Part shown: piece by piece, positions 1 through 64,000 of the stretch | Layout of the letters: each line of letters starts with the position of its first letter | Position numbering within the stretch: position 1 is the first letter of the stretch | From: Bdellovibrionota bacterium | GTDB lineage: Bacteria > Bdellovibrionota_C > UBA2361 > CAKMMH01 | Direction of reading: 5' to 3' | DNA length: 64,000 bases | NCBI GenBank assembly: GCA_050952645.1 | Contig: JBMNLI010000012.1 | Coordinates: forward strand, 287,588 to 351,587 | Position numbers and translations under genes: made by a program | The notes under the pieces: generated by a model | What the model was told of the DNA's origin: nothing | The model's input: only the letters and a program-made list of their open reading frames with translations | Databases searched by the model: none

Positions 1-693
1 AAGCTATTAGCAGTCCCTTTAAATATTTTAATTAAAATTCTTTATCCTCTTATATATATTTCACAGTTTGTTTCTAAAAAATTTCAAGGAAACTCAAAAG
101 GAGAAAAAATACGTGCAGAAGAAGTTTTAACGATAGCAGAAATGGGAACTAAGGAAGGTGCGCTAGACAATTTAGAGGGAGCAGTAATAGAAAATATTAT
201 AGAGTTAGACGGCGTGTTAGTAAAAACCATTATGACGCCTAGAACTGTCGTTACTCGCTTCATGGAAGACCTTACATTAGATGAAATAGCGTTAGAGTTA
301 GAAAACCTTGCCTTTTCTAGAATTCCACTCTATTCATCTGAAAACCCAGATAAGCTAACTAGCTACGTCACGCAGCGAGATATTTTACAAGAGTTGATAA
401 AAGGAAATAGGAACAAGAAGCTTAAAAGCATAGCTAGACCTTTAAAAACTGTGCCAGATTTAATGCGATGCGATGCGCTCCTTTTAGATATGTTTAATAC
501 TAAAGAGCACTTCTATGCAGCGGTTGACGAGTATGGAGGACTTTCAGGCATTATCACGCTAGAAGATATCATCGAACAAATTATAGGACATGAAATAGTA
601 GATGAGTATGATGCGGTAAGCAATCTTAGGGCGCTTGCAAGACTTTTAAGATTTAAAAAGTGTAGAGAAAATGAGCTTAGTAACAATGCTTAG
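1..693 (+). CDS. CNNM/HlyC-CorC family transporter (hemolysin-family protein), 5'-truncated at window edge. CBS-domain pair plus C-terminal CorC_HlyC domain; frame 1 is open from base 1.
   Basis: No stop codon in frame 1 from position 1 to 693. Translation contains a CBS-pair-like segment and a CorC/HlyC-type C-terminal domain (GLSGIITLEDIIEQIIGHEIVDEYD). The tracked ORF 142..693 is the in-window tail. Confidence 0.7.
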   Translation, partial: KLLAVPLNILIKILYPLIYISQFVSKKFQGNSKGEKIRAEEVLTIAEMGTKEGALDNLEGAVIENIIELDGVLVKTIMTPRTVVTRFMEDLTLDEIALELENLAFSRIPLYSSENPDKLTSYVTQRDILQELIKGNRNKKLKSIARPLKTVPDLMRCDALLLDMFNTKEHFYAAVDEYGGLSGIITLEDIIEQIIGHEIVDEYDAVSNLRALARLLRFKKCRENELSNNA

Positions 694-908
694 TAGCAAT
701 GAGTTTAGTAGCTAGAAATGGGAAAAGAGTAGGAAAAGAATATAAAGAGAGTAGAAAAACAAAAACGGTAGTTCATTTCACGTGTTTAAGTGGGTTAGAA
801 AAAAATTACAGCTACACTTAAAGTTTAGGTTTTAAAGTAATTTATTTTATTTAAACACTTTTAAACGTGTAGAACTGTATTTATCAATAACTAGTTTTTA
901 CTAGTTTT

Positions 909-1649
909 TTACGAGCTAGGCTCGATATAAATTGCGCTATCGCCATCTAGCCACCTTAAAATTTTCATCATATTTTTTTTAGAAACTGCCACGCATCCAC
1001 TAGTCGGTTTATCATTTTCTACGTGTAGGAAAATAGCTGAACCCTTATATTTTACTGGTGGATTATTATAATCGATTACGACTGCGTATTGATATTCTAC
1101 ACTTTCTTTTATTAAATGCTCTGATGAGTTCCAAGTAGGTTTCTTTCCTTTTTCTAAAATTTGCATAGTGTTATAAAACTTGCTTTCAGGATCATCTACC
1201 CAGTGTTCTAGTCCGCTTAGCTTTACGTATGGAATATTAGTGTCTATATAATTTATTCCAAAGCCACTTTTAAGAGCATAAAGCCCGCTTGGAGTTTTTC
1301 CGTCTCCTTCTCTTTTTCCCCCTTTTTTAGCTACTCCTTGTCTTCCTACTCGTCCATTAATTTTACTAGCTATTATCCATGTATCGTTTGTTTTTTCAAA
1401 AAGAGTAATATTAGCAAAGGAGATGTTATAAGGCTTAACGAAAATAAGCTTTTTTATTTTATTATCGATATTAAGATTATTAATATTAAAATTAGCTAAG
1501 GAATTATCTATATTTTTTTTACCACTAATGTTTTCGCTGTTAATGTTTAAGCTGCAGGAAGAAAGTAAAAACATAGAGAATGTAGAAAAGAATGTACAAA
1601 ATAGAGTAAAGAGTTTTTTTATTATTATTTTTTTATTTATTATTTTCAT
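909..1649 (-). CDS. L,D-transpeptidase (YkuD-domain) lipoprotein
   Basis: Lipobox-like signal (LLSSCSLN). YkuD-type catalytic region (GDGKTPSGLY ... FLHVENDKPTSGCVAV) with the His/Cys motif. Confidence 0.6.
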   Translation of the reverse strand: MKIINKKIIIKKLFTLFCTFFSTFSMFLLSSCSLNINSENISGKKNIDNSLANFNINNLNIDNKIKKLIFVKPYNISFANITLFEKTNDTWIIASKINGRVGRQGVAKKGGKREGDGKTPSGLYALKSGFGINYIDTNIPYVKLSGLEHWVDDPESKFYNTMQILEKGKKPTWNSSEHLIKESVEYQYAVVIDYNNPPVKYKGSAIFLHVENDKPTSGCVAVSKKNMMKILRWLDGDSAIYIEPSS

Positions 1650-1784
1650 TATTTTTAACGACTCCCCTACTTATCACAAAAATTTCTAATAAATTTTAAA
1701 TATTGCAAATTGTATCATTTAATTTTATCCTTAAGAAGTGGTGTTTTTTTGTAATAAAAAATATAAAAATAGGAAAATCTTTAT

Positions 1785-3158
1785 ATGAAAAAGTTAGTAA
1801 AAAATTTTACATTATTATTATCAAAATTATTAACAATATTATTAGTATCTTTTAGTTTTATAAGTTTAGTTTCTTGCTATGGAAAGCCTAAACAAAAAAA
1901 TGTGATATTTATTTTAATCGATACATTAAGAGCAGATCATTTAAGCTACTATGGATATGAAAGAGATACTACGCCTAATATAGATGCTTTTGCAAAAGAG
2001 AGTCTAGTTTTTAAAAATGCTTTTTCCCCTGCCCCATGGACGCCAGCTGCAATGGCATCGATTTTTACAGGCACTTACACAACGACACACGGCATGGTTC
2101 CTCCTAACTCTAGAGAGGAAGCCTTAAGAGCAGCTACAAAACTTTCGGATAAAGTTTACACTCTTTCAGAGCTTTTTAAAGATAATGGCTACTACACCAT
2201 GGCGGTTCAAACTAATCCTTGGCTTACTGAAACTTTCGGGTATGCACAAGGGTTTGACACGTATATTCATAAAAATAGGATAAAGGCAAAAGCGGTAAAT
2301 AATGAAGCTTATAATTTAATAAACGATTATTTAGCTAATAAGGAAAATAAAAATAAGCCCTTTTATTTATACTTACATTATATGGATCCTCACAATCCTT
2401 ATGAAGCGCCTAGAGAATACGATAGATATTATAAAGACACTATAAAAGGAGACTATAACGACAGGGCTCAAGAACTTATTAGAAGATATGATAGAGAAAT
2501 AAAGTATACCGACGATAAACTTGGAGAGTTGTTTAATTTTTTAAAAGAAAAAAAACTATACAAAAATTCCGTTATCGTTTTTCTAACCGACCACGGAGAG
2601 CAGTTTTTTGAAAGAGGTCATCAAGGTCATGGGTTTTATCTTTATAACGAAGAGATTCACGTTCCGTTTTTTATTCGTGCTAAAGGACATAAAGGAGAAG
2701 TTTTACAGGCTGTAAGCTCGATAGACTTATTTGAGACTCTTGTAGATTTAAATAAGCTTAAAAATGATAAGTCTACTACTCAAGGTTTTTCTTTAATATC
2801 TAAGGAGGGGCTAGAGCAAAGAAAAAGGACCGATGTTTTAAGTGAGATAAAAAGAAAGTTCCAGCAAAAGGCTATTATAACTACTAATTTAAATAAGCTT
2901 ATAAATGAATACAGTTTAGAGACGAAAGATACCGATATATTAAATATAACACCCGATAAACAAAGAGTTTTTGATATTTCTAGTGATGCACTAGAGAAAA
3001 AAGAAGTTCATGACGATAATTTATTTAATAGACTTAATAAAAGATTTATAAAAGTTTATTCTAATGTGCTGAAAAGCAAAATTACACTCGATAAGGACGA
3101 TTCGCTTAAAATGGACGAAAAGACTGCGAGTGAATTAAAATCGTTAGGCTATTTATAG
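1785..3158 (+). CDS. secreted alkaline-phosphatase-superfamily hydrolase (sulfatase/ENPP-like), paralog 1
   Basis: Signal peptide. Metal-binding N-terminus IFILIDTLRADHL; core TPAAMASIFTG..THG; C-terminal LTDHGEQF..GHQGHG and tail ELKSLGYL typical of sulfatase-fold enzymes. Confidence 0.65.
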   Translation: MKKLVKNFTLLLSKLLTILLVSFSFISLVSCYGKPKQKNVIFILIDTLRADHLSYYGYERDTTPNIDAFAKESLVFKNAFSPAPWTPAAMASIFTGTYTTTHGMVPPNSREEALRAATKLSDKVYTLSELFKDNGYYTMAVQTNPWLTETFGYAQGFDTYIHKNRIKAKAVNNEAYNLINDYLANKENKNKPFYLYLHYMDPHNPYEAPREYDRYYKDTIKGDYNDRAQELIRRYDREIKYTDDKLGELFNFLKEKKLYKNSVIVFLTDHGEQFFERGHQGHGFYLYNEEIHVPFFIRAKGHKGEVLQAVSSIDLFETLVDLNKLKNDKSTTQGFSLISKEGLEQRKRTDVLSEIKRKFQQKAIITTNLNKLINEYSLETKDTDILNITPDKQRVFDISSDALEKKEVHDDNLFNRLNKRFIKVYSNVLKSKITLDKDDSLKMDEKTASELKSLGYL

Positions 3159-3196
3159 CAATTTAAAGATTATAATAATTTACAGATATTTTATAT

Positions 3197-3862
3197 ATGA
3201 AATTCTTTAGGGAAAAATCTTTTTTATTAACTTTACTTATACTGCTTTCGTTTATTTTCTTTACGCCATACTTGCTTTTTGCTAAGGAGAAAGAAGCGAA
3301 AACTTGGCAGAAAAATGCTAAAGGTTTTTTTAATGAAGAGTTTGTAGTTAAGAAAAAAGAAAAAAAAGAGATTAAAAAAAAGTTCAACGCAGGCACTGGG
3401 TTTACGGAGTTTGAAGAGGTCACTCCTACTCTAGAAGTTCTTAAAGGTGCTCCCCATCAAGAAAAAGAACCTTTTGCAGAAAATGAAAAGGAAGAAAGAG
3501 AGGTTTATTACATTAAAGCGTTTATAAATGCAGATGATTACAAGCATTATAAAGATGAAAAAGAAAAGGCAAAAGATTTTTGTCTTAGAAATAATATTCA
3601 TCTTATGAATTTATATGCTATTTGTAATAAGTGTGATAAAGAGAAAGTTTTTAAAGATTTTGATTGGCTACATTCTTTTATTTTAGGAAGTGTTTTTAGA
3701 ATTATAAAAACACTTCCTAGTAATTATATTAGTATTGAGAAATCACCAGCTTATGCCGTTGGGTTAAAAAATGGTGAAATAATACTAGAAGGGAATGATT
3801 TATTAGAAAAGTATATAAGGAAATCCTTTTATATAGGAGAGTTAGAAGCTAAAAAACTATAA
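3197..3862 (+). CDS. hypothetical secreted protein
   Basis: Signal peptide (LLTLLILLSFIFFTPYLLFA). Lys/Glu-rich. No recognisable domain. Confidence 0.4.
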   Translation: MKFFREKSFLLTLLILLSFIFFTPYLLFAKEKEAKTWQKNAKGFFNEEFVVKKKEKKEIKKKFNAGTGFTEFEEVTPTLEVLKGAPHQEKEPFAENEKEEREVYYIKAFINADDYKHYKDEKEKAKDFCLRNNIHLMNLYAICNKCDKEKVFKDFDWLHSFILGSVFRIIKTLPSNYISIEKSPAYAVGLKNGEIILEGNDLLEKYIRKSFYIGELEAKKL

Positions 3863-3935
3863 ATGTTTATATAACAATATGCGTAACTTTTTTTAAAAGA
3901 TGAGAATTTTTTAAAGACTAGAAGCAAGATAATAG

Positions 3936-4811
3936 ATGAGAGAGCTACTTATAATGAAAAAAATTTTTACCTTACAATTTTTTACTTTATTACTCGCATT
4001 ACTTATAGCTCAAATGCTTATTTTTGCAAACGGTGCGATGTGTGAAACTAAAAAAACGCAAATAAAAATAGATAGAAAAAAAATTCAGCGTGAGGTTTTA
4101 GAAAATTCTTATAATGAGATTATTGAAGATTATAAAAATAGCTATAATGGACGGAAATTAGAAAAAAAATGGGAAAAAGCGTTATACGAAACGTTAAAAA
4201 ATGGGAATAATTATGCAAAAAACTTTAACATGAAGCAAAATGTGCTATTTCATATTCGTTCAAAAGAGAAAAATTTAGATATGTCTTATACTAACAAGGA
4301 CTACGTAGCAAAGGCAGATAATAAGGAGCAAAACACTACATTATCAAGGCAAGAGCTTGAAGAAAGTAGTAAAGAAATGGAAAAATCTATAGAAAAACAT
4401 TATACCCCAAAACGTATAGAAAATTGCAAAAAAAGTTTTACAGAAACTGAAGCAAATGCACTTAGGGACAGATATGCTTTGCGAGAAGAAAACGAAGTAG
4501 TCTTTGATGAGCTTTTACTTTCAAAAGATGTATTAAAATATATAAAAAAAGATAAGCTAATCGAAAAAGATTTTTTTGGTGATAAAAATAAGATTAAATT
4601 TTATTCTAATGAGCCATTTGATTTTGTTTCTCTAAAATTAAAAGATTTTGAAGTAAAATGTCTTCCATTAAGAGTAATAGTAACTAAAAACACTATCACT
4701 AGGCATTACGGAGTAAATGCTTTAAAAAATTATGATTTTAAAAAAGAAGATGGCGAGCTTCATTATCAAGTAAAAAAGAATTTAAAGAAATTACTTTTAG
4801 ACTTAGATTAG
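3936..4811 (+). CDS. hypothetical secreted protein (Lys/Glu-rich)
   Basis: Signal peptide. True start is probably the second Met (3954). No recognisable domain. Confidence 0.4.
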   Translation: MRELLIMKKIFTLQFFTLLLALLIAQMLIFANGAMCETKKTQIKIDRKKIQREVLENSYNEIIEDYKNSYNGRKLEKKWEKALYETLKNGNNYAKNFNMKQNVLFHIRSKEKNLDMSYTNKDYVAKADNKEQNTTLSRQELEESSKEMEKSIEKHYTPKRIENCKKSFTETEANALRDRYALREENEVVFDELLLSKDVLKYIKKDKLIEKDFFGDKNKIKFYSNEPFDFVSLKLKDFEVKCLPLRVIVTKNTITRHYGVNALKNYDFKKEDGELHYQVKKNLKKLLLDLD

Positions 4812-4907
4812 GTTTAAAAGCTTAAAATTAGCCTTTAAGATAATTATTAAGATAATTAGAGTTTGAAAAAATTAAGTTTGAAAAAAAACGTTAACAAAGG
4901 TTATATT

Positions 4908-7900
4908 ATGAAAAATTACTTTATAAATAAAAATTATAAATTAAGAGTAGTAGTAACTATATTTTTTATATTTTTCTTTATAGCATCTCCTTTATACGCA
5001 GAGTTTGATGATTTTAGTGATGCAGTGCCTAAAGGTGCAAGTGTAGAAAATTTAAATAAATACAATACTAATACTAATATTAATACTACTACTAATACTG
5101 CTACTACGAATATTAATGCTAATACAAACGTTAATAAGCCTACAAATTCTAATGTAAACGATGCTTCAAATACCTTTTCTAACACTAATAAACCTACTAG
5201 TGATACTACTAATACTTTAAACCAATCGGGTGCTAACAAGCCTACTACTACTACTAATAATAATAATAATAATAATAAGCCATCTCGTAAAATAACTAGA
5301 CAAGAAGCGATAGCCGAGATAAATAGTCAACTTAACAATGTAAAGCAAGCTACAATGCTACTAAATGTAATAGGAATAAATAATTATGGAAATTTTATAA
5401 ATCATATAGGCGGAGTGCAAAACATACTTTCAACCATAAATTCTTTTGGTGGAGTTAATAGTTTTGCTTCCGTTGTAAATAGTCTTCAAGGATTTAAAAA
5501 CTTTCAATCTTTAATAAACCAAGTAAATGGAATAAGCAACCTTGCGCAATTTATAAACGGCCCAAATATTGGTGGCGTTAGAAATTTTATATCTCTTATA
5601 AGGTCGCTAGGAGGAGGCGGAAATTTGCAATCACTTCTAGGAGATATTGGAGGGCTTGGAAGCTTAAATTCGCTTATAGGAAATCTCGGGGGTATTGGAA
5701 GCTTTCAATCGATACTTAGTGCTTTAGGTGGCTTTGGAAATTTTTCTTCGCTAATAAGTGGTATAGGCTTTGGAAATTTAGCTAACTTTATAAGTGGCAT
5801 TGGTGGTATTGAAAACCTTGCAAATTTTGCAGGGATAGTAACATCGCTATTCGGGGGATTTGGTAGTAATCTTTTTCAAAGTTTTTTAGCAAACTTAAAT
5901 TTACTTGGAAGTTTAGGAAATATCCCTAGTATTTCAAGTATATTGTCGCAATTTGGTTTTGCTAATCTTTTAGATTTTATGAACTGGGCTGAAAGATATC
6001 TAAGATTTTTCGGTATATCTTTAGGTTCTATAGCAAGTGATTGTGAAAATTCAAATAGCGTCTTGACTTGTGCGAGCCAAGCGATGGTCAACGGAACTAT
6101 GAACCTATTTGGAGCTGCTGGAGGAGAATATACTTGTAATGGTGGAGTTTGTAGCCGAAATAATACTATGAAGCAAGCTAGTAAATGCCAAGGTGGCTAC
6201 TGCCCTACTACGCAAAACTTTGATAATTTTGATAAGAATTTAAAATTTTTTCCTAAGGAGATTAGGCTAGACCCTAATTTGAAAAAAAAAACTAAATTAA
6301 CTAAAAGTAATGATATAGCGATTAATCAAAAAGATAATAAACGTGATGAAATTATGCAAGACATAGCTAGTCAGTTGCGTGGTTCTGAAAGGGAAGAAAC
6401 TTTTAAAGCGGTAAAAGAGCAAATAGATAAATATGTAGATACATCTGCTAAAGAAACTAGTTCAAAAGATAGAAAATTACCATTTGCTATAGGAAATGAA
6501 AAAGCATCTGAAATGCGAAGCAAAGAAGAAGCAATCGCTTTAGCTGGTGATTTTAAAATGTGCAATAAAAAAATTGCAAGCGACAGATTAGATATAAATA
6601 TGCTAACGGCTCCGCAGCTTAATTATAAAGAGAATGTTTCTTGTAAAGACGGCACAGGAATATATCTTTCCTCAGCAAAAAACGTATCTAAAGGCAGTTA
6701 TTTTGAACACCGTGCTTATAATCGATTGCAAGGGAGACTCTCAGATTTTATTGGCGACCCAGAAGGAATATTAACTGGTTGTTATGAAATACATAAGGTA
6801 AAACCTCAGTATTATAATATATTAAGACCCGTTGGAAGATGTAGAATGACATTTAACCTAAAAGGCACTAAAATAGGTGTTCCTTCAAAGTTTAAAGAGC
6901 AAATTTGGCTACCTTTTGTTGGTTGTGCCTTAGGTTGCAAAAAATGGACTATAATCTCTGAAAAAGTAGAATACTACTACCCTACTCATAAGATAACTTT
7001 AAGCCAGGACCCATTATATAGTAGATATTTAGAAAAGAACACGGCAGAGAAGATGCTTGCAAAATATAAAAATGCTGTAAAAACGGAGCTAGAAACGGCT
7101 ACATCTAGCAAAGAGCTATCTCAAACGCTTTTAGAAAGCGTATCAAAGTCTGAAAAAAGAGGCTCAGAGGCGAAATTTAAGGGAAAGAGTGATATGGAGA
7201 TACAAGCGACTAAGGGCGTGCCAGAAACTGCATTTTTAGGGCAAATTCAGCACGGTTATATGAGAATTTTTCCATTCGATGCTGCCGAAGAAAAAATGGC
7301 AAATAATGTGTGGAGAAATTCCTACATTGCTTCCTCTAAACAAGCACTTCCGCATGTTTCGGCAAATAAATCTTATTGGGGAACTGATTTTAGTGGAGAA
7401 AGCGATAAATTTTTTACTCCAAACCATACGAGTAAAGATAAAGAAAATTTACAGTTCTACTTAAATTATGCTGGAAATGAAAAACAACAAATATTACGAA
7501 ATAAGCATTTAGAGCATATAAATATTCCTTGGAATACAGTTAGAAGAGATGGACTTACAGGGGGGTCTTATATATATGTAACCGACCAAAAAACCGACCC
7601 AATATTACATGAAAAAGGAGCTCTTCCAGATGAAGAACTTAATCAATTAAATCAGCATAACACTCCTATCAGAAACAAGAATGCGTTTGGAGTTGGAAAT
7701 ATATCATCTTTAAATAATCTTACTCCGACGGGTAATAGCGATTATATAACACAAACGCTAATTCGTGGCTTTAATATGTTTTTAGCGGAGAAAAGCCCAA
7801 TAAAAACTTTAACTTTTGAGCACGAAGATAAGGCAAAGCCTTTATTAGGAACTGGTATGGGCGAGGTTGGGTTTTGCAAACCACTTGTAGGAACTGATGA

Positions 7901-8480
7901 TCCTCAAATGTTGCCTTATAAATATCTAAATCATGCAGTTGTAAAAACTATTGTAGGCGATACTTTTTACCAAACGACGCTTGCTCCTATAACGAAAAGA
8001 AATCCAATGATACGTGGCGAAAGGCAAACATTTAAGCTTAAGTATGATTTATTACATGCTCCAGTTTTAGAAGAGGATAATGGAGAAAAATATCCAAAAT
8101 CTTTTAATGAAGATTTCAATAAGGATGTTCAGAATATACTTAATAAAAAGCTAAAGAAAGACGAGTTGAATGTAGATGAAATAAAGGGAGACACTTGTTA
8201 TGCGTTATTTGAAGCGACTAATAATAATTTAGATTTTAATATGGTCAACACTCTTACTAATAAATATAAAAATGTCTCAACACTTGCTAACAAAGGTGAA
8301 ATAAGTTTTACATTATATACTTTATTTTCAGGGACTATCGCTTTCCCAGGAATGACGTGCCACACTTGGTATCACGGAGTTGGCGTTACGCCTAGGCCAC
8401 AAGCGGGACATTGTTATGATATGTTTGGTGGCTCAAAGGCTACTCCTAAAATTAGAAACGATGAGTTTCGTTTATTTTAA
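4908..8480 (+). CDS. very large secreted protein: Asn/Thr-rich low-complexity region, ~11-residue Gly-x-x-N/S-F-x-S-L-I repeats, Cys-rich segment, large C-terminal domain of unknown function
   Basis: Long ORF (tracked from 4863; likely start ATG at 4908 after AAAGG). Signal peptide (VVTIFFIFFFIASPLYA). The repeat array is visible in the translation (GGVNSFASVVNSLQGFKNFQSLINQVNGISNLAQFING...). Contains an (AAT)7 run encoding poly-Asn at ~5257-5277. Confidence 0.6.
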   Translation: MKNYFINKNYKLRVVVTIFFIFFFIASPLYAEFDDFSDAVPKGASVENLNKYNTNTNINTTTNTATTNINANTNVNKPTNSNVNDASNTFSNTNKPTSDTTNTLNQSGANKPTTTTNNNNNNNKPSRKITRQEAIAEINSQLNNVKQATMLLNVIGINNYGNFINHIGGVQNILSTINSFGGVNSFASVVNSLQGFKNFQSLINQVNGISNLAQFINGPNIGGVRNFISLIRSLGGGGNLQSLLGDIGGLGSLNSLIGNLGGIGSFQSILSALGGFGNFSSLISGIGFGNLANFISGIGGIENLANFAGIVTSLFGGFGSNLFQSFLANLNLLGSLGNIPSISSILSQFGFANLLDFMNWAERYLRFFGISLGSIASDCENSNSVLTCASQAMVNGTMNLFGAAGGEYTCNGGVCSRNNTMKQASKCQGGYCPTTQNFDNFDKNLKFFPKEIRLDPNLKKKTKLTKSNDIAINQKDNKRDEIMQDIASQLRGSEREETFKAVKEQIDKYVDTSAKETSSKDRKLPFAIGNEKASEMRSKEEAIALAGDFKMCNKKIASDRLDINMLTAPQLNYKENVSCKDGTGIYLSSAKNVSKGSYFEHRAYNRLQGRLSDFIGDPEGILTGCYEIHKVKPQYYNILRPVGRCRMTFNLKGTKIGVPSKFKEQIWLPFVGCALGCKKWTIISEKVEYYYPTHKITLSQDPLYSRYLEKNTAEKMLAKYKNAVKTELETATSSKELSQTLLESVSKSEKRGSEAKFKGKSDMEIQATKGVPETAFLGQIQHGYMRIFPFDAAEEKMANNVWRNSYIASSKQALPHVSANKSYWGTDFSGESDKFFTPNHTSKDKENLQFYLNYAGNEKQQILRNKHLEHINIPWNTVRRDGLTGGSYIYVTDQKTDPILHEKGALPDEELNQLNQHNTPIRNKNAFGVGNISSLNNLTPTGNSDYITQTLIRGFNMFLAEKSPIKTLTFEHEDKAKPLLGTGMGEVGFCKPLVGTDDPQMLPYKYLNHAVVKTIVGDTFYQTTLAPITKRNPMIRGERQTFKLKYDLLHAPVLEEDNGEKYPKSFNEDFNKDVQNILNKKLKKDELNVDEIKGDTCYALFEATNNNLDFNMVNTLTNKYKNVSTLANKGEISFTLYTLFSGTIAFPGMTCHTWYHGVGVTPRPQAGHCYDMFGGSKATPKIRNDEFRLF

Positions 8481-8520
8481 AGCTTTTTTTTTTAGATGTT
8501 TTAACTATAAAAGAAACTAA

Positions 8521-8608
8521 TTCTTCACGTTTTAAGGTGATTTTAAGCTCTTAAAGTTAGCAAAAGTTAGCATAGTCTAGTCTTAGGAAGCCTTAAAACG
8601 TGAAGAAC
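8521..8608. repeat. MITE-like element, copy 1 (88 bp) with perfect 17-19 bp terminal inverted repeats TTCTTCACGTTTTAAGG(TG)
   Basis: Left end ttcttcacgttttaaggtg and right end ccttaaaacgtgaagaac are exact reverse complements. Related ends recur at 12524, 21153, 23283, 44657/44757 and 53334. Confidence 0.7.
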
Positions 8609-8988
8609 TAAAAAAAAACTTAAGAAAAAGACAAACTTACCTTAAAGCCTAAACTTTCTCTATATTTACGTATACTATGTTTTTTAAGAGCTTAAAACTT
8701 TAGCTTTGAGGCTAGTGTTTATCTTTCTTTAAGTGAATACGTATTTACGTCCGTTATTTTAATAATTTATGCGAGTGTTTCGTAACTTTTTTAAATTATT
8801 TTGAGTAGGTTCCCTAAATTCTCATTAAATTTTATACGTAAGACTAGGGAAAATTTGGGTTTTAAGCTTAAAATCTTTTAAAACATGCAAAACCCGTTTT
8901 TTTTAGAAGCATTTAGCCTACTAATAAAGATTATATATATAGGAAATTAAAGGTTTTTTATGTTTTTTTTATGGTAGGAGTAGTAAAT

Positions 8989-9156
8989 ATGATTTTATTT
9001 AATAATTCTAATTTAGCAACTAAACTCGATGAAAGCGTTAATTTTAGTAATTTGGCTACTGAAACGAGTGAGTGTGCTACCGATAAAGCAGAATTTGATA
9101 AATTGTTAAAAGCATATCTTGATGGTATAAAAGTTTATACTGTAAAGCAAAGTTAA
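8989..9156 (+). CDS. small hypothetical protein (~55 aa)
   Basis: AGGAG 8 nt upstream of the ATG at 8989. No homology recognised. Could be non-coding. Confidence 0.25.
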   Translation: MILFNNSNLATKLDESVNFSNLATETSECATDKAEFDKLLKAYLDGIKVYTVKQS

Positions 9157-9357
9157 GAGTAAGAACAAGAGTAAGAATAAGAAGTTTATCATATTTTAAA
9201 ATATTTGTTTTAATTAGGTTTAAATTATAATTTTTTTTACATATTATACTAAATTCTTTTTGTTTTAATAACAATAATATGGTAGTATGATATTACTTTT
9301 AGGAGTAGCAATATTAGTTTAAAAACAGCGTTATTTTGTTTAATATTTAAAAAGGAT

Positions 9358-11502
9358 ATGAAAGATATGGGAGGATATAATATTTTTAGTGGAAATAACT
9401 CACCTGAAACAAAAGAAAGAACAAAAGCAAGAGGTGAAGTAACAAAGGGTAATAAGAGAGAAGAACCGCTAAAAAATTTTTCCTTTAATAAAGGTAAAGA
9501 TGGTGAAACTATAGAATTTAACCCTACCGATTTTAAGAAAGTTCAACAAAGAGAAGATAATACTCAGAGAACCTTAGATTTAAACTCCCCTCACGATCCA
9601 AATGGAGCAAATACACCAGATCCAAATTCCTCTCCTGACCCCAACAACAGTACTAATCCTCAGATAAAATATGATATGTATGAGGGAAAATTTAATATGA
9701 GAGGGTTGCGTGAAGAATTTAAAGAAGCAGTAGCGAAATATAATCGTATATCAGATAGTGATATTGCTGATAAGAAAGAAGCTAGGCGAAAAATGGATAA
9801 AGCTGGGAAGCTTTATGATGCTGAGTTAGAAAAATCATTAGGGTCAGAAGGCAGACGTGGAATGAGCAATCGGGACATATTTGAAAGCTTAAATGAAGAA
9901 CAAAGAGCGGCATTAGATTATGGAACAATAGTACTCATTATAGATAGTAATTTAGAAGATAGTAAAATAAATTTAACTGAAAAAAAACCTACTAGAGCTT
10001 CAAATGTACCTGCAAAATATAAAGACCGTCTGCTTATTATAACTGGTTCTACAGGGAATATAGAAGTTAAAAAAGCTAAAATAGATCAAGGCGCAAGCTT
10101 GGGAGTTGTTTATCTAAACAAAACCAATGGTAATGATAAGAATAATAGTATCGAAATAGTAATAAGAAGTGGGCAGTTTATTCACGCCGTAATGGTAAAT
10201 GAAGGTGGTGTAAAATTTTGCTTTAATGGGACTCCTGAAGACACAAGCAAAAATCAGCCAGCTAACATAATAGTTCTTGATCACTCAATACTAAGGGGAG
10301 TTAAAAAAGCAACATCTTGTTGTGCAATAGGAACTACATTTGATGGTAGCGCATTAGGTGAGGGATTCGTTGGTTTAGCTAGAGCATATAATAATCGAAT
10401 CCCAATAATAGGAAGAGCTATGCAAGCGTATTATACGTTAACTGGAAATGAAAAAAAGAGTATTAAATTACAAGTATATGGATTATTAGGCAACACAATA
10501 TGGGATAAAACAACTGCAATTTGGCCTGAAGGTCAAACGATATTTGAGGAATTTACAAAAAGATTTCAAAAAGGTAAATATAATAAACGTTTTATAAGTC
10601 CATCGACTAAAGAAAATTATGAAGATTTAATTCGAGAACTATTAAAAGAGCTTCCTGAAGATAAAAAAACGATTAAAGGTTTAATGGAAGCTGTTCAAGA
10701 AAATGAAGATTTAAGTGATGATGAAAAAAGTTTTTTAATCCAAGCATTAAAAACAGTAGATACTGATATAAAAGAATATTATGCCAAAATGTGTCGTAAA
10801 CTTTTAAAATATTGTTCTTGGCCAATGATTTTTAAAAAACCTCCGCAACCATTAGATTTAACAGATGGGCTAGAAAGGCTTCAAAAAGATCCTTGCGTAG
10901 ATATGAAAAAATTAAATGTAGAAGATCTTGCAGATTATGGAATTAATGAGAGAAAATTCCTAAATAATGTCGACAAGGGACACGAGCATATTTATTTAAT
11001 AGTTGATGAAGATACTGGAAGAAGATTCGTAACGGTAGGACGACTTGATGGAAAATTAAATGTAGCAAACATAGTTGACCAAAGAGATCCAAAAAATGGA
11101 CGTTTCGCTACATTCCCAGAACTTTACTCAGACGACATTCGAGTATTTCAATTATTAAGAAAAATCACCACAACCCCTGAAGAGTTTGAAACTAGGAGAA
11201 AAGAATTAAAAATTAGCGATGATGATTTGAAGGAAGTTTTCAAATTTTTCAATCTTAATGAAAATAATCCTTGGGAAACTGATGGCAGAAGCTATATGGA
11301 AAATTATCAAATCTTTCAAGACAGACTTATCACTTGGTTTAATAGTAGGTCGGAGAGATATGGTAATCATGAAGACTTAGTCCAATATAAGAATCCTAAG
11401 ATCACTAAGGAGGTAGAAGTTGGAGGGTTTGTAAGTGAAATTAAAGAAAACAGACAGAACACGGATGCTTTAGAAGGGTTTCTTATAAAGCTCCCTGACT
11501 AA
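9358..11502 (+). CDS. hypothetical 714-aa protein (Pro/Asn-rich N-terminal region, no signal peptide)
   Basis: Long intact ORF. Alternative start at 9367 has better SD spacing. No recognisable domain. Slightly GC-richer than its surroundings. Confidence 0.45.
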   Translation: MKDMGGYNIFSGNNSPETKERTKARGEVTKGNKREEPLKNFSFNKGKDGETIEFNPTDFKKVQQREDNTQRTLDLNSPHDPNGANTPDPNSSPDPNNSTNPQIKYDMYEGKFNMRGLREEFKEAVAKYNRISDSDIADKKEARRKMDKAGKLYDAELEKSLGSEGRRGMSNRDIFESLNEEQRAALDYGTIVLIIDSNLEDSKINLTEKKPTRASNVPAKYKDRLLIITGSTGNIEVKKAKIDQGASLGVVYLNKTNGNDKNNSIEIVIRSGQFIHAVMVNEGGVKFCFNGTPEDTSKNQPANIIVLDHSILRGVKKATSCCAIGTTFDGSALGEGFVGLARAYNNRIPIIGRAMQAYYTLTGNEKKSIKLQVYGLLGNTIWDKTTAIWPEGQTIFEEFTKRFQKGKYNKRFISPSTKENYEDLIRELLKELPEDKKTIKGLMEAVQENEDLSDDEKSFLIQALKTVDTDIKEYYAKMCRKLLKYCSWPMIFKKPPQPLDLTDGLERLQKDPCVDMKKLNVEDLADYGINERKFLNNVDKGHEHIYLIVDEDTGRRFVTVGRLDGKLNVANIVDQRDPKNGRFATFPELYSDDIRVFQLLRKITTTPEEFETRRKELKISDDDLKEVFKFFNLNENNPWETDGRSYMENYQIFQDRLITWFNSRSERYGNHEDLVQYKNPKITKEVEVGGFVSEIKENRQNTDALEGFLIKLPD

Positions 11503-11580
11503 AATATAATATCAATATTTTATCAGAACAATCAGCTTTATTAAAAATTGCCTAAGCGTGTGAAAAATTTTTTTAAAGCC

Positions 11581-12477
11581 TTACTTAGCATTCAACCTAA
11601 CCACATTCTCCATAAGCGTTGCTATAGTCATAGGGCCTACGCCGTTTGGAACGGGGCTTATAAATACGTCTTTATTTTTAAAGCTTTCAAAGTCGATATC
11701 CCCTACTACTTTATTGTCGCTCGCTCTGTTTATTCCGACATCTATTAAAATAGCACCATCTTTTACATTGTCCGAGTTTATCAATTTTTCTTTGCCAACC
11801 GCTGAAACTATAATATCTTTATCCTTTACTTGCAAAGCTAAGTCCTTAGTTCTTGAATGCGAAATAGTAACCGTTGCATTTTGCCTTAAAAGCATAAACG
11901 AAAGAGGAAGCCCTACAAGCATAGAACGCCCAATAACTAGCGCATTTTTACCCGATAAATCTATCTTTTCAAAACTTTCTAACCCATCATGGCTATTGCC
12001 ATTAAGTGAAAGACTTATTAACTCCATAACCGCCTTTGGCGTGCAAGGATATACGCTCGGCTTGCCATTAAATAATTTGCTAGTATTAATCGGAGTTAAA
12101 CAATCCACATCCTTATTAGGCGAAATTAAAGATAGAAAATAGTTTTTATCAAAACCATTAGGAAGCGGAAGCTGAAGCAATATCCCCGTAATATTAGTAT
12201 CTAAATTTAATTTAAATATAACCTCTTCTAACTCTTTCTTAGAAATATCCTTGTCTAAAAAAATCGTCTCCGTTTCTATAAAACATTCCTTTGCTTTTTT
12301 CTCCTTGTTTGAAACGTAAATTTTAGACGCCTCATCGTCCCCAACTAATATAACAGCAAGCTTTGGAAGCTTTTCCCCATTAGCTATAAGCTTAGAAACC
12401 TTGCTCTTAACCGCTTCAAATTTTTTTTTAGCAAAATATGCACCATCTAAAATAATAGGAGTTCCCATAAAAATCAC
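11581..12477 (-). CDS. folD: bifunctional methylenetetrahydrofolate dehydrogenase/cyclohydrolase FolD
   Basis: Full-length similarity to FolD (LAVILVGDDEASKIYV ... ILLQLPLP ... NGVGPMTIATLMEN). True start may be the Met at 12468. Confidence 0.85.
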   Translation of the reverse strand: MIFMGTPIILDGAYFAKKKFEAVKSKVSKLIANGEKLPKLAVILVGDDEASKIYVSNKEKKAKECFIETETIFLDKDISKKELEEVIFKLNLDTNITGILLQLPLPNGFDKNYFLSLISPNKDVDCLTPINTSKLFNGKPSVYPCTPKAVMELISLSLNGNSHDGLESFEKIDLSGKNALVIGRSMLVGLPLSFMLLRQNATVTISHSRTKDLALQVKDKDIIVSAVGKEKLINSDNVKDGAILIDVGINRASDNKVVGDIDFESFKNKDVFISPVPNGVGPMTIATLMENVVRLNAK

Positions 12478-12523
12478 TCTCTCTTTCTTTAATCCTACTA
12501 AATCTTAAATTAAATTTTTCGGC

Positions 12524-12742
12524 TCTTCACCGTTTTAAGTGGATTAAAGACCTTAAAATTAGTATCACGCACCCCACAAAGCCTAAAAGAAAATTGACTT
12601 TAAAGAAATTTGCATAAAATAAATTACTTTAAATATAGTTGTAATTTTTCTTTAAACTATAGCTAGTTTTTTACAAAAGCCAATTTTCTTTTAAGCTAAC
12701 CTAAAAAACAATTTTTCTAACCCACCCAAAACATGAAGAACC
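12524..12742. repeat. MITE-like element, copy 2 (~219 bp, full-length, uninterrupted; contains the empty group II intron target site at 12696/12697)
   Basis: Ends resemble the TIR of copy 1. About 120 bp of internal sequence is near-identical to 21225-21338, and the 3' part matches 23237-23283. Confidence 0.65.
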
Positions 12743-12808
12743 AATTTCTCTTATATGCCTCAAAATATTTTTTTAAAAGCATCTTAACTTAAAACTGAGA
12801 AGCTCTCC

Positions 12809-13660
12809 TTACTTTAATCTTCCCTCTATAAAAGGAACCTTAAAAACATTTTCGTGAAACACAGGGCCATGCCCAAAAAGCCCGTTCTCTCCAAAAAGCT
12901 CGCCATGGTCAGAGGTAATTATTATATGGGTATTTCTTGGAATAATATCGTAAAGCTTTTCCATAACCATATCTAAATACTCAACATTTTTTTCTTGCTT
13001 TTGCTTTAACTTTTCCATTCTATCCATAAAATAATATGCATTTGAAATTTCTCCATCTGTAGCATTAGCTAAATTAGGCTCAAAATGCTCATCATCTAAA
13101 TGTTTAAAAACTCCATTTTCACCATATAAAAGTTCATTATCTTTTACAGTCTCTTTAGGGAGTGTAAACGGATAATGCGTTTCCCCAGTATTTAATAAAT
13201 AAAATGATGGAATATCTTCATAAAAAGTAAGCTCATCTAACATCGCATCAAAATTATTATACTCATCTACTAACTCATACCTATCAAAATGCTTATTTAA
13301 AATAGTAGTTTGATTTAATACAGGCATGGAAACTAGCGCATTAGTCCTATAACCTTGCTTTCTTAAATACGCAGGAAGCGAAAGCTCTGGAACGAAATTC
13401 TTAAATGAAACCCCATCGATATTTAATCTTTGCTCGTAATTTGCAAAATCCTTTTTATAAACCTCAGATGCAAACACCCCTTTTCCATTCGTGTGCGGAC
13501 TAGCCCCCATCATATATACTGCATGCGATGGGATAGTCCAAGATGCGTAAGCATACCTACATTCCTTTTCGCCTAGTCTATCTATATTAGGAGTTTTAGC
13601 ATTATAAAACGTATCGAATCTACAACTATCAAATACTATAAACAATAAATTATTTTTCAT
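12809..13660 (-). CDS. alkaline-phosphatase-superfamily sulfatase-like protein, paralog 2 (short form)
   Basis: N-terminal LLFIVFDSCRFD metal-binding motif and C-terminal IITSDHGELFGENGLFGHG motif. Confidence 0.55.
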   Translation of the reverse strand: MKNNLLFIVFDSCRFDTFYNAKTPNIDRLGEKECRYAYASWTIPSHAVYMMGASPHTNGKGVFASEVYKKDFANYEQRLNIDGVSFKNFVPELSLPAYLRKQGYRTNALVSMPVLNQTTILNKHFDRYELVDEYNNFDAMLDELTFYEDIPSFYLLNTGETHYPFTLPKETVKDNELLYGENGVFKHLDDEHFEPNLANATDGEISNAYYFMDRMEKLKQKQEKNVEYLDMVMEKLYDIIPRNTHIIITSDHGELFGENGLFGHGPVFHENVFKVPFIEGRLK

Positions 13661-13694
13661 ATCACTAATAAATTAAAAATACATAAAGAATAAA

Positions 13695-14525
13695 TTAAAT
13701 TTCTACTTTAAATATTTTACTAGCTACTAAACCACTTAAAATAGAAACTATTAAAAATACGTATATCCAATTAAGCTTAATACCAAAATAGCTTTGCTCC
13801 GCTTTTGGATACCTTATAGAAATGCTCTCTATTTCCTTAAAATCTTTACTTATACTATATTTTGAAGGAAATAGTATCGCCTCAAAAAAACTTTTTGAAC
13901 ACGTAGAAAACTCTGGTCTACCATTATCACTAAGCTTTACTGGAATACTTAACGATCCCCCATCTTGCACAAGGTTTAAAGTGATATTTTTGTTTTCTTT
14001 CGTGTGAATATTATCAACTTTAAACTTCCAAAAAACTTTCGACTCGTCTTCTATTCTTAGCGAGGGGCTTACCGTCCCTTTATCACTACTTAAACTATAA
14101 TCAAATAAGTCGGAAGCTTTATCAAAACTAATCTCTATTATAGCATCTTCGTTTAATTTTAACCCCCTATTTTGAAAATTAAAATTCATTTGTGCCATAA
14201 TAAGAAGCGCAGGAATCATTAAAATTAAAAGAGGCACTAGGGCATACGTTAAATACCTTACTCCTTGCTTTAAAAGCTCTAATTGTGCGTTTAAACACAC
14301 TTTTACGCTATGTCTATATAATGCAACCTCTAATATTCTTGCTGCAACTTTTCTTTTAGTTTTTTTTAACCCTTTCTGGTTTGAAACTTTTCCATACACT
14401 AATAAAAATATTATTCCACTTAAAATAGAAATATAAAGTATTTTTATCTCATCACTAAAATTTCTTACAGGATATAAAAAAATATCAAAGATAGCTACTA
14501 ATATACTATTTAATTTATTTGCCAT
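13695..14525 (-). CDS. hypothetical integral membrane protein
   Basis: Several hydrophobic helices. No domain recognised. Confidence 0.4.
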   Translation of the reverse strand: MANKLNSILVAIFDIFLYPVRNFSDEIKILYISILSGIIFLLVYGKVSNQKGLKKTKRKVAARILEVALYRHSVKVCLNAQLELLKQGVRYLTYALVPLLILMIPALLIMAQMNFNFQNRGLKLNEDAIIEISFDKASDLFDYSLSSDKGTVSPSLRIEDESKVFWKFKVDNIHTKENKNITLNLVQDGGSLSIPVKLSDNGRPEFSTCSKSFFEAILFPSKYSISKDFKEIESISIRYPKAEQSYFGIKLNWIYVFLIVSILSGLVASKIFKVEI

Positions 14526-14542
14526 AAACTGCCACGTATTAC

Positions 14543-14764
14543 TTAATCTAAATATCCAAGCCCTTTTAACTTGCTAGAAATAGCATCTATTTCACTTTGA
14601 GATAAATCACTAGCATCTTTAGAACTTTCTGCATTTAAAATCCTATCGGTTTCAGTTTCTAACACTTTGCAAGCAAACTCACTTACTGAAACTCCCATAG
14701 TGTCCGCTACTTTTTTAAGTTTCTCATAAAGCAAATCATCTATTTTTATTTTTTTCGCAAACAT
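14543..14764 (-). CDS. small ribbon-helix-helix (CopG/Arc-like) protein
   Basis: N-terminal strand-helix pattern (DDLLYEKLKKVADTMGVSVSEFACKVLE). C-terminus ends KLKGLGYLD, resembling the tails of the neighbouring hydrolases. Confidence 0.35.
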   Translation of the reverse strand: MFAKKIKIDDLLYEKLKKVADTMGVSVSEFACKVLETETDRILNAESSKDASDLSQSEIDAISSKLKGLGYLD

Positions 14765-14845
14765 AACTCTAACACTCCTATATAAAATTTTATCTTACTA
14801 TATCTTACGTTTTTTAACTAATATTTTAAATGGTAAAAAATATAA

Positions 14846-16957
14846 TTAAAATATATCCTTTCCCTCCATATACTTTGGAGGATTAAGAGCAAATAATTTT
14901 AAAATGCTTGGTGCTAAATCTATTATATTTACCTTTTCTTCTTTTATTTTTATATTAGAAAAAAGCACTCCTTCAACAATTTCAGGCGATACGTCATGGT
15001 CTGCACTCCAAGCTTTCGTATTATCCGAAAAAATCTCCTTTTCTAATGCTCCTTGCACTCCACCCCAAGAAACTCTATAAGTGTCCTCAGCTCCTATAAT
15101 AAGGTCTGGGGCATCATCGACATATAGCCCTTTGTAAATTTTCTTAGCATCAAATATACGCCTTATTGCACGCTTTCCCGTTTTAGGGTCTAAAAGCAAA
15201 ATTAAATTTTTACTTATTTCATTTTTTAAATCTTCTAGTTCGCTATCTTCTACTATACCATTGGTCTCTCTTCCTTTTCTATTTATAAAAATTCCTGCCA
15301 TACCTACTGCAAACGCTTTGGTTTTTGACCAATCAACATTTAGAAAATACTCATCAGTCTCTTTGCTCGGGTCTTTTAATACCATATAGCCATTTTGAAC
15401 TAGCCAAGTATTTAAATTAAAACCTCGTCTAAATGATGTAAACCCATGGTCGGACATTATTATAAGCACATCATCTTTATTTATTTTCTTTAGCGTTTTA
15501 CCTATAAGCTCATCCATTTTTTCATACATTTCAACTATGGTATTTTCAAACTTTTCCCTATCTTCACAAGGCGATGGATGGTCTTTTTCTAAATATCTCC
15601 AAAACATATGTTGTATTCTATCGCTCGCATCGAATACACAAGCGCAAAATCCTTCTGGAGTATTTTTTAATGAGTTAAAAAACATCTCTTCTCTTTCTTT
15701 GTGGTTTTCGTAAGTTTGTTTTAAAAACGTTTCATCATCGAGCGCTTTTTCATTTCTTCCCCACGTATCCTCCATAAGCCCTAGTGTGCCATAAAGCCCT
15801 TGCAGTTTTGCTAGGTAGCTAGAAAAAACTACTGGGTGCGAAATAGGAAGCGCAGGTTTCTCGGGGCTTATATTTATAGGTGTTTGATATAGTAAGAAAG
15901 GCTTAATACTTCTTAAGCAAAATTTTGATATACCTTGAATAACTCTTCTACCAGATTTAAAATTGAGCGGAATCCAAGGCGTATATTCACCTACTTCTAA
16001 ATCGTATTTTTCTTTACCTATAATCAAAGTTCCTTTATTTTTATTTTTATTTTTACTTTTAACTTTATTACTATCTTTATTATTATTACTGTTATTGTTA
16101 TCTATAACTACCTTAAAAGGTAGAGTTAAAACTGTACCATTCTTTTTAAAAGGATCGTTTGGGCCTTGAACGCTTGAAGATACTTCGCCATTATTTTCTA
16201 TAACTCTTATAAAAGTTCCTCCCGTAGCACGCACTAAAAGCTTCTCATCGTCTGTGTAAGCTAAAAATGAGCCTTGAGTTCCTTTTAAGTCGGGAACGCA
16301 CATAGCAGATAATATATTTCCATCAAACTTCTCTGGCGGATACGAAATAGGAACTCTTAGAATATTTGCAAAAATACCTTTCTTGCCAAGAATGGTCCAA
16401 AAAGGCTTGCTTTTTCTTAAAAGTTTAACAGTAGCTTTACTCGATTTTATAAAACCAAATTTCTTAAAAAACCTCGTTTCAGTTTTAGTTGAAGAAAGCT
16501 CTGGTAAACAGTATCTTTTATCTCTAGTTAAAAAATCAAAAATATTGTGAGCCCCAGGATTTACTCCCGTTTGAAACGTCGACCAAGCCACTGGTGAAAT
16601 CGACGGTATAGTGCTTCCTAGTCGTCTATAATCTCCTTGCTCTTTTAAATATTTGAAATTTGGAAGTCTCCCCTCTTCTATATATTTTTCTACTAATTTA
16701 GGCGATAAACCATCTAAGCCTATTAAAACTACTCTCCTAGTTCTAGCGTTTTTATCTATACCTTTTCCACTAATCTTTCTTACGATTAACTGTATTGGCC
16801 AGAAAGCAAGCGTTAGTATAGCTAAAAATATGGCTATCACGAATACAAAAGCCGAACCAATAAAAGCAAACCCAGCCCCTGGGCCTACGTAAGCAAATGC
16901 ATTAGTTGGAGTTAGTAATAGTAAGATTACAAAAAAAATTTTCTTATTTAATTTCAT
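14846..16957 (-). CDS. membrane-anchored type I phosphodiesterase/nucleotide pyrophosphatase (ENPP-like, alkaline phosphatase superfamily)
   Basis: Signal/TM segment at the N-terminus. VVLIGLDGLSP ... SISPVAWSTFQTGVNPGAHNI core typical of the ENPP family. Asn/Lys-rich low-complexity insertion. Confidence 0.65.
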   Translation of the reverse strand: MKLNKKIFFVILLLLTPTNAFAYVGPGAGFAFIGSAFVFVIAIFLAILTLAFWPIQLIVRKISGKGIDKNARTRRVVLIGLDGLSPKLVEKYIEEGRLPNFKYLKEQGDYRRLGSTIPSISPVAWSTFQTGVNPGAHNIFDFLTRDKRYCLPELSSTKTETRFFKKFGFIKSSKATVKLLRKSKPFWTILGKKGIFANILRVPISYPPEKFDGNILSAMCVPDLKGTQGSFLAYTDDEKLLVRATGGTFIRVIENNGEVSSSVQGPNDPFKKNGTVLTLPFKVVIDNNNSNNNKDSNKVKSKNKNKNKGTLIIGKEKYDLEVGEYTPWIPLNFKSGRRVIQGISKFCLRSIKPFLLYQTPINISPEKPALPISHPVVFSSYLAKLQGLYGTLGLMEDTWGRNEKALDDETFLKQTYENHKEREEMFFNSLKNTPEGFCACVFDASDRIQHMFWRYLEKDHPSPCEDREKFENTIVEMYEKMDELIGKTLKKINKDDVLIIMSDHGFTSFRRGFNLNTWLVQNGYMVLKDPSKETDEYFLNVDWSKTKAFAVGMAGIFINRKGRETNGIVEDSELEDLKNEISKNLILLLDPKTGKRAIRRIFDAKKIYKGLYVDDAPDLIIGAEDTYRVSWGGVQGALEKEIFSDNTKAWSADHDVSPEIVEGVLFSNIKIKEEKVNIIDLAPSILKLFALNPPKYMEGKDIF

Positions 16958-16983
16958 ATGAAAAAATACTACCTTATTTATAT

Positions 16984-18322
16984 TTAATTTATATATCCTA
17001 ACGTAGTTAAGTGTTCTTTAGTTTTTTTATCTAGCTTAACGTTCGTAGTTTCAGTTTTAAAAATAGATTTACTTTTTAAATGTTCTTCCATTTTAGTTCT
17101 CATAGTTTTTAGTAAATCTTTATTCACATTTAAATTAGATTTTAACTCAATAGGGTCGGTTTTCCAATCGAAAAACTCTTCTTTCTCTTTAGTTTTAGGT
17201 GTTGCAAAAGTTTTTATATAATGAAAATTTTTATATATAATAGAGTGGATTTCAGGCTTGCCCGTCCTTTCTCTACTAGCTAAATCTGAAAATAAAAATT
17301 TTTCTTTAAATTTCTTATCTGTAATAAACGCTTCGCTTAAGTCGTCCCCTTCCCAATAATTTCTTTTATCAGATTTTAAAAGCTTTGCTAATGTTGGAAG
17401 CACATCGAGATGAGATGCATTAAAATTTATCTCTTTTCCTTTTAGTCCACGCATATAAAAAAACAGTGGCACTCTTAAAACTTCCCTATTTAATGTTTTG
17501 CCGTGTCCTTTTTCTGGATTTCCAAAATCGTTTAACCTTTCAGAAAATGCTTCTCCATGGTCGGCAGTGAAAATTATAAGTGTGTCCTTATCCCAACCAA
17601 ACTCTTTGTATAGTTTTTTTATAGCATCATCTACGTAAGATATCTCGCTATCATAATTTATAATATCTCTCCTCTCATTTTTTAAAGCATTTCTAGCAAA
17701 TTTTTCTTGAAAATGGTACGGGCCATGAGGATCCATGTAATGAATGTATAAAAAATATTTCTTTGACATTTCCATTCTTTCTTTAAGCGATAAAATTTTT
17801 TTATTTACTGCCGTTGCCCCTTTATAGCGACTAGTTATTAACTTATCGAAACCTTGAGCAAACCCCATCTCTTTTGAAATATTTAAATTGTCTGCAACTC
17901 CAAAGGTATCATACTGGGCATCCTTAAAAAGCTCAGTCATCGTTAAAACATCTTCAGGAATCCTGTTTAATTTAAATTTGCTTTTATTATCCCTCTTAGA
18001 ATGTATAAAGCCTATTTTTACCCCATGGTCTTTTTGATAAAGAGAGGTAAAAAGCGATGCGGTAGCAGGAGCGGTATATGAAGATGTAGAATAGAAATTT
18101 TTAAATAATATAGAATTGTCTATAAGCGTGTTTAAAAAAAGGCGTCGTGTTATATTTATAGCCATAAAAAGGCAGGTGGTCTGCTCTTAACGTATCTACT
18201 AAGATAAAGACTACTTTATTAGGTAGCTCTGTTAATTGTTTATTATCCTTTTTAAATAATAAACAAATAGAAGTGATAAATAATATTATTACTATTAATC
18301 CTAAAAAAACTTTTTTCTTCAT
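16984..18322 (-). pseudogene. frameshifted alkaline-phosphatase-superfamily hydrolase (paralog of 1785..3158): N-terminal piece 18101..18322, C-terminal piece 16984..18165
   Basis: The 73-aa ORF carries the signal peptide and FILVDTLRADHL motif. The overlapping 393-aa ORF continues with YTAPATASLFTS..HG ... ADHGEAF and the LTTLGYIN tail. The two frames overlap at 18101-18165. Confidence 0.6.
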
Positions 18323-18515
18323 AAAATAAAAATCCTTTTAATATTTTAAAATATTCAAGTTATTTTTTCAAATTATTTATATATAAATGAAACTATAGAA
18401 ATAGTATTTTATATTTTAAAATTTTATTTTTTCTTATTCTCTTTTAAACTATCTACCTTTATCTTTATCTTTATCTTTTTTGTCTTAATTTTTTTAAGCT
18501 TTATAATTTTTAGTC

Positions 18516-20560
18516 TTATTCTTTACTAGCTTTATCTTTATTAGATTTATCTTCTTTAGCTTTATTATTTTCAAGTGCGTTTCTAGTATCATCTTTTATA
18601 TCATCATTTACATTATTTTTAGTATCATCTTTAGAATTATTTTTTAAATCATTTTTTTCGTCGTTAGAAGAAATTTTTTTACCATCTACGATTTCATCTA
18701 TTTCATCAGCATTAAGAGTTTCTTTTTCTAATACTCTTTTTGCTAGCTCTTCTAGTGTGTTTTTATTATCTAAAACTATTCTTCTTGTCGTATTATAACA
18801 CTCATCTATTATTCTTCTAACCTCAGCATCGATTTCTAGTTGTGTAGTTTCAGAATACTCTCTAGCTTTACCAAACTCTTTTCCTAAAAACACGTGTTCG
18901 TCTTTAGATGAATAATTTATAGGTCCTAACTTTTCACTCATTCCCCATTGACAAACCATTTTTCTTGCGATATTCGTGGCACTTTCAATATCAGAACTAG
19001 CACCAGTGTTAAAATGGTTAAATACTATTTCTTCGGCAGCTCGTCCTCCCATTAGCACTACAATCTTATCTACTAAATAATCTTTAGAATAAGTATGCCT
19101 ATCCGACTCAGGAAGCTGCTGCGTAACTCCTAGAGCCATACCACGGGGCACTATGGTTAATTTATGCACAGGATCTGCATTTTTTAGCTTTTTAGCCACT
19201 AGTGTATGCCCAGCTTCATGGTAAGCGGTAGTTTCTTTTTCTTCATCCGTAAGTATCAAAGAGCGTCTTTCAGCACCCATTAAAACTTTGTCTTTAGCAA
19301 ATTCAAAATCTGAATTTTCTACCTTTTCTTTATTTTGTCTAGCCGCATAAAGCGCTGCTTCATTTACTAAAATCTCTAAATCTGCACCTGAAAATCCAGG
19401 AGTGCCCCTAGCTATAATTTCTAAGTCTACATTATCTGCTAGAGGAGTTTTTCTAGTATGAACTTTTAATATCCCATGGCGTCCGTTAATATCTGGTCTA
19501 GGCACTACTACTTGTCTATCAAATCGTCCTGGGCGAAGAAGCGCAGGGTCTAGCACGTCTGGTCTATTAGTAGCAGCAATCAAGATTACCCCTTCATTAC
19601 TTTCAAAGCCGTCCATTTCAACTAAAAGTTGATTTAGAGTTTGCTCTCTCTCATCGTGTCCCCCACCCATACCTGCTCCACGATGGCGACCTACGGCATC
19701 TATTTCATCTATAAAAATTATGCAAGGAGCATTCTTTTTTCCTTGAATAAATAAATCCCTTACCCTTGAAGCTCCAACACCTACGAACATTTCAACGAAA
19801 TCTGAGCCTGAAATACTAAAAAAAGGAACGCCAGCCTCTCCTGCTATGGCTCTAGCTAAAAGCGTCTTTCCAGTCCCAGGGGAACCTACTAAAAGCACTC
19901 CCTTTGGAATTCTACCTCCTAATTTTGAAAATCTTTTTGGTTCTTTTAAAAATTCTATTATTTCTTCAAGCTCTGCTCTAGCTTCATCTATTCCAGCAAC
20001 GTCTTCAAACGTAACTTTATTTTGATTTTCATTTAAAAGCTTTGCCTTAGATTTTCCAAAACTCATTCCTTTTCCAGAGTTCATTGAAACTTGGCGCATA
20101 AAAAATACCCATATAGCTATGATTATTACTAAAGGAAGCAAGTTTATTAAAACTAAATAATACCAAGGCTCTTCTTTTTCTTCCTTAACCTCTATCTCAA
20201 CACCTTTTTTATTTAATTTATTTATAAGCTTTGGATCGTCTGGGGCGATAGTTGAAAACTGTTCAATAGTATCGAAATATGAGCCAGTTATTTTAGAACC
20301 AGATATTTTTACAGATTTTATATTGCCAGATTCTAATTTTTGATAAAAATTGTGAATAAGAAATTTCAGAACTCTTTTTTATGTCAGGATTCATCGGCAC
20401 CATATAGAGAAAAAATCATTATCGGCAAGGAAAACCCAAAATATTAAATTCTTTACTGTTTGGTTCACGGAAAAAACTCCTAATAAAAATAAAAAAACAC
20501 TAGTAAATATAATAAACTTAACTCTAGTTAAGAGCAATAAGCTAATAAAACTATTTACCT
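18516..20560 (-). CDS. ftsH: ATP-dependent zinc metalloprotease FtsH; intact from TM2 onward, N-terminal ~150 codons interrupted by frameshifts
   Basis: Walker A GSPGTGKT, second region of homology (SRH), and HEAGH zinc motif. Upstream, [20 protein letters not shown] is followed in the +1 frame by [12 protein letters not shown]...[22 protein letters not shown]1-like segment sits further upstream in a third frame. Confidence 0.8.
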
Positions 20561-20617
20561 TAAATTCTCGTAAAAAATAAAAAAAACATTCAAAATAATA
20601 AAAAATAAGTTATACGA

Positions 20618-21067
20618 TTAGAATTTTCCAGATGAACCAAACCCACCGTGTCCTCTTTCAGTTTCTCCGAGTGCCTCTAGGGAATCTTCTTCCTTAGCCG
20701 AAACTAAACAAGGAACTACTATGGCTTGAGCAATTTTTTCACCTTTTAATAGAGTTTGTGGTTCCCTCGCTTTCATTTGAAAGAACTATTTTTAGCTCTC
20801 CTCTATAACTAGCATCGATAACGCCAGCATGGGTATATATGCGTCCTTTTAGAAGCCATGCTAGACCTATCTTTAATAATCATTACGTAGCCTAGCGGTA
20901 TAGCAAAATGTAGTCCCGTGCTGACTAATGCTTGCGTCTTAGGTGCAATAGTTATCTCGTTAAATGCTCTTATATCAAAACCTGCATCACCTAAATTGAG
21001 GTATAACTAAGTCTATTCCACTTTCTTTTGCTTCTTTAGTTAAGAAAAATTTTAATTCTGCATTCAT
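20618..21067 (-). pseudogene. dut: dUTP pyrophosphatase (dut) with at least three frameshifts
   Basis: Minus-strand translation gives MNAELKFFLTKEAKESGIDLVIPQ, then NLGDAGFDIRAFNEITIAPKTQALVSTGLHFAIPLGYVMIIKDRSSMASKR, then GVIDASYRGELKIVLSNESEG, then GEKIAQAIVVPCLV...GETERGHGGFGSSGK. Each segment lies in a different frame, spanning 450 bp in total. Confidence 0.6.
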
Positions 21068-21078
21068 AATATCTCTCG

Positions 21079-21140
21079 CTTATAATATCTAGCTTATAAT
21101 ATTCTAGATTATAATATCTAGATTATAATATCTAGATTAT
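21079..21140. repeat. ~14-15 bp tandem repeat (tctagattataata) x4 immediately upstream of the dut start
   Basis: Sequence reads atatctagcttataatattctagattataatatctagattataatatctagattatataac. Confidence 0.5.
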
Positions 21141-21152
21141 ATAACAGTTATC

Positions 21153-21338
21153 GTTAACTAAATTCTTCACGTTTTAAGGTGTTTTTAAATCCTAAAAAAT
21201 TAGCATCATCCACCCACAGAAGCCCAAAAGAAAATTGACTTTAAATGAATTTGCATAAAATAAATTACTTTTAATATAGCTGTAATTTTTTTTTGAAACT
21301 ATAGCTAGTTTTATATAAAAGTCAATTTTCTTTTAAGC
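21153..21338. repeat. MITE-like element, copy 3, 5' part (interrupted by the group II intron)
   Basis: Starts with TIR ttcttcacgttttaaggtg. 21225-21338 is near-identical to 12583-12696. Ends ...aattttcttttaagc immediately before the intron's GTGTG. Confidence 0.65.
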
Positions 21339-23236
21339 GTGTGCCGGGCACGACATAGTTCTAGCGGGTGAAAGTCCCGTCACGGGTAGTTGTCACCAAG
21401 TGTAGTGATGCCACAAGCTCGAAGCAGTAATGTTAGAGTGAAGGAAGTGGCGGATCAAAACCAAGGAGCCTACGAACAGAAACCAGATACAAGGCTAAAT
21501 GGTGGGTGAGGTTGCGCTACAAACCGAAGCCCTAAAGACAAACGTAAAACCAAACGAGTAAATCTGGAGGTTGTCTGGTGAAAGAACTATGCCTTACCCC
21601 GGGAGGTCCAGATAAGCGTGCTATGCACGTGCGATATAAAGCTTATATCTGGAAGTCAGTTGATACCATAGTACTTGAGACACCACTCAAGGAAGGGTTG
21701 AACGTTAATATATTGTGAATCACTGTAAGCAAGGCTAGAAGAGTCCGAAATTGAAGATATGCCTAACAAACAGGAACGTAACCTGTGGGGGCAGAAGATA
21801 GAGGGGGTGTTTTCTAGTAGCTTTACAAACAGAGGGAGGAGCAACAGGTGGAATTGATTGAACTGATTATATCAGACAAAAATATAGATGAGGCTATAAA
21901 GGCTGTTAAGCGAAATAAAGGTGCATCTGGTGTAGATGATATGCCAGTAGATGAGCTTGAAGACTATTTTGCCGTTCACAGAGAAGAGATAAAATCTCAG
22001 ATACGTGAAGGGAATTATAAGCCGAGTCCAGTTAAGAGAGTGTATATACCTAAAGCTAATGGTAAGATGAGACCTTTAGGAATACCTACAGTAGTAGATA
22101 GGGTAATTCAACAAGCGGTAGCGCAAATACTAGCACGCGGATACGAAAAAGTATTTTAGTAATAGTAGCTATGGCTTTAGACCTAGAAGGAATTGCCATC
22201 TAGCAGTATATAGAACTCTTGAGTACTTGAAAAGAGGCTATGATTGGGTTATAGACCTAGACATAGAGAAATATTTTGATACTGTTAATCACGACAAAAT
22301 TAATTTTCGATAATCAGGGAACGCATCAAAGATGCGAAGACACTACGATTGATAAGACAGTTCTTAAGAGCTGGTATAATGGAAGATGGATTGTTTACTG
22401 TAAGTGAGAAAGGAGTTCCGCAAGGAGGTCCATTATCCCCAGTATTATCTAACATATACCTTGATAAGCTCGACAAGGAACTGGAAGCAAGAGGACTTAA
22501 GTTTGTTAGATATGCCGATGACTGTAATATATTTGTTAGAAGTGAAAAGGCTGCTAATAGAGTAATGAAGTCCGTTGCGAGTTGGTTGGAGCGTAAGCTA
22601 CGACTTAAAATTAATTCAAGTAAGAGTAAAATCTCTAGGCCGACGGAAAGCACTTTCTTAGGCTTTACCTACTGGAAGAGTGGGTATAAAACTTGGAAAT
22701 GTAAACCTGCTGAAGATCGCAAACGAAAACTCTATGATAAAACTAGAGAAATTCTTTGTAGACGGAAGGCAATGGCACGAACGTTAGGTTCGACATTTCA
22801 ACAGCTAAGCTGGTTAATTAAAGGTTGGATAAACTATTATAAGATAGGAACTCTTAAGACTTTTATAGATAAATATGGTCAATGGCTTAGACACAAAGTG
22901 AGGGTTATAATACTTAAACAGTGGAAATTGCCGAGACGAATCTATCTAAATCTTAAGAAATTGAACCGAATGCTTGGTTGCAATTTTAGAAATGAAGAAA
23001 TCTATAAGGTTGCTAACAGCAGACTCGGCTGGTATAGACGCAGTTCGTGGTACGTAGTGAATTATGCATTAAGCCCTAAAATATTGGGGCGTAAAACAAA
23101 GGAACGAATTGGTTTAATCGACCCTTTGACGTATTACCTGAGTATTACTTGATATTATATTAATGGAGCGCCGTATACGAGACCCGTACGTACGGTGCGA
23201 CGGGAGGGAGAGGGTATAGCCCTCGCTCTACCCTAT
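21339..23236 (+). mobile_element. bacterial group II intron (~1.9 kb), En-minus type, inserted in MITE-like repeat copy 3
   Basis: 5' GTGTGCC... boundary. Domain V/VI-like hairpins near the 3' end (gagcgccgtatacgagacccgtacgtacggtgcgac; gggtatagccctcgctctaccctat with a bulged A). The encoded protein is RT plus maturase. The flanking sequence reconstitutes the uninterrupted repeat seen at 12524-12742. Confidence 0.75.
21848..23152 (+). pseudogene. group II intron-encoded reverse transcriptase/maturase, interrupted by two frameshifts (~22150 and ~22315); no endonuclease domain
   Basis: RT motifs 0-2 lie in ORF 21848..22159 (PLGIPTVVDRVIQQAV). RT3-4 sit in another frame (SYGFRPRRNCHLAV ... DLDIEKYFDTVNHDKI). 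RT5-7 and domain X lie in ORF 22349..23152 (GVPQGGPLSPVLSNIYL ... YADDCNIFV). Confidence 0.7.
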
Positions 23237-23283
23237 TAACTCCCAAAAATAATTTTTCTAACCCACCTAAAACGTAAAGAACC
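23237..23283. repeat. MITE-like element, copy 3, 3' part (after the intron)
   Basis: taactcccaaaaataatttttctaacccacctaaaacgtaaagaac matches 12697-12742. Confidence 0.6.
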
Positions 23284-23309
23284 TTTAACTATACTATTTA
23301 ACTATATCA

Positions 23310-25390
23310 TTAAAGCAAAGCTTTTCTAGAGAGCCTTATTTTACCGAATCTATCGACCTCTAAAACTTTCACTTCAATCTCATCGCCAATTTGCATCTCG
23401 TCTTCTACTCGCCTAATTTTCCTATTAGCGATCTCTGAAATATGTAAAAGCCCATCGGTGCCAGGTAGAATTTCAACGAACGCCCCAAAGTCTGCTATTC
23501 TTTTCACTATACCTTTGTATACTTTACCAACCTCGGCTTCAGCTACAATGCTTTCTACTACCGTTAGGGCTGAATTTATATCATCTTGATTAACTGCCGT
23601 AATTGCTACTATGCTATCATCTGAAATATCTATCTTAACATTATAAGACTCTTGAATAGACCTAATGGTTTTTCCGCCTTGCCCTATAATATCTCTTATC
23701 TTATCAGGATTAATTTTTAGCGTTACTATTTTAGGAGCGTAGCTACTAATCTCATCTTTAGGTTTACTTATAACCTCGTTCATTTTAGAAAGGATAAACA
23801 TTCTTCCTTCGTAAGCTTGTGCTAAGGCTTTTTCTAGAATTTCTTTATCTAGTCCTTTTATTTTAATATCCATTTGAAGTGCAGTTACGCCTTTAGCAGT
23901 TCCGCAAACTTTAAAGTCCATATCTCCTAAGTGATCCTCATCGCCGAGAATATCCGTTAGAACTACGAAATCATCACCTCTTTTCATTAGTCCCATTGCT
24001 ACGCCTGCTGCTGGTGCTGTGATAGGAACGCCTGCGTCCATTAACGCTAAACTAGAACCGCACACGGTCGCCATGGAACTAGAACCGTTGCTTTCAGTGA
24101 TTTCTGAAACTATTCTTATTACGTAAGGAAACTCTTCTTCAGGTGGCAAAATAGCGCTTACAGCACGTTCTGCTAGAGCACCGTGCCCAATTTCACGTCT
24201 CCCTGGGCCCCTTACAGGCTTAGTTTCACCTACTGAAAACGGTGGAAAATTATAGTGTAAAATAAATTTCTTTTTTGCATCATCTTCCATTAAATTATCG
24301 ATTCTTTGTGCTTCGCTTTCAGCTCCTAAAGTGGTCGTAACTATAGCTTGAGTTTCCCCACGAGTAAAAAGTGAAGAACCGTGCGTTCTAGGTAGAACTC
24401 CAATCTCTATAGAGATAGGTCTTACCTCGTTAAATGCACGTCCATCTATTCTTTTTCCTTTATCGAAAGCAAACCCTCTAACGATTTGATAATTTAAATC
24501 TTCAAATATTCTATCTATTTGAACTTTAATGTCGCTTGCGTTTTCATCATCTTCTTTAACGAACTCTTCTACTAGTTTTTCTTTCGCTAATTTTACGGCT
24601 TTTGCTCTTTCTAATTTTTCTTTTACTTGAACTGCGTTTTTAATATCTTCAGAAATAAATTTTTTTACATCGTCAAACAATTTTTCATCGTATCTAGTAT
24701 GCTCAAAAACTATTTTTTCTTTTCCTGCTTGTTTAATTAAATCTTCTTGAAGCTCGATAAGTATTTTTAATTCATTATGAGCATATATAAGTGCATCTAG
24801 CACCTCACTTTCAGGCACTTCTTTAGATTCTCCTTCTACCATTACTATTGCATCTTTAGAACCAGCAACGATATAATTTAAATCTGCATTTTCTCTTTCA
24901 GTTGGACTTGGATTTAATCTTTAGTTTGCCGTCTATCCTACATACTCTAACTGCTGCAATTGGTCCATCAAAGGGTATCTCTGAGATTGATAAAGCTGCT
25001 GATGCACCGCACAAAGCTAGAACGTCTGTATCGTGTTCGCCCGTCTGCGCTCATAACGGTCGCAATAACTTGCACTTCTCTATTAAATCCATCTGGGAAA
25101 AGCGGTCTACAAGGTCTATCTATAAGTCTTGAAGTTAGCGTTTCAGCATCGCTAAGTTTTCCTTCTCTTTTAAGAAATCCTCCAGGAATTTTTCCTGCTG
25201 CATAAGTTTTTTCTACATAATCTATGGTAAGAGGAAAAAAATCTCCCTCTTTTTCTTCTCCTAGACAAGCCGTAACGAGCACCACTGAGTCGTAATATCT
25301 TACGAGCACTGCTCCTGCTGCTTGTTTAGCTATTCTTCCTGTCTCTATACTAAAATTACCACCATGAAAGTCTTTCTGTACTATAAACAT
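23310..25390 (-). CDS. pnp: polynucleotide phosphorylase (PNPase) with two apparent +1 frameshifts (~24900 and ~25040)
   Basis: N-terminal 140-aa ORF is a PNPase RNase-PH domain. The C-terminal 510-aa ORF carries the second PH domain, KH and S1 domains. The joining segment translates correctly ([52 protein letters not shown]) only after removing one G from GGG and one A from AAA. Confidence 0.8.
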
Positions 25391-25401
25391 CGATTCACCT
25401 C

Positions 25402-25443
25402 TTTTATTTATTATTTATTATTTATTATTTATTATTTATTATT
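25402..25443. repeat. heptanucleotide tandem repeat (ATTTATT)6 in the pnp 5' leader/promoter
   Basis: atttattatttattatttattatttattatttattatttatt lies 12-50 nt upstream of the pnp ATG (25390, minus strand). Confidence 0.7.
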
Positions 25444-25842
25444 TTATTTTACACTACTACTTAAATATTATACTTAATTTTAACACTCTACTTTAACACT
25501 CTACAACATCTTATATCAAAATATCTTACGCTAAATAACATCTTAATATTAAACATTTTACATTAACTATTTAAACTATATACAAGTTAGCACTACTATT
25601 TAAATATATTATTAAATATATTATTAAAAAGATGTATTAAAGAGAATTTTTGAAAAACATTACTCATCTTAAAAAAATTATAACAATCAAACTAAAAACT
25701 AAACTTAAAATTAAGAAAACTTTTTAATTACTCTATTTAAAAAATTATTTATTTTATAAACGCTTAAGATGAATTAAATTGAAAAAATTTAAATTTAAAA
25801 AATTATTTACTAAGGTATTTACTTTAGCTTATTTACCTTGGC

Positions 25843-26118
25843 TTATTTACGTAGACCAAGTTTAGCGATCAACTCTCTATATCTTTCAACGTTTTCATTT
25901 CTTAAATATTTTAATAAACTTTTTCGACGAGAAATTAGTTTTAACATTCCTCTTTTTGAATGTTCATCTTTTTTATTAGTTTCAAAGTGTGTAGATAAAT
26001 TTAAAATACGATCAGTTAACAAAGCGATTTGAACTTCTAGAGAACCCGTATTACTTTCTTGTCCTCCGTATTCTTTAATCAATAATTTTTTTCTCTCAGC
26101 AACATCTGCTACACTCAT
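25843..26118 (-). CDS. rpsO: 30S ribosomal protein S15
   Basis: 91-aa protein with strong S15 similarity ([12 protein letters not shown]). Canonical rpsO-pnp arrangement. Confidence 0.9.
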
Positions 26119-26314
26119 TTAAAAATCTCCTATAAAATTATTTCTACAAAAATCAAGATTAAAATTTAACAGATTATTTTAATAAAGTCAATTAAGTATA
26201 TTGATTATATACGTTTTGAAAGTAGGTTTTGTTAGAGGTAAAATTTTTTTAGATAGTTTTGATTTTTTGATAAATATTAAATAATAATTAAAAATAGATT
26301 ATAAAAAAAGGTAG

Positions 26315-26342
26315 CTCGAAAGTGGATCTTCCCACTTTCGAG
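26315..26342 (-). terminator. Rho-independent terminator (11-bp perfect stem ctcgaaagtgg/ccactttcgag, 6-nt loop) at the end of the higher-GC island
   Basis: Perfect hairpin. A-run (plus strand) at 26304-26310 gives a T-run after the hairpin on the minus strand. Lies 34 nt downstream of the stop of gene 26376..26738. Confidence 0.65.
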
Positions 26343-26375
26343 TTTATACCTTTGCAAGTTTACGGAAGCTGTTTT

Positions 26376-26738
26376 TTAAGCAGCTGTAACACCTCCAAGG
26401 CGTACAACTACTATAGCTCCTTCCTTAAGTTCTTTCCCATCAGGTGTTCTCCCGGTTTTTCGTATTATTACCAAAATCTGATGGAGAATAACGCGAGGCT
26501 GACCCCTACTCGTGGCAACGATATCTAGAATATCGCCATCGTATTCTTTTCCTTTTAAATTTTTACTCGTATTAGAGTGGTAAATGGCATAGCAATTCTC
26601 AGCTACTTTCGTCACGATCGCAAGACAGCCTGCTTTAATTCCATCTTCTTCGATAGTTCCATTGAAAAAAACGAAAAAAAACTCCTGGCCTTCAGGTAAA
26701 TTCACTGATACCGCATTATTATCAACAGTATTTTCCAT
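26376..26738 (-). CDS. hypothetical small protein (120 aa), island gene
   Basis: ORF with AAGAAGG SD 8 nt before the ATG at 26738. Higher GC than the genome background. No homology recognised. Confidence 0.45.
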   Translation of the reverse strand: MENTVDNNAVSVNLPEGQEFFFVFFNGTIEEDGIKAGCLAIVTKVAENCYAIYHSNTSKNLKGKEYDGDILDIVATSRGQPRVILHQILVIIRKTGRTPDGKELKEGAIVVVRLGGVTAA

Positions 26739-26917
26739 TAAAAACCTTCTTTCTAAGCTAGTCAAAGCAAAGTAGTCCCTTTGTAAAAACTAAAGGACTG
26801 TTAAAACCGACATAACTTTTTTAGTGTACCTTAAAAACTAATTAAAGAAAATGGTAAAAATTATAAAAATTTATTTAATCTTCAAATAACGCTTTACGTT
26901 CTTTATATAAAAAAAAA

Positions 26918-26957
26918 GCCTCGGAGCGAAAAAAGGTTTTCCTTTTTCGCCCGAAGC
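26918..26957 (-). terminator. Rho-independent terminator after gene 26977..27426
   Basis: gcctcggagcgaaaaaagg tttt cctttttcgcccgaagc imperfect hairpin. Preceded on the plus strand by an A8 run, which is a T-run on the minus strand. Confidence 0.5.
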
Positions 26958-26976
26958 TTATATAACGATTAGCTTT

Positions 26977-27426
26977 TTAGCTGTTCGAGAGTTTAGCAAG
27001 CGTTTCATCACGCCACGCTTTTATTTCATCTTGGTGGGCTTCCTCGGCTTTTAGTACTTCAGCTTTTTCCATAAGGTGTTTTCCATGGAGTGCTGCATGG
27101 AGCCCTACGATTTTTGTATTATCATCACCCCAAAAACAAACGTTCCCATTTACGAGGCTTTCGTCGCCATTGCGATCGATACTTTTTTCCCAAATAACTG
27201 TAATTTTCCCAGTGTCGCTAATTTTGATGATGTTTTTATCTAGCAAATCATCAAAAGAGCTAATATAATCAGTGCCAACAAAGCAGGCTTGAAGTCGACC
27301 TTCTTTTTTTAGATAGACTACTTCAGACTTTTTACCAAAAATTGTGGAGGTTCTGATCGCATCTCCGTACTTTTCAGGAACAAAACAATTTCGAGTAGGA
27401 ACGCCAAACTTAGCATCTAAAGACAT
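26977..27426 (-). CDS. hypothetical protein (149 aa), island gene
   Basis: Intact ORF. No recognisable domain. Confidence 0.45.
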   Translation of the reverse strand: MSLDAKFGVPTRNCFVPEKYGDAIRTSTIFGKKSEVVYLKKEGRLQACFVGTDYISSFDDLLDKNIIKISDTGKITVIWEKSIDRNGDESLVNGNVCFWGDDNTKIVGLHAALHGKHLMEKAEVLKAEEAHQDEIKAWRDETLAKLSNS

Positions 27427-27573
27427 AGCAGTCTCCTTTTATTTTTAAAACCTATTTAAGTCGTGCCTAAAAAGTTTAAGGATTTTTTATCCTTTAACCT
27501 TTTTACGATAATATCTTATTAATTCTTATTACTAAAGTATAACATAAGCGAACACTTATGCTTTTAAAGAAAT

Positions 27574-27786
27574 TTAATCTTGAGGAAAAATCTTTTTGAT
27601 ATTTCCTTGGGATATATCCTTTAATTCATCTTCGGTAATAGGTCTTACATCGCGTCCTACAAAGCGACGAACGATGTTAGGAATGTTTCTTACGATTTTA
27701 TCCAAATAAATTTTATTATCTTTTATGGCTAAGCCAAATTCTTCTAATTTTTGGGCATTAATTTCACAAATGCCAAACCCCTTCAA
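27574..27786 (-). CDS. small protein (70 aa) sharing an N-terminal motif with 29127..29402 (possible swapped-hairpin/AbrB-like fold)
   Basis: GFGICEINAQKLEEFGLAIKDNKI versus HGVLTISPEELEEAGLTIREGKI in the paralog. Confidence 0.4.
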   Translation of the reverse strand: MKGFGICEINAQKLEEFGLAIKDNKIYLDKIVRNIPNIVRRFVGRDVRPITEDELKDISQGNIKKIFPQD

Positions 27787-27797
27787 TAAAAAAAATA

Positions 27798-27823
27798 CTT
27801 AGGGAGCAAAATTACTCCCTAAG
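27798..27823 (-). terminator. hairpin terminator, copy A of a repeated motif (cttagggag caaaatta ctccctaag) followed on the minus strand by a T-run
   Basis: 9-bp perfect stem with an 8-nt loop. A9 on the plus strand lies immediately 5', which is a T-run on the minus strand. A second copy at 28563-28588 has a compensatory change. Confidence 0.6.
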
Positions 27824-28060
27824 CGTTATACATTTATGAACTTTAAGCTATATAAACTCAAGCTCAAACCAAACCAGAATGATTTAACTATCTTATGCAA
27901 TTAAGCGATTTTTTAATTTAGACTTTAATAGTATTTGATGCATCTTCAAGCATTTTGCGATACTTATCGAAGTCTTTAAATGAATATTCGCCAATTGATG
28001 AAGTAACTTCGCCTCCTGTAGCTTCTAGAAACATAGTCTGATTGAGTTCGTTAAGCACCT

Positions 28061-28423
28061 TTAATCAGGGGTTTCTAAAATCAACTTTCCTGCTTGAGAC
28101 TCGACATTAACTCTTAATTGTCCAAATTTGCGATTTGGAGCAAAATAATCAAGAGATAACCCTACAACTTCAAGCAGTTCAATTGGAATAGCGTACCCAA
28201 GAATAGTCCAAACCCATTTTGTAGGGTCTACACTATATAAATAACCTTCGTCAGCGCTATACCCATTTGAAGTACAACTAATTTGCTCCTCGTTTCGCAT
28301 AAGATTTAGAGCTTTGATTTTTGCCAATAACTCTTTTTCATCGCCACTAAAAAACGGGATATCATCCACTCCCTCTTTGGGTGTTTTATTAGGCGGCTCC
28401 GCAATAGTAGGATCATTTTCCAT
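28061..28423 (-). CDS. hypothetical small protein (120 aa), island gene
   Basis: Intact ORF, GC-richer than background. A possible 49-aa ORF follows at ~27915-28064 before the terminator. Confidence 0.45.
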   Translation of the reverse strand: MENDPTIAEPPNKTPKEGVDDIPFFSGDEKELLAKIKALNLMRNEEQISCTSNGYSADEGYLYSVDPTKWVWTILGYAIPIELLEVVGLSLDYFAPNRKFGQLRVNVESQAGKLILETPD

Positions 28424-28562
28424 CGTTAGCTCTACTTTCCGTAGTTATGGAACCTAAAAAGTAAGAAATTTACACTATAAAACCGATTAAAAATAATTGG
28501 TTTCTTTAATGCAAAAACGCCAAATTCACCTATTATCTTTCTAAAAATAGATTAAAAAAATA

Positions 28563-28588
28563 CTTCGGGAGCAAAATTACTCCCGAAG
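28563..28588 (-). terminator. hairpin terminator, copy B of the repeated motif (cttcgggag caaaatta ctcccgaag)
   Basis: Same stem-loop as 27798-27823 with an a>c change compensated by t>g. A-run on the plus strand 5' of it. About 60 nt downstream of the stop of 28648..29025. Confidence 0.6.
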
Positions 28589-28647
28589 CGGACTAGACAA
28601 AACCTAAAGTATAGGTCTTACAAACGACTAGTAAATATCAAAGAACG

Positions 28648-29025
28648 TCATTCGCTTTTTTTTTCGTATTCGGCCAAGCAACCTTTAATGGTTTCTTCGT
28701 CGACAGTTCGATATAAACGCTTGCCACATAACCCCAAATATTCACAGGAGTTATTTTCATCGAGAATTTGCAAACACTCATGTTCGTCAAGTCGTAAATT
28801 ATCCCTACGAAGATCATTTGCTCTTAAAGGAACAACCAAGTAATCTTTACCTATTCCTTGAGTTAAATGTTTAACAGGGTTAAGACCTTTATAAACACAA
28901 TCATCCCAAGCCTCTTGATTTAATATAACGATCGACCAATCACTAGGGGTAATACCATTTTCAGCGGTCGAAAGTCTTTGCTCCCTTAAAAAATCATCGA
29001 AACTTTTTTTACTTTTACCACTCAC
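28648..29025 (-). CDS. hypothetical small protein (125 aa), island gene
   Basis: Intact ORF, ~38% GC by eye. No domain recognised. Confidence 0.45.
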   Translation of the reverse strand: MSGKSKKSFDDFLREQRLSTAENGITPSDWSIVILNQEAWDDCVYKGLNPVKHLTQGIGKDYLVVPLRANDLRRDNLRLDEHECLQILDENNSCEYLGLCGKRLYRTVDEETIKGCLAEYEKKSE

Positions 29026-29126
29026 AGCTTTTTATCCTTTACAAGCTATATAGATTAACCTTACCTAAAAATAAGGGCTGCTATAAAAACAACCCTTAAA
29101 TACGCCTAAAATCACGTCATCGATAC

Positions 29127-29402
29127 TTATTGGCTCATTCCGTGTCTAACACCTCTACGCATTTCGCGGTCTAGGGCATCAAGGTATTCCTCTTTAGTTT
29201 TAAACACACGTGCTTCACAACCTAAGAGTCCCTCGTATTTGTATGGAATTTTGCCTCCTTTTGCGTTTTTACAAATCTTGCCTTCCCTAATGGTCAGCCC
29301 AGCTTCTTCAAGTTCTTCAGGAGAAATTGTAAGAACGCCATGCCCTTTAACGTAAATACACTTACGCCAATCTGCTTCTTTATTAGCAACTACTTTACTC
29401 AT
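29127..29402 (-). CDS. small protein (91 aa), paralog of 27574..27786
   Basis: Shared motif. Weak hairpin (gggctgctataaaaacaaccc) downstream at ~29067-29090. Confidence 0.4.
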   Translation of the reverse strand: MSKVVANKEADWRKCIYVKGHGVLTISPEELEEAGLTIREGKICKNAKGGKIPYKYEGLLGCEARVFKTKEEYLDALDREMRRGVRHGMSQ

Positions 29403-29645
29403 AGTCTTATTCCTTATTTTAAGGATGACCTAGAAACAAAAATTTCACACCAAAGAGCAGCTTATAAAAGCCAAACTTTTAGTGTAAAAACCATAAAACG
29501 ACATTTTATTTTACTAGAGAAATAAACTTTTAGCAACGAAAATAAAACTAACTATACTTAGGTTTTTTAGACCTTAGTTTTTTTAAAGCCTTGTTTTTCT
29601 AAGCATTGCTTTTCTTTATCTTAGTTTCTTAAAATATTTACTTCT

Positions 29646-31211
29646 CTAAAATAACTTCTCTAAAATAAATGTCTCTCCACCATCGGTAACTGCTGCATAA
29701 ACAAGAACATCGTTAACGCGCCACTCTACCTTAAAAGAGCTTGAAATACAAAGACAATCATTAATATCATCTACTTTTAATTTATTAGTAGAAGCCTTAC
29801 TAGGTTCATCAAAGATTAAATCTTCACCTAAATAAACGCCGTATTCGTTAATTTGAAAATTCGTAAGAAAATAGAAATTTCCTAATTTCCCTTGAAGTGG
29901 CGCTCTTATAGCCCTAGTATGTCCATTTACCTCAAAATCTTGAAGCGAAACGATGTTTCTTAGCTGCAACGCTGGAAGCGCAATCCTAATAGTTTTAAGC
30001 TCATCACTAAAAGATTTTTCATTTTTAGATAAAAAATCTTTAGTAATAAAAAACTCAACTTTTCTACCCTTCCCAAATTCTTTACTCACGTCGATTTTTA
30101 GCGTTTCCCTATCATCAGAAAAACAGCCTAACACTTCGCCAACAACGTAGTGTGTTTTAGAAACGGTGCCATCTTGATTGTAGAAAAGACATATTTCTTC
30201 TAACTTATCAAAACGTTTATCCCATACACGACCAGCGTAAATAGTGCTATAGCCTTGCGTCTTACTAGTAGATGAAAAAACATCTTTAGTAATATTAAAC
30301 AAGCGTTTAAACTCAGCGTTCGCCTCACTTAAAGACACGAACTCTAAGCCTGCTATTTTATTGCTGCTGCCTTGTGCCTCATCTGAAATGATCTTAGTTT
30401 CAATAGCGACATATTCGCTTATTCGTGGAATAAACGACGAATAAAAATCGTTAGTCCCGAGCGATAAATATTTGTTGACGCTATTTACAACTTCTATCTT
30501 TCCGCTACTTTTAATAAAAGCAAGTGCAGGAAGCATTGAAACTGCCGACGAACCTCTTTGATAATTCATAAGAAAGTTATGAGTAAACACATCTTTTGAA
30601 AACGTGTTTAATTTATCGATAGGAGTAGCTTTCTTTAAAAAAGAACCATCAGAGGTGCTATAAATAACAGTTTCACTCTCTTTTTCAAACTGAGTAGTAT
30701 ACTTTCTACGAAGTTTTTCCGTTAATGGTAAAATTTCTTTTGTAGAACCACTCTCAACGTAGGGAGTTAGCTTACTGCTAAACCCACACTTATCGGCAAA
30801 CTCTTTAGCTTCTTTAGTCCAAAGATTTTTAGGACTTCCTAAAGCATCTTCATTCAAAGAAGTAGAAGATGAAAAAGTAGAAGATAAAGGCGAAGATGAA
30901 GATAAAGACGCATCGGGCATTGCACCTAAGCTAAGTCGCCTTGGTTTAAAGCCAAATACTGCCTCACCTAACCTCAAACTTTCTTTAGTGTTAGCGTTAG
31001 CAGTGTCAGCACTAGTAGTGCTAGCGTTAGGTTCACTTTGCCTACAAGTCGTAGGGCTAGAAGTTTCCTCTACATTAACACCAAACATGGCTACATCATT
31101 AGCAAAAGTCGTAGCAAAACCTAAAAAAAACAGAGTAATACACAAAGATGCGATAAAATTTTTCTTAATCATCGCACTTTGCCTCCTTTCTTTTCTTTTT
31201 CCTTTTATCAA
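29646..31211 (-). CDS. secreted 521-aa protein of unknown function (first gene of the higher-GC island)
   Basis: Signal peptide (IASLCITLFFLGFATTFA). Ser/Thr-rich linker. No recognisable domain. Confidence 0.5.
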   Translation of the reverse strand: MIKGKRKERRQSAMIKKNFIASLCITLFFLGFATTFANDVAMFGVNVEETSSPTTCRQSEPNASTTSADTANANTKESLRLGEAVFGFKPRRLSLGAMPDASLSSSSPLSSTFSSSTSLNEDALGSPKNLWTKEAKEFADKCGFSSKLTPYVESGSTKEILPLTEKLRRKYTTQFEKESETVIYSTSDGSFLKKATPIDKLNTFSKDVFTHNFLMNYQRGSSAVSMLPALAFIKSSGKIEVVNSVNKYLSLGTNDFYSSFIPRISEYVAIETKIISDEAQGSSNKIAGLEFVSLSEANAEFKRLFNITKDVFSSTSKTQGYSTIYAGRVWDKRFDKLEEICLFYNQDGTVSKTHYVVGEVLGCFSDDRETLKIDVSKEFGKGRKVEFFITKDFLSKNEKSFSDELKTIRIALPALQLRNIVSLQDFEVNGHTRAIRAPLQGKLGNFYFLTNFQINEYGVYLGEDLIFDEPSKASTNKLKVDDINDCLCISSSFKVEWRVNDVLVYAAVTDGGETFILEKLF

Positions 31212-31393
31212 GGAAAATTAACCTAAATAGAACTTAGTTTAAAAAATACATAAACTAAAGTTCTATAAAAAAACATACATCTAATTATACTATAATATTT
31301 TAAAATATTTTGCAAAGGAAATTTAAGCTTATTTTATAGATAATTTACTAGATAATTATAGATATACTCGTTTAAAAATATAGTTTTATCCCA

Positions 31394-33151
31394 TTAGATT
31401 AAGAATAAAAACATTATAAATAAAATAACTAAAAAAAGCGTAATACCAATAGGAGCTTTTCTTTCATTAAATTTACTAGAAATATTATTAAACCCTCTAC
31501 CTATACTACTTCCTATACTAAGAAGCTTTTTATAAGATATACTATTTAAAGATTCTAAACCTTTATCTATAGTGGCGTTAGTTTTTTTAAATAATTTCCT
31601 ATAAAAATAATCGACATCGATAGTTATCTTATCTCGTTCTTTGTGGTAAATATTATATTTCTTACAAATATATAAAGAAAGAGTAGCAAAAAATAAGATC
31701 TCTAATTGTGTAAGAATGTGAAAACTCGTGTAAGGATTATAAACACTTTCAAAAGGTAAAATATCATAAAGCATTCGATTAGGAAAAAGCCCGATAGCTA
31801 CACAAAGCAAAGAAAGCAAACCCATCGATACATACATACAAATAGGAAGTTTCTTGCTGCCATCTTCTAAATTGCAAACATCATCTTCATTATCCTTATT
31901 GTTTTTGTTATCTGCAAAATTATCTTTAAAAAAAGCGCAATACGGCACCTTAAAATACTTTACGACTGCCGCGCTTCCTATAAGCAAAAACACCCAAACT
32001 AGAGTTAAATTATTTTCAAGTGCACTAGAAAGAATCATTGGTTTTGCTACAAATCCACTAAACATAGGAAAGGCAGCGATAGAAAGCGAACCTATAACGG
32101 CAAAAATAGTAAGAAGTGGCACTTTCTTATAAAGTCCGCCTAGCTTAGAAGCCTTGCAAGTGCCATACTTATAAAGAAGCGCTCCTGTTACCATAAAAAG
32201 TAGCGACTTGTATAAAACGTGAACAAACACCTGCGAAATAGCCCCACTTAGCGATAAATCGCTCCCTATTCCTATCCCTACAACTATAAAGCCTAATTGA
32301 TTTATTAAGCTATAAGATAAAACCTTTCTTAAATCGTTTTCTAAAACTGCAAAAAAAACTGGCACTATCACCATAACTATTCCAATATAAATTAAGGCTT
32401 CCACTCCTAAAAAACACCTAATAAGAGCATACATAGCGACTTTTGTAGTAAGAGAAGATAAAAACACAGCGCCAACTATACTAGCTTTATGATATGCGTC
32501 GGTTATCCAAGTATGAAGCAAAGGAAACCCCGCATTGACTCCTATTCCTAAAAATATTAAATACGTAGAAAGTGAATTTAAACTTAACTTTCTTATAGAA
32601 AGCGATGGAGACTCGCTATATAAAAGCAAAATTCCACATAGCAAAACAAGCCCACCTATTATATGAAAAATTAAATATCTAAACGATGCTTTTTTGCTTT
32701 CTTTATGTTCTCCTAAATATATGAATATAACTGCACCGAAAGTTAAAAGTTCCCAAAAAATATAAAAAGAAAGAAAATCTCCAGCAAAAATAACTCCTAA
32801 ACTAGCCCCTATGTAAAAAAGCCCAGCTCCAATTTCTATGCTATTTTTAACGTAGCTAGAATAAATTAGTGCAAAAATGGCAAACAAATGAAAAAGAAAG
32901 GCAAAAATTAGCGTTATATTATCGTATACGAAAGGCTCTATATTAAAACCTAAAATATTAAAACTTAAGATACGCCCATTAAATACATTATCCGACGTAA
33001 ATTTTACAATAGAAAAAATGCTTGCAATAGGCACTAATAAAGAAAAATTCGTTCTAAGATTTCCCTTTAAAAAGCTAGTTATAATTCCACCTATTATAAA
33101 AATAATCGATGGCATTAGAAAAAAATTAAAATAAATATTACTGCTTATCAT
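31394..33151 (-). CDS. Mrp/Mnh antiporter large subunit (MnhA/D-like, NuoL/M/N family), copy 3
   Basis: 585-aa polytopic membrane protein with a NuoL/MrpD-like TM core. Confidence 0.7.
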   Translation of the reverse strand: MISSNIYFNFFLMPSIIFIIGGIITSFLKGNLRTNFSLLVPIASIFSIVKFTSDNVFNGRILSFNILGFNIEPFVYDNITLIFAFLFHLFAIFALIYSSYVKNSIEIGAGLFYIGASLGVIFAGDFLSFYIFWELLTFGAVIFIYLGEHKESKKASFRYLIFHIIGGLVLLCGILLLYSESPSLSIRKLSLNSLSTYLIFLGIGVNAGFPLLHTWITDAYHKASIVGAVFLSSLTTKVAMYALIRCFLGVEALIYIGIVMVIVPVFFAVLENDLRKVLSYSLINQLGFIVVGIGIGSDLSLSGAISQVFVHVLYKSLLFMVTGALLYKYGTCKASKLGGLYKKVPLLTIFAVIGSLSIAAFPMFSGFVAKPMILSSALENNLTLVWVFLLIGSAAVVKYFKVPYCAFFKDNFADNKNNKDNEDDVCNLEDGSKKLPICMYVSMGLLSLLCVAIGLFPNRMLYDILPFESVYNPYTSFHILTQLEILFFATLSLYICKKYNIYHKERDKITIDVDYFYRKLFKKTNATIDKGLESLNSISYKKLLSIGSSIGRGFNNISSKFNERKAPIGITLFLVILFIMFLFLI

Positions 33152-33353
33152 AAAAATCTTTATCCTTTAAGATTAGTTTACCTAATAAATTAGCAGACAA
33201 TACGTAAAAAAATGTTGCTAAAAAACCAACCACTCCAAATAGTGCAAAGTGTTTTTCAATATTAAAATGCACACTCGACTTATCTATAAAAAACTCAAGC
33301 ACTAAAAGTACTAAACAAATTATGTATAATAAATATGTTAAAAATTTTTTCAT
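33138..33353 (-). CDS. small membrane protein within the mrp cluster
   Basis: 71 aa with two hydrophobic helices. Overlaps the downstream gene by 14 nt. Confidence 0.4.
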   Translation of the reverse strand: MKKFLTYLLYIICLVLLVLEFFIDKSSVHFNIEKHFALFGVVGFLATFFYVLSANLLGKLILKDKDFYDKQ

Positions 33354-33373
33354 TATTTGCCTTTTTAAAAAAA

Positions 33374-34927
33374 CTAAAAATGCTTAACTACCATCTGATA
33401 AACTGCCTGAAAAGTAATATTAGTTACTAAATCTGAATAGAAAAATAGTAGTAGTGAGATAAGCGTAGTCGCTACTATCGAAAACATACATAGCATTGGA
33501 ACTTTCCTAATTAAAGGACTCTCTTTAACTTCCTTCTTACTACTGTTATCACTAGACTTATCACTGCTTTTATCAAATTCAAAAGCTTTAAATAGTATTG
33601 GAAACAAATATATAAGAGCTAAAAATGAGCTTACTAGATAAACGATAAGAAACGCTATCTTGTTTTCCCAAAGCATCCCCTCTAAAAGCATATACTTTGC
33701 TAAAAATCCTCCTGACGGTGGAAGCCCAACTAACGCAAGGCTCGCTATAAAAAAGCATATAAACGTTATAGGCATTTTGTAGCCAAGTCCTCCTATTTCG
33801 CTAAGGCGTTCCTTCCCAGTTGAAACTAAAATAACTCCTACAATAAAAAATAAAGTTATTTTAGCAAATGCGTGAGACACTAAATAAAAAAGCGCACCAC
33901 TAATCGCATAAGGATTTAGTGCAAAAATTCCAAGCAAAACATACGAAAGCTGACTTATAGTCGAATAGGCTAGCCTTTTTTTTAAATTATCTTGATTTAA
34001 TGCCATCAACGCTCCAAGTATGATGGTAATGCTTACTACTGTGCAGAAAATAAGACTTATGCTTACTGTGCCTAACTTTTGAGTTTTTAAAAACTCCGTG
34101 CCAAAGATAAAAGCTACTACTCTGTAAATAGAAAACACTCCAGATTTAACTACTGCCACAGCGTGTAAAAGAGCACTTACAGGCGTAGGAGCAACCATGG
34201 CATTTGGAAGCCAAGCATGCATTGGCATTACGGCTGCCTTTGCAAAACCAAAAAGAAACATCGATAAAAGCACAAAAATTTCTAGCGATGAAAAATTTGC
34301 ATTAGCTAAAATTCCATTTGCAGTAAAATCTAGAGTGCCAGTTTTTAAATATATATAAACTATAGCAGGTAGCACTAGCCCTATGGAACCTCCTAAAATA
34401 TAGCCTAGATATTTTCTTCCAGAAACCATGGAAGCCTTATCTTGGTGATGGGTAACTAAAGGATAAGTGCTTATAGATAATATTTCATAAAAAATAAATA
34501 GCGTTAATAAATTTTTTGAAAAACATATTCCGATTGAGGCAAAAATAGCTAGTGCAAAAAATGAATAAAACCTATTTTGTGAGCGTTCTTTTAACGTTCG
34601 CATATAGCCAATAGAATAAATGCTAGTTAAAGTCCATAAAATACTGATAATCATAAAAAATATCGTGCCACTAGCATCAAACAAAAAAGAGAGCCTTCCA
34701 TTTTTTAATAACTCGAAAAGGTCGGTAGTATAGATAAAATTAGAACTAGTCGTTTGGTAAAATAGTATGCTAATAAGAGTTAACATAAACCCTGTAAATA
34801 CCATAAAAAAATCTCTCATAATTTTAAGTTTTCTAAATATATAAATGCATGCTATTAAAATAATTGGATATATAAAGATACTTAAAGGATATAATGAATT
34901 TACTACGATACTGTTTTCTGCATACAT
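33374..34927 (-). CDS. Mrp/Mnh antiporter subunit D-like (NuoM/N family), copy 2
   Basis: 517-aa MrpD/NuoN-like membrane protein. Confidence 0.7.
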   Translation of the reverse strand: MYAENSIVVNSLYPLSIFIYPIILIACIYIFRKLKIMRDFFMVFTGFMLTLISILFYQTTSSNFIYTTDLFELLKNGRLSFLFDASGTIFFMIISILWTLTSIYSIGYMRTLKERSQNRFYSFFALAIFASIGICFSKNLLTLFIFYEILSISTYPLVTHHQDKASMVSGRKYLGYILGGSIGLVLPAIVYIYLKTGTLDFTANGILANANFSSLEIFVLLSMFLFGFAKAAVMPMHAWLPNAMVAPTPVSALLHAVAVVKSGVFSIYRVVAFIFGTEFLKTQKLGTVSISLIFCTVVSITIILGALMALNQDNLKKRLAYSTISQLSYVLLGIFALNPYAISGALFYLVSHAFAKITLFFIVGVILVSTGKERLSEIGGLGYKMPITFICFFIASLALVGLPPSGGFLAKYMLLEGMLWENKIAFLIVYLVSSFLALIYLFPILFKAFEFDKSSDKSSDNSSKKEVKESPLIRKVPMLCMFSIVATTLISLLLFFYSDLVTNITFQAVYQMVVKHF

Positions 34928-34933
34928 ATAAAA

Positions 34934-36400
34934 CTATCCTAAAAATGAGTTAATAATCACATCTATAAATAAATGCACTTTAGCTCCAAAGTATATTATT
35001 AAAAGCGAACTAACTAGTAATACCGCATTAGTAATAATTGGAAATTTACTATTTTTAGCATTTGGAACTTTTTTATAATTAAAATATATTTTTTCAAAAA
35101 ATTTAAGAAAAAAAGCTAGTAATATAAAACTTGAAACTATAAGGCTTATAACGTAAAAATAACTGTTTGCTTTAAATGCTACTAATATAAAATAAAATTT
35201 ACTAAAAAATCCTCCAGTAGGTGGAATCCCAAGCACCGAAAGAGCAGTTATAATAAAAGAGAAAAGTAGAATTTTTTCTTTTGCTAAGATATTAGTATCT
35301 AATAAATCGCTATGATTATAAATTTTATAGTAATATTCTAAAACACCTGCTGATAAAAATAGTGTAAGCATCATAAGGATATCTATTAAAATATGGTAAA
35401 GCACCGCTTTAATACCTAAAACATCTTGAAACCAAAGCGCCCCAAACATTAAGGAGCATTCCATTAAAAGCACGTAACAAAAGGACGCTCTAATGTTTTT
35501 TTGAGTAAACGCTTTTATCGAAAAGTAAATCATTCCTATAGCTGCAATATTTGGCATTAAGTATTTAAAGCCTTCTAGTGAAAAAAGATAATCTACGCCA
35601 AACACTAACACTATAACCTTTATACATGCAAACAGAGAAACTTTAGTTACTATCGGTGCCATAAGCGTGCTTACTGGGCTAATCGTTTTTGAATAAGCAA
35701 AAGGAAGCCAGCTGTGAAAAGGAAAGAATGCTATCTTTATCGATAAGCCTATCACTATAAATAGAAATGAAGCTTTAATTGAGGTCGTTTTATATAGCGG
35801 AAGAACGTAATGATGAAGCTCTTGCATATTTAAATTTCCAGTTTTTAAATATAAAATTCCAACTCCAAGCAAATAAAAGCTAGCCCCAATAGTTCCAATT
35901 ATTAAATACCTAAATGATGCTACATAACTTTCCTTTCTCCCTAATGCAATCATGGCATACGAGCTAAGAGAAACTATTTCTAAAAATACGTATAAATTAA
36001 AAGCGTCTCCCGTTATAACTATTCCTAAAATTCCAGTTAGAAAAAGTAGTAGTAATGAATAAAAAGCGTAAAACTTATCTGGAAATCTTAAATAAATAAA
36101 TTTTCTTGAATATAAAACCGTAGCTAATAAAACAAAGCTTATTATGCTTAATAATATTGCATTGTAAGTATTTAAATAAAAAGCTATACCTATGCTTTGC
36201 CCCCAACCTCCTAAGTTATAACTTCGAGAGCCATTTAGGAAAGTTTCTTTTACTCCGAGTAATGAAAAATAAATTGAACATAAAATAGACAATACGGCAA
36301 GGGGGTAGCATAAGCTTTTTTTAAAAGAGCCTATAACTCCTATTAAAAGTGCTGCTATAAATGGACATATCAATATTAATATTGGAAGTTGTGATATCAT
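34934..36400 (-). CDS. Mrp/Mnh antiporter subunit D-like (NuoN family), copy 1
   Basis: 488 aa. Overlaps the mnhC stop by 4 nt. Confidence 0.7.
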   Translation of the reverse strand: MISQLPILILICPFIAALLIGVIGSFKKSLCYPLAVLSILCSIYFSLLGVKETFLNGSRSYNLGGWGQSIGIAFYLNTYNAILLSIISFVLLATVLYSRKFIYLRFPDKFYAFYSLLLLFLTGILGIVITGDAFNLYVFLEIVSLSSYAMIALGRKESYVASFRYLIIGTIGASFYLLGVGILYLKTGNLNMQELHHYVLPLYKTTSIKASFLFIVIGLSIKIAFFPFHSWLPFAYSKTISPVSTLMAPIVTKVSLFACIKVIVLVFGVDYLFSLEGFKYLMPNIAAIGMIYFSIKAFTQKNIRASFCYVLLMECSLMFGALWFQDVLGIKAVLYHILIDILMMLTLFLSAGVLEYYYKIYNHSDLLDTNILAKEKILLFSFIITALSVLGIPPTGGFFSKFYFILVAFKANSYFYVISLIVSSFILLAFFLKFFEKIYFNYKKVPNAKNSKFPIITNAVLLVSSLLIIYFGAKVHLFIDVIINSFLG

Positions 36401-36765
36401 TCATCCTCCATTAGCCTTAAAATTTCATCTTCTTCTATGGACTTATACTCTTTACTAATTTTTTGTAAAAGAGAAAGCGCTACTGCGAGCGTAGAAACTC
36501 CTACTACTATTGCAGTAAGCATTAAAACGTGAGGAAGCGGATTTGCTATAAGTTTTGCATTTACGACATCGCTTTCAGGCACTATCGGAATATTTGCATT
36601 GTTTTTTATTCCCATAGAAACGAAAAACAAAATTAGTGATGCTTGTAAAATGCTCATTCCAATAATTTTCTTTAATAAATTATTTTTAGCCATCATAGCG
36701 TAAAATCCTAAAGAAAATAAGATAAAATAAAAAACGTAATTATATTTATAAAACAATAATTCCAT
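36397..36765 (-). CDS. mnhC: Mrp/Mnh antiporter subunit C (NuoK-like)
   Basis: 122 aa. Three TM helices, NuoK/MnhC-like. Confidence 0.7.
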   Translation of the reverse strand: MELLFYKYNYVFYFILFSLGFYAMMAKNNLLKKIIGMSILQASLILFFVSMGIKNNANIPIVPESDVVNAKLIANPLPHVLMLTAIVVGVSTLAVALSLLQKISKEYKSIEEDEILRLMEDE

Positions 36766-36789
36766 TAAAAATTCCTTAGCTTTTAAATA

Positions 36790-37608
36790 TTATAAATTTA
36801 AACCCGACTCTAATTCTTCCTCTATATTTTCTTGGACATCGTCTTCTTCTTTAAGCCCTTTATCAAAGCTACTTCCTGCGGCTAAATATATAAAGCAAGT
36901 AAACATTACGATATTAACTGTGAGTGCTACTCCTAACTCTACAAAAAGCACTCCATAAGAGCGTGCTATAGGAGGAGATACCAACAATATATTTTTTAAA
37001 GCCGAATAATCTAGAAAGTTTTTCTTTAATAAAAGACAAAGTAGACCAACGCTTGCATAAATAAGAACGCCTAAATATGCTAAAGAGTGCCTAGTTCTTT
37101 TAAAAAATCTATTAGTAGCTTTTGGAATACCAAAAGAGATAGCATAAAAAATAAAACTTGCACCTAGTATAACTCCACCTTGGAAACCACCTCCAGGGCT
37201 ATAATGCCCGTGCACTATTACGTATAAGGCAAATAGCTGTATTACAGGCATTACAAGTTTGCAAGTCGTTTGCACTACTAAATCGGAGCTTTCGGTAGTT
37301 TGAGGCAAATCTTCAACGCTACTTTTTCTCCTTTTAGGTTTAGATAATATTAAAATTAAAGCTATCGCTGCCGTTAAAATTACGGTAGTTTCAAACATCG
37401 TATCAAAACCTCTATAATCTGCTAATATGGTAGAAACGACATTAGGAATATAGGCATCTTTATATGAATTTTCTACGTAATATGGGGATACATTAACATT
37501 CGGGGGGGATAAAACATCTCCCGTTATGCGAAAATCTAACGCTAAAAAACATAAAAATATAAAAAATAAAATTGATACGATTTTATAAATTTTTTTCATA
37601 CAACCCAT
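36790..37608 (-). CDS. Mrp/Mnh antiporter subunit B-like
   Basis: 272-aa membrane protein. MnhB-type core with a C-terminal acidic tail. Confidence 0.55.
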   Translation of the reverse strand: MGCMKKIYKIVSILFFIFLCFLALDFRITGDVLSPPNVNVSPYYVENSYKDAYIPNVVSTILADYRGFDTMFETTVILTAAIALILILSKPKRRKSSVEDLPQTTESSDLVVQTTCKLVMPVIQLFALYVIVHGHYSPGGGFQGGVILGASFIFYAISFGIPKATNRFFKRTRHSLAYLGVLIYASVGLLCLLLKKNFLDYSALKNILLVSPPIARSYGVLFVELGVALTVNIVMFTCFIYLAAGSSFDKGLKEEDDVQENIEEELESGLNL

Positions 37609-37690
37609 TTAAACTATAATGTTTAATTTTTTAAAATATTTAATTTTTAATTTTCTTACTTCTTTTTATTATTATTTTATTACCTTAATT

Positions 37691-37927
37691 TTAATCTTTA
37701 GTTTTAATTCCTACCTTACAAAGCGTTGCTATCATTAGCACTGTGCTAATCCCAGCTCCTACGCAAGCTTCGGTAAAAGCCACATCGACGCCTAGCATCT
37801 TTGCTAACAAAACGCACGTTAAAAAACTATAACTCCCCAGAACTACGACTGCTGTAAAAAGATTTTCAACGTTTAGAGCTGTAAATGCAAATACTACTAA
37901 AACGAATAATATAATAAATTCTAACAT
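37691..37927 (-). CDS. small MnhB-related (DUF4040-like) membrane protein
   Basis: 78 aa, two TM helices. Position and composition match MbhD/MrpB N-domain-like subunits. Confidence 0.45.
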   Translation of the reverse strand: MLEFIILFVLVVFAFTALNVENLFTAVVVLGSYSFLTCVLLAKMLGVDVAFTEACVGAGISTVLMIATLCKVGIKTKD

Positions 37928-37950
37928 TTTTACTTTTTCCCTCTGAAAAC

Positions 37951-38352
37951 TTAAATGCTTTTTTTATCTTTATCATTTTTACTATTGTTTTTATCACTTT
38001 CTTCATCATCGTTAGTTTTTATATCGCTCTTTTTATCTAATGGGTCTTTACCAGCCTCATAGCCTGCATTTATTAAGGCATGTAGTCCCGTTGGCCCTGT
38101 AAAAAACATAAACGCAAGAACGAAAAAAACTTTTATACTAGTTAAATAAGATGATAAACTTCCATGTTCTACTTTTAAAACGTATATTATTACTGCTACA
38201 AGCATTAACATCGTAGAAAGTGAGTCGCCTTTAGAGGCAGCATGCACACGAGTGTAAAATTCAGGAAACCTTATAACACCAATAACTGCTAACGCAAATG
38301 ATATTAAAGATAAAACTAAAAGTATTATTATTACTGCATCGACGTATCCCAT
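37951..38352 (-). CDS. mnhG: Mrp/Mnh antiporter subunit G
   Basis: RFPEFYTRVHAASKGDSLSTMLML matches the MnhG/PhaG signature. Charged C-terminal tail. Confidence 0.7.
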   Translation of the reverse strand: MGYVDAVIIILLVLSLISFALAVIGVIRFPEFYTRVHAASKGDSLSTMLMLVAVIIYVLKVEHGSLSSYLTSIKVFFVLAFMFFTGPTGLHALINAGYEAGKDPLDKKSDIKTNDDEESDKNNSKNDKDKKSI

Positions 38353-38407
38353 TTTTTCTTGTTCCTAAAACTTTCTTGTTTCTAAAACTTATTGCATATT
38401 ATTGCTT

Positions 38408-38731
38408 TTATTTACAACTACTGTTGTTATTACTATTGCTACTGTTATTATTATTACTACGCACTTTAGTTGCGTGTTTTAAGAAACGCCCTACGGCTAG
38501 CAATGTTAAAAAATTAAGTAGTGCATAAGTAAGCGCTAAGTCTATATACATATCTAGCTTTCCTAATACGACGCCAATAAGCACTAAAAGAGAAACCGCT
38601 TTCGTTCCGATTATATTTGTAGCAAGCACTCTATCTATCATTGTAGGACCTCTTAAAACGGCGTAAATTACTACTAGCATAAGAGATACTAGACAAATCA
38701 TAGCTATATAAAAAGCAAAGTTTATAACCAT
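38408..38731 (-). CDS. mnhF: Mrp/Mnh antiporter subunit F
   Basis: LRGPTMIDRVLATNIIGTKAVSLLVLIG is MnhF/PhaF-like. Asn/Ser-rich tail encoded by a degenerate repeat at 38410-38460. Confidence 0.7.
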   Translation of the reverse strand: MVINFAFYIAMICLVSLMLVVIYAVLRGPTMIDRVLATNIIGTKAVSLLVLIGVVLGKLDMYIDLALTYALLNFLTLLAVGRFLKHATKVRSNNNNSSNSNNNSSCK

Positions 38732-38737
38732 AATATT

Positions 38738-39214
38738 TTAATCTTCCTTAAAAACTTTCAATAGTTTATTTTCGATAGCTTCAATGCCCTCAAGCGCACC
38801 TTCTTTTTGTAATGCGTGGATAACTAGCTTATCATCTAATAAAGAAATAGTTACTGTTCCTGGAGGTAGAGTAATAGAGTTTGCAAAAATCAACTTTGCT
38901 AAGTCGTTTTTTAACTTAGTTTTATAAGTAAATATTACGGGTGATATATTTTTTTCTATATCTTTGCTAAGAATAATTAAACTTACATTTATGTTAGATT
39001 TTATAATTTGGAAAATAAGCCAAGGAACGTAAAAAAATAATCTTATTAAAGTTTTAATATTTTGTGTAAATGAATAGTTAGAGCGAAGAAGATCTCTAGA
39101 GGCATAAGCTACAATAAAGCTTGAAAAGAGACCTAACGACATATGAAGTGCGTCAAATTTCCCATTTAAAGCTAGCCAAATTAAAAAGAATAATATAAAA
39201 AAGATAAAACACAT
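38738..39214 (-). CDS. mnhE: Mrp/Mnh antiporter subunit E (first gene of the cluster)
   Basis: 158 aa, MnhE-like (LALNGKFDALHMSLGLFSSFIVAY). Confidence 0.65.
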   Translation of the reverse strand: MCFIFFILFFLIWLALNGKFDALHMSLGLFSSFIVAYASRDLLRSNYSFTQNIKTLIRLFFYVPWLIFQIIKSNINVSLIILSKDIEKNISPVIFTYKTKLKNDLAKLIFANSITLPPGTVTISLLDDKLVIHALQKEGALEGIEAIENKLLKVFKED

Positions 39215-39411
39215 ACTTAAACCGTAATCAATTTAAAAAAAACATACTACTAGAATAGTATAAAATAATTTATAATTTTGACAAGATTTAATATTATACA
39301 AGTGGTATAAGTGGGCCCTTTAGATAAAATTTTTAAAATCATTGACATAATTTAAAAATTTCTCTATTCTACTATTTTATATCGTTAAATTGTTTGGAAA
39401 ATTTTTTTTAT

Positions 39412-39485
39412 GGGCCAGTAGCTCAGCTGGTTAGAGTGCGTGCCTGATAAGCACGAGGTCGGAAGTTCGATTCTTCCCTGGCCCA
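39412..39485 (+). tRNA. tRNA-Ile (anticodon GAU)
   Basis: Cloverleaf: acceptor gggccag/ctggccc, D-arm gctcagctggttagagt, anticodon loop cuGAUaa, T-arm ggttcgattcc. No encoded CCA. Confidence 0.85.
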
Positions 39486-39679
39486 AACAACCAACCAAAC
39501 AACCAACAAAAAAAAAGAACAAACAAAATTAAACTAAAACAAAGTAGTTGGTATGATTTGTTTAATGCTTAAAATTAGATAATTAGTATTGAAAATATTT
39601 GTTTTATATACTAACATCTTAAAAGTTGTTGTTGTTTCAAAAAATTTATAAATTTATAATTTTGAAATTTGTCTTTTAG

Positions 39680-39752
39680 GGGGGTATAGCTCAGTTGGTA
39701 GAGCGTCGGCTTTGCAAGCCGAATGTCATGGGTTCGAATCCCTTTACCTCCA
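39680..39752 (+). tRNA. tRNA-Ala (anticodon UGC) with the G3:U70 identity pair
   Basis: Acceptor gggggta/tacctcc with the G3-U70 wobble. Anticodon loop tTGCaa. T-loop ttcgaat. One mismatch in the T-stem. Confidence 0.8.
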
Positions 39753-39860
39753 TATTTTTTTTCTTTTCTTGCTTTCCCTTTCTACTTTCACACTTATCAT
39801 TTTATTTCTTAGCATTTCTTTTTATTATTTCATTTCTTTTTATTATTTTTTTTAACTACT

Positions 39861-41111
39861 CTAAAATGATGCGATAAATTCCCTGTCGAAAAATTTTGAA
39901 TTCATTCTCGTTCTTAAAATTTTTATCTCAAAAAACCCATCTAATTTTTTATAATTTTCAGGTAAAAAAGGAAGCTTGTATTCCCCATGCTCTAATTGAA
40001 AAAGAGTGACTCTCGGATAAAAAAGATACCTTTTATAATAACTTTTGCCCTCTTCATTTATGATTTTTATTACATATATGCCCTTTGCCGTATAAGACTT
40101 GTTAAAATAAAAAACTCTAGTTTGACTTTTATCTAAAGGAAAATTTACATCTACACTTTCATATAAACCATACTGATTAAAAAGCTCTAGCCTTTTTATC
40201 CCCTTTCCGGAAATTTCAACATTAAAATTAAGCGTCTTTTCTCCATCTACATCTTTTATCTGAACCCACTTTAAATAAATATCACTATCGGCTATAAAAT
40301 TATCCTCTAAGCTTAATACGTGCTTTATATTTTGACACTCAAAAAATTTTTCAAACTTGATATCTCCAATCTCAAAATCAAAATTCTTCCCCTTTATTTG
40401 AACTGAAACTTGTAAATTATTTATATACTGCATTAAAGCATTATAACTATTTATAACAATCCCTAAACTTTCCTTTGCTGAAACATTGCGAGTCCCTGGT
40501 TTTAATAGAAAGTTAATAGAACTAGAATACTTTATAATTAAATTCCTAAGCTTTGCAGATTCCACTGGAGATAAAACTTCGCTGTTCGGAATTTCAGTTA
40601 ACAGCTTATCAATAGCGAGTAATATATTTTTTAGAGTTTGCGACGCAGAAGTCGATTTAATATGCTCCCACTCAATTTGAGTAATATCTTTGTTTATTAC
40701 TTGCTCCCTGCTTTCATCTAAATCTTGAATGTAAATATTGTGTATTAACCATTCTATCTCTTCAAGCGGATTTAATGATAAAAAGGTAACCTGAGTTTCT
40801 CTGTTTTCCACATCAACTTGCCCATCACTATCATTCTTACTATCCTGACTGTCCTTACTATCCTTATCTTTTGCTTTATCTTGCTTTTTAAAAAACTTAT
40901 TTTGCTTAATTTTCTTATCTTCTTTTATTTTTACAAAATTTTGCAAATCTTTCGCTTCTTTTACTTTAGTTCCTATTTTTTTCGTTTTATCAATAACTAC
41001 ATCAACATCTTTTTTTAACTTTATCGTAGTAGATACATTTAATATAGCAGGAACAAATATTATGCCTGCTACCGTCAAAACTATTAGAAATATTATCACA
41101 TATTTTTTCAT
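39861..41111 (-). CDS. hypothetical membrane-anchored protein (416 aa)
   Basis: N-terminal TM/signal anchor. Lys/Asp-rich linker. No domain recognised. Confidence 0.45.
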   Translation of the reverse strand: MKKYVIIFLIVLTVAGIIFVPAILNVSTTIKLKKDVDVVIDKTKKIGTKVKEAKDLQNFVKIKEDKKIKQNKFFKKQDKAKDKDSKDSQDSKNDSDGQVDVENRETQVTFLSLNPLEEIEWLIHNIYIQDLDESREQVINKDITQIEWEHIKSTSASQTLKNILLAIDKLLTEIPNSEVLSPVESAKLRNLIIKYSSSINFLLKPGTRNVSAKESLGIVINSYNALMQYINNLQVSVQIKGKNFDFEIGDIKFEKFFECQNIKHVLSLEDNFIADSDIYLKWVQIKDVDGEKTLNFNVEISGKGIKRLELFNQYGLYESVDVNFPLDKSQTRVFYFNKSYTAKGIYVIKIINEEGKSYYKRYLFYPRVTLFQLEHGEYKLPFLPENYKKLDGFFEIKILRTRMNSKFFDREFIASF

Positions 41112-41337
41112 AACGATTACCTAGAAAACTCGTGTGAAGTCAAAACACACAGCCTATATATACATCTTGCAAAATCCTAGAGTTGATCCTATCAAATTTT
41201 TAATATTTAATAAAAAAATTTTCCATATTTAAAGTTTATAAACTTTAATATAGAATATAAGCGTATTATAATGTAAACTTAAGTTTTCTTTTAATATAAC
41301 GAATATTAACTACTTTTAAATATTTAATAAATTTATT

Positions 41338-42012
41338 ATGAATAAAAAAATAAATAAAATCACTATACTATCAATCTTAATTTTACTTTTAATTAACTCT
41401 TTTGTAAGTTGCTCTAACGATAGCAAAAGCAATAAAGATAACAATAACGATAACAATAAAGGGCAAAATAAAGTTATAAGTAAAAATAAACAAGAAAAAT
41501 CATTCCTTGAAAAACTAGGAAAAAATATCGAATCTAGGCTAACTAATGAGATAGAGAATCAATTAAAAGAAAATAAATTAACTGGTAAAAATATAAAAAT
41601 AAAAATAAGTCAAAGTAAAAATAAAAGTAAAAAAGAAAAAAAATATACTTATAATGCGGAAGGAAAAAGAGACCCTTTCGTTAAATATGAAGCTGAAAAC
41701 TCAATAATTGCAAATTTAAATAGTAAAAAAAGAGAGGATGCTCCACCTTTAGAACAATGCGATATTAAACAATTTAAATTAACTGCCGTTATGTCCGTAG
41801 GCGATACCCTAAAAGCGATAGTAGAAAATGCAGACGGAAAAGGATTTATAGTCGATATAGGAACTAAAATTGGATTAAATAACGGAGTAATTACTCAAAT
41901 CCTAGAAGATAAAATTATCATATCTGAAACCTTAGTAGACTTTACTGGAAAAGAAGAAAAAACAACGATAGAAATGCTACTAAGAGAAAAAGAAGATGAA
42001 AAAGAAGAATAA
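41338..42012 (+). CDS. lipoprotein; C-terminal domain resembles the PilP/secretin-pilot beta-domain (tentative)
   Basis: Lipobox LLINSFVSCSN. C-terminal segment QFKLTAVMSVGDTLKAIVENADGKGFIVDIGTKIGLNNGVITQILEDKIIISE. Confidence 0.35.
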   Translation: MNKKINKITILSILILLLINSFVSCSNDSKSNKDNNNDNNKGQNKVISKNKQEKSFLEKLGKNIESRLTNEIENQLKENKLTGKNIKIKISQSKNKSKKEKKYTYNAEGKRDPFVKYEAENSIIANLNSKKREDAPPLEQCDIKQFKLTAVMSVGDTLKAIVENADGKGFIVDIGTKIGLNNGVITQILEDKIIISETLVDFTGKEEKTTIEMLLREKEDEKEE

Positions 42013-42065
42013 TTAGGCTAATAATAAAAAAATTATAAAGAATTTTATCATCTTAAAATACACTT

Positions 42066-43037
42066 ATGGATATAATAAAAGCAGATATAATAAAAGAATA
42101 TAAAGATCTTATAGACTTAGAAGCATTAAAAACTTATAGGACAGATTTTGAAAAAAAACTTATCTCCTCTACCTCTTTAAAAGAGTTTAACTCTTTTGAT
42201 AAAAAAAATATTAAAGATAAATTAAAAATAGATACTACTAGTGATATAATCACTGTAAAAAGTGAAAGCAAATTAGAAAAGGAAACTTTTACACAAATCA
42301 AAGAACAAATAAAACTGCTAGCCCCTTGGAGAATAGGACCGTACGACCTACTAGACTATAACATAGAAAGCGAATGGAACTCTTACTATAAATTTAATCG
42401 ATTAAAAGAATTTATTCCTAATTTAAAAAATAAAATTATCGCAGACATTGGCGGTAATAACGGTTATTTTAGTTTTAGATTATCTAGTTTTAACCCTAAA
42501 CTTATAGTGCTTTCTGAGCCAGTGCCTAAAAGCTATCTTCAATATAAATTCTTGCAAAAATTTTTACGCATAGATAACATCATTCACGAACCTGTAAAGG
42601 CTGAAAATTTTTCAGTATTTAAAAATTTTTTCGATGTTATTTTTTGCCTTGGCGTTATATATCACCAAAGAAATCCTCTTTTAATGTTAAATGAATGCGC
42701 AACGGCGCTAAAGAAAAACGGGATAATTATTCTTGAAACTATCTGCTATGATAAAAAAGAACCCATAGCACTTTGCCCAAAAACTTACTCAAAAATGAGA
42801 AACGTTTGGTTTCTTCCAACTCCATCATGCTTAAAACGCTGGCTTGAAATCTCTAACTTTACAGTGCTAAAAGAAAGCACACTTTGCAAAACTTCTTTTA
42901 AAGAACAGCGCAAAACTAAAGATGCTACATTTGAAAGCTTAGAAGACTTCTTAGACAAAGATAACCCTAATTTAACTATTGAGGGTTATCATAGTCCTAA
43001 AAGATATATAGTCGTCGCTAAAAAAAAGACAAACTAA
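42066..43037 (+). CDS. cmoB: tRNA U34 carboxymethyltransferase CmoB
   Basis: LAPWRIGPYDLLDYNIESEWNSYYKFNRL matches the CmoB signature (PWRKGPF...IDTEWRSDWKWDR). The SAM-binding GGNNGYF motif is present. Confidence 0.75.
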   Translation: MDIIKADIIKEYKDLIDLEALKTYRTDFEKKLISSTSLKEFNSFDKKNIKDKLKIDTTSDIITVKSESKLEKETFTQIKEQIKLLAPWRIGPYDLLDYNIESEWNSYYKFNRLKEFIPNLKNKIIADIGGNNGYFSFRLSSFNPKLIVLSEPVPKSYLQYKFLQKFLRIDNIIHEPVKAENFSVFKNFFDVIFCLGVIYHQRNPLLMLNECATALKKNGIIILETICYDKKEPIALCPKTYSKMRNVWFLPTPSCLKRWLEISNFTVLKESTLCKTSFKEQRKTKDATFESLEDFLDKDNPNLTIEGYHSPKRYIVVAKKKTN

Positions 43038-43069
43038 AAAAAATAAATAAAAATAAACGATAAATAAAC

Positions 43070-43372
43070 TTAAGAGCTTTTACTTATAACGGGTAAACTC
43101 AATCCAAGCTCCTTATTTAATCTTTCATGAAGTCTGTTTTTTACATCATCAGATAACTTCATAGTATCCTTAATTTGAGAAGCAACATCTATTACTTGAT
43201 TATAAAGACAAGCAAACTCCTGACACTTTGCACACTCACAAATATGCTCTCTTAATCTATCTGCTAGACTTGGGATTAAATCTCCTTCCATGTATTCCCC
43301 ATATAAGTTTTCAACATCGTGGCAAGTTATAATCTCTTTTTCAAAAATTTCTAATTGCATTTCATTCATCAT
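43070..43372 (-). CDS. cytoplasmic zinc-finger (zf-HC2) anti-sigma-factor-like protein
   Basis: ITCHDVENLYGEYMEGDL...REHICECAKCQEF fits the H-x3-C-x2-C anti-sigma pattern. Start taken at MMNEMQ, 22 codons inside the tracked ORF. No TM segment. Confidence 0.5.
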   Translation of the reverse strand: MMNEMQLEIFEKEIITCHDVENLYGEYMEGDLIPSLADRLREHICECAKCQEFACLYNQVIDVASQIKDTMKLSDDVKNRLHERLNKELGLSLPVISKSS

Positions 43373-43579
43373 ACATAGCCTCCTAATAATAAAAAATTTA
43401 AAGCACTTTTTGCCTTTTTTTTTACTAATATGATGCACCTTTTACAAAAGCGTTGCGATTTTTTTACAAATTTGATACATTTTTTTTACAATTTTGCTAA
43501 CTTGTTAATAACAAAGCCTTTTTTCTTTAAGAAAAGAAATTCATTGTTAAAAAAACTTTTATCACTATAATAACTCTTT

Positions 43580-44377
43580 ATGTGCAAAAACATTTCTAGA
43601 CCATATATTACTAAAAAAGAATTTTACTTAGGAATTTTAACTACCCCTATTCACTTATTCTTTTTTGGAATTTCGTTAATAGTTATCGACATTATAGCAA
43701 GAGTAGTCTGGCGAATATACGGGAACAAAAAAGTAAGTGTTATATTTAGATGGAAAGCATATATAACGCTTTTTTTACTAAAATATACCTCAGGAGGAAA
43801 ATTTTATTTTAGAAATACCGATGTTATTAAAAAATTACCTAAAGATAGACCCGTAATATTAGTTTCTAATCACCAAAGTTTATACGATACCGCTATACAT
43901 CTAATATTTTTAAAGGATCACGATATCGTATTTATAGCTAAAAAAGAACTCAGTAAATGGATTCCCACAGTAGCCGTTTGTATGAGAGCGCAAGATACGG
44001 CACTTATAGATAGAGATAACCCGAAACAATCTATACAAGCTATAAAAGAGCTAGGAAAGCGTATGCAAGAAGAAAAATTTGCAGTAGGTATATACGCTGA
44101 AGGAACTAGAGCAAAAGATGGGAAATTAAAAGAATTTAAAGATGCTGGAATAAAAACTCTGTTAAAACAAGCTAAAGATGCTGTAATACTGCCCGTTGCC
44201 GTTGATGGCTCATGGAAGACTTTTGCATATAGCTATTTTCCTATACCATTTGGAGTAAAATTATTTGTAGAATACTTAGAACCTATCGAACCTAAAGATT
44301 ACGATATATCGAATATCACTTCCGTTTTACATGCAAAAATTGAAAATAAGATAAAAGAATTTAGAGGAGAACTATAA
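43580..44377 (+). CDS. plsC: 1-acyl-sn-glycerol-3-phosphate acyltransferase (PlsC/LPLAT family)
   Basis: N-terminal TM segment. Catalytic NHQSLYD and YAEGTR motifs. Confidence 0.8.
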   Translation: MCKNISRPYITKKEFYLGILTTPIHLFFFGISLIVIDIIARVVWRIYGNKKVSVIFRWKAYITLFLLKYTSGGKFYFRNTDVIKKLPKDRPVILVSNHQSLYDTAIHLIFLKDHDIVFIAKKELSKWIPTVAVCMRAQDTALIDRDNPKQSIQAIKELGKRMQEEKFAVGIYAEGTRAKDGKLKEFKDAGIKTLLKQAKDAVILPVAVDGSWKTFAYSYFPIPFGVKLFVEYLEPIEPKDYDISNITSVLHAKIENKIKEFRGEL

Positions 44378-44397
44378 AAAATTTTTTTTCAAAAATC

Positions 44398-44637
44398 TTA
44401 TTGTTTTTTAGTATAAAGCGCCCTTAGTGCATTAGCTTCTAAAGACATTATGGCTTCCTTGCTAGTCCCTAAAATCTTAGCAACCTCTTTAACCGTTTTT
44501 GGTGGTTCACCATTTAAACCAAATCGTAATGAAAGCACAGTTTTCCACTCGATATCAAAATCTGATAAAATATTTTTCACAGCTTTTAATATCGCTTCAT
44601 CGTTTAATGTTGTTTTATCTTCTTTGTCTTTATCCAC
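44398..44637 (-). CDS. stand-alone sigma-70 region-4 (HTH) domain protein, 79 aa
   Basis: VLSLRFGLNGEPPKTVKEVAKILGTSKEAIMSLEANALRAL is a canonical sigma region-4.2 HTH. Non-ATG (GTG) start with no obvious SD. An in-frame stop lies 33 nt upstream inside the adjacent MITE copy. Confidence 0.5.
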   Translation of the reverse strand: MDKDKEDKTTLNDEAILKAVKNILSDFDIEWKTVLSLRFGLNGEPPKTVKEVAKILGTSKEAIMSLEANALRALYTKKQ

Positions 44638-44656
44638 AGTATTTAATAATAATAGT

Positions 44657-44757
44657 TCTTTAACGTTTTAAGGTGGGTTTAAGACCTTAAAAATTAGTAT
44701 CACTCACCTACGAACCCAAAAAACAATTTTTCTAACTCACCTTGAACGTCAAAGAAC
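44657..44757. repeat. MITE-like element, copy 4 (101 bp, internally deleted version)
   Basis: Left end ttctttaacgttttaaggtgg. Internal sequence shared with copy 2 (tttaagaccttaaaaattagtatcac; aaaaaacaatttttctaac). Right end caccttgaacgtcaaagaac. Confidence 0.65.
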
Positions 44758-44823
44758 CATAATAATTACATTAATACTTAGGATTATAGCAGATATTATA
44801 TATTTAAAAAGTTATAATTAAAG

Positions 44824-46743
44824 TTATAATTCATTATTTAGTAGTAAACTAGCAACCGCTAATGGCTCTAAATTATTAGCTTGAGAAAGTGCTTTAGGAG
44901 CATTCTTTATAATTTCGCTTCTAAGTTTTTTAGCGATAATGTCGGCAGTCTCGGAAGTTAAAACTTCGCTCGATAAATCTAGGAGTGCAAAGCCCGTAGC
45001 TTTTACTAACTCTAAATTGCTTTCTATAACATTAAACATTTCATCCATAGTTTTTATGTTAGTTTCAAGCGTCTCTTTTAAATCACCTAATGCATTACTT
45101 AACTTATAAGCATCTATCGAGTTTGATAAATTAAGATTTTTATCAAAAATCGATGAAAATGTTTTTGATACTCTAGAAAATTTATTCGTTTTTTCTCCGC
45201 TAAACCTTACAAATTCGTCTTGCGTGCTATTATCGATATTTTTTAATGTTCCAAATACGCCAAGTTCTACGACTTGTGAGCTATTATAAGAAAGCGTTAG
45301 CTGTTTTATGCTGTCTAAAGGCTCTCCATTATAACTAGTAATTTCTTGTCCTAAATTATTTATAACTTTTATATTATTTGCGCTAGGCTCAGAATACGCA
45401 ATGTAAGAAAGCCCATTTAGATTATTAGAAATAGTAGAAAACTCTTCTACTAAAACACCACTCTTTATAGTCTTAAAATCATTACTTCCATATTCATAAG
45501 ATAAAATATTACTCCCATCGTAAACGGCAATAGTATTTAAGTCTATAAACCCAAATTTTGTAATGTTTGTATTACTTGAAAAATCATCATCGTTAACAAA
45601 ATCGCTACTTCTAAGTAAATAATTTTGCATATTTTCAGTATCGCTATACGCTGTATATCCCCCATCAGAGCTAATTTGTAAATTAGTAAAAGCCGCGCTT
45701 GCTGCCCCCTCCCTTCTTGCTACTTCTTCTAAAATTAAAGGGCTACTTAAGTCGCTTATATCTACTTTTTCAATCTTTTCTATATTACTATCTTCTGAAA
45801 AACTCGAAAATATTACGACGCTACCATTTTCTGAGATTTTTGCTTCACTATAATTTAACTCATCAGTAGTAAGTTTTTTTAAAAAGTTTCCTCTGTTGTC
45901 AGTTAAATATAATGAAGCGTAATTGATATCTGTTTCATATTTACTTACTATAGAAAGCCCCATTTCTTTATTAACATCTTTTAGTTCATACTCTACACCA
46001 TCTCCTCTTAAAACTATTTTTTCACCAGTAGAGTTTGAGATAAATGAAACCGCTTTTTTACCATCGATAACGCTAGAAAGAACGTTTACATTATTTGAAA
46101 TAATGCCACCTAGACCTAAAGTGCCATCTTTAGCATTAGTAGATATGGTCATAGGAGCATATTTTGAGTTTTCAGACGTTATAACCTTGCCATAAGCACT
46201 CTTTGGAATACTTACTTCTTTTTTAGGTTTTATTTTTTCACTTACTAGACTTTCATTATCACCATCAAAAATAAACTTGTCAAAAACCTCTGCGATAGCT
46301 TCCGACTTTTCAGGATCTAAACCAATTATAGAAAATAATTTACTAAGTCCCTCTTTAGTTAAAAGATCTTTTTCCGCTAGAGAGGCATTGCTAACGAGTT
46401 CCTTAAATTCTTTTACTAACTCACCGTACTTTATATTTAATCTCTTTCTAGTATAAGTTTGAACTGATGGAGATTTAGCTTTTTCTGTAAGCTTTAGCAT
46501 ATCGTCAGTTATCTTTAAAAGCCCTGAAAGAGTGTCCTTTGATATATTTAAATAGTTTATAAGAGAGTTTAAAGATGATACAGAGTTAGCATAAATTCTA
46601 GCTCCACTTTGCAAAGTATCACTCCAGCCTAGGTCTTTAGTATTGCTCACACTTTTAGAAGATGTCTTCTTAGCCATCTTCTCAATAGTAGCAACGAAGT
46701 CTTTATTTAAAACTGTTGATAAACTTACACGACTTACCGTCAT
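44824..46743 (-). CDS. flgL: flagellin-family protein, probably flagellar hook-associated protein 3 (FlgL-like) with a long central insert
   Basis: N-terminal flagellin-N-like LQSGARI motif. C-terminal flagellin-C-like LSQANNLEPLAVASLLL. Confidence 0.5.
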   Translation of the reverse strand: MTVSRVSLSTVLNKDFVATIEKMAKKTSSKSVSNTKDLGWSDTLQSGARIYANSVSSLNSLINYLNISKDTLSGLLKITDDMLKLTEKAKSPSVQTYTRKRLNIKYGELVKEFKELVSNASLAEKDLLTKEGLSKLFSIIGLDPEKSEAIAEVFDKFIFDGDNESLVSEKIKPKKEVSIPKSAYGKVITSENSKYAPMTISTNAKDGTLGLGGIISNNVNVLSSVIDGKKAVSFISNSTGEKIVLRGDGVEYELKDVNKEMGLSIVSKYETDINYASLYLTDNRGNFLKKLTTDELNYSEAKISENGSVVIFSSFSEDSNIEKIEKVDISDLSSPLILEEVARREGAASAAFTNLQISSDGGYTAYSDTENMQNYLLRSSDFVNDDDFSSNTNITKFGFIDLNTIAVYDGSNILSYEYGSNDFKTIKSGVLVEEFSTISNNLNGLSYIAYSEPSANNIKVINNLGQEITSYNGEPLDSIKQLTLSYNSSQVVELGVFGTLKNIDNSTQDEFVRFSGEKTNKFSRVSKTFSSIFDKNLNLSNSIDAYKLSNALGDLKETLETNIKTMDEMFNVIESNLELVKATGFALLDLSSEVLTSETADIIAKKLRSEIIKNAPKALSQANNLEPLAVASLLLNNEL

Positions 46744-46927
46744 ATAAAAAAACTCCTATGGTACAAATTATCGAGTAAAAAATATTGAAACTTTAAAAAA
46801 CTTCTGTAAGTATTTGATGTTATTTAACTATTAAAATATTCATAAATTTATTCTTTAAATTTTATATGTATGTAATTTAAATACGTGTTAAAATAAAATG
46901 TAAAGATAAATCATAAAGGATGTAAGT

Positions 46928-47434
46928 ATGAGTGAAACAGTATATATGACTAAAAATTGCTACAATAAGCTTTTTAAAGAACTAGAAACTCTTACGCACG
47001 TTGTGCGTCCGAAAACTGTCGATGCAGTTGCTTTAGCTGCAGGCAATGGAGATAGGTCTGAAAACGGTGATTATATTTATGGAAAAAAAATGCTAAGGCA
47101 AATAGATTCTAAAGTTCGTTTTTTAAGCAAAAGATTAGAGAACGCTAAAATCGTAGAACCTGAAAAAATTGTTGCCTCGGACGTTCGCTTTGGTGCAACA
47201 GTTACGTTATTAAACGAAAATGATGAAGAAAAAAAATATACTATCGTAGGAGAAGATGAGATTCTAGTAGAAAAAGGCTTAATTAGTTATAAGTCCCCTA
47301 TTGCAAGTGCGTTATTTAAGAAAAAAGAAGGAGACCTCGTAGAAGTTCACACCCCAAAAGGAATAGTAGAATACGAAATTTTAAAGATTGAGTATATAAA
47401 AATACCTAAGTACGATGAAAATGGTAATTTATAA
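46928..47434 (+). CDS. greA: transcription elongation factor GreA
   Basis: N-terminal coiled-coil domain plus C-terminal FKBP-like domain (SENGDY...SPIASALFKKKEGDLVEV). Confidence 0.8.
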   Translation: MSETVYMTKNCYNKLFKELETLTHVVRPKTVDAVALAAGNGDRSENGDYIYGKKMLRQIDSKVRFLSKRLENAKIVEPEKIVASDVRFGATVTLLNENDEEKKYTIVGEDEILVEKGLISYKSPIASALFKKKEGDLVEVHTPKGIVEYEILKIEYIKIPKYDENGNL

Positions 47435-47444
47435 AACTTAAATT

Positions 47445-48629
47445 TTAAAAATTTATTTTTACGTAAGATAAACTATGATCTGAAGCTTGAGGGTATACAT
47501 CAGAGATGCCACTGTTGTAATTTCCTTCAACTGCAAAATTTTCCCAAGTAAAAGACAAACTCGGAACTGCTACTAGTATATCGTCTACCCAAGAATAAGT
47601 ATTTTGGTACATGTATGTTCCTTGTAATCTCGATGTTTCTGCGTCATCAGTAAGAACCGATATAAACACTGGAGGTCTAACGACACCACTTTGACAAAGT
47701 GGAACGCCTTTTTTTGAAAGTCTACAAGGCGCCTTACCTGAAAACATACTAAGAGTATGAGTGCCTTTTAAAATTCTTGCCGATGCAGAATCAAGGTCTG
47801 CATTTCTATCACCTAGTAAAATTAAAATCTGTTCTCCATCTATTAAGCTTTTTTTAAATCTATTTTCTACAATACTTCTTAACGCTTCAGCAGATTGCAT
47901 ACGTAAAATTTCCCAATTAGTTTTTGCTGGGTCTTTAAAGCCTCCACTTTTAGATTTAAAATGAAAAGTTATTATATTTATTTTTTTAGTTTTATTTTTT
48001 CCTCTAGCCTTAACTTTTAGCTGTATTTCAAAAGGCCCACGAGTAAAAAATTTAGGTCTCTCTCCCTCGATAAGCTTTGGAAGTTCGACTCTTGAATAAG
48101 ATACGGTATCTAAAACCTCTGCTCTATCTTTCGCTACTAAAAAACCTACTCTAGAATATTTATCGTTTGAACGTGCTAAGTAATAATTAAAAACTCTACC
48201 AGTATTATGAGCAAGCAATTTTCCAAGTTTTTTTATAGCCTCTTTAGAGTTGTTTTCATTTCCTAAAAGCTCTTGAAAAGCTATTACATCACATTTATTA
48301 AAAGCAAATCTTTTTACTAGTGCTTTATTTTTAAGAGTGTAATCATCCTTTGAAAGTTTTGCATTTCTCTTTTTAGCATCATCAAACAATCCGTAATTTT
48401 CTAAATTTTGACTACATACTACTAAATCAACTTCTCCTCTTGGGTCATCATCGTATATTTTATATCCTCTAGATTGTGCGGATAAGTCGTTTGCAATAAG
48501 TAAAAATAAAAATATAAAACTTGCATACGTTCTAAACACTCCTGACAATTTTTGCATCATTCTTTGTATCGTTCTTTGTATCGTTTTTTGCATCGTTCTT
48601 AACATCATTCTTAACATTATTCTTAACAT
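47445..48629 (-). CDS. secreted endonuclease/exonuclease/phosphatase (EEP) family protein
   Basis: EEP motifs (VIAFQEL ... LGDRNAD ... SDHS). The N-terminus as tracked (MLRIMLRMMLRTMQKTIQR) is encoded by 12-nt tandem repeats. The true start is probably MMQKLSGVF..., a signal peptide. Confidence 0.6.
   Translation of the reverse strand: MLRIMLRMMLRTMQKTIQRTIQRMMQKLSGVFRTYASFIFLFLLIANDLSAQSRGYKIYDDDPRGEVDLVVCSQNLENYGLFDDAKKRNAKLSKDDYTLKNKALVKRFAFNKCDVIAFQELLGNENNSKEAIKKLGKLLAHNTGRVFNYYLARSNDKYSRVGFLVAKDRAEVLDTVSYSRVELPKLIEGERPKFFTRGPFEIQLKVKARGKNKTKKINIITFHFKSKSGGFKDPAKTNWEILRMQSAEALRSIVENRFKKSLIDGEQILILLGDRNADLDSASARILKGTHTLSMFSGKAPCRLSKKGVPLCQSGVVRPPVFISVLTDDAETSRLQGTYMYQNTYSWVDDILVAVPSLSFTWENFAVEGNYNSGISDVYPQASDHSLSYVKINF
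48555..48626. repeat. 12-nt tandem repeat x6 (catcrttcttwr) between the ruvC stop and the probable start of the EEP nuclease gene
   Basis: catcattctttg tatcgttctttg tatcgttttttg catcgttcttaa catcattcttaa cattattcttaa. Confidence 0.6.
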
Positions 48630-49228
48630 CGCCTTCTCCTATAATTAGATGTGAAAACCTCATCTAAACTTAAATTAGTTCTTAATGCGTTATCTATTCT
48701 GCTTAGCGCAAGCGTACCGATTAAAATTGCATCTATTATATCTTGATTACTCTTTTTTAAAATATCTTTTTCTAAAAAACCAATATTTAAAAGCTCCTTT
48801 GCGTAAAGAGTGCTAACCGTCTGCCTAGCTATCTGCTTAACATTTTCTCTATCTATTTGAGAGCCTTTTAAGCCCATTATCTCATATTGAACGGTTCTAG
48901 GATTTACTCTCCCTGGAACGCAAGCCTTGAAACTTCTAGCTAAAACATCAAAAATACACCTTACTTGCTCAACGACTAGCGTCGCTCTAGGGTCGACTAT
49001 GGATGTAGCTTCTTCGCAAATTAACACATCGTTTTTTGAAAGTTCTAATGCTTTAAATAAAATGGAAACTTTATTTTGAAGATCTAAAAGCTTTTCGCTT
49101 AAAACTCCTTTATCTACAGATTTTATATTACCTACACAAAGAAGTTTTTTTAAGTTTATATCAAAAAGTGCCCAACCTGAACAAGTTAAACTCGGGTCGA
49201 TGGCTAACAATCTTTTATATTTTTTCAT
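48623..49228 (-). CDS. ruvC: crossover junction endodeoxyribonuclease RuvC
   Basis: N-terminal LAIDPSLTCSGWALF (the RuvC catalytic Asp motif region). RNase-H-like fold and length (~200 aa). Confidence 0.55.
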   Translation of the reverse strand: MKKYKRLLAIDPSLTCSGWALFDINLKKLLCVGNIKSVDKGVLSEKLLDLQNKVSILFKALELSKNDVLICEEATSIVDPRATLVVEQVRCIFDVLARSFKACVPGRVNPRTVQYEIMGLKGSQIDRENVKQIARQTVSTLYAKELLNIGFLEKDILKKSNQDIIDAILIGTLALSRIDNALRTNLSLDEVFTSNYRRRRC

Positions 49229-49384
49229 ATATATATATTTCTTTATATGGTATTAATAATTATGTAGTAATTGATTTTAAATAATGATTAAAATTTAGTC
49301 TTTTAATATTCTATTTTGTATATTAAAATTTTAACGTTTAAATTTTATAAAGACAATGGATTTTTATAACTATAAATAGGAAAT

Positions 49385-50191
49385 ATGAATAAGGAAGTTT
49401 TATTTGAACTATATTCTAAAATGTATTATTTAAGAGAATTTGAGAAACTTATTTCAAAAAGTTTTCTTTTAGAAAATATTCAAAAACTCCCTACATCTTA
49501 TTATAAATTAGAAGCTTTAGCAGTATCGCTTATCTCAGTTTCTTCCCCTAGCGACTATCTATTTTCAACAGATAGAGTTCATCCCTATTTTATCTTAAAG
49601 CATAATAAAATAGAGCGTGGCATAAAAGAATATTTTAAAATATTAAAAAATAGTGAAAATATCGCTAACAACACCTTAAGGGCTTTTTCGTTTAACGATC
49701 ACCCTGAAAGAGTATTTAATACGATGCAAGGTATGGCTTTATCGTTTAAGGAAACCAGCTTTATGCCAGCATTTTTAATTACGCTAGATAGTATGCACGC
49801 TACTTTAAAGCAATTTTTAGACTCGGTTATATTTTCTATAACGAACACGCTTCCTGCTGTTTACATCATAGAAAGAACTAAACAAGATGATATAACAGTT
49901 TTAAATAATATTTTAGAAACCAATAGGGATAAGGTTTTAAGAGCTGAAATAAAGACTGATGATATATTCGAGCTAAGAAGCGTTTTTTTAAAAGCGATAA
50001 GAAGCGCAAAAGAATATTTAACGCCAGCGGTGATCTTATGCAATGCTTTTAACTCTAGCGACCCAATAGAGTTTTTAGAAAATAAAATGGTGCTACTAGA
50101 ACTTTCATTAGATGAGTTAAAAGAAACGCTTAATACTGAAATAAATTATTTAATAAATGAAGATTTAAAAGAGTTTTTAAATGTTGCTTAA
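49385..50191 (+). CDS. divergent 2-oxoacid dehydrogenase E1 alpha-like protein lacking the canonical GDG...NN ThDP-binding motif
   Basis: LFELYSKMYYLREFEKL...YKLEALAVSLISVSSPSDYLFSTDRVHPYFILK aligns with the E1alpha block LYRQMLTIRRFE...IGEEAVAVGA...YIVSTYRDHGHALAR. The position of GDGA...ENNGYA reads TLDSMHAT...IIERTKQ. Confidence 0.45.
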   Translation: MNKEVLFELYSKMYYLREFEKLISKSFLLENIQKLPTSYYKLEALAVSLISVSSPSDYLFSTDRVHPYFILKHNKIERGIKEYFKILKNSENIANNTLRAFSFNDHPERVFNTMQGMALSFKETSFMPAFLITLDSMHATLKQFLDSVIFSITNTLPAVYIIERTKQDDITVLNNILETNRDKVLRAEIKTDDIFELRSVFLKAIRSAKEYLTPAVILCNAFNSSDPIEFLENKMVLLELSLDELKETLNTEINYLINEDLKEFLNVA

Positions 50192-51011
50192 AATACAAGA
50201 TTGTTTTTCATGGACATTAAATAGGTTTCAAGATACGTTAGCAAAAGGTTTGTTAATATACGCTGACAGCTCTAATGAGGTAGAATTATTAGTAAGCTCT
50301 TGTAAAAATAATATCGTTTTAAAAGACAATCCTTCTAAAGAGATAATCGATTTTGCAAACGGGGCTGCTATTAGCGGTCGCCCTGTAGCATCGCTAGTCT
50401 GTGCTAACGGCGAATATAATGATATCATATTAAATATACTAGACTTAGCTAAGACGCTTTCGGAGCCGACTTTTAAGCATATAAATGTGTTAATAGATAA
50501 TGATTTCTCTACTTTAGATGTAAATTATATTGGTAATTTATTTAGCACATTAGATTACAAAATCTATCTTCCATCTAACCCTTATGATTTTTGTTCATTA
50601 TTAAAAATAGCACTAGAAGATGCTAATCCTAACTTTTTTTTAATTTCACCAGATATTTTTGAAGTGCAAGGTCCAGTGCCTGATTTTGAAACCGACCCTT
50701 TAACTAAGAGCCAATCTAAAATAAGAAAAGAAGCTAACGATGTTTCAATTATAGCAACGGGCGAAGATATATTTCAAGCTTGCGAATATGCCGATAGTTT
50801 ACCTTTAAACGCAGAGATTATAGAAACTAGAGTTATATCTCCTATCGACTATCAAACGCTTACTAACTCTATTTTAAAAACTAAAAACGCTAAGATAATT
50901 CAAACTAACTCTTATTTAGAAAACTTTAATCAAGATTTATGTAGCAAGCTACAAAATCTTTGTAAGGATGCTTTTATTTGCATTGAAAGAATTGAGTGTA
51001 ATGAAAATTAA
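50181..51011 (+). CDS. divergent 2-oxoacid dehydrogenase E1 beta-like protein
   Basis: YKIYLPSNPYDFCSLLKIALEDANPNFFL aligns with the E1beta block [29 protein letters not shown]. The C-terminal domain also aligns (DVSIIATGEDIF...AEIIETRVISPID). The HS..E catalytic residues are not conserved. Overlaps the upstream gene by 11 nt. Confidence 0.55.
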   Translation: MLLKIQDCFSWTLNRFQDTLAKGLLIYADSSNEVELLVSSCKNNIVLKDNPSKEIIDFANGAAISGRPVASLVCANGEYNDIILNILDLAKTLSEPTFKHINVLIDNDFSTLDVNYIGNLFSTLDYKIYLPSNPYDFCSLLKIALEDANPNFFLISPDIFEVQGPVPDFETDPLTKSQSKIRKEANDVSIIATGEDIFQACEYADSLPLNAEIIETRVISPIDYQTLTNSILKTKNAKIIQTNSYLENFNQDLCSKLQNLCKDAFICIERIECNEN

Positions 51012-51104
51012 ATATAAATTAAATATAAATTAAATGAAAATTAAATAGCGAAAAAATTTATTTCTTTTATTTAGTTCTCTTCTTTATTACTCGCTTTTTA
51101 TCAC

Positions 51105-51350
51105 TTATTCTTTATCACTTTTATTTGTATTACTAGCACTCGTATTTAAATTTTCAGTTTCTATGTCGGCTTTTTCGCATTTAAAATCTATGTTTTTGTT
51201 TTCATTTTCTATTGAATTATTTTTGCATGAATTTCTAAAATTAGTTATAGCCTTTCCTAAGCTTGAACCAAGCTCTGGCAATCTTTTTCCAAAAAGCAAA
51301 ACTGCGACTAATAAAATTACTGCTATTTCCCAAGGACTTAATCCAAACAT
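51105..51350 (-). CDS. tatA: twin-arginine translocase subunit TatA/E
   Basis: MFGLSPWEIAVILLVAVLLFGKRLPELGSSLGKAI is the canonical TatA N-terminus. Confidence 0.8.
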   Translation of the reverse strand: MFGLSPWEIAVILLVAVLLFGKRLPELGSSLGKAITNFRNSCKNNSIENENKNIDFKCEKADIETENLNTSASNTNKSDKE

Positions 51351-51417
51351 TTTAAATTTACCTTTAAAAAATAAAATAAATTAAAAGTTATTATAAAATA
51401 TATAAAAGCTTTTCACA

Positions 51418-52638
51418 TTGATATATAGTATAATATTACGAATGCAAGAAAACAACTATAAACTTACAATTATAAATAACGAAATAAATAACGAAATAAA
51501 TAACGAAATAAATAACGATATAGATAAAGATGTAAATAACGAAAAAGCTAATGAAAACAAGCTTCCATATTTAATTTATGGCACTATATTTTCTCTATTA
51601 GTTCATACTGGCGTCTTATTTATATTATTTTCACCTCCTAGCAAACCTCCTAAGCCTTTAAAGGTATTAAATGTTGATATATCACAAATAAAATTTAATG
51701 ATAATAAAGAGATTAGTCCTAAAAATTTAGCAAACAAAAAAGAACTTAAAGAAGAGCAATCAATCGGCTTAGATAAAATAAAAAATCAAATAGTAGATGA
51801 TAGCGATATAGTTAATAATAAAGTGCCTAAGAAAACAGAGCTATTGTCTAGTAAAAATAATACTGTTAAAAAAGAGCAAATAAAAAGAGGAGATGGTTTA
51901 GTAAATAACTTAAATAATAATTCTATTACAAATAGCGACTTAAAAAAATCTTATCTAAATAAAAATAATAAAAAAGTAAGGCCTCGCAATGCGAAAAAAC
52001 TCTTATCATTAAAGCTAGATGAAAGCACACTTTTAAGAGATTTTGCAAGCGATGAAACTAAAGATTCTGTTAGTGATAATAATTTTAATAATAATTTTAA
52101 TAATAATGTTAATAATAACGATTCTTTTAATAATCTTGTAAATTACGAGCCATTTTCTAGACCTTATGGAAGCGATGCTAAATTTACTCGGAGTGCTGGC
52201 TCATCTATGTATTTACCTAATATTCAAGATGGCGATATGACGCTTCTTAATACTAAAGCCGAGTATTTTGCGGTGTTTGTAAGACGAGTAGCTACTAGGG
52301 TATTTAGCAAGCTTAGGCAAAGTGGCTGGGAAAGTTTAAGTCGGCACGATATAAACATCATAAATTCTTATGCTAAAATCGAAGCTAAAATGTCTAAAAG
52401 TGGTGATATAATAAGTTTAGACTTAATATCATCTTCGGGAAGTGTAAACTTTGATAATGTTTTAAAAAATGCTATCAAAACATCTGCAAAAGATAGCAAT
52501 CCCCCTAAAAATGCCGTGCTTCAAGATGGATTTATTTACTTTATATTTCAAGCTAAAAGTTGGTCTAGAAACGGAGTAAGCCAAAATGGCACTATAGGAG
52601 AACAAAGATGGCTACTACTTAGCACTGGGTTAAAATAA
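51418..52638 (+). CDS. hypothetical membrane-anchored protein with an (NNEI)3 repeat and Pro-rich segment (TonB/TolA-like architecture, tentative)
   Basis: 15-nt repeats at 51473-51522. Single TM segment followed by PPSKPPKPLK. No clear C-terminal homology. Confidence 0.4.
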   Translation: MIYSIILRMQENNYKLTIINNEINNEINNEINNDIDKDVNNEKANENKLPYLIYGTIFSLLVHTGVLFILFSPPSKPPKPLKVLNVDISQIKFNDNKEISPKNLANKKELKEEQSIGLDKIKNQIVDDSDIVNNKVPKKTELLSSKNNTVKKEQIKRGDGLVNNLNNNSITNSDLKKSYLNKNNKKVRPRNAKKLLSLKLDESTLLRDFASDETKDSVSDNNFNNNFNNNVNNNDSFNNLVNYEPFSRPYGSDAKFTRSAGSSMYLPNIQDGDMTLLNTKAEYFAVFVRRVATRVFSKLRQSGWESLSRHDINIINSYAKIEAKMSKSGDIISLDLISSSGSVNFDNVLKNAIKTSAKDSNPPKNAVLQDGFIYFIFQAKSWSRNGVSQNGTIGEQRWLLLSTGLK

Positions 52639-52799
52639 AGAGCATTTTAGATAAATCTATAAACTTAAAATTAAATTTTATACGTATAACAAAGAAAAAA
52701 AACAAGGAAAAAAAGTTTTTTGATAGATTGATAAATTTGATAGATTGATAAAAAAGCGATGCTTGGCAAAAGTAGCGCTTTTTTAATTTTTGTTTAAAG

Positions 52800-53234
52800 T
52801 TAAAAACCTATATGAAAATTTCCGATACTAACGCTTCCACTTCCACTGCCGTTGACGTGGACGCCTACATTAACTCCGTTTCTAAGACGAACATTTCCAC
52901 CTCCACCATAACCGTTAAAATACAAGTTTCCGTTAGGCCCATAATAGCTCATACTAGAAGAGCCAAAGCTCATACTAGATGACCCATAAGATCTATAGGG
53001 TCTAGGATAAGAGCCATAGCCACTATAAGAGGGAGGGTAGTAGTAACCCCCTGTAGCACTATCGTATATTGGGGGTGGCGGTGGTGCGTACCAACTATTT
53101 GGTGCTTCTACTCTTTGGTGGGGTGGCGGTGGCTGCTGCAAAGCTCTACGCCCTCTAAAACCTTGCGCTTCTGCTTGCGAACAAAAGAAAGCAAGCAAAA
53201 ATGAAGCTAAAATGATAAGATTGAATCTTTTCAT
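52800..53234 (-). CDS. secreted Gly/Tyr/Pro/Ser-rich low-complexity protein
   Basis: Signal peptide. PPPPHQ, YYYPPSYSGYGSYPRPYRSYGSSS, GYGGGGN. Locally elevated GC. Confidence 0.5.
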   Translation of the reverse strand: MKRFNLIILASFLLAFFCSQAEAQGFRGRRALQQPPPPHQRVEAPNSWYAPPPPPIYDSATGGYYYPPSYSGYGSYPRPYRSYGSSSMSFGSSSMSYYGPNGNLYFNGYGGGGNVRLRNGVNVGVHVNGSGSGSVSIGNFHIGF

Positions 53235-53333
53235 TTTTTTACTCCTTTCTAGCTACTTTTTGCCAAGCAACTAACTAATTAGTTTAATAAATTTTATGTA
53301 ATTATTCAAATGTAATTTGTAATATTTAATGCT

Positions 53334-53410
53334 TCTTTACGTTTCAAGGTGATTATAATAATCGCTTTTTTTGTTAGCTTAAAATCTCTTTTAAACGTTA
53401 AAACCTCAAG
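53334..53410. repeat. MITE-like element, copy 5 (degenerate; left TIR ttctttacgtttcaaggtg recognisable)
   Basis: Left end matches the TIR family. Right end only partially matches (aaacgttaaaacc). Confidence 0.4.
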
Positions 53411-53454
53411 TTTTTTTTGGTAAAATATATCTGTATTTATCGATATATTATTAT

Positions 53455-53793
53455 ATGAAAGCTAAATACGTATTTTGTTTGCAAATATTAATTTTTATTT
53501 TAGTTTATTCAATATTATTTAAAATGAATAACGACACTCCCTTTTCTTATAATTTAAAAGCGCCATCTTTAGAAAGTTATCAAAGTTTAAATGTGCCTTG
53601 TTTATCGTATAATCCAAGCCTTTGGGAAATCGAACAAATAAGCGGAGTATCGTTAAAACAAGCAAAAGAAATTAAAAAAATTCTTGATACTAACAAATCA
53701 TTAACTAAAAAAGAATTTATAGACAAGCTAATAAAAATAAAAGGAATAGGCAAGAAAAAATCTAATAAAATCGCTAAGATCTTCTATTATTAA
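53455..53793 (+). CDS. ComEA-like helix-hairpin-helix DNA-binding protein
   Basis: WEIEQISGVSLKQAKEIKKIL...FIDKLIKIKGIGKKKSNKIAK shows a tandem HhH pattern with an N-terminal membrane anchor. Confidence 0.5.
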   Translation: MKAKYVFCLQILIFILVYSILFKMNNDTPFSYNLKAPSLESYQSLNVPCLSYNPSLWEIEQISGVSLKQAKEIKKILDTNKSLTKKEFIDKLIKIKGIGKKKSNKIAKIFYY

Positions 53794-53895
53794 ACTTTTA
53801 AGCTTCAAAATATTAAAGAATCCTAAAATCATTCGATAGACTTATTACAGGATAAGAAAATGTTTTATATAGGGTGCAAGGAGGCTTAAAGTAAA

Positions 53896-54597
53896 ATGAA
53901 AGAAATCTTTTCAGCATTATTTGAAAAATACTACGAAGCCATTTGTAGTTTTTTACAAACTTTTTCAGCTAATACTTGGGTTCTATTTGGACTTATATTT
54001 ATAGGGCTAATCGTCAAGTTGCCACTACTATTAATTATTCCCTTATCTTACATAAGTTATCTTTCAATAGAAAATGAAGCGACTAGAAATTTTATCTTAG
54101 AGCGAACTAGCATTGCCCCAGAGTTTGTAATGCTAGGCATTTGGGTAGTTTGCATAAGTTTTAAATTTTTTGCTTTTTCTAAAAATAACGAAAATGGCTT
54201 TTCAGCAACTATAAAAAATGTTCTTAGCTTTTCTTTAGTTTTCGTATTAGCTATAAGCATAGGGACGCCTGCATTTAAAGCATCAATATTTCAAGAGTTT
54301 CAATATGTAATTATTTTTGGAATTCTCTTATATGCATTATTTAATATATTTAAGCATTCTATAAAACTTCTAAAAAGTGGCTTTCTAACTTTTGCTTGGG
54401 TTTTTATTATTACCATTTTAGGCATTCAATATAATCAAGAGTATTTTAAAGATATCTTTAAGGAAAAAGATGTAAAAACTTTTTCAGAATTAAAATATGA
54501 ATTAAACGATTCTCTTAGTAAAAAAATAAATAAAAAAATAAATTTAAATAATACTGCAAATGTAAAAAGTTTTATTATAAATAAAATGCAAAATTAA
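53896..54597 (+). CDS. hypothetical polytopic membrane protein
   Basis: Six or more hydrophobic helices. No domain recognised. Confidence 0.4.
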   Translation: MKEIFSALFEKYYEAICSFLQTFSANTWVLFGLIFIGLIVKLPLLLIIPLSYISYLSIENEATRNFILERTSIAPEFVMLGIWVVCISFKFFAFSKNNENGFSATIKNVLSFSLVFVLAISIGTPAFKASIFQEFQYVIIFGILLYALFNIFKHSIKLLKSGFLTFAWVFIITILGIQYNQEYFKDIFKEKDVKTFSELKYELNDSLSKKINKKINLNNTANVKSFIINKMQN

Positions 54598-54624
54598 AAT
54601 TTAGGTGCTATAATACCTAGTATT

Positions 54625-55509
54625 ATGACAGGAACTTTATATATTATAGCAACTCCCATTGGTAATTTAGGCGATATTTCTTATAGAGCAATTGAAACAT
54701 TAAAGCTAGTCGATATTATCGCTGCCGAAGATACTAGAAAATCTTTAATATTATTAAATAAATATAATATTAAAAAACCCGTTTTTTCAAACCACAAATT
54801 TAATGAAGCTAGTAAATTAAAATTTTTTATAGACAAGCTACTTTTAGGCGAAAATATAGGTTTAATATCCGATGCAGGGATGCCTTGCATTTCAGACCCT
54901 GGGTATATTTTAGTAAAAGAGGCGATAGAAAATAATATCGCTACTACTTGCGTGCCAGGTGCTAGTGCTAGCATTACTAGCGTTTCACTTTCAGGATTTG
55001 ATACATCATCTTTTTCTTTTCTAGGATTTCTTCCAAGAGACAAAAAAGGACTTTTAAATATATTTAATAAAATTTCATTAGACACTTTAAATAATGTTTT
55101 TATTTTTTACGAATCACCTAAAAGAATTATAAAAACTATTGAGTTTTTAAATAATGAATTTCCAAATTTTTCTCTTTGTCTTTGCAACGATCTAACAAAA
55201 AAGTTTGAAAAAATTTATAGAGGCTCACCTAGTAAGATTTTAAATGAACTTAAAGAAAATGAGGCTTTTGATAAAGGCGAATACGTTTTAGTTGTAAACA
55301 CGAATATAGTTAAAAATAAAAATAATAACATTATAAAAGACGCCCCTTTAACAAATACCTTATCGATAGAAGCTCTCTTAGTAGATTATCTTATAAAAAA
55401 TAAAAACGAAACTTTAAAAACTGCTATAAAAGAAGTGAACTCAAAATATAAAAATTTATCTAAAAATGAAATTTATAAAGCTTCCTTAAATTTAAAGAAT
55501 ATCCTTTAA
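54625..55509 (+). CDS. rsmI: 16S rRNA (cytidine1402-2'-O)-methyltransferase RsmI
   Basis: LYIIATPIGNLGDISYRAIETLKLVDIIAAEDTR is the tetrapyrrole-methylase-fold RsmI signature. Confidence 0.8.
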   Translation: MTGTLYIIATPIGNLGDISYRAIETLKLVDIIAAEDTRKSLILLNKYNIKKPVFSNHKFNEASKLKFFIDKLLLGENIGLISDAGMPCISDPGYILVKEAIENNIATTCVPGASASITSVSLSGFDTSSFSFLGFLPRDKKGLLNIFNKISLDTLNNVFIFYESPKRIIKTIEFLNNEFPNFSLCLCNDLTKKFEKIYRGSPSKILNELKENEAFDKGEYVLVVNTNIVKNKNNNIIKDAPLTNTLSIEALLVDYLIKNKNETLKTAIKEVNSKYKNLSKNEIYKASLNLKNIL

Positions 55510-58025
55510 ATTACGTTCTCATCTTCATCATCATATTCAGCGGCAAAAACCTCTCTTGGTTTTGCGCCGTCCATAGGACCGACTATCCCATTTCTTTCCA
55601 TCATATCTATTATTCTAGCTGCTCTATTATATCCAATTCTAAACACTCGTTGTATCATTGAAGTAGAAGCTTGACCTTTTTGAATTACATACTCTACAGC
55701 CTTATCATACAATTCATCCTTATCTTCATCTTCTTCTATCTCTTCCCCATCCCCTCCTTCCGAAAGTCGTTCACACATTTTTATTATCTGTTCATCGTAG
55801 TTAGGTTTAGCCTGTTTTTTAATGCTATTTATTACCTTTATAACCTCTGCATCTGAAACGAATGCACCGTGAGCCCTTATATTTGTGCCGCCAGGTTGCA
55901 TATAAAGCATATCTCCTTTTCCTAATAACTTTTCTGCACCGATAGTGTCAAGAATAGTTTTAGAATCGAAAATACTAGATACTCTAAATGAAATTCTTGC
56001 TGGAAAATTTGCTTTAATTAACCCAGTGATAACATCGACCGAGGGCCTTTGCGTAGCTAAAATCAAATGAATGCCAGCAGCACGTGCTTTTTGTGCTAGG
56101 CGTGTTATAGAGTCTTCTATTTCTTTTCCTACTGAAAACATTAAATCTGCAAGCTCATCTACCACTATAACTATTTTAGCTAGTGGCTTTATTTTTTCTC
56201 CCCTTGCATGATACTCATCTTCTTCTAATATATCGCTTTCAACGATTCCTTCTTCGATAACGTGTTCTTCCCTTAATTCTATATAATCTTTACTTTTAAA
56301 TTCTCTTATTGGATTTTCAAGTCTAGTCTCTCCTCTAGCTATAGCATTATAGCCATCGATATTTCTAACTCCATATTTATGCATTAACTTATAGCGTCTT
56401 TCCATTTCATCTATGGCCCAAAGAAAAACGGCTTGTGCTTGTTTAGCAGTAGTTACTACTGGAACTTTTAAGTGTGGAATGCCCTCATAGACGCTTAGCT
56501 CTAAAATCTTAGGATCGACTAAAATAAGTCCAAGCTCTGCTGGATTTGCCCTATATAGTAAGCTTATAAGTAGCGTATTGATAAAAACAGATTTTCCTGT
56601 TCCCGTAGCCCCAGCTATTAATAGATGTGGCATCGAGGCTATATCTGCAACCATCGCTCCGCCATATATATCTTTTCCAATAGGGACGGTTAAAATCGAT
56701 TTTGCGTTTACAAATTCTTCACTTTCTAAAATATCTCTTAACCTAACTAGATCTCTATTTTTATTTGGAACCTCTATTCCTACGGTTCCCTTTTTAGGAA
56801 TAGGAGCTATAATTCTTATAGAGCTAGCCTTTAACCCCATTGCTAAATCGCCGTGAAGTGAGGCTATTTTTCCTACCCTCACTCCAGGGGCAGGTTCAAA
56901 CTCGAAAAGTGTAATCACGGGACCTAAATGAACCTCTTTTACATGGCCTTGAATTCCAAAATCTCTTAATTTTCTTTCTATTATTCTAGATTTTTCTACT
57001 AGCTCATCATCGTCTTCCTCATGTAGTCCTTCGATAGTCGTTTTCTTTAGTAATGATAAACTAGGTGGCACGTAATTTATAAATTTTTCATCATCACACC
57101 AAGCCATAGAAACTTTTTGAGCACTTCTTATAGCCTTATCCACCTCTTTTATAGACTTTTCATTATCTCTAGCATTTCCTCTCTTTACTAATATTTCAAA
57201 ATCTTGAGATGCATCTTCCTCTTCTTCGTATTCTTCGTCATCATCATATTCTTTAGTAATTTTATTTCTTCTTCTTTTTGGTTTTGGTAGTTCTATTTCT
57301 TCTTCTAGTTCTTCTTTAGGATATAGAAATTTTACGTAATCTTTAATTGGATAAAATATTTTTTGAAAGACACTTAAAATAAATGCGTAAGCATAATATG
57401 GAAAGACTAAAAATAAATATTTAAATGATGTTTTTAAAAAATTAAAAGAAATTTTTACAAGCTCTGCAAAAGTATAATTAAGTGAAAATCCAGCTAGGAT
57501 AATACTAAAACAAAAAGTTAAAATTATAGAGCCAATTTCACCTATATATTTTGTAAGGAATCCACTTACGTTTTCTCCTATATCGCCTCCTGAGGTAGCG
57601 CCAAAGGTTAGCGATGTAAATGCTGCTAAGCAAACTATACTTAAAACTAAAGATATAAATCTTATTTCAAACTTATATTTAGGGGTTTCATCCTTCTTCT
57701 TGTTTTTTTTTGTCAATGTGTTTGCATTAAAATAGATAGCGACAACGAAGCATAAAACTATTGATAGAGATGACCAGCCTAGGCTTCCTCTTAGAAGAGT
57801 GCCTATAAATTGCCCTAAAGGCCCCATTAAATTTTTAGTTTTTTCATCAATTTCAAGTGGTTGCCAAGATACTATACTACAAACTAAAAAAATCGTTATT
57901 ATAGTCAAAATAAATATTAAAAACTCAATGCTAAAATTTTTTGTAGGAGCTTTTTCCTTATTTTTTATAGATGTTTTAACCCCTTGGCTTTTTTCTCTAC
58001 TTGTCGACCTTCTTTTTTTTGCCAT
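55506..58025 (-). CDS. ftsK: DNA translocase FtsK
   Basis: N-terminal TM helices. Motor domain with Walker A (GATGTGKS). C-terminal gamma winged-helix domain (TSMIQRVFRIGYNRAARIID). Confidence 0.9.
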   Translation of the reverse strand: MAKKRRSTSREKSQGVKTSIKNKEKAPTKNFSIEFLIFILTIITIFLVCSIVSWQPLEIDEKTKNLMGPLGQFIGTLLRGSLGWSSLSIVLCFVVAIYFNANTLTKKNKKKDETPKYKFEIRFISLVLSIVCLAAFTSLTFGATSGGDIGENVSGFLTKYIGEIGSIILTFCFSIILAGFSLNYTFAELVKISFNFLKTSFKYLFLVFPYYAYAFILSVFQKIFYPIKDYVKFLYPKEELEEEIELPKPKRRRNKITKEYDDDEEYEEEEDASQDFEILVKRGNARDNEKSIKEVDKAIRSAQKVSMAWCDDEKFINYVPPSLSLLKKTTIEGLHEEDDDELVEKSRIIERKLRDFGIQGHVKEVHLGPVITLFEFEPAPGVRVGKIASLHGDLAMGLKASSIRIIAPIPKKGTVGIEVPNKNRDLVRLRDILESEEFVNAKSILTVPIGKDIYGGAMVADIASMPHLLIAGATGTGKSVFINTLLISLLYRANPAELGLILVDPKILELSVYEGIPHLKVPVVTTAKQAQAVFLWAIDEMERRYKLMHKYGVRNIDGYNAIARGETRLENPIREFKSKDYIELREEHVIEEGIVESDILEEDEYHARGEKIKPLAKIVIVVDELADLMFSVGKEIEDSITRLAQKARAAGIHLILATQRPSVDVITGLIKANFPARISFRVSSIFDSKTILDTIGAEKLLGKGDMLYMQPGGTNIRAHGAFVSDAEVIKVINSIKKQAKPNYDEQIIKMCERLSEGGDGEEIEEDEDKDELYDKAVEYVIQKGQASTSMIQRVFRIGYNRAARIIDMMERNGIVGPMDGAKPREVFAAEYDDEDENVI

Positions 58026-58217
58026 ATATTGCTATTTCCCAACAAACTAAAAAGACTTTAATTTTTATAACTAAGATCTTTAGTTGTTATAATAAATCAA
58101 GTATAAAAACATTAAAAGACCTTAAAATTAATTTATAAAATAATAAAAAAAAACTTACTTTACCTATTGATTTATATGTTAATTATAGGTTAGATATTTA
58201 TATGTGAAAAATGCTTT

Positions 58218-58305
58218 GGAGTTCTTTCACAACTGATTGTATAAATAAATTATATATAAAATTTTAAATATGAACTAAATATGAAATTTGTTGTGAAAGA
58301 ACTCC
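58218..58305. promoter_or_regulatory. 16-bp perfect inverted repeat (ggagttctttcacaac / gttgtgaaagaactcc) bracketing an AT-rich, -10-like 56-bp spacer upstream of the acidic-protein gene
   Basis: Arms at 58218-58233 and 58290-58305. The spacer contains tataaat/tatatat. The RBS AAGGAG lies at ~58352. Confidence 0.5.
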
Positions 58306-58372
58306 GATATAGTTTGAAGTTTAAAACTATATTATTGATTATTATATTTTTAATTTTAAGGAGAATTGTAAA

Positions 58373-58882
58373 ATGGCATCAAGTGCAAATGATAAATTAG
58401 TTTCAGCGTTATCACAATTAGCGGAAGCATACGCAGAACTGCAAGAAGAGTTAGAAGAAAGACTAACTACTAAGGACAATGAGGAAGAAGAAGATTTCGA
58501 TAGTCAAGAAATAGATGATGAAGATGCATTAGCCGAGGAAGTTGATGCAGCGATGATTGCTGAGTTAAAATTAGCTATCGATAGCGTTATAGACACTGAC
58601 GATGTAGCAACAGAGGAATTTGCGGTGATTTTTTCAGCTCTAGTTGATGCATTAGAAGAAATAGATCCTGATTGTTTTTCAGACATGGAGCTCATCAACG
58701 AATATGAAAGAAGCGGTGGTGCTTCTATCGAGTTAAACGATTATGACGATAGTGATGATGAGGACTACGACGAAGATGATGATGATGATTATGACGCTTG
58801 GGGCGATGATGATGACGATGATGACTACGATGAAGACTATGATGATTGGGATGATGATGACGACGACGATGATGAAAGATAA
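58373..58882 (+). CDS. extremely acidic protein (169 aa; C-terminal Asp/Glu/Tyr/Trp-rich tail), unknown function
   Basis: Strong SD (taaggag). N-terminal helical region. Tail DYDEDDDDDYDAWGDDDDDDDYDEDYDDWDDDDDDDDER. GC-richer than its surroundings. Confidence 0.55.
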   Translation: MASSANDKLVSALSQLAEAYAELQEELEERLTTKDNEEEEDFDSQEIDDEDALAEEVDAAMIAELKLAIDSVIDTDDVATEEFAVIFSALVDALEEIDPDCFSDMELINEYERSGGASIELNDYDDSDDEDYDEDDDDDYDAWGDDDDDDDYDEDYDDWDDDDDDDDER

Positions 58883-59070
58883 AAAATAAAAAATATTTTT
58901 TAGTGCTTTTTATCAAAGACAATCATTAAATAATCGTTAAATTATAATCATTAAAAGTAGAGTTCTTTTTAAGATTTTAAAATTAAAAAGAACTCTTTTT
59001 TTTTTCTTAAACTTTTTTCTTAAAGTTTTTTCTTTAAATCAATCTTTCTTATATATTTTTTTATATTTCT

Positions 59071-60375
59071 TTAATATCTATAAAACTTGGGCTTATAGGG
59101 GCCTTCTACGGGAACTCCAATGTAATCTGCTTGTTTTTTTGTAAGTTTAGTTAAATGAACTCCAAGTTTATCTAAGTGCAATCTTGCTACTTTTTCGTCT
59201 AAAATTTTTGGTAGCATATAGACGCCAACAGGGTATTTTCCTCTCTTAGTGTATAGTTCTATTTGAGCTAAAACTTGGTTAGTAAAAGATGCAGACATGA
59301 CAAAGCTAGGGTGCCCAGTTGCGCATCCTAAATTAACTAGTCTCCCTCTAGCAAGAACTACTACTGCTTTTCCACTTGGAAACACGAACTTATCTACTTG
59401 CGGTTTTATATTTATTTCTTTTATATTTTTATTAGTCTCTAAATAATGCATATCTATTTCATTATCGAAGTGTCCGATGTTGCATACTATCGCCTCATCT
59501 TTCATAACCTCAAAATGTTCTTTTCTTATAATCTTTGTATTTCCCGTTGCAGTAACGAAAATATTTGCTATAGGTGATGCCTCTTCCATAGTCACTACTT
59601 CGTAGCCTTCCATAGCGGCTTGAAGAGCGATTATAGGGTCAATCTCAGTAATAAGAACACGCGCCCCATAGCTTCTCATAGATTGAGCACAACCTTTCCC
59701 AACATCGCCATAGCCTGCAATACAAACCACTTTACCTGCAACCATAATATCTGTTGCTCTTTTTATTCCGTCTGCTAAAGATTCTCGACAACCATACAAG
59801 TTATCGAACTTTGACTTAGTAACCGAATCGTTTACATTAAATGCTGGAACTTTCAATTCGCCTTTTTCATGCATTTGGTATAGTCTATGCACCCCAGTTG
59901 TGGTTTCCTCAGAAATACCGTAAATATCTTTTAGAAGTTTTGGATATTTTTTATGAATCATAAGTGTAAGGTCGCCTCCATCATCTAAGATCATATTAGG
60001 ACCTTTTCCGTCTGAAAATATTAGCGTTTGTTCTATACACCAATCGTATTCTTCTAGCGTCTCTCCTTTCCAAGCAAAAATAGGAACTTTATTTTTAGCA
60101 AGCGCAGCGGCTGCGTGATCTTGAGTTGAGTATATATTGCAACTAGACCAGCGAACTTCTGCCCCAAGAGCTAGAAGAGTTTCTATAAGCACAGCAGTTT
60201 GAATTGTAGCATGGAGACAGCCTGCTATTTTAGCTCCTTTTAATGGTTTAAGTTTTCCATATTCCTTTCTTAAAGCCATAAGTCCTGGCATTTCTTTTTC
60301 TGCTATTATGATTTCTTTTCTTCCCCAATCGGCTAGAGCGATATCTTTAATTTTAAAATCTGTAAAATTACTCAT
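59071..60375 (-). CDS. ahcY: adenosylhomocysteinase
   Basis: Full-length AhcY similarity including the NAD-binding [10 protein letters not shown] motif. Confidence 0.9.
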
Positions 60376-60595
60376 ATTAAACCTTTCTTCCCTATAAAAA
60401 TTTAAATTATTTTAATTTGCTTTATTTAATTTTATCTTATTTAAATCTACCTTATTAAAATTTAATTGATACTAATACGTAAGTCGATTATATATAAAAT
60501 AAGAATTTTTAGCACTAATATATAAAAAACTAAACTAGAAACTTAATTTTATTTATTTTAAAGTTTTATTCTACTTCTTTATCTTATCTCTTATT

Positions 60596-62185
60596 TTATT
60601 TCTTATCTTCGTTTATTTTTTCGTTTATTTCTTCTTTCTCATGTTTTTCCTTTGTTTCTTTTTTTATTACATCTTCTTTCGTTTTATTTTCAATTTTGTA
60701 AATAAGATATCTACTATTTTTTCCTCTCTTAACTAGGATTAAAAAAGGCTTATCTTCTTTTAAATTATTTACTATCAGTTTTACATCGTTTAAAGTTTTA
60801 ACTTTTTTTCCTGCCATTTCTTTTATCAAATCACCTCTTTGAATTCCTGAGTCAAGGTAGGCTACATCTTCATCGATATCTACAACTAGCACCCCCTCAC
60901 CGTTATCATCTATTTGTAGGATATCGACAAGCTTTTTATTTATTTCTTTTAGCAAAAGACCTAAGGTATAATCCTCTTTTTTCGGCTCATTTTTCTTATC
61001 TTCTTTTGTAGCTTTTTCAAAATCAAACTTATCTATCTTTACAAGTTTTTTAATTATCACGCCATCTCTTATCAACTCTAGTTCATATTCTTTTCCTAAT
61101 GGCACTTCAGAAACTCTAAGTGATAGCTCTCCAAAATCGTTTATATCGTAATTATTAAATTTTATAATTACATCTCCTGCCCTTATACCTATTTTTTCAG
61201 CGACCGAACCTTTTAGGATATCTGCTACTAGTGCTCCTTTTATTTTAGGAAGATTTAAAGCCTCTTTTACTTCCTCATCGACTTGCTGGATAATTACACC
61301 TAATGCCCCTCTTTCTACTTTTCCTTGTTCTTTTAATTGGTTTATAATTTTTTTAACTCGATTTATAGGCGTAGAAAACCCGATCCCTATATTAAATCCA
61401 GCTCCACCAAACCTTGATGGACTAAAAATAGCAGTATTCACTCCTACGACTTGTCCTTTAGAATTTAAAAGTGGACCTCCGCTACTTCCAGGGTTTATTG
61501 AAGCATCTGTCTGTATGTAATTAGCAAATGGCGAAGCTTGTATTCCTTGCACTTGTCTTGAAACGGCAGAAACAATGCCTGCAGTTACGGTTTGTCCTAG
61601 TTGAAATTGGTTTCCAATAGCCACTACCCATTCTCCAACATTTAATTTATCAGAATCACCTAAATATAAAAAATTAAAGTCCTTTCTATCGCTCTTAATT
61701 TTCAGCAATGCTATATCTATTTGTGGGTCTTGCCCTAAAAGAGTAGCTTTATAAGGTGTTAAATCACCATCGAAACGAACGACTATATCTTCCATTTTAT
61801 CTACTACGTGGCTATTAGTTAAAACGTATCCATCTTTACTTATTATAAAGCCTGAACCTAGAGAGGTTATTTTTATTTCATTATCTTTTAGTTTTTTGCC
61901 TTTATCATCTTTTTTAGTCAATTTTCCAGAGATATTAACTACCGCTTTTTCAGATATTTTAGCAAGCATACTAAAATCTTGTCTTTTTCTTAATTTTTTA
62001 TATCTATTTTGCCGAGAATTTAGCCCTTGGTGTGTGCTTTCAGTAAAAATCTCATCTGCAAAGGCGCTATTTATATATAAATCATTAAAACTATATAAAT
62101 TAGCGACATTTAGAGCTAATAAGAAAATAACTACAAAGAAAACAGCAAAAAAGAAAAATAGCGATATTTTTGTTATGTATTTCAT
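60596..62185 (-). CDS. htrA: periplasmic serine endoprotease HtrA/DegP family with PDZ domains
   Basis: Catalytic triad context (TNSHVV ... DIALLK ... NPGSSGGPLLN) and two PDZ-like segments. Confidence 0.85.
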   Translation of the reverse strand: MKYITKISLFFFFAVFFVVIFLLALNVANLYSFNDLYINSAFADEIFTESTHQGLNSRQNRYKKLRKRQDFSMLAKISEKAVVNISGKLTKKDDKGKKLKDNEIKITSLGSGFIISKDGYVLTNSHVVDKMEDIVVRFDGDLTPYKATLLGQDPQIDIALLKIKSDRKDFNFLYLGDSDKLNVGEWVVAIGNQFQLGQTVTAGIVSAVSRQVQGIQASPFANYIQTDASINPGSSGGPLLNSKGQVVGVNTAIFSPSRFGGAGFNIGIGFSTPINRVKKIINQLKEQGKVERGALGVIIQQVDEEVKEALNLPKIKGALVADILKGSVAEKIGIRAGDVIIKFNNYDINDFGELSLRVSEVPLGKEYELELIRDGVIIKKLVKIDKFDFEKATKEDKKNEPKKEDYTLGLLLKEINKKLVDILQIDDNGEGVLVVDIDEDVAYLDSGIQRGDLIKEMAGKKVKTLNDVKLIVNNLKEDKPFLILVKRGKNSRYLIYKIENKTKEDVIKKETKEKHEKEEINEKINEDKK

Positions 62186-62410
62186 AAAATTTCCTAAAAA
62201 ACTTAAAAATCAAATGCTTATATGTTAATAATGTTTTTTATATTTGTAAACTTAAAAAGAAATATAATTGTTTTTTAGAAGCATTTTAGTAAAATAGTAA
62301 GAATATTAAATAAGCTTAAGTTTATAACAAAATTAAGCGATATTTAATATACAACACTGGAGTTAAGTTATCTTAACAAAAAAATGTTTTAATTTTTTAG
62401 GATTTTTAAT

Positions 62411-62809
62411 ATGTTAACGAATATAAAATCAATATATGAAAAATGCGGAAGATACCTAGGGGCGATGAAGGTAGCTCCTACTAAAAAGCAGATGCAAATC
62501 TGCCTTTTTATCTTTGGTATCGTTCTATTAACTACTGGATTAGGATTAGAAGCTATGGCTCAGGCAAGGGCATTAGGTGGCACTATTGATGCGAGCCGAA
62601 TAAATTCAGCTTCAGATGCGTTAATGATGGCTATTAGAGGACCTTTTGGAGCTTTAATAATGATTATCGCTGGACTTTTTGCGATAGTAATGGCCGCAAT
62701 GGGACAATATAAAATTGCTATGTCGCTCCTAGTTATCTCACTAGGGTCGTTTATCTTGCGTTCAATAATAATTACATTCTTTAACGCAGATAACCTAATT
62801 AACGTGTAA
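62411..62809 (+). CDS. small membrane protein with a long signal peptide ending AMAQA and two hydrophobic helices (VirB2/TrbC pilin-like architecture, tentative)
   Basis: Domain layout only; ~38% GC. No sequence signature confirmed. Confidence 0.3.
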   Translation: MLTNIKSIYEKCGRYLGAMKVAPTKKQMQICLFIFGIVLLTTGLGLEAMAQARALGGTIDASRINSASDALMMAIRGPFGALIMIIAGLFAIVMAAMGQYKIAMSLLVISLGSFILRSIIITFFNADNLINV

Positions 62810-62993
62810 AAAATTAATAATTTTTTTAAGAGCTGCATTTTATTTATTATTTAAATAGGATGCAGCTTTTTTTATCTTCTTTATTTTGCCCCTCTTTATC
62901 TTTGCTTAATACAAAAAAATAACATCTATTATAATTTAAAGGGGTTAATGTTTTTTTAATAAATTAAGTTTAACTTTGATTTAGGTTTTTAAA

Positions 62994-63911
62994 TTACTTT
63001 TCTAACATTTCTTCGACTTCTCCTTCTCTTTTAATTTCGATAATTTTTTTCATTCCATCTTTTCCAAGCTTTCCTAATAGTTCTTTAAATATTCCATTTA
63101 CTTTTATAAGTTTCTTAAGAGATGGAGAGAGAGATATTAAAAATTCGCTAAGTTCATTTTTCTTTTCTTCTAATTCGTCTTGATGACAAAAAAGGATTTG
63201 TAAAAGTAAAAGCGTTAAAAACATTCTAGTTTCGTAAATTCTTAATTTTAAAAGTTTTTGAAACGCTTTCTTTTTATTTAGCTTTCTAAATCGATTAAAT
63301 CTTTTCTTGTATAAAAGATTAAACACATCTTTTAAATTATTTTTGTCTATTTTTACATTTTCTCCTACTAATCTTTTTTTAATATCATCACTTAAATTTA
63401 TATTTAACTTATTAAACATTATTAGTAAATTTATAGTTTCAATCGTATTTCTTAAAATAAGCTTTCTATCAAACCCTATATCACTATTTCTAGTCCTTAA
63501 ATTTTTATTATTATTTTTTGTTTTAATCTTATTTATATACTTTATTAAACTTTCATTTTCTATTGAAACGTTAGAAAATATAGTTTCTATTAGTTTTATT
63601 TCATTATTTGTAAAATCGCTAATTACACTTTTACTAGAATTATCACTTAAGCTTTCACTTAGTAAATAATCGGCGCTATCAAGCCCTAAAGCGACGCTTT
63701 CTTTAATATTTTCGCTAGGGTTAATATTACTTAAATTATAATCTCTATTATTATCGCTTAAATGCGTCGTTAAGTTAAAGTTATTATCTATATTTTCAGT
63801 TAAATTATTAGTAGTAATATTATTAGTGTTAAAACTAGTGCTTTCATTTGGCGTAGCAAGAAAATCTTCAACTCTAACTTTGTTAGGAGCATTTAGTTTA
63901 TTTTGTATCAC
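62994..63911 (-). CDS. hypothetical Asn/Lys-rich protein (305 aa)
   Basis: Intact ORF. No domain recognised. Confidence 0.35.
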   Translation of the reverse strand: MIQNKLNAPNKVRVEDFLATPNESTSFNTNNITTNNLTENIDNNFNLTTHLSDNNRDYNLSNINPSENIKESVALGLDSADYLLSESLSDNSSKSVISDFTNNEIKLIETIFSNVSIENESLIKYINKIKTKNNNKNLRTRNSDIGFDRKLILRNTIETINLLIMFNKLNINLSDDIKKRLVGENVKIDKNNLKDVFNLLYKKRFNRFRKLNKKKAFQKLLKLRIYETRMFLTLLLLQILFCHQDELEEKKNELSEFLISLSPSLKKLIKVNGIFKELLGKLGKDGMKKIIEIKREGEVEEMLEK

Positions 63912-64000
63912 CCTTTCACCATTTAAATCTTTTCTAGTTTGAGTATTAGTTTTATCTTGATAGGAATATTTGCTATTGTATTTTTCTAATATTTCTAATT

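Follow-up and report, generated by a model that had tools for sequence, protein, structure and literature searches.

Short intergenic elements with ISL3-type ends in a Bdellovibrionota genome and their probable role as a homing site of a group IIC intron

The stretch of Bdellovibrionota DNA analyzed here (64 kb, hereafter the window) contains six copies of a family of short intergenic repeats, two of them full-length and four of them short derivatives. We interpret the family as small non-autonomous transposons, i.e., elements with terminal inverted repeats (MITEs), that have ISL3-type ends, are bordered by 8-bp target duplications and provide a group IIC intron with its homing site; we assign to this reading a probability of roughly 0.75. 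The window has a GC content of ca. 30% and a high density of housekeeping genes (folD, ftsH, pnp, Mrp antiporter, ftsK and others), between which the repeats are located.

An earlier note on this DNA, made from the letters alone, listed at least five copies. Each of the five was recovered exactly where it had been placed or a few bases away, and a sixth (copy F) was found close to the left end of the window. A search of the window with the 19-nt end motif TTCTTYACGTTTYAAGGTG, allowing up to 3 mismatches, retrieved seven occurrences (0.10 expected), a number reached in none of 100 shuffled sequences. A profile built from the ends retrieved 11 ends at E ≤ 0.008, the next match having E ≥ 1; the 12th match, with E = 1.4, is the right end of copy E, which remains recognizable at ca. 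53405 and is degenerate, as the note had it. Chance occurrence of the motif, which the note had named as a way for the family to fail, is excluded by the motif count and the end profile.

The terminal inverted repeats are ca. 26 bp long, rather than ca. 19 bp as first estimated, and have the consensus GGTTCTTCACGTTTTAGGTGGGTTAG, which is common to all copies. The ends start with GG(C/T)TCTTCACG; the left end of copy B reads GGCTCTTC / GGCTCTTCAC, and most other ends start with GGTTCTT. When the intron is removed from copy C (leaving 225 bp), an alignment with copy B reveals 85% identity along the entire length of ca. 222 bp, and not merely the ca. 120 bp of shared internal sequence that had been proposed. 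Copies A, D, E and F, which range from 75 to 107 bp, are distinct internal-deletion or replacement derivatives of the full-length form. Copy A, the one originally flagged, has a perfect terminal inverted repeat of 17-18 bp (the 17-bp repeat described before is indeed there, at 8521-8537 / 8592-8608) and an interior unrelated to that of the long copies. At 75-225 bp, the elements are non-coding and contain no transposase ORF.

All six copies are intergenic, which agrees with the original description. Copy A starts 38 bp past the stop of a 1205-aa ORF, copy D has a 639-aa gene on one side and a small sigma70_r4-like ORF on the other (both of them minus-strand), and copy E, which is seen in two independent assemblies, lies between divergent genes. 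The stop codon of pnp is located 27 bp beyond the right duplication of copy C. Coordinates of all copies and of the features associated with them are listed in Table 1.

Table 1. Positions of the repeat copies, their flanking duplications and associated features in the window.
Feature	Position	Strand	Description
Copy F (new)	770-876	-	ca. 107 bp, internal deletion, both ends and part of the interior kept; neighbors are a CorC/CBS-like ORF and a YkuD ORF, which converge on it with their 3′ ends
Copy A (flagged)	8519-8609	+	91-bp short form
Copy B, left duplication	12513-12520		AATTTTTC; match with right one 7/8
Copy B	12521-12742	+	222 bp, full-length; neighbors are a sulfatase-family gene and folD, both minus-strand
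Copy B, inner repeat (whole)	12581-12696		two arms, next two lines
Copy B, inner repeat, first arm	12581-12601	-	AAAGTCAATTTTCTTTTAGGC
Copy B, inner repeat, second arm	12676-12696	+	AAAGCCAATTTTCTTTTAAGC
Promoter-like site in copy B	12656-12683	-	TTGGCT-16-TATAGT, directed at folD
Copy B, right duplication	12743-12750		AATTTCTC
Copy C, left duplication	21153-21160		GTTAACTA; match with right one 7/8
Copy C, left part	21161-21338	+	178 bp, 5′ exon of the intron
Copy C, inner repeat, first arm	21222-21242		
Copy C, inner repeat, second arm	21318-21338		
Promoter-like site in copy C	21325-21298	-	TTGACT-16-TATAGT, directed at dut
Group II intron	21339-23236	+	1898 bp, GTGTG...AT; Rfam D1-D4 and D5-D6 matches
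Copy C, right part	23237-23283	+	47 bp, 3′ exon of the intron
Copy C, right duplication	23284-23291		TTTAACTA
Copy D, left duplication	44646-44653		ATAATAAT; match with right one 8/8
Copy D	44654-44758	+	105 bp, internal deletion
Copy D, right duplication	44759-44766		ATAATAAT
Copy E	53331-53405	+	75 bp, degenerate; good left end, weak right end (E = 1.4)

Several genes next to the copies have features of their own. The 1205-aa ORF (4863-8480) contains Asn/Thr-rich low-complexity repeats, especially at 5048-5280, and has no Pfam or NCBIfam match; family matches are likewise missing for several other large ORFs of the window (714, 639, 521, 416 and 394 aa). The sigma70_r4-like ORF (ca. 44387-44638, minus strand) is homologous to an 84-aa sigma70_r4-domain gene of a relative (contig L119) and starts ca. 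16 bp downstream of copy D, so that the element replaces most of the region upstream of this ORF. A tandem array with a 14/29-bp unit (TCTAGATTATAATA...) separates copy C from dut and adjoins the dut start on its upstream side (21074-21145).

The non-autonomous transposon reading, which the earlier note had already put forward, is backed by 8-bp duplications located exactly at the tips of copies B, C and D. Each element was taken to run from the first G of GGTTCTTC to the last C of GAAGAACC. In a boundary-shift scan of the three copies, the summed score was maximal (22/24) exactly at the repeat tips, and shifting either boundary by 1 to 4 bases lowered it to 5-11/24, the in-register diagonal excepted. 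For 8-mers flanking arbitrary segments of the same size in this window, the chance of a match of at least 7/8 is 0.0012-0.0015 per site. The scan rejects the TA or TAA duplication suggested previously, and the start of copy C, formerly placed at 21153, moves to 21161, the intervening eight bases being its left target duplication. Since the duplication of copy C encloses the intron, the element was inserted first and the intron later. No convincing duplication was seen in the flanks of copies A, E and F; those of copy A, beside an A9 run, match at 5/8 positions only. Indel errors in the window could blur homopolymer-rich flanks such as these.

Which transposase family may have produced such elements? 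The note had recognized no named IS family in the ends. Judged from the letters of the ends, GGCTCTTC (the left end of copy B) or GGTTCTTC, together with the 8-bp duplication, the elements appear to belong with the ISL3 family, for which this evidence is supportive rather than decisive. Inverted repeats of ISL3 elements are ca. 15-39 bp long and start with GG(C)TCTT, and their target duplications are 8 bp; the GG(C/T)TCTTC tips and the repeat length of the present elements, as well as the duplications of copies B, C and D, fit this description. The published ISL3 element ISArsp7 has the repeats GGCTCTTCGCGGTTGGTGGTGAAT and GGCTCTTCGCGTTTCGTGGTGAAT and the 8-bp duplication CCTTTGCC (PMC6305408), and an ISL3 origin has been assigned to a MITE of Microcystis aeruginosa that has GGCTCTTCG ends and is flanked by 8-nt duplications (PMC11448079). 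We also read ISL3 ends directly for IS1251, IS1476 and a Lactiplantibacillus (L. pentosus) element. IS1251 in plasmid NZ_CP092559 has the ends GGCTCTTTGTCAAATGATGTTGGT and GGCTCTATACTTTTTGATGTTGGT (GGCTCTTTG...) and the duplication ATAATTTT; the L. pentosus element has an end that starts with GGGTCT and the 8-bp duplication TAAAATCT. The present elements have in common with ISArsp7, IS1251 and IS1476 the terminal GG(C/G)TCTT, repeats of ca. 24-26 bp, a GTG/GGTG block near positions 17-21 and AT-rich 8-bp duplications, but the three insertion sequences are 1.4-1.6 kb long and encode a transposase, whereas the elements of the window are at most 225 bp long and non-coding.

The same features could be sought in another family. 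IS6/IS26 elements likewise generate 8-bp duplications, their ends start with GGTTCT in IS1216 and IS257, and these six bases, with which most of our copies begin, are the start of the IS1216 end GGTTCTGTTGCAAAG (contig L098). Past base 6, however, there is no match. In ungapped comparison over 24 positions, the element ends match ISArsp7, the best-matching published ISL3 end, at only 13-17 positions and IS6-family ends at 6-10, a background score that is reached by 36% of the 24-mers of the window; moreover, the left end of copy B bears the ISL3 hallmark. Elements of the IS6 family transpose by forming cointegrates and do not typically give rise to MITEs. An origin from IS6/IS26 instead of ISL3 is thus very unlikely and was rejected on the end comparison. 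The similarity to ISL3 ends is itself moderate: 11 of the 127,952 24-mers of the window reach 15/24 with the right repeat of ISArsp7, and while six of the 11 are element ends, the other five are unrelated sequences with the same score. Since all ends share one ancestor, the similarity amounts to about one independent observation.

A cognate transposase with matching ends was sought, as the note had advised, and no ISL3 transposase gene was found in the 64-kb window by tblastn with the IS1251 transposase or by a Pfam scan of 20 ORFs. No full-length IS with these ends was retrieved from GTDB representatives, JGI metagenome contigs or IMG/VR. Among GTDB representatives, the exact 19-mer gave 17 single matches in unrelated taxa, about the number expected by chance, with neither a second end nor interior homology. 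The degenerate end motif gave 73 single matches in the JGI metagenome contigs and 4 in IMG/VR, both at chance level; the JGI result is weak evidence, since this collection evidently contains no samples that hold the organism (contig L113, which matches the pattern, was not returned). The Microcystis MITE is the closest counterpart, being non-autonomous, with the same type of repeat start and with 8-nt direct repeats. It differs in having matching ISL3 copies in the same genome, where no transposase was found in our 64 kb, in its host phylum and in the sequence past the tip, and no association with an intron was reported for it (PMC11448079). We propose that an ISL3-family DDE transposase, encoded elsewhere in the genome or now lost, would have bound both terminal repeats and mobilized the element in trans, inserting it into AT-rich intergenic DNA with duplication of 8 bp of the target.

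The distribution of the family among related genomes was analyzed next to its internal divergence. The pnp product is 84-86% identical to proteins of MAGs, and one near-identical cluster member is labelled Bdellovibrionota. Contigs of relatives (L001-L006) are syntenic with the ca. 11.5-37 kb part of the window. No copy is present in ca. 70 kb of nonredundant sequence from five related genomes (74-86% amino acid identity in two flanking proteins), the sites orthologous to those of copies B, C, D and E included. At the site of copy B, the sulfatase gene and folD are separated by 14 bp in L003 vs. 331 bp in the window; at that of copy C, the pnp-dut spacer is 107 bp in L003 vs. 117 bp in the window once the element and intron are subtracted; at that of copy D, the spacer is 122 bp in L119 vs. 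ca. 181 bp in the window, the 105-bp element included; and at that of copy E, it is 116 bp in L118 vs. 220 bp in the window. The orthologous intergenic DNA of the relatives is too diverged for base-by-base alignment, and the comparison thus concerns spacer lengths and gives no clean empty site. Assemblies of the same species carry the copies examined. Since the copies are missing in relatives, the family probably expanded in this lineage, and its spread would postdate the split from the relatives compared here.

The suggestion that the element is active or recently active is not supported. Copies B and C have diverged to 85% identity, two of the three duplications carry a mismatch and four of the six copies are deletion derivatives, two of them with no recognizable duplication, all of which speaks against very recent activity of the copies in the window. 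The family is a genuine and lineage-specific one, and apparently it is ageing.

Comparison with other assemblies also bears on sequence quality. The window is matched at 100% identity by Logan contigs of SRR31061295, contigs of ERR10905742 differ from it almost only by indels, and a comparison with L007 over 2265 nt shows two indels but no substitution. Frames are broken or contain in-frame stops in pnp (23310-25390), dut (20621-21070), ftsH (18516-20468) and the intron protein gene (21848-23152). The pnp and intron proteins are intact in other assemblies (P0001 and P0148, respectively), and the broken frames are most likely assembly indel errors rather than pseudogenes.

Long hairpins with paired outer stems are predicted for copies A, B, C and D, and their folding far surpasses that of shuffled controls. 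As RNA, copies A and D yielded -25.8 to -35.6 kcal/mol (z -3.6 to -6.8), the lowest value belonging to copy A (-35.6 kcal/mol, z -6.8) and z being -3.6 to -4.5 for copy D; as DNA, copies B and C yielded -26.9 and -32.4 kcal/mol (z -4.5 and -6.4). Such folding, together with the intergenic position of every copy and the location of several of them right past gene ends, would also be expected of REP/BIME-type or other palindromic units whose spread or maintenance depends not on DDE transposition but, for example, on a RAYT Y1 transposase or on selection for a function as terminator or mRNA-stabilizing hairpin. This alternative, which the note had listed as a refuting one, fits poorly. It does not account for the 8-bp direct repeats at the tips of three copies, for 26-bp ends that resemble those of DDE-family insertion sequences or for the lack of the copies at the same intergenic sites in relatives, and the sizes of 75-222 bp, deletion derivatives included, stand against the short (20-40 bp) imperfect palindromes typical of such units. 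Furthermore, copies E and F fold no better than shuffled sequences, a permissive Rfam search with copy B returned noise only and no family match, no terminator-like site was scored within or beside copies B or C, and no transposase-type Pfam domain was present among the 20 ORFs scanned. We consider a REP/BIME-type origin highly improbable. The absence of the element from orthologous intergenic sites is a second line of support for a MITE.

In addition to the terminal repeats, the full-length copies contain an inner 17-bp inverted repeat, AAAAGAAAATTGACTTT ... AAAGTCAATTTTCTTTT, and it is next to this repeat that copy C is interrupted by the group II intron. The intron protein, frame-broken in the window, has RVT_1 and GIIM domains only (i.e., those of an RT-maturase) and no endonuclease domain. 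The intact version, P0148, is 433 aa long and is 100% identical over the fragment. Its best PDB matches are group IIC RTs (7uim, 6ar1 and 5hhj/5hhl), with E-values of 5e-107 for 7uim, 2e-99 for GsI-IIC and 3e-90 for 5hhj and much higher ones for the non-IIC proteins LtrA (2e-47) and 6me0 (1.5e-37), which are IIA or IIB. By its sequence, then, the intron protein is of the group IIC type. A candidate EBS1, GCTTA, and a possible EBS2, AAAGAA, were discerned in the intron by eye only.

Three contigs encode P0148 (L112, L113 and L114), and they represent three independent insertions. L112 is the same locus as copy C. The other two are metagenome contigs with different copies. L114 contains another copy of the element, 91% identical to copy B, with the intron at the same position. 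L113 contains a further copy; there the intron occupies the other arm of the inner repeat and so has the opposite orientation to the element. At each of the three junctions the sequence is AAAG(T/C)CAATTTTCTTTTRRGC^, 4 nt after the 3′ arm of the inner 17-bp repeat, and both orientations are used, as L113 and L114 demonstrate. In the window, AAAG(T/C)CAATTTTCTTTTRRGC occurs four times (0.02 expected), exactly in both arms of copies B and C, and one of the four sites is occupied; both target motifs of copy B are free. In L114, a MITE copy forms the 5′ exon, but the sequence 3′ of the intron (2069-2085, ATGCAAAAAAGCTAAAG) is not MITE-like; either the contig is chimeric or that copy has lost its right part by deletion.

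The presence of the same intron at the same motif in three different copies could be turned around, with the repeats being by-products of the intron, i.e., exon sequence carried or copied in retromobility, and the family being spread by the intron. Only one of the six copies in the window contains an intron, however, and four have no target motif at all; the 8-bp duplications border the element on its outside and, in copy C, enclose the intron; and hundreds of bases of flanking exon are not duplicated by retrohoming. This explanation is extremely improbable. We instead favor the order in which the transposon comes first and its inner hairpin is used afterwards. The group IIC intron would take the inner hairpin as a structured DNA target and insert 4 nt 3′ of the stem, and, since the inner repeat is symmetrical, each full-length copy offers an intron site on both strands.

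Group IIC introns are known to be located behind terminator motifs "or other inverted repeats" (PMC1702495). Homing into other mobile elements is well known among introns, one example being the group II intron RmInt1, which has its natural homing site in ISRm2011-2 (PMC1802570). The present case is similar to the latter, but here the intron is hosted by a non-coding MITE in place of a transposase gene, terminator or attC site, and the symmetrical inner repeat gives a site on both strands. In the literature searched, no MITE was described as the homing target of a group II intron; the nearest report concerns Thiomargarita, where the nesting is reversed and a group I intron harbors a MITE (PMC4853749).

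Taken one step further, the two elements may form a two-level parasitic system, in which symmetrical hairpins spread by the MITE provide dispersed, harmless and two-stranded homing sites for the intron, whose copy number and survival would depend on the MITE; we give this extension an even chance. A nesting of one mobile element in another is tidy but fairly ordinary and opens no new kind of biology, and an ISL3-derived MITE of the same description has been published before, in Microcystis. It is, nonetheless, a clear natural case of a group IIC intron on the hairpin of another mobile element, on both strands, and the element could serve as a small, well-defined substrate for studies of IIC target recognition. 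The family adds an ISL3-type MITE to a phylum where none seems to have been described and accounts for ca. 1 kb of repeated intergenic DNA per 64 kb in this uncultured lineage. The repeats also explain breaks of short-read contigs there; L115, for example, ends inside copy B.

Both full-length copies contain a promoter-like site (Table 1), and one may conjecture, as a weaker addition to the above, that an outward promoter of these copies maintains the expression of folD and dut where the element has entered an operon. Such sites are no more numerous in these AT-rich stretches than chance would give, and since both promoter and terminator counts are at chance level, the idea is a conjecture. 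Among known elements, the Correia elements of Neisseria and RUP/BOX/ERIC-type MITEs are, like the present family, small, intergenic, hairpin-forming and multi-copy and exist in full-length and internally deleted forms. Those elements are about 100-160 bp long and are co-transcribed with neighboring genes. Correia elements have 26-bp inverted repeats, as does the family described here, but duplicate TA and have unrelated ends; their effects on transcripts are documented, whereas here such effects are only conjectured. Promoters of Correia elements are mentioned in the Thiomargarita report (PMC4853749).

Three other features of the window were recorded. An isolated 88-bp palindrome with perfect 16-bp ends (GGAGTTCTTTCACAAC) is located at 58218-58305, between ftsK and a 169-aa ORF. 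It has GTTCTTTCAC in common with the MITE tip, but the family profile gives no match to it and no duplication flanks it; a different small element and a regulatory palindrome are both conceivable. At 39411-39752, genes for tRNA-Ile(GAT) and tRNA-Ala(TGC) adjoin in an arrangement like that of an rRNA spacer, and there is no rRNA gene anywhere in the window. Finally, at ca. 11500-12800, where gene orientation turns from plus to minus and where copy B is located, GC skew flips its sign (positive before ca. 12 kb and negative after). This switch could reflect a replication terminus or origin region or simply the change of coding strand.

Follow-up and report, generated by a model that had tools for sequence, protein, structure and literature searches.

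We identified a class C (IIC) group II intron inserted in one copy of a small dispersed repeat in an uncultured Bdellovibrionota bacterium, whose genome has a GC content of about 31%. The 64-kb stretch of DNA analyzed here (the window) also holds an uninterrupted copy of the target site, and we recovered four independent repeat copies that are occupied by the intron. We consider it probable, at roughly 0.8, that the intron has multiplied to six or more copies by the ordinary class C route, with the target hairpin supplied by a palindromic module of the repeat.

By this route, the spliced intron RNA and its endonuclease-less reverse transcriptase (RT) would reverse-splice into single-stranded DNA bearing a hairpin, and the nascent DNA strand at a replication fork would prime the cDNA copy. 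Specificity would come from three parts: the hairpin, a 3-bp pairing between EBS1 and IBS1 (GCU with RGC), and a T as the first base of the 3′ exon. In related introns the hairpin is an intrinsic terminator, and here its role would be taken by the A/T-rich stem of the palindromic module within a repeat bounded by terminal inverted repeats (TIRs). We infer both the use of single-stranded DNA at the fork and the activity of the window copy. Targeting follows the structure-based rule that is normal for class C, here with a hairpin borne by a repeat, and the mechanism is ordinary. The original prediction had called it unusual for a group II intron to target a family of small repeats; the repeat family stands as the target, and the novelty is tempered to a modest one, that of a repeat-borne target used on two strands. 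The features of the locus are collected in Table 1.

Table 1. Features of the intron, its encoded protein, and the repeat family in the 64-kb window.
Feature	Positions	Strand	Remarks
Class C (IIC) group II intron	21339–23236	+	1898 nt in window assembly; 1894 nt in intact copies
Domain I region, Rfam RF02001 (group-II-D1D4-3)	21421–21592	+	106.7 bits, gathering score 32, E = 8e-21
Domains V and VI, Rfam RF00029	23166–23236	+	42.1 bits, above gathering score; model matched end to end
Intron-encoded protein (IEP)	21848–23152	+	RT, maturase/X and C-terminal region, no endonuclease; frameshifted in window; repaired product 433 aa
EBS1, GCU	21516–21518	+	Loop of hairpin GGUUGC-GCUA-CAAACC
IBS1, AGC	21336–21338	+	Last 3 nt of 5′ exon; complementary to EBS1 GCU
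Target stem, 5′ arm	21226–21239	+	AAAAGAAAATTGAC; pairs with 21321–21334 in single-stranded DNA fold
Target stem, 3′ arm	21321–21334	+	GTCAATTTTCTTTT; T-rich arm mimics terminator stem and T-run
Repeat copy 1	771–875	-	Diverged outer termini and central part of inner segment, without stem arms
Repeat copy 2	12521–12742	+	Long form with inner module; sites 12696/12697 (top) and 12580/12581 (bottom) both empty
Repeat copy 3, 5′ part (5′ exon of intron)	21163–21338	+	Outer TIR TTCTTCACGTTTTAAGG... and inner palindromic module; nhmmer E = 2e-52
Repeat copy 3, 3′ part (3′ exon of intron)	23237–23283	+	TAACTCCCAAAAATAATTTTTCTAACCCACCTAAAACGTAAAGAAC; IBS3 = T at 23237; E = 5e-8
Repeat copy 4	44655–44757	+	Outer element only, without inner module
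Repeat copy 5	8521–8607	+	Outer element only; 19–20-bp TIRs, near-perfect, 95% complementary

The intron, its encoded protein, and its relatives

The original prediction bounded the intron at 21338/21339 and 23236/23237, with GTGTGCC at its 5′ end, and the Rfam matches and the flanking sequence bear this out. The window intron ends in CUACCCUAU. When checked against group II covariance models, it matches both RF02001 and RF00029, and the domain V/VI match terminates exactly at its last nucleotide, with the 3′ splice site directly after. The bulged branch A of domain VI lies at about 23230, and the domain V triad reads CGC (23169–23171), opposite the consensus AGC in the Rfam alignment. A CGC rather than an AGC in domain V is a class C trait, known from O.i. 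I1. The window intron carries the GUGYG 5′ end, the domain V, and the domain VI with a bulged A that are expected of a group II ribozyme. Its GC content is 40.5%, compared with 30.7% in the remainder of the window.

The domain scan of the IEP found only RVT_1 (1e-46) and GIIM (3e-9), with no HNH or other endonuclease domain, and the protein scores 410 bits on TIGR04416 (cut-off 300). It aligns end to end with the 427-aa RT of E.r., and its best PDB matches are IIC RTs (7uim at 7e-107, 6ar1 at 1e-99, and 5hhj and 5hhl at about 1e-88 to 1e-90), compared with 4e-48 for the IIA protein LtrA and 9e-38 for the IIB protein TeI4h. At the level of sequence, these best matches and the lack of an endonuclease domain support a class C, endonuclease-minus intron, as had been proposed. 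The original reading of the protein as RT and X domains with no endonuclease domain was thus correct in its domain content, although it overlooked that the frame is broken in this assembly. Three 1-nt homopolymer insertions, at 22146, 22296, and 22304, leave pieces of 103 aa, about 56 aa, and 267 aa, and look-ups of these split products gave no match; an extra 1-nt insertion at 21614 falls within the RNA part of the window intron. The repaired protein is 100% identical to an intact IEP (P0001) in the best local alignment, with an approximate repair junction. The frame is intact in contigs L081–L086. Logan contigs are identical to the window across 9.1 kb. The genes pnp and ftsH near the window intron are likewise frameshifted, in A-runs.

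The window intron lies antisense to both neighboring genes, and this position, together with the frameshifted IEP, makes expression of the window copy uncertain. A promoter scan returned matches no more numerous than in shuffled sequence, and these matches are therefore no evidence on transcription of this copy. The signs of self-splicing and retromobility are indirect only and come from the near-identical copies in the metagenome-assembled genome (MAG), at least six in number, and from the empty site.

Because the GTDB representatives do not include the source genome, the IEP scan of a genome collection returned only relatives of at most 77% identity; these are suited to deriving the targeting rule and not to a census. 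More than 20 relatives share 57–77% amino acid identity with the IEP. The nearest are found in Erysipelotrichaceae and Clostridia, which suggests that the intron probably arrived in Bdellovibrionota by horizontal transfer. All 24 related introns start with GTGTG, and CTAC(C/T)CTAT closes all but two of those whose 3′ end was mapped. Every one of the 24 sits 3–8 nt beyond the T-run of its terminator hairpin; the terminators used are many and unrelated, and the 3-nt IBS1 matches are loose.

The repeat family and the target stem

The repeat is present in five copies in the window, the fifth of which (copy 5) is newly found, and in three more beyond it, on other contigs. It measures 87–222 bp and has no ORF, with terminal repeats of 19–24 nt that are 83–95% complementary in copies 4 and 5. 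The family is modular, consisting of an outer element bounded by TIRs, with or without an inner palindromic module, and copy 4, which lacks this module, offers no target to the intron. The terminal motif TTTTTCTAACCCACC has seven matches at up to two mismatches against 0.19 expected by chance, four of them in repeat copies. Candidate target-site duplications are CTAA at copy 5, TTAACTA at copy 3 (offset), and ATAATA at copy 4, which in flanks this rich in A/T look no different from chance matches. The window ORFs that were scanned include no partner transposase, and an Rfam scan of the repeat returned no family, only a chance match to a miRNA precursor (E = 0.53). Being small, non-coding, TIR-bounded, and dispersed in multiple copies, the repeat is plausibly a MITE, and it may be mobile. 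The earlier description of a MITE-like element fits the TIR-bounded, dispersed copies; the element is composite, with the target carried by the inner module only, and its MITE status is plausible rather than proven.

Both flanks of the intron (21163–21338 and 23237–23283) are colinear with copy 2, at 83% over 113 nt, 90% over 52 nt, and 80% over 40 nt. In copy 2 the junction is uninterrupted (ttttcttttaagc/taacctaaaaaacaatttttctaacccacc), confirming that copy 2 is the empty target that it had been predicted to be. Its 22-nt arms are 91% complementary, with a fold dG of -19.9 and a z-score of -3.9.

The arms of the target stem are 81 nt apart and the intron lies 4 nt beyond the 3′ arm, in agreement with the predicted spacing of 4 nt and about 80 nt. 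In the single-stranded DNA fold, the stem lengthens to ~17–21 bp (dG -20.7 kcal/mol, z -4.9). Across the repeat copies the stem is A/T-rich, spans 14–21 bp, and closes a structured loop of ~75–81 nt (about 20 nt in L086); it folds on both strands, with z-scores of -3.9 to -5.0. A structured loop of this length is unusual and unlike those of known class C targets. The distance of 4 nt from stem to intron recurs in L082 and L083 (fold z -4 to -5). The arm sequences are identical in L086, although the minimum-energy fold there bypasses the stem that would be expected (z -1.5). The palindrome of the module extends into its flanks, GCYY-AAAAGAAAATTGAC...GTCAATTTTCTTTT-RRGC, and each long repeat copy thus presents one site per strand. 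No canonical terminator was detected near the insertion site at the window locus.

The alignment column assigned to EBS1 is complementary to the last three nucleotides of the exon in 93% of 28 intron/exon pairs, compared with 55% for the next best column, and it shows compensatory changes across lineages. Sites on the opposite strand carry GGC as IBS1, which pairs with EBS1 through a G-U wobble. EBS1 had first been placed at GCUU in the hairpin at 21633–21649, and a systematic column scan moved it to 21516–21518.

Further copies and competing explanations

Further contigs were retrieved with the IEP protein alone, without reference to the repeat. The source MAG has four intact IEP genes and one other broken one in addition to the window copy, giving at least six copies, and the near-identical intron copies differ at no more than five positions. 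P0121 and P0122, from the NCBI MAG, matched only intron-length Logan contigs, and the count of occupied sites covers four distinct sites. All four of the sites examined adjoin the hairpin of the repeat, on one strand or the other, which indicates that the repeat family replaces the usual terminator here; the claim that it is the main target rests on this four of four. In L083 the intron occupies the same top-strand site of a different repeat copy, and in L082 and L086 the repeat is inverted, with the intron following ...TTTTCTTTTGGGC on the other strand. These three contigs answer the original prediction of more occupied and empty copies with three more occupied ones. Scans of metagenome DNA with the intron's 5′ end and with the repeat terminus gave 0 matches each, indicating that this collection does not include the organism.

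Looking at the window by itself, which holds just one occupied long copy and one that is empty, the insertion might appear to be a chance landing in one repeat copy that says nothing about targeting. This is highly improbable given three more independent occupied copies in which, on one strand or the other, the intron lies equally far from the stem and the exon end is complementary to EBS1. The further contigs contradict a one-off event unless they are misassemblies of one locus, which leads to a second possibility, that a multi-copy intron was misassembled into a multi-copy repeat. Short-read contigs do break at the edges of such elements, and the window copy has odd homopolymer insertions. 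Against this, L081, an independent JGI assembly from another metagenome, holds the same locus with an intact IEP and shares the intron/3′-exon/pnp junction with the window, with 1254 nt of identical flank. In addition, L084 has a 5′ junction of the copy-2 type (CCAATTTTCTTTTAAGC directly before the intron), and the junctions fall exactly at the ribozyme boundaries with EBS1 and IBS1 complementary. We give misassembly almost no weight.

Another way to account for the constant 5′ flank is that the palindromic module belongs to the mobile unit of the intron and is co-mobilized with it as a 5′ flank, rather than being a prior target. The 5′ flank is always the module, and the 3′ flank is variable in L083 (17 nt) and L086, where the repeat has no clear continuation. 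Such flanks could also stem from chimeras in the metagenome assembly, from recombination among copies of the intron, or from truncation of the repeats. Co-mobilization is scarcely credible, as copy 2 is a complete module without an intron, in L082 and L086 the intron is on the module's opposite side and strand, and both flanks of the intron in L082, as in the window, are colinear with an uninterrupted repeat. Contig ends offer a further view of copy 2: L088, a Logan contig, stops at 12696, no more than 1 nt from the copy 2 site, and the contig on the left stops at 12614, within the shared module. These ends are suggestive of an occupied/empty polymorphism; the end of L088 is off by one from a clean graph branch and was therefore not counted as evidence for it.

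A broader alternative is that the intron inserts after any hairpin followed by a T-run and NRGC, the module being merely the commonest such motif in an AT-rich genome. The repeat module may then act as a bidirectional terminator, and other copies of the intron may lie after ordinary terminators. Close relatives do occupy many unrelated terminators with a loose 3-nt IBS1, class C recognition has been described as based on structure and not on sequence (PMC7306698, PMC4424553), and the sequence on the 3′ side of the intron in L083 and L086 is not clearly that of the repeat. However, all four distinct 5′ flanks, obtained without regard to the repeat, are the same repeat stem, and hairpins elsewhere in the window, such as those at 27786–27825 and 28551–28590, have no intron. 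We regard this alternative as rather unlikely. It differs from our preferred explanation, spread by the class C route into the repeat-borne hairpin, solely in the degree to which the intron is specialized.

Comparison with known systems and significance

The class C introns B.h.I1, GsI-IIC, and E.r. I1 insert after intrinsic terminators (Robart et al. 2007, as summarized in PMC4424553 and PMC7306698). The intron described here shows its strongest sequence similarity to this group and shares with it an RT-X protein without an endonuclease domain, the 5′ GUGUG, the CGC triad of domain V, a total length of ~1.9 kb, a 3-nt EBS1–IBS1 pairing, and a position a few nucleotides after a hairpin with a T-rich 3′ side. 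In contrast to these introns, its hairpin is not a terminator and forms part of a dispersed repeat, and one palindrome is used on both strands.

A second group, the IIC-attC introns such as S.ma.I2, inserts at integron attC sites (Quiroga et al. 2008; Leon and Roy 2009; both as summarized in PMC4424553). In both cases, a class C lineage is found on a repeated, imperfectly palindromic, recombination-related motif that is not a terminator, and the target lies within a mobile system. Unlike the integron cassettes of that group, the flanks here are intergenic TIR repeats beside the housekeeping genes ftsH, pnp, and folD, and the closest relatives of the intron target terminators. Moreover, attC introns use only the bottom strand of attC, whereas this intron uses both strands. 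Its location between ftsH and pnp, near folD, sets it apart from the IIC-attC group, in a scan that covered part of the window ORFs.

Elements that target extragenic palindromes offer a further parallel. ISPpu9, ISPpu10, and IS1397 insert in REP or BIME sequences, and a group II intron of P. putida KT2440 has two of its nine copies associated with REP (PMC1525189). As in those cases, a mobile element is nested here in a small extragenic palindrome, a safe site that spares genes. REP-targeting elements are mostly DNA transposons, and the KT2440 association is weak (22%) and given without a mechanism, compared with four of four sites here at one defined position with base-pairing support. The repeat itself resembles bacterial MITEs such as Correia elements and RPEs in being 90–220 bp long, non-coding, modular, and dispersed between genes, with TIRs of 19–25 bp. 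The likeness is one of form, with no sequence relation claimed and no partner transposase found in the window ORFs covered. In the literature searched, we came across no class C intron described as dedicated to one MITE family, and the nearest case is that of PMC1525189.

The understanding of the mechanism is unchanged by the targeting of a repeat. Reviews list two types of class C target, terminators and attC sites (PMC4424553), to which a palindrome carried by a repeat and used on both strands would naturally add a third. The hairpin requirement stretches to an A/T-rich stem with a structured loop of ~80 nt. Together, the hairpin, the RGC motif, and EBS1 form a compact natural data set for asking which features of DNA are recognized by IIC ribonucleoproteins, a matter of relevance to the engineering of IIC-based targeting tools. 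The locus also exemplifies the nesting of selfish elements in a genome that is reduced and AT-rich and in which recombination could be driven by the intron copies.

More tentatively, and with doubt prevailing, this may be a class C lineage that has specialized on a mobile palindromic repeat, with intron-loaded repeats of ~2.1 kb and intact TIRs perhaps being moved as DNA by the repeat's transposase. If so, each spread of the repeat would create new landing pads, two per copy and one per strand. The retroelement would also gain a second, transposase-driven route of spread, and its target would form a third category for class C introns beside terminators and attC.

Identity, class and reading frame of the intron

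The insert in repeat copy 3 is a complete group II intron. Scans at the Rfam gathering threshold found both RF02001 and RF00029 within it, and the RF00029 model aligned end to end, stopping exactly at the proposed 3' boundary. The original prediction of a class C-like intron also held, in that the solved structures nearest to the intron-encoded protein (IEP) all belong to reverse transcriptases of class C (IIC), with 7uim (E.r.) matched over the full length at 7e-107, GsI-IIC 6ar1 at 1e-99, and 5hhj/5hhl (R.i./E.r.) at 1e-88 to 1e-90. Matches outside IIC were weaker (IIA LtrA, 4e-48; IIB TeI4h, 9e-38). The domain V triad is CGC, a IIC trait, where the Rfam consensus has AGC. The repaired internal open reading frame encodes a 433-aa protein scoring 410 bits on the NCBIfam group II reverse transcriptase/maturase model, and only RVT_1 and maturase domains were detected in it, in agreement with the predicted lack of an endonuclease domain.

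Re-reading the window sequence bore out all the coordinates and quotations in that prediction, although it had overlooked that in this assembly the IEP frame is broken, leaving segments of 103 aa, about 56 aa and 267 aa. The intron differs from three metagenomic copies at only five positions, comprising one substitution and four insertions of a single base, each within a run of A or T. One of those copies (L081) is from the same locus, being identical over 1254 nt of downstream flank including pnp, and carries an intact IEP; an intact protein from a large collection (P0001) aligns with the repaired IEP at 100% identity in its best local match. Over 9.1 kb, contigs assembled independently from short reads agree perfectly with the window. 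The frame breaks are either assembly errors or real, and intact copies of the intron exist either way. The flanking housekeeping genes pnp and ftsH are, like the IEP, frameshifted at homopolymers (A-runs).

Features of the intron, the repeat family and the flanking genes (window coordinates)
Feature	Position	Strand	Detail
Group II intron	21339-23236	+	complete; Rfam matches and 5' end GTGTGCC
RF02001 (group-II-D1D4-3) match	21421-21592	+	106.7 bits
RF00029 (domains V/VI) match	23166-23236	+	42.1 bits
EBS1	21516-21518	+	GCU, hairpin loop; column scan
Single-base homopolymer insertions	21614, 22146, 22296, 22304	+	comparison with three metagenomic copies
Repeat copy 1	771-875	-	diverged variant
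Repeat copy 2	12521-12742		short element plus inner palindromic module
CCYAAAA pair, copy 2	12582-12588, 12699-12705		borders inner module
Repeat copy 3	21163-21338 plus 23237-23283		short element plus inner palindromic module, split by intron
CCYAAAA pair, copy 3	21223-21229, 23242-23248		borders inner module
Repeat copy 4	44655-44757		short form with terminal inverted repeats
Repeat copy 5	8521-8607		short form with terminal inverted repeats
pnp	23310-24842 and 24968-25390 (within 23310-25390)	-	two ORFs; frameshift in A-run near 24890
ftsH	18516-20500	-	N-terminus out of frame; break at homopolymer

The repeat family and its occupied copies

Five copies of the repeat lie in the window. Short copies 4 and 5 measure 87-103 bp, with terminal inverted repeats of 19-24 nt, and the inner palindromic module of copies 2 and 3 (about 120 bp) is bordered by a 7-nt direct repeat, CCYAAAA; copy 4 has just one such unit, CCCAAAA, in the equivalent position. 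Two origins would fit this: nested insertion of the module with duplication of its target site, or deletion between the direct repeats to give the short form. The family looks like a MITE, as first proposed: terminal inverted repeats and multiple copies fit that label, but target-site duplications are ambiguous and no transposase was found among the window ORFs scanned. No Rfam family matched the repeat. Three large ORFs have no Pfam match (4863-8480, 9358-11502 and 44824-46743; 1205, 714 and 639 aa), the 639-aa one also having no NCBIfam match, and two of the three adjoin repeat copies.

Copy 2 holds the empty target, an uninterrupted AAGC/TAAC at 12696/12697 (the slash marks the insertion junction). 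This copy sits right where GC skew changes from positive to negative (about 11500-12800) and gene orientation from the + to the - strand (about 12 kb), a pattern that would fit a replication terminus or some other strand-switch point. A short-read contig covering its right flank (L088, Logan SRR31061295_65455) ends at 12696, at most 1 nt from the predicted insertion point, and an intron contig from the same run (L084) has the copy-2-type 5' flank CCAATTTTCTTTTAAGC up to the junction; together these may reflect an occupied/empty polymorphism.

Two scans of metagenome DNA, for the intron and for the repeat, gave no matches, and contigs retrieved purely through the IEP protein supplied three distinct flanks besides the window. 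Each carries the intron in the repeat, as had been anticipated. L083 is a distinct long copy with the intron at AAGC/, as in the window; in L082 the repeat is inverted, both flanks are colinear with it, and the intron follows GTCAATTTTCTTTT-GGGC/ on the other strand; and in L086, from a more divergent strain, the repeat is reversed and the intron lies at GGGC/, with stem arms enclosing only about 20 nt. All four distinct insertion sites in this small census thus fall in the repeat stem. The palindrome of the module extends as far as GCYY...RRGC, which gives it one site on each strand. In neither L083 (17 nt of 3' flank) nor L086 does the 3' flank clearly continue the repeat, which could reflect chimeric assembly through a multi-copy intron, inter-copy recombination or truncated repeats, and the minimum-energy fold of L086 leaves the expected stem unused. 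The IEP cluster includes four identical intact genes and one broken gene from a single NCBI Bdellovibrionota bacterium MAG, in which 8 of 10 window proteins have exact matches, so the source genome holds at least six intron copies.

Target hairpin and EBS1-IBS1 pairing

The 5' exon ends in GTCAATTTTCTTTT-AAGC/; the pairing partner of this 14-nt arm, AAAAGAAAATTGAC, lies 81 nt upstream. Folded as single-stranded DNA, the region forms a 17-21-bp stem on either strand (dG about -20 to -21 kcal/mol; z -3.9 to -5.0), and this stem is part of the repeat; no terminator-like site was predicted near the insertion. This intron copy is antisense to both adjacent genes, and a promoter scan gave no convincing promoter for it. 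Repeat copy 3 is immediately preceded by a 14-nt tandem repeat (TTATAATATCTAGA, 4.4 units, 21080-21141), which contains many TATAAT-like hexamers and could be a source of transcription into the repeat and intron. Elsewhere, a 40-nt element in two copies with 93% identity (27786-27825 and 28551-28590) has a hairpin, CTTAGGGAG...CTCCCTAAG, after an A-run; it is possibly a terminator and holds no intron.

Each column of the intron alignment was scored for complementarity to that intron's own exon end. Of 28 pairs, 93% were complementary at the best column and 55% at the second best, and the best column showed compensatory changes: EBS1 GCU faces IBS1 AGC or GGC in the window intron (GGC via a G-U wobble), and the related introns pair AAG with CUU (L019), CGA with UCG (L001), UAU with AUA (Lactimicrobium), CUA with UAG (L010) and CAA with UUG (L026).

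A search with the IEP against one genome per species returned relatives of at most 77% identity, from an Erysipelotrichaceae MAG, Clostridia, Lactimicrobium (10 copies) and Allobaculum (6 copies). Boundaries mapped with nhmmer (5' end in 24, 3' end in 19) show GTGTG(C/T)C at the start of all 24 and, with two exceptions, CTAC(C/T)CTAT at the 3' end. In 24/24 the insertion site lies 3-8 nt past the T-run of a mostly G+C-rich hairpin, the classical class C terminator signature.

Mechanism, origin and target niche

Class C recognition is structure-based, combining a DNA hairpin with a very short EBS1-IBS1 pairing, and these introns reverse-splice into DNA and prime from the replication fork (PMC4424553, PMC7306698), a priming mode tied to their lack of an endonuclease. 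Observed directly here are the hairpin, the EBS1-IBS1 pairing and repeated insertion at the site. By analogy, the mechanism is probably standard class C: the intron RNA would reverse-splice into repeat-hairpin DNA recognised by hairpin and EBS1-IBS1, and we infer single-stranded-DNA and replication-fork steps. The GC content of the intron (40.5%, vs 30.7% in the remainder of the window) and its nearest relatives in Firmicutes suggest horizontal acquisition, and the near-identity of the copies suggests a recent burst of spread.

The class C targets listed in the literature consulted are terminators and attC sites (PMC4424553), and group II introns often lodge inside mobile elements (PMC7306698). 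The nearest precedent found is a P. putida KT2440 intron weakly associated with REP elements, in two of nine copies (PMC1525189), whereas here all four distinct sites examined lie in the repeat stem. Our literature search turned up neither a class C intron linked to a MITE-like family nor one that uses both strands of a single palindrome. What is new is the target niche, a repeat-borne hairpin, together with its two-strand symmetry.

Follow-up and report, generated by a model that had tools for sequence, protein, structure and literature searches.

Hotspots that lie between core genes and contain no recognisable mobile elements have been described before (Oliveira et al. 2017, PMC5635113). By definition, a moron carries a promoter and/or terminator of its own and has a deviant GC content (PMC2920897). 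Here we describe a locus that resembles both in part. The window, by which we mean the whole 64 kb stretch of DNA that was analyzed, comes from an uncultured low-GC Bdellovibrionota (a MAG) that also occurs in anaerobic digester sludge. It contains an island of ~5 kb (26195..31393, minus strand) between two housekeeping operons, extending from the end of the last mrp gene (stop at 31394; this side was verified by Pfam) to the conserved promoter region of rpsO-pnp. A gene for a large secreted protein (gene A) is followed by six small genes on the same strand (91, 125, 168, 70, 149, and 120 aa) in a 3.4 kb block. The ORF calls agree with the original prediction, which placed every gene between mrp and rpsO-pnp on the minus strand, and its coordinates are essentially correct. 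This island is an accessory region of genes without known relatives that varies between sister species.

Comparison with two sister species established this variation. In one of them (L006 and L007, PNPase 86–87% identical to that of the window), mrp and rpsO are separated by 115 nt, which represents an empty site. In the other (L008–L011, PNPase 84–86% identical), a single 450-aa secreted gene lies between mrp and rpsO, with no small genes after it. Nucleotide homology to L006 and L008 ends at ~31586–31596 on the mrp side and restarts at 26194. Conservation of the rpsO promoter and leader extends across all three species as far as the −35 box (TTGACT, 26186–26191), where similarity ends. A tblastn search of the ±10 kb flank of either relative detected no homologs of the small proteins, and protein A matched only the 450-aa gene. 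The locus thus differs among sister species rather than being syntenic and invariant, as the original prediction of a non-core block that varies between genomes implied. Since the sister species contain either an empty site or a lone homolog of the large protein, the small-gene block appears to be lineage-specific, and the spacer between the mrp antiporter operon and rpsO is a gene-turnover hotspot in this small clade of uncultured ~30% GC Bdellovibrionota. The three species are nearly equidistant (pairwise identity of 86–87% for PNPase and 58–60% for the last Mrp subunit), and therefore parsimony cannot separate gain here from loss in the others.

We consider it probable that 26195–31393 is flexible-genome cargo in a hotspot between the mrp operon stop and the rpsO promoter, and such regions, whether acquired horizontally or turning over fast, are nothing unusual. 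The island has two layers. The first is the gene for a fast-diverging, Sec-exported protein of ~500 aa, which one sister species matches with a homolog in the corresponding place and the other lacks. The second is the 3.4 kb block, whose six small genes have no known relatives and are confined to this lineage.

Gene A (29646..31172, minus strand; ORF with Shine–Dalgarno AAGGAGG; NCBI ACOX3T_05510) encodes a 508-aa protein whose N-terminus, MIKKNFIASLCITLFFLGFATTFA, reads by inspection as a Sec-type signal peptide. The signal peptide (residues 1–24) is followed by an S/T-rich low-complexity linker to about residue 120 and by a conserved domain (residues 146–502). Over 377 aa, the protein is 28% identical (E 1e-32) to the product of the 450-aa gene that occupies this position in L008. 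A word-indexed search returned only the protein itself, and AlphaFold2 afforded an unusable model (pLDDT 33.6). A consensus scan located a candidate sigma-70 promoter (TTTGCA-16-TATAGT, 31289..31316, minus strand), and by eye a similar element (TTGCAT-17-TATAGT) precedes the L008 homolog (L008 7877–7954). The leader also contains an AT-rich 14-bp inverted repeat (31222..31262, minus strand; dG −12.8 kcal/mol, z −3.8), which may serve as an operator or form a hairpin in the leader.

The small genes, all on the minus strand, begin 244 nt downstream of gene A with gene B (29127..29402), which codes for a basic 91-aa protein (pI 9.0). Residues 11–80 of this protein are the sole island segment that AlphaFold2 modeled with usable confidence (pLDDT 70–84). 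The predicted fold would be strand–strand–helix–strand–strand, a short helix, a strand, and a long C-terminal helix; no fold match was found for this model. Gene C (28648..29025; 125 aa, acidic, five cysteines) starts with GTG, and a copy with 99% identity is present on a JGI contig (L001). The next gene, D/E (27918..28423), had been read as separate genes of 120 and (49) aa, but is a single gene with a 1-nt deletion seen in this assembly only. A G is missing here between 28064 and 28065, splitting the frame into 120 and 46 aa. Two independent metagenome assemblies (L001, JGI 3300060679; L002, ERR10905742) contain this G and an intact ORF for a single acidic 168-aa protein. Gene F (27574..27786; 70 aa) is identical in L002 and L003 and is a 5′-truncated paralog of gene B (33% identity over 48 aa, E 4e-7, BLASTP); the two products in which a common motif was originally noticed are true paralogs. 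Its TTG start sits directly after a terminator T-run without a Shine–Dalgarno sequence, the first 17 residues of its paralog are missing, and the gene may be a relic. Gene G (26977..27426; 149 aa, Shine–Dalgarno AAGGAG) and gene H (26376..26738; 120 aa) complete the block.

Five of the seven island genes are followed by a strong terminator, with dG from −14 to −27 kcal/mol and z from −4.3 to −6.1, compared with 4 of the 45 remaining window genes (Fisher p = 9e-4). These minus-strand structures are located after gene B (29072..29098; 11-bp stem and T-run, dG −16.8 kcal/mol, z −4.3), gene C (28562..28589; dG −20.1 kcal/mol, z −5.8), gene D/E (27797..27824), and gene G (26916..26959; 19-bp stem and T9, dG −27 kcal/mol, z −6.1), and at the end of the island (26315..26342; dG −20.4 kcal/mol, z −5.6). 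The claim that a strong terminator closes the island therefore holds. The broader claim of a hairpin and T-run after each gene stands for these five; gene A has no terminator, and downstream of gene F there are only weak hairpins. The structures after C and D/E are, as originally proposed, copies of one hairpin. There are exactly two occurrences in 64 kb of the 28-nt motif GCTT[A/C]GGGAGTAATTTTGCTCCC[T/G]AAGT, with zero expected, and the internal differences amount to one fully compensatory pair (C-G after gene C, A-U after gene D/E). The chance of such compensation is about 1% if two substitutions are placed at random. The copy after gene C is part of a 40-nt direct repeat that is 93% identical to 27786–27825, and these repeats flank the 168-aa gene.

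Most of the small genes carry their own Shine–Dalgarno sequence and a strong G+C-rich intrinsic terminator, probably with separate promoters, and because of these expression signals they resemble moron-like transcription units that are autonomous and insulated from one another. The closing terminator, ~120 nt upstream of the rpsO −35 box, would keep read-through out of the rpsO-pnp promoter. Local duplication contributed to the growth of the block, as the paralogy of B and F and the 40-nt terminator repeat around the 168-aa gene indicate.

The GC content of the island is 34.4%, compared with 31.0% for the window, and GC3 of the island genes (0.27–0.33, mean 0.286) exceeds the mean of 0.234 elsewhere in the window (Mann–Whitney p = 1e-4). 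The GC excess that had been called visible is therefore real, although smaller than claimed (36.5% rather than 38% in 28648–29025). Tetranucleotide usage deviates only mildly (z = 1.6, rank 8 of 119 windows). In L008, the 450-aa gene has a GC3 of 0.344 against 0.10–0.22 in all 20 neighbors, making it a ~6-sd outlier; since these neighbors include rpsO and pnp, high expression is not the cause.

These data can also be read as the signature of ancestral lineage-specific genes, present in the ancestor of the clade, evolving very fast, and deleted in two sister species, with a composition shaped by local or selective effects. We regard this possibility as unlikely, but several observations agree with it. 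The large gene occupies one and the same position in two of the three species, and its apparently conserved promoter layout favors old vertical presence with fast divergence for gene A; the species tree is unresolved; and the modest tetranucleotide deviation counts against acquisition. Conversely, GC3 is raised in all eight island ORFs and in the L008 gene, which argues against ancestral presence because synonymous sites should equilibrate over the divergence seen (28% protein identity). Furthermore, terminator style and density are unlike those of the backbone, and no remnant of the small genes is seen near the locus in either relative.

Database searches support the original statement that these proteins belong to no nameable family: none of them has a significant match in Pfam, NCBIfam, PHROGs, or PADLOC. 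Exhaustive HMMER searches among 1.84 billion representatives returned only self-hits for the small proteins, at an E-value threshold that would miss relatives with ~28% identity elsewhere in the sister genomes. All seven island genes lack a Pfam match, compared with 12 of 40 other window genes (p = 8e-4). About one-third of the other window genes also lack a Pfam domain, and this genome is thus rich in proteins that have no known relatives.

A novel defence, anti-defence, or prophage-derived moron set, consisting of phage or satellite remnants or of cargo in phage–host conflict, is an improbable origin for these genes. Their apparent autonomy and deviant GC content fit the moron definition (PMC2920897), and a group II intron lies 3 kb from the island. 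Protein H bears a weak resemblance to LtrA-type group II intron proteins in their C-terminal endonuclease region, with marginal matches to the PADLOC HEase (homing endonuclease) model (E 0.0013) and to residues 531–571 of PDB 5g2x_C (E 0.29, common KNLKGKE run). However, neither match is significant after correction for multiple testing, and protein H lacks the cysteine ligands. In addition, no island protein matches phage or plasmid collections or IMG/VR, and the window contains no phage structural, integrase, or repressor genes. The suggestion of a small-gene defence or anti-defence cluster thus found no support beyond the single marginal PADLOC match.

The original prediction also likened the layout to polymorphic-toxin/immunity or effector/anti-effector arrays, that is, to a toxin followed by immunity or orphan cassettes. 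A secreted large protein followed by small same-strand genes does recall such a layout, yet this assignment is very doubtful. Homology between protein A and its L008 relative covers the C-terminal 360 residues, and the N-terminus is the unconserved portion; polymorphic toxins show the opposite pattern. Since the L008 relative stands alone without a downstream small gene, and is likewise closed by a terminator (−25 kcal/mol), the small genes are not obligate partners of the large protein. A gap of 244 nt separates gene A from the next gene, no portion of gene A, including pre-toxin or C-terminal homology, is repeated downstream, and the island proteins show no toxin, immunity, or trafficking domains even at E ≤ 1. 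An integron-like cassette array without integrase (CALIN), in which the hairpins would be attC sites, is the least credible reading: same-strand small genes without known relatives, each with a hairpin and two of these homologous, do evoke one, but attC sites are imperfect structures of 57–141 nt whereas these hairpins are 27–44 nt with perfect or near-perfect G+C-rich stems and T-runs, the genes have their own Shine–Dalgarno sequences, Pfam detects no integrase among the 40 window proteins scanned, and the attC core-motif test refuted it, with no intergenic R″..R′ pairs (RYYYAAC...GTTRRRY) and the only pair inside gene A (2 found, 1.2 expected).

We therefore return to flexible-genome cargo as the preferred reading. 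The genes would not be ancestral but would have arrived by horizontal acquisition or through recombination at the core genes on either side. The exported protein is probably under diversifying selection and active at the envelope or beyond the cell, and the small soluble proteins may serve as cytoplasmic accessory factors. A search for marks of an insertion mechanism turned up neither an integrase or transposase nor a tRNA or att-like repeats in the flanks.

Among known systems, integron arrays and CALINs share with this island small same-orientation genes without known relatives, each with a hairpin, but the hairpins here are canonical intrinsic terminators, R/L boxes and intI are absent, and the genes are equipped with expression signals of their own. 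The similarity to polymorphic toxin/immunity loci (CDI, Rhs) is superficial and limited to a large exported protein with small same-strand genes; here conservation is reversed, there is no coupled downstream gene, orphan C-terminal cassette, or known domain, and the sister homolog is partnerless. Prophage morons come closer, as they too lie between conserved neighbors with their own terminators (here with putative promoters) and a GC content unlike the surroundings (PMC2920897). Unlike morons, however, the island sits between chromosomal housekeeping operons rather than phage genes, and with no homolog in any phage collection it does not show the third defining feature, occurrence in more than one phage class. 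The hotspots of Oliveira et al. 2017 (PMC5635113) differ in that the cargo here consists entirely of genes without known relatives, and the comparison covers three genomes. As in those hotspots, accessory genes are packed into one interval between core genes (mrp and rpsO), with neither integrase nor transposase, and the content varies among close species from an empty site to one gene to seven genes.

The seven genes between the mrp operon stop and the rpsO promoter (the island, 26195–31393, minus strand) correspond by exact-sequence look-up to locus tags ACOX3T_05480 to 05519 of the NCBI MAG "Bdellovibrionota bacterium". They code for the exported protein A (508 aa) and for the small proteins B (91 aa), C (125 aa), D/E (168 aa), F (70 aa), G (149 aa) and H (120 aa). 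Both flanks were verified by Pfam: the mrp side encodes MrpE, F, G, B and C together with three MrpD-like subunits, and the rpsO-pnp side encodes S15 and PNPase. An ORF listing established that, as had been predicted, every ORF from the mrp operon to rpsO-pnp is on the minus strand. Upstream of the mrp operon lie isolated genes for tRNA-Ile(GAT) (39411–39486, plus strand) and tRNA-Ala(TGC) (39680–39752, plus strand) in a window devoid of rRNA genes; the usual home of this pair is the 16S–23S spacer. DNA that is 99.9–100% identical to the window is present in three further assemblies (L001, JGI 3300060679; L002, ERR10905742; L003, SRR31061295). The source of ERR10905742 is sludge from an anaerobic digester, sequenced with HiFi reads (PMC10541625).

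To compare this locus across relatives, we located the closest ones via PNPase and then fetched the respective contigs. In sister species 1 (GCA_964534945.1, SRR8925823; PNPase 86–87% identical) the last mrp gene is followed by 115 nt and rpsO, which constitutes an empty site. Sister species 2 (PNPase 84–86% identical; 20 contigs from several samples) carries exactly one gene between mrp and rpsO. Its product, 450 aa in length, has a signal peptide and no Pfam domain, and a terminator of -25 kcal/mol closes the gene. Hence the same mrp gene and rpsO enclose zero, one and seven genes in the three species. The original prediction of a foreign block that differs among related genomes was right on both counts. 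No match to any small protein turned up within the ±10 kb flanks of either sister species. All three species keep the promoter and leader of rpsO (TTGACTTT...); since similarity breaks off at the -35 box, the variable interval is the short spacer from the mrp stop to the rpsO promoter.

Genome and metagenome scans revealed no members of the clade beyond these three species. A JGI metagenome scan with the large-protein alignment found nothing, and a scan with the Mrp alignment returned 80 distant loci (28–47% identity) with neither rpsO nor island homologs nearby. The mrp–rpsO junction is specific to this clade. Scanning a genome collection with the flanking Mrp subunit yielded just an unrelated Anaerovibrio locus and a 2.6 kb contig filed under an uncultured Mogibacterium MAG (L004, CAYFWG010000149.1). 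In this contig, similarity to the mrp gene of the window (94.7%) is confined to the initial 187 nt and the remainder is unrelated; the contig appears to be chimeric or mis-binned.

Since the three species are nearly equidistant, parsimony alone is unable to polarise gain versus loss. The PNPase neighbours at 66–68% identity are of no help either, because they contain a different gene or genes upstream of rpsO. We consider it unlikely that the island was present in the common ancestor and then differentially lost; this scenario suits the large gene best, the promoter layout of which seems to be conserved. Our best reading takes the block for an accessory island that occupies a hotspot with core genes on both sides and consists of genes without known relatives.

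The composition of the island deviates in the predicted direction, with a GC content of 34.4% against a window average of 31.0% (island genes: 32–41%), but the contrast is smaller than had been claimed. GC at third codon positions (GC3) ranges from 0.27 to 0.33 in the island genes (mean 0.286) compared to a mean of 0.234 elsewhere (p = 1e-4), and the tetranucleotide deviation of the island (z = 1.6) ranks 8 of 119 windows. The inserted gene of sister species 2 (contig L008, 7955–9307) has a GC3 of 0.344 versus 0.10–0.22 in all 20 neighbours, a contrast far stronger than any within the window. These neighbours include the highly expressed genes rpsO (0.098) and pnp (0.114); since their GC3 is low, we can eliminate high expression as the cause of the raised values.

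The genes of the island also differ from their surroundings by their ends. A scan of all gene ends in the window identified strong hairpins with T-runs (dG -14 to -27 kcal/mol, z -4.3 to -6.1) behind five of the seven island genes and behind four of 45 other genes (Fisher p = 9e-4). The expectation that each gene has its own terminator thus holds for these five; no terminator was found downstream of the large gene A, and gene F is followed by weak hairpins alone. One 28-nt hairpin is present in exactly two copies (0 expected), which lie within a 40-nt direct repeat (93% identical). Both internal differences between the copies belong to a single compensatory pair (A-U in one, C-G in the other), which would arise from two random substitutions with a chance of ~1%. 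For this reason, the hairpin structure is under selection, as for a working terminator and as originally proposed. The terminators would insulate the units of the island from one another and, judging from its anatomy, the last one, which precedes the rpsO -35 box by ~120 nt, would guard rpsO-pnp against read-through. The number of consensus-level promoter candidates (19) equals the expected number (19), and Rfam contains no family that matches within the island, even at E<=5. Between the predicted promoter and the Shine–Dalgarno sequence of the 508-aa gene we observed an AT-rich 14-bp inverted repeat (31222–31262, minus strand; dG -12.8 kcal/mol, z -3.8), possibly an operator or a hairpin of the leader.

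All of the small proteins are soluble and lack hydrophobic segments; B and F (91 and 70 aa) are basic, and the rest are acidic. As anticipated, no family could be named for any island protein: searches of Pfam, NCBIfam, PHROGs and PADLOC gave no significant match, even at E<=1. An exhaustive HMMER search with the concatenated small proteins against 1.84 billion representatives returned self-hits alone, and phage (INPHARED), plasmid and IMG/VR records contained no match to the island proteins. AlphaFold2 run without alignment on the concatenated small proteins gave a pLDDT of 38.7, and the 91-aa protein alone exceeded 70. Residues 11–80 of this protein (pLDDT 70–84) are predicted to fold in the order strand-strand-helix-strand-strand, short helix, strand, long C-terminal helix; fold searches with this model gave no significant match. 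The motif [LI]xxEELEExGL shared by the 91-aa and 70-aa proteins does reflect kinship, since the two are paralogs (E 4e-7). We tried to assign this motif to a SpoVT/AbrB (MazE-like) swapped-hairpin domain and rejected the assignment, as hhalign of the B/F profile against MazE, ChpS and PrlF gave a probability of 0.9% and neither Pfam nor PDB, searched by sequence and by profile, gave a hit; the strand-strand-helix-strand-strand order of the model is only suggestive in this regard. The 70-aa gene may be a relic because it is shortened at its 5' end (the first 17 residues of the paralog are missing), starts with TTG right after a T-run and has no Shine–Dalgarno sequence. Together with the 40-nt terminator repeat that flanks the 168-aa gene, the B/F paralogs show that the block grew partly via local duplication.

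The 168-aa gene had been described as two genes of 120 and 49 aa. This division did not hold, since in both L001 and L002 an additional G stands between positions 28064 and 28065 of the window. The MAG contains indels elsewhere, with two frameshifts in pnp (23310–25390) and three in dut (20621–21073), and an intact 692-aa PNPase is known from ERR10905742 (L014, identical across the 510 aa compared). The frameshifts in pnp and dut are probably assembly indels, and gene boundaries in this MAG call for caution. On these grounds, the split of the 168-aa gene most likely stems from an assembly error or reflects a minor variant. L003, the Logan contig of SRR31061295, is 100% identical to the window and terminates exactly at the 28064/28065 indel, which hints at read heterogeneity at this site. 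For ftsH (18516–20468, minus strand) the ORF listing begins at a TTG at 20141 (541 aa), and the tblastn match of the sister FtsH continues in frame up to 20468; the 5' part may contain an in-frame stop or a sequencing error.

Between pnp and dut, which are just 107 nt apart in L008, the window contains a group II intron (21339–23244, plus strand) recognized by Rfam (RF02001 at 21421–21592, 106.7 bits; RF00029 at 23166–23236). The gene for its protein is disrupted, leaving one ORF of 103 aa and another of 267 aa (partial RVT_1 domain and GIIM). The intron, with the 5' end GTGTG, is inserted exactly within one copy of a dispersed intergenic repeat of ~200 nt, after ...TTTTAAGC. Copies of this repeat, for which Rfam gave no match, are located at 12544–12742, 21161–21338 plus 23245–23283, 44655–44757 and 8519–8555; the uninterrupted copy at 12544–12742 represents the "empty site".

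The exported protein has an annotated length of 508 aa and, by inspection, a typical Sec signal peptide at its start. A word-indexed search of a 5.8-billion-cluster database returned the self-hit alone, and AlphaFold2 without alignment gave a pLDDT of 33.6. Residues 146–502 align with residues 95–448 of the 450-aa relative from sister species 2 (28% identity over 377 aa, E 1e-32), and the alignment leaves out the ~145 residues at the N-terminus. The divergence of this protein greatly outpaces that of its neighbours (28% identity between window and sister, versus 59% for the adjacent Mrp subunit and 86% for PNPase); we take this to suggest that an envelope or extracellular protein is subject to diversifying selection or to the replacement of alleles.

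Could the small genes, perhaps with the exported protein, form a new conflict module for phage defence or anti-defence, or effectors for prey or host interaction, in an uncultured, apparently anaerobic Bdellovibrionota? Such a module would have been placed in a dedicated site upstream of the rpsO promoter by scarless recombination. No integrase was found among the 40 window proteins scanned, and the sole att candidate was an unconvincing 19-nt AT-rich match after two terminators, with no convincing flanking direct repeats. We regard this proposal as very improbable. For a prophage or defence origin of the island, the only positive evidence is a marginal hit: protein H (26376–26738, minus strand) is the sole match to the PADLOC defence models (HEase, model positions 534–590, E 0.0013, 15.6 bits). 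It also aligns weakly with residues 531–571 of LtrA, the C-terminal endonuclease region of group II intron proteins (E 0.29, KNLKGKE in common). The CxxC motif of LtrA is replaced, so that the cysteine ligands are absent, and a Pfam search gave no HNH match. Protein H may be a decayed fragment of an intron-protein endonuclease, or the match may be due to chance.

The suggestion that the island is a toxin/immunity array was wrong, since every testable defining feature failed. The N-terminus of a polymorphic toxin is expected to be conserved and its C-terminus variable, and the large protein shows the reverse. No immunity gene adjoins it, as a 244-nt gap precedes the 91-aa gene, and in L008 nothing but a terminator separates the homolog from rpsO. 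Orphan toxin-tip or immunity cassettes are absent as well, because tblastn and repeat searches detected internal similarity only between B and F and in the terminator repeat, and Pfam and NCBIfam gave no toxin, pre-toxin or immunity domain at E<=1. An integron or CALIN can be dismissed, since a motif scan found no attC core pairs in intergenic positions, the near-perfect 27–44-nt hairpins with trailing T-runs are unlike the imperfect 57–141-nt attC sites (R''-L''...L'-R' with a GTTRRRY core), and none of the 40 window proteins scanned matched Phage_integrase. A CALIN does not need an integrase nearby.

The accessory island is usual flexible-genome cargo and opens no new mechanism. If our reading is right, the mrp–rpsO spacer is a storage site for the newest strain- or species-specific genes of this low-GC Bdellovibrionota clade, and a place to seek niche, prey or phage-interaction factors. 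The seven island proteins, without a detectable relative among about 15 billion sequences, enlarge the pool of relative-less proteins, an explanation of which can come only from expression studies or from solved structures.

Among known systems, prophage morons are characterized by their own transcription signals and deviant GC (PMC2920897). The island resembles them in the terminators of five of its seven genes and, to a modest degree, in its raised GC3. It differs in being flanked by mrp and rpsO instead of lying in a prophage, and its proteins have no match in PHROGs, INPHARED or IMG/VR. Hotspots bounded by core genes are known in many bacteria, and some of them lack recognisable mobile elements (PMC5635113). 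On the basis of the three species of this clade, the island is like such horizontal-transfer hotspots in that it occupies an interval between conserved core genes with an accessory content that differs among relatives.

Follow-up and report, generated by a model that had tools for sequence, protein, structure and literature searches.

A conserved E1 alpha/beta-like gene pair at an ancestral pyruvate dehydrogenase locus of Bdellovibrionota: probable loss of catalysis and retention for another role

The E1 components of 2-oxoacid dehydrogenases, which depend on thiamine diphosphate (ThDP), are among the best understood enzymes. In the heterotetrameric pyruvate dehydrogenase (PDH) E1, composed of PdhA and PdhB (TIGR03182 alpha 'y' type and NF006667; PF00676, PF02779 and PF02780; PDB 1w85 and 1ni4), ThDP and Mg are bound through the motif GDG-X(25-30)-NN with its Asp and Asn ligands. 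The C-terminal domain of the beta subunit contacts the peripheral subunit-binding domain of E2 in the E1 of Geobacillus. The split-gene transketolase, whose structures comprise an active alpha2beta2 form (PDB 6yak) and an inactive beta4 form (6yaj), belongs to the same superfamily of PP, Pyr and C-terminal domains. We know of no description of a conserved E1 alpha/beta pair without the cofactor motif, and a literature search on pseudoenzyme E1 returned nothing relevant. E1 subunits can nevertheless act outside metabolism, as PdhA (E1 alpha) of Bacillus subtilis promotes Z-ring assembly (PMC4030479).

Here, we describe an E1-like gene pair in a 64-kb stretch of DNA (64,000 nucleotides, hereafter the window) from a Bdellovibrionota bacterium. 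The E1 alpha-like gene (49385..50191, + strand) encodes 268 aa and the E1 beta-like gene (50181..51011, + strand) 276 aa, and the two same-strand open reading frames lie exactly where an initial annotation of the sequence had placed them. They overlap by 11 nt (ATGTTGCTTAA, 50181..50191, + strand, read directly from the DNA), and the beta start codon thus sits within the final codons of alpha, an arrangement that implies translational coupling; the same overlap is common to all orthologous loci (L001-L006). An AGGA sequence is found 4-7 nt upstream of the alpha ATG. The existing annotation names the beta product only as a 'transketolase C-terminal domain-containing protein', leaving that of alpha as hypothetical. 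Upstream, an AT-rich divergent intergenic region (49229..49384) separates the alpha-like gene from a RuvC-like gene of 201 aa (48623..49228, - strand) and presumably holds the promoters of both; a promoter scan of this AT-rich DNA gave 11 sites against 13 expected, and a terminator scan gave none at the locus. The RuvC-like gene overlaps by 7 nt with a gene for an endonuclease/exonuclease/phosphatase-like (EEP-like) secreted protein (47445..48629, - strand), an assignment made from motifs spotted by eye (GDRN, SDH), with no Pfam match. These two genes served as synteny anchors. The first of them had been named ruvC, for which there is a similarity signal (NCBIfam, E 0.037), but the label is a weak one, as the protein has no Pfam match and its profile has no significant match against the PDB. 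The tatA neighbour was confirmed by a Pfam scan; it is transcribed convergently relative to the pair, and the relationship is one of synteny only.

The two open reading frames are certainly remote homologues of E1 alpha and E1 beta, as had been proposed. Alignment of the alpha-like protein with canonical E1 alpha by hhalign gave a probability of 99.6% (E 1e-23, 257 columns), and NCBIfam TIGR03182 (PDH E1 alpha) matched residues 4-76 at E 3.9e-7, with a score of 29.3 bits that is below the family cut-off of 393.85. An exhaustive profile search over 1.84 billion representatives recovered only the protein's own cluster and 16 weak matches; all ten full-length matches scanned belong to Pfam E1_dh, the other six being fragments of 73-124 aa that were left out of that scan. 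Pfam PF00676 (E1_dh) itself gave no match to the alpha-like protein at E up to 1, and the profile of its family (six members, 59-75% identity) had no significant match among PDB sequences, so that homology is shown by NCBIfam, the exhaustive profile search and hhalign. The AF2 model is poor (pLDDT 60, from a shallow 6-sequence alignment); its top Foldseek matches are all E1 alpha, at a TM of about 0.4, which supports the family assignment only. The conserved blocks quoted in the initial annotation, YLFSTDRVHPYFILK and YLPSNPYDFCSLLKIALEDANPNFFL, were also found. As for the beta-like protein, homology including the C-terminal domain is borne out by Pfam, NCBIfam, PDB and AF2 evidence. Transketolase_C (PF02780) was found at E 1.9e-7 (31.5 bits against a gathering cut-off of 25.9), PF02779 was undetected in the Pfam scan, NCBIfam E1 beta matched at E 3.9e-13, with 49 bits for NF006667 that fall under the cut-off of 321, and the profile found E1 beta chains in the PDB at E 1e-14. 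The AF2 model (pLDDT 91) reaches a TM of 0.76-0.79 to solved E1 beta structures by Foldseek (1w85_B, 1ni4_B, 6cer_D), 1w85_B being the top match at 0.76 and human E1 beta giving 0.79, while split-gene transketolase and the DXS/transketolase superfamily are lower-ranked matches. Thus, the model predicts with high confidence that the Pyr-like and C-terminal domain folds of E1 beta are kept, and the C-terminal domain is the region best conserved relative to canonical E1 beta.

The origin of the pair is indicated by its surroundings. In at least ten related metagenomic loci (L019-L023, L026, L027 and L030-L032), the same divergent RuvC-like and EEP-like neighbours flank canonical PDH E1 alpha/beta genes. 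The E1 alpha motifs YRCHGH, GRGGSMH, GDG..ENN and YRYRGHS are intact over the available sequence in 10/10 of these loci, E1 beta is also carried by 8/10, short fragments at L017 and L041 match the alpha N-terminus, and canonical positional orthologues pass the TIGR03182 equivalog cut-off (408 and 422 bits against 394). In L011 and L014, the gene that precedes the E1 pair shares 48-51% identity with the RuvC-like gene of the window, and the EEP-like counterparts share 47-48% with that of the window; when the metagenome loci are included, the identities range over 43-53% and 30-50%, respectively, and the EEP-like gene was located in most loci. Given these common neighbours, the window pair is orthologous by position to a genuine PDH E1. 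This also bears on an argument made earlier, that a dehydrogenase is unlikely where E2 and E3 genes are not adjacent. The observation itself was confirmed, as a scan of 20 large open reading frames in the window (221-1205 aa, including all ten of 415-585 aa) detected neither E2 nor E3, and neither was found within about 10 kb of the pair in related loci. However, the fully canonical positional orthologues, next to the same RuvC-like neighbour, have no adjacent E2/E3 either, and hence the missing adjacency carries no weight. Similarly, since the synteny is ancestral and present at canonical E1 loci, it was rejected as an argument for a functional link between the pair and either tatA or the RuvC-like neighbour.

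In contrast to its canonical orthologues, the alpha-like protein has lost the ThDP-Mg motif. MAFFT, hmmalign and hhalign agree in placing D135-S136-M137 under G-D-G and R164-T165 under N-N; with S136 and T165 in the ligand columns, both Mg ligands are replaced, by Ser and Thr, although shifting the alignment by one residue could make D135 a candidate Mg ligand. The loss of GDG..NN had been recognized initially, with LDS...ER quoted as the residues in its place rather than those aligned here, but its extent was understated, because the GRGGSMH and YRYRGHS (catalytic-His) loops are gone as well, being deleted in 6/6 members of the clade by all three alignment methods. By alignment, YRxHG has become D63-R64-x-H66-P67, GIVG has become D105-x-P107-E108, GDG has become D135-S136-x and ENN has become E163-x-T165. 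In the beta-like protein, the column of the active-site His (GAQH block) reads D/N, a loop of 8 aa is deleted before this position, and the C-terminal tail of about 28-45 aa is absent. The initial annotation had considered the whole His/Glu block of beta to be lost, which is right for His; the Glu column, however, holds the clade-invariant E54, which lies under the catalytic Glu (DTPIxE) in 67/67 aligned sequences and in the hmmalign alignment. The catalytic Glu thus appears to be kept, although a 2-aa deletion that follows it may have altered its geometry. Overall, of the positions at which canonical orthologues are invariant, the window pair retains only 29/149 in alpha and 25/180 in beta. 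An E1 that still works with ThDP through an unusual cofactor site would account for the alignment of alpha R64, H66, E146/D146 and E163 and of beta E54 with conserved E1 residues, and for D135 adjoining the Mg-ligand column, but this is quite improbable where the columns of the GDG Asp and the ligand Asn hold Ser and Thr, the GRGGSMH and catalytic-His loops are deleted, GIVG reads D-x-P-E, the beta His is lost, and the scores reach only 29 of the 394 bits required for alpha and 49 of 321 for beta. We are aware of no ThDP enzyme in which the GDG-type Asp is missing. We therefore infer, from the aligned residues, that the pair has lost ThDP binding; with scores so far under the curated cut-offs and the motifs lost, PDH E1 is not an appropriate annotation for it.

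This divergence is confined to the pair and is not accompanied by signs of decay. Among canonical orthologues, identity is 64-73% for alpha and 68-78% for beta, while the RuvC-like genes of the same loci are only 41-49% identical to one another. Between the window clade and the canonical loci, the RuvC-like genes retain 43-50% identity, whereas alpha falls to 22-27% and beta to 26-30%, a pattern that clearly points to a very large acceleration on the stem, specific to the alpha and beta genes. Low GC content was considered as a cause and rejected, since L020 has 27% GC yet is canonical. Within the clade, pN is 0.11-0.24 for alpha and 0.13-0.34 for beta against a pS of about 0.54-0.74, and in the least saturated pair (dS about 1) omega is about 0.12 for both alpha and beta and 0.14 for the RuvC-like gene; alpha omega ranges over 0.12-0.21, all of these values being rough, with dS close to saturation. 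The non-synonymous divergence of the pair equals that of the RuvC-like, RsmI and FtsK neighbours (the FtsK row for L001 vs L008 was left out of dN/dS owing to a coordinate mismatch). Substitution patterns thus argue strongly for purifying selection on both genes, and since both open reading frames are intact in 6-8 diverged genomes of the clade, with omega of about 0.12 and neighbour-like divergence, the pair is no decaying pseudogene. Non-functional relics in slow decay are very hard to reconcile with reading frames that are intact in every clade genome despite identities down to 59% (alpha) and 49% (beta), in DNA of 30% GC in which stop codons arise easily, with pN far under pS and equal to that of housekeeping neighbours, and with conserved overlap and start sites. 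What speaks for such relics is found elsewhere in the group, where the same locus is partly degenerate in L011/L045 and L014, the beta gene of L014 is cut to a 176-aa remnant, and the pair is lost at L024 and L036, a pattern that would fit a dispensable PDH.

The former cofactor site is more conserved than the remainder of the alpha-like protein, 11/14 of its positions being clade-invariant vs 106/254 elsewhere (Fisher p 0.007, in a post hoc test on few positions), and the best reading is that the pocket was remodelled, not eroded. Many canonical-invariant positions have changed to a different clade-invariant residue, such as D105 and E108 (both Gly in canonical E1), S136 (Asp) and T165 (Asn) in alpha, and C8 (Ala), C138 (Lys) and C201 (Leu) in beta. 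These features, together with the retention of beta E54, may also be explained by neo-functionalization, in which the remodelled pocket would be a new, non-ThDP active or binding site of an enzyme or ligand sensor. We regard this as rather unlikely, and equally so the acidic and hydroxyl residues of alpha and the four clade-invariant cysteines of beta (C8, C138, C201 and C261) as its candidate site residues. At least three of the four cysteines replace canonical-invariant residues, yet no chemistry is known for such a site; in addition, a residue shared by all of 6-8 rather closely related sequences says little, and the conservation test shares the limits given above.

Two further roles can be weighed against the same data. 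A surface role, suggested in the initial annotation, finds no support in the protein starts, neither of the alpha- and beta-like sequences beginning with anything that resembles a signal or twin-arginine peptide, or in tatA, which is convergent and merely syntenic. Alternatively, a dead pair could act as a decoy or regulatory E1, competing for or modulating the E2 core of a real 2-oxoacid dehydrogenase complex that would be encoded elsewhere in the genome, an idea to which the good conservation of the beta C-terminal domain, the one that contacts E2 in Geobacillus, lends some appeal. It seems improbable, as the pair sits at the ancestral pdhAB locus, so that a second canonical E1 would need a separate acquisition, the beta C-terminal tail is missing, and E2/E3 were not found among the window open reading frames scanned.

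Degeneration at this locus is not restricted to the window clade. By their aligned motifs, at least two further lineages have evidently degenerated at the same position (P0128/L011, P0192 and P0193/L045; and P0135/L014). They are of Oligoflexia/Bdellovibrionales type, and a neighbour-joining tree of neighbouring genes, without support values, places them apart from the window clade. Like the window pair, they have kept the RuvC-like neighbour and the alpha-beta gene pair, and have lost the GDG and NN ligands and YRYRGHS. Their alpha proteins, however, are nearer to canonical E1 than that of the window (39-44% identity; 185 and 79 bits for TIGR03182), and a GRGGS-like loop or its remnants are still there; their beta proteins have Pro or Gly in place of the catalytic Glu that the window clade kept. 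The 56% identity between P0192 and P0193 suggests that the pair has been retained in that lineage as well; no close relatives of P0128 were found for a measurement of selection. It is conceivable, if unlikely, that several lineages independently turned pdhAB into a conserved 'dead' E1 shell by way of a second, non-metabolic function, the pocket of the window pair being a new acidic binding site. Such a function could lie in the cell cycle or in association with proteins or the nucleoid, akin to the role reported for B. subtilis PdhA, and in that reading, its outlasting of PDH would explain the repeated independent conversion of the locus.

On balance, we consider it probable, though well short of certain, that the pair is the lineage's own pdhA/pdhB (TIGR03182 type) at its ancestral locus, in which catalysis was lost and a non-PDH role was fixed under constraint. 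The proposal of a pseudo-enzyme or repurposed E1 thus remains the best reading, on the grounds of E1 descent, motif and loop loss and purifying selection, once the surface role and the E2/E3 argument are set aside. Descent from an active family with loss of key residues, as expected of a pseudoenzyme, is indicated by orthology and motif loss, and purifying selection on the degenerate form by an omega of about 0.12, with dS near saturation. ThDP-dependent catalysis would have been lost by pdhAB on the branch leading to a single small Bdellovibrionota clade of low GC content, and the pair would afterwards have been fixed by selection in a new, constrained form. Its products may continue to form an alpha/beta complex of the E1 kind, probably an alpha2beta2 heterotetramer, as suggested by the conserved translational coupling and co-retention; this complex would neither bind ThDP-Mg nor decarboxylate pyruvate. 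The likeliest non-PDH roles for which such a complex might be retained are a binding or scaffold function of the ancestral E1, or the binding of another ligand by the remodelled pocket, where the former diphosphate site would be lined by the clade-invariant D63, D105, E108, D135, S136 and T165. By alignment, alpha R64 and H66 and beta E54 are residues typical of a working site, and count against this explanation. For metabolic reconstructions, neither gene should be counted as PDH. The locus forms a natural series, from canonical through partly degenerate (L011/L045, L014) and remodelled (the window clade) to lost (L024, L036), which could reveal parts of E1 that matter beyond catalysis, or a moonlighting role, and could mark lineages that have given up aerobic pyruvate oxidation.

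Compared with known systems, the pair is closest to the heterotetrameric PDH E1, with which it has in common the fold and ancestry, the gene order (alpha, then beta), the chromosomal locus and the residues alpha R64/H66 and beta E54. It differs in subunit size, each being about 50 aa shorter, and in the active site, which has other residues in place of GDG..NN and of the beta His and lacks two loops; of the canonical-invariant positions, only 14-19% are preserved. The split-gene transketolase is less close, since the positional orthologues of the pair are PDH E1 and the match to transketolase (E 6.5e-4 vs 3.9e-13 for NCBIfam E1 beta) sides the pair with E1. B. subtilis PdhA (PMC4030479) provides a precedent for an E1 subunit with a second, non-metabolic role, and, by analogy, such a role could be preserved by selection once catalysis is gone; unlike the window pair, PdhA is a fully active enzyme, and the likeness is one of analogy only.

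The initial annotation described a translationally coupled gene pair, and two plus-strand ORFs lie at exactly that site, an alpha-like gene (49385–50191, 268 aa) and a beta-like gene (50181–51011, 276 aa) whose ATG lies inside the final codons of the alpha-like gene. The 11-nt overlap (ATGTTGCTTAA) is kept at every orthologous locus retrieved. The window has ~30% GC, and the 'Bdellovibrionota bacterium' MAG annotation calls the alpha-like product 'hypothetical' and the beta-like product 'transketolase C-terminal domain-containing protein'. Divergently transcribed RuvC-like (201 aa) and EEP-like (394 aa) genes lie upstream of the pair, and a convergent tatA lies downstream. As proposed, the two products are genuine but remote homologues of the E1 alpha and beta subunits, and this extends to the beta C-terminal domain. 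The alpha-like protein has no Pfam match, and it reaches only 29 bits (E 3.9e-7) on the NCBIfam PDH E1 alpha model TIGR03182, far below the cut-off of 394. Its family comprises only six members (59–75% identity). When 1.84 billion representative proteins were searched with its profile, the result was its own cluster plus 16 weak matches, of which all ten full-length ones scanned are E1_dh proteins. Profile-profile comparison with canonical E1 alpha gave a probability of 99.6% (E 1e-23, 257 columns), and the top Foldseek matches of a low-confidence model (pLDDT 60) were all E1 alpha chains. The beta-like protein matches Transketolase_C above the Pfam threshold and E1 beta in NCBIfam (E 3.9e-13) and PDB (E 1e-14); its model, built from a 67-sequence alignment (pLDDT 91, pTM 0.89), is a two-domain structure resembling Geobacillus and human E1 beta (TM 0.76–0.79).

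The divergent upstream genes recur at the loci of two weak alpha matches, P0128 and P0135, with 48–51% identity to the window's RuvC-like protein and 47–48% to its EEP-like protein. Using the RuvC-like protein as an anchor, we retrieved 28 metagenomic loci and read outcomes where the upstream flank was present. Ten loci (L019–L023, L026, L027, L030–L032), two of them shortened by a contig end, carry beside the anchor an E1 alpha with YRCHGH, GRGGSMH, GDG..HE..ENN and YRYRGHSMxDP intact over the sequence present, followed in eight by E1 beta; two others (L017, L041) hold short fragments matching the alpha N-terminus. These canonical genes score 408 and 422 bits against the NCBI PDH E1 alpha equivalog cut-off of 394; with the E1 beta model the score is 463 bits. 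Their closest named relatives are annotated PDH E1 alpha from Oligoflexia or Bdellovibrionales MAGs. Since the same anchor genes flank canonical PDH E1, the window pair is the pdhA/pdhB of its lineage, still at the original locus.

The anchor genes themselves (47445–49228, minus strand) overlap by 7 nt, the EEP-like product being a secreted nuclease/phosphatase-like protein, and they co-occur across related loci (L011, L014, L015–L042) at ~45–50% identity. Neither Pfam nor PDB sequences match the RuvC-like protein, which reaches only E 0.037 against NCBIfam RuvC, and its D10, E71 and D162-x-x-D165 resemble a RuvC catalytic tetrad; it may represent a RuvC-fold nuclease family of its own, restricted to this group.

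The lack of adjacent E2 and E3 genes, which had been taken to speak against a working dehydrogenase, is correct, and E2, E3 and PFOR are likewise missing from the 20 large window ORFs scanned (221–1205 aa). However, no E2 or E3 adjoins the E1 genes at the canonical loci either, and the absence is therefore uninformative on function. In one less likely rival reading, the pair would act as a decoy for an E2 core whose genes lie elsewhere in the genome. The gene 3' of the canonical pair encodes a 176-aa hexapeptide-repeat (LbH) protein. This gene, of about that length, directly follows E1 beta in canonical loci (L027 1765–2292; L031 3295–3819; L032 3355–3882) and in L014 (7380–7925), and is not present after the window pair.

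Canonical orthologues, compared with L032, share 64–73% identity in E1 alpha, 68–78% in E1 beta and 41–49% in the RuvC-like protein, whereas the window sequence shares with them 22–27%, 26–30% and 43–50%, respectively. The acceleration is confined to the alpha-like and beta-like genes, and base composition is ruled out as its cause because L020, at 27% GC, is canonical. Only 29 of 149 canonical-invariant positions survive in the window clade in alpha, and 25 of 180 in beta. Three alignment methods agree on the motif changes. In alpha, YRxHG became D63-R64-x-H66-P67, GIVG became D105-x-P107-E108, and the GRGGSMH loop and a ~29-aa loop with YRYRGHS (catalytic His) were deleted; the reported loss of GDG...NN holds, those columns reading D135-S136-x and E163-x-T165. 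In beta, an 8-aa loop and the C-terminal tail are missing. The beta His/Glu block, which was also thought lost, is lost in part, as the GAQH His column is D/N but a clade-invariant E54 aligns with the catalytic Glu. ThDP enzymes coordinate Mg through the GDG Asp and the second Asn of NN; the E1 beta Glu activates the aminopyrimidine, and loop His residues act in catalysis. An atypical yet working ThDP site is a rival to which E54 would be suited and the altered Mg-ligand columns and missing loops would not; judging from these residues, the products probably no longer bind ThDP-Mg.

Synonymous divergence in the clade greatly exceeds non-synonymous divergence, which stays at the level of housekeeping neighbours: pN and pS are 0.15–0.24 and 0.63–0.65 for alpha-like, 0.25–0.34 and 0.67–0.74 for beta-like, 0.17–0.23 and 0.69–0.80 for RuvC-like, 0.18–0.27 and 0.60–0.68 for RsmI, and 0.14–0.18 and 0.65–0.69 for FtsK. 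In the least saturated comparison (L005 vs L010, dS ~1), alpha and beta both have an omega of 0.12 and the RuvC-like gene has one of 0.14, values that are approximate because dS is near saturation. The pseudogene reading is rejected on these ratios. Slow decay is a further, unlikely rival. Many canonical-E1-invariant residues have been swapped for others that are invariant within the clade. Of the former cofactor-site positions, 11 of 14 are clade-invariant, compared with 106 of the 254 other positions (post hoc test, p 0.007), and beta has gained invariant cysteines at C8, C138, C201 and C261. The former cofactor site looks rebuilt rather than eroded. A rival in which the pair forms a new enzymatic site would draw on this conservation.

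Other lineages show degeneration of different forms at the same locus. A second degenerate group comprises P0128 (L011 3978–5790, 60% GC), P0192 and P0193 (L045 474–2320, 35% GC), in which GDG became SAP or S-N-D/A, ENN became EH, QNQ or QNC, the YRYRGHS loop is missing and Pro replaces the beta Glu. This form has persisted too, since P0192 and P0193 are 56% identical. At L014 (6001–7393, P0135), the alpha gene is degenerate and of beta only a 176-aa N-terminal part is left, with no NCBIfam match; L024 and L036 no longer have the pair at this position. NCBIfam scores are graded accordingly, from 408–422 bits through 185 and 79 to 29 for alpha, and from 463 through 135 to 49 (window) for beta. 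In a neighbour-joining tree built from both anchor genes, the window clade, L011 and L014 branch separately; the tree carries no support values, so the count of independent events is uncertain.

Elsewhere in the window, a plus-strand group II intron (21421–23236) comprises an Rfam D1–D4 domain (21421–21592), an RT/maturase ORF (22349–23152) and a domain V/VI match (23166–23236), and lies just past the 3' end of pnp on the opposite strand. Polynucleotide phosphorylase (23310–25390, minus strand) is apparently split into an ORF with the first RNase PH domain (24968–25390) and one with PNPase, second RNase PH, KH and S1 domains (23310–24842), ~125 nt apart, which could reflect a frameshift, pseudogene or assembly error. 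Alkaline-phosphatase-superfamily genes with sulfatase or type I phosphodiesterase domains cluster at 1785–3158, 12809–13660 and 14846–18165, and three successive minus-strand Proton_antipo_M genes (31394–36400) encode subunits of the Mrp antiporter or complex I (NuoL/M/N-like) type. Downstream of tatA, a position kept in the clade, a plus-strand gene (51418–52638) encodes a 406-aa protein whose N/K-rich low-complexity region contains NNEI repeats and whose C-terminal domain is a weak TonB_2 match; it adjoins a minus-strand gene (52800–53234) for a 144-aa protein that is rich in Gly, Ser, Pro and Tyr and begins with a hydrophobic stretch resembling a signal sequence. Large ORFs (415–1205 aa) at 4863–8480, 9358–11502, 29646–31211, 39861–41111 and 44824–46743 have no Pfam match. 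In L005, of the window clade, a region (520–4376) ~6–9 kb from the E1-like pair encodes an indolepyruvate/2-oxoacid:ferredoxin oxidoreductase-like pair (POR_N/TPP_enzyme_C and POR), an AMP-binding CoA ligase and an ACT protein, consistent with a ferredoxin-dependent metabolism of 2-oxoacids in the clade.

Thus, the pair is a genuine, conserved, motif-less PDH E1 alpha/beta descendant that lost most cofactor and catalytic elements and came under renewed constraint. Conserved coupling and co-retention suggest that its products still form an E1-like complex, and the pair was probably retained for another role. The surface role once suggested for it is unsupported, neither N-terminus resembling a signal or Tat peptide. 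We favour a binding or scaffold function, which the ancestral E1 might already have had, or else a new ligand site that might occupy the acidic pocket. The main value of the pair is a natural degeneration series at one locus, together with a hint of non-catalytic E1 function. Bacillus subtilis PdhA, which takes part in Z-ring assembly (PMC4030479), sets a precedent for E1 alpha acting outside metabolism, but as an analogy only; the pair itself falls within the well-known E1 family and is no new kind of system.
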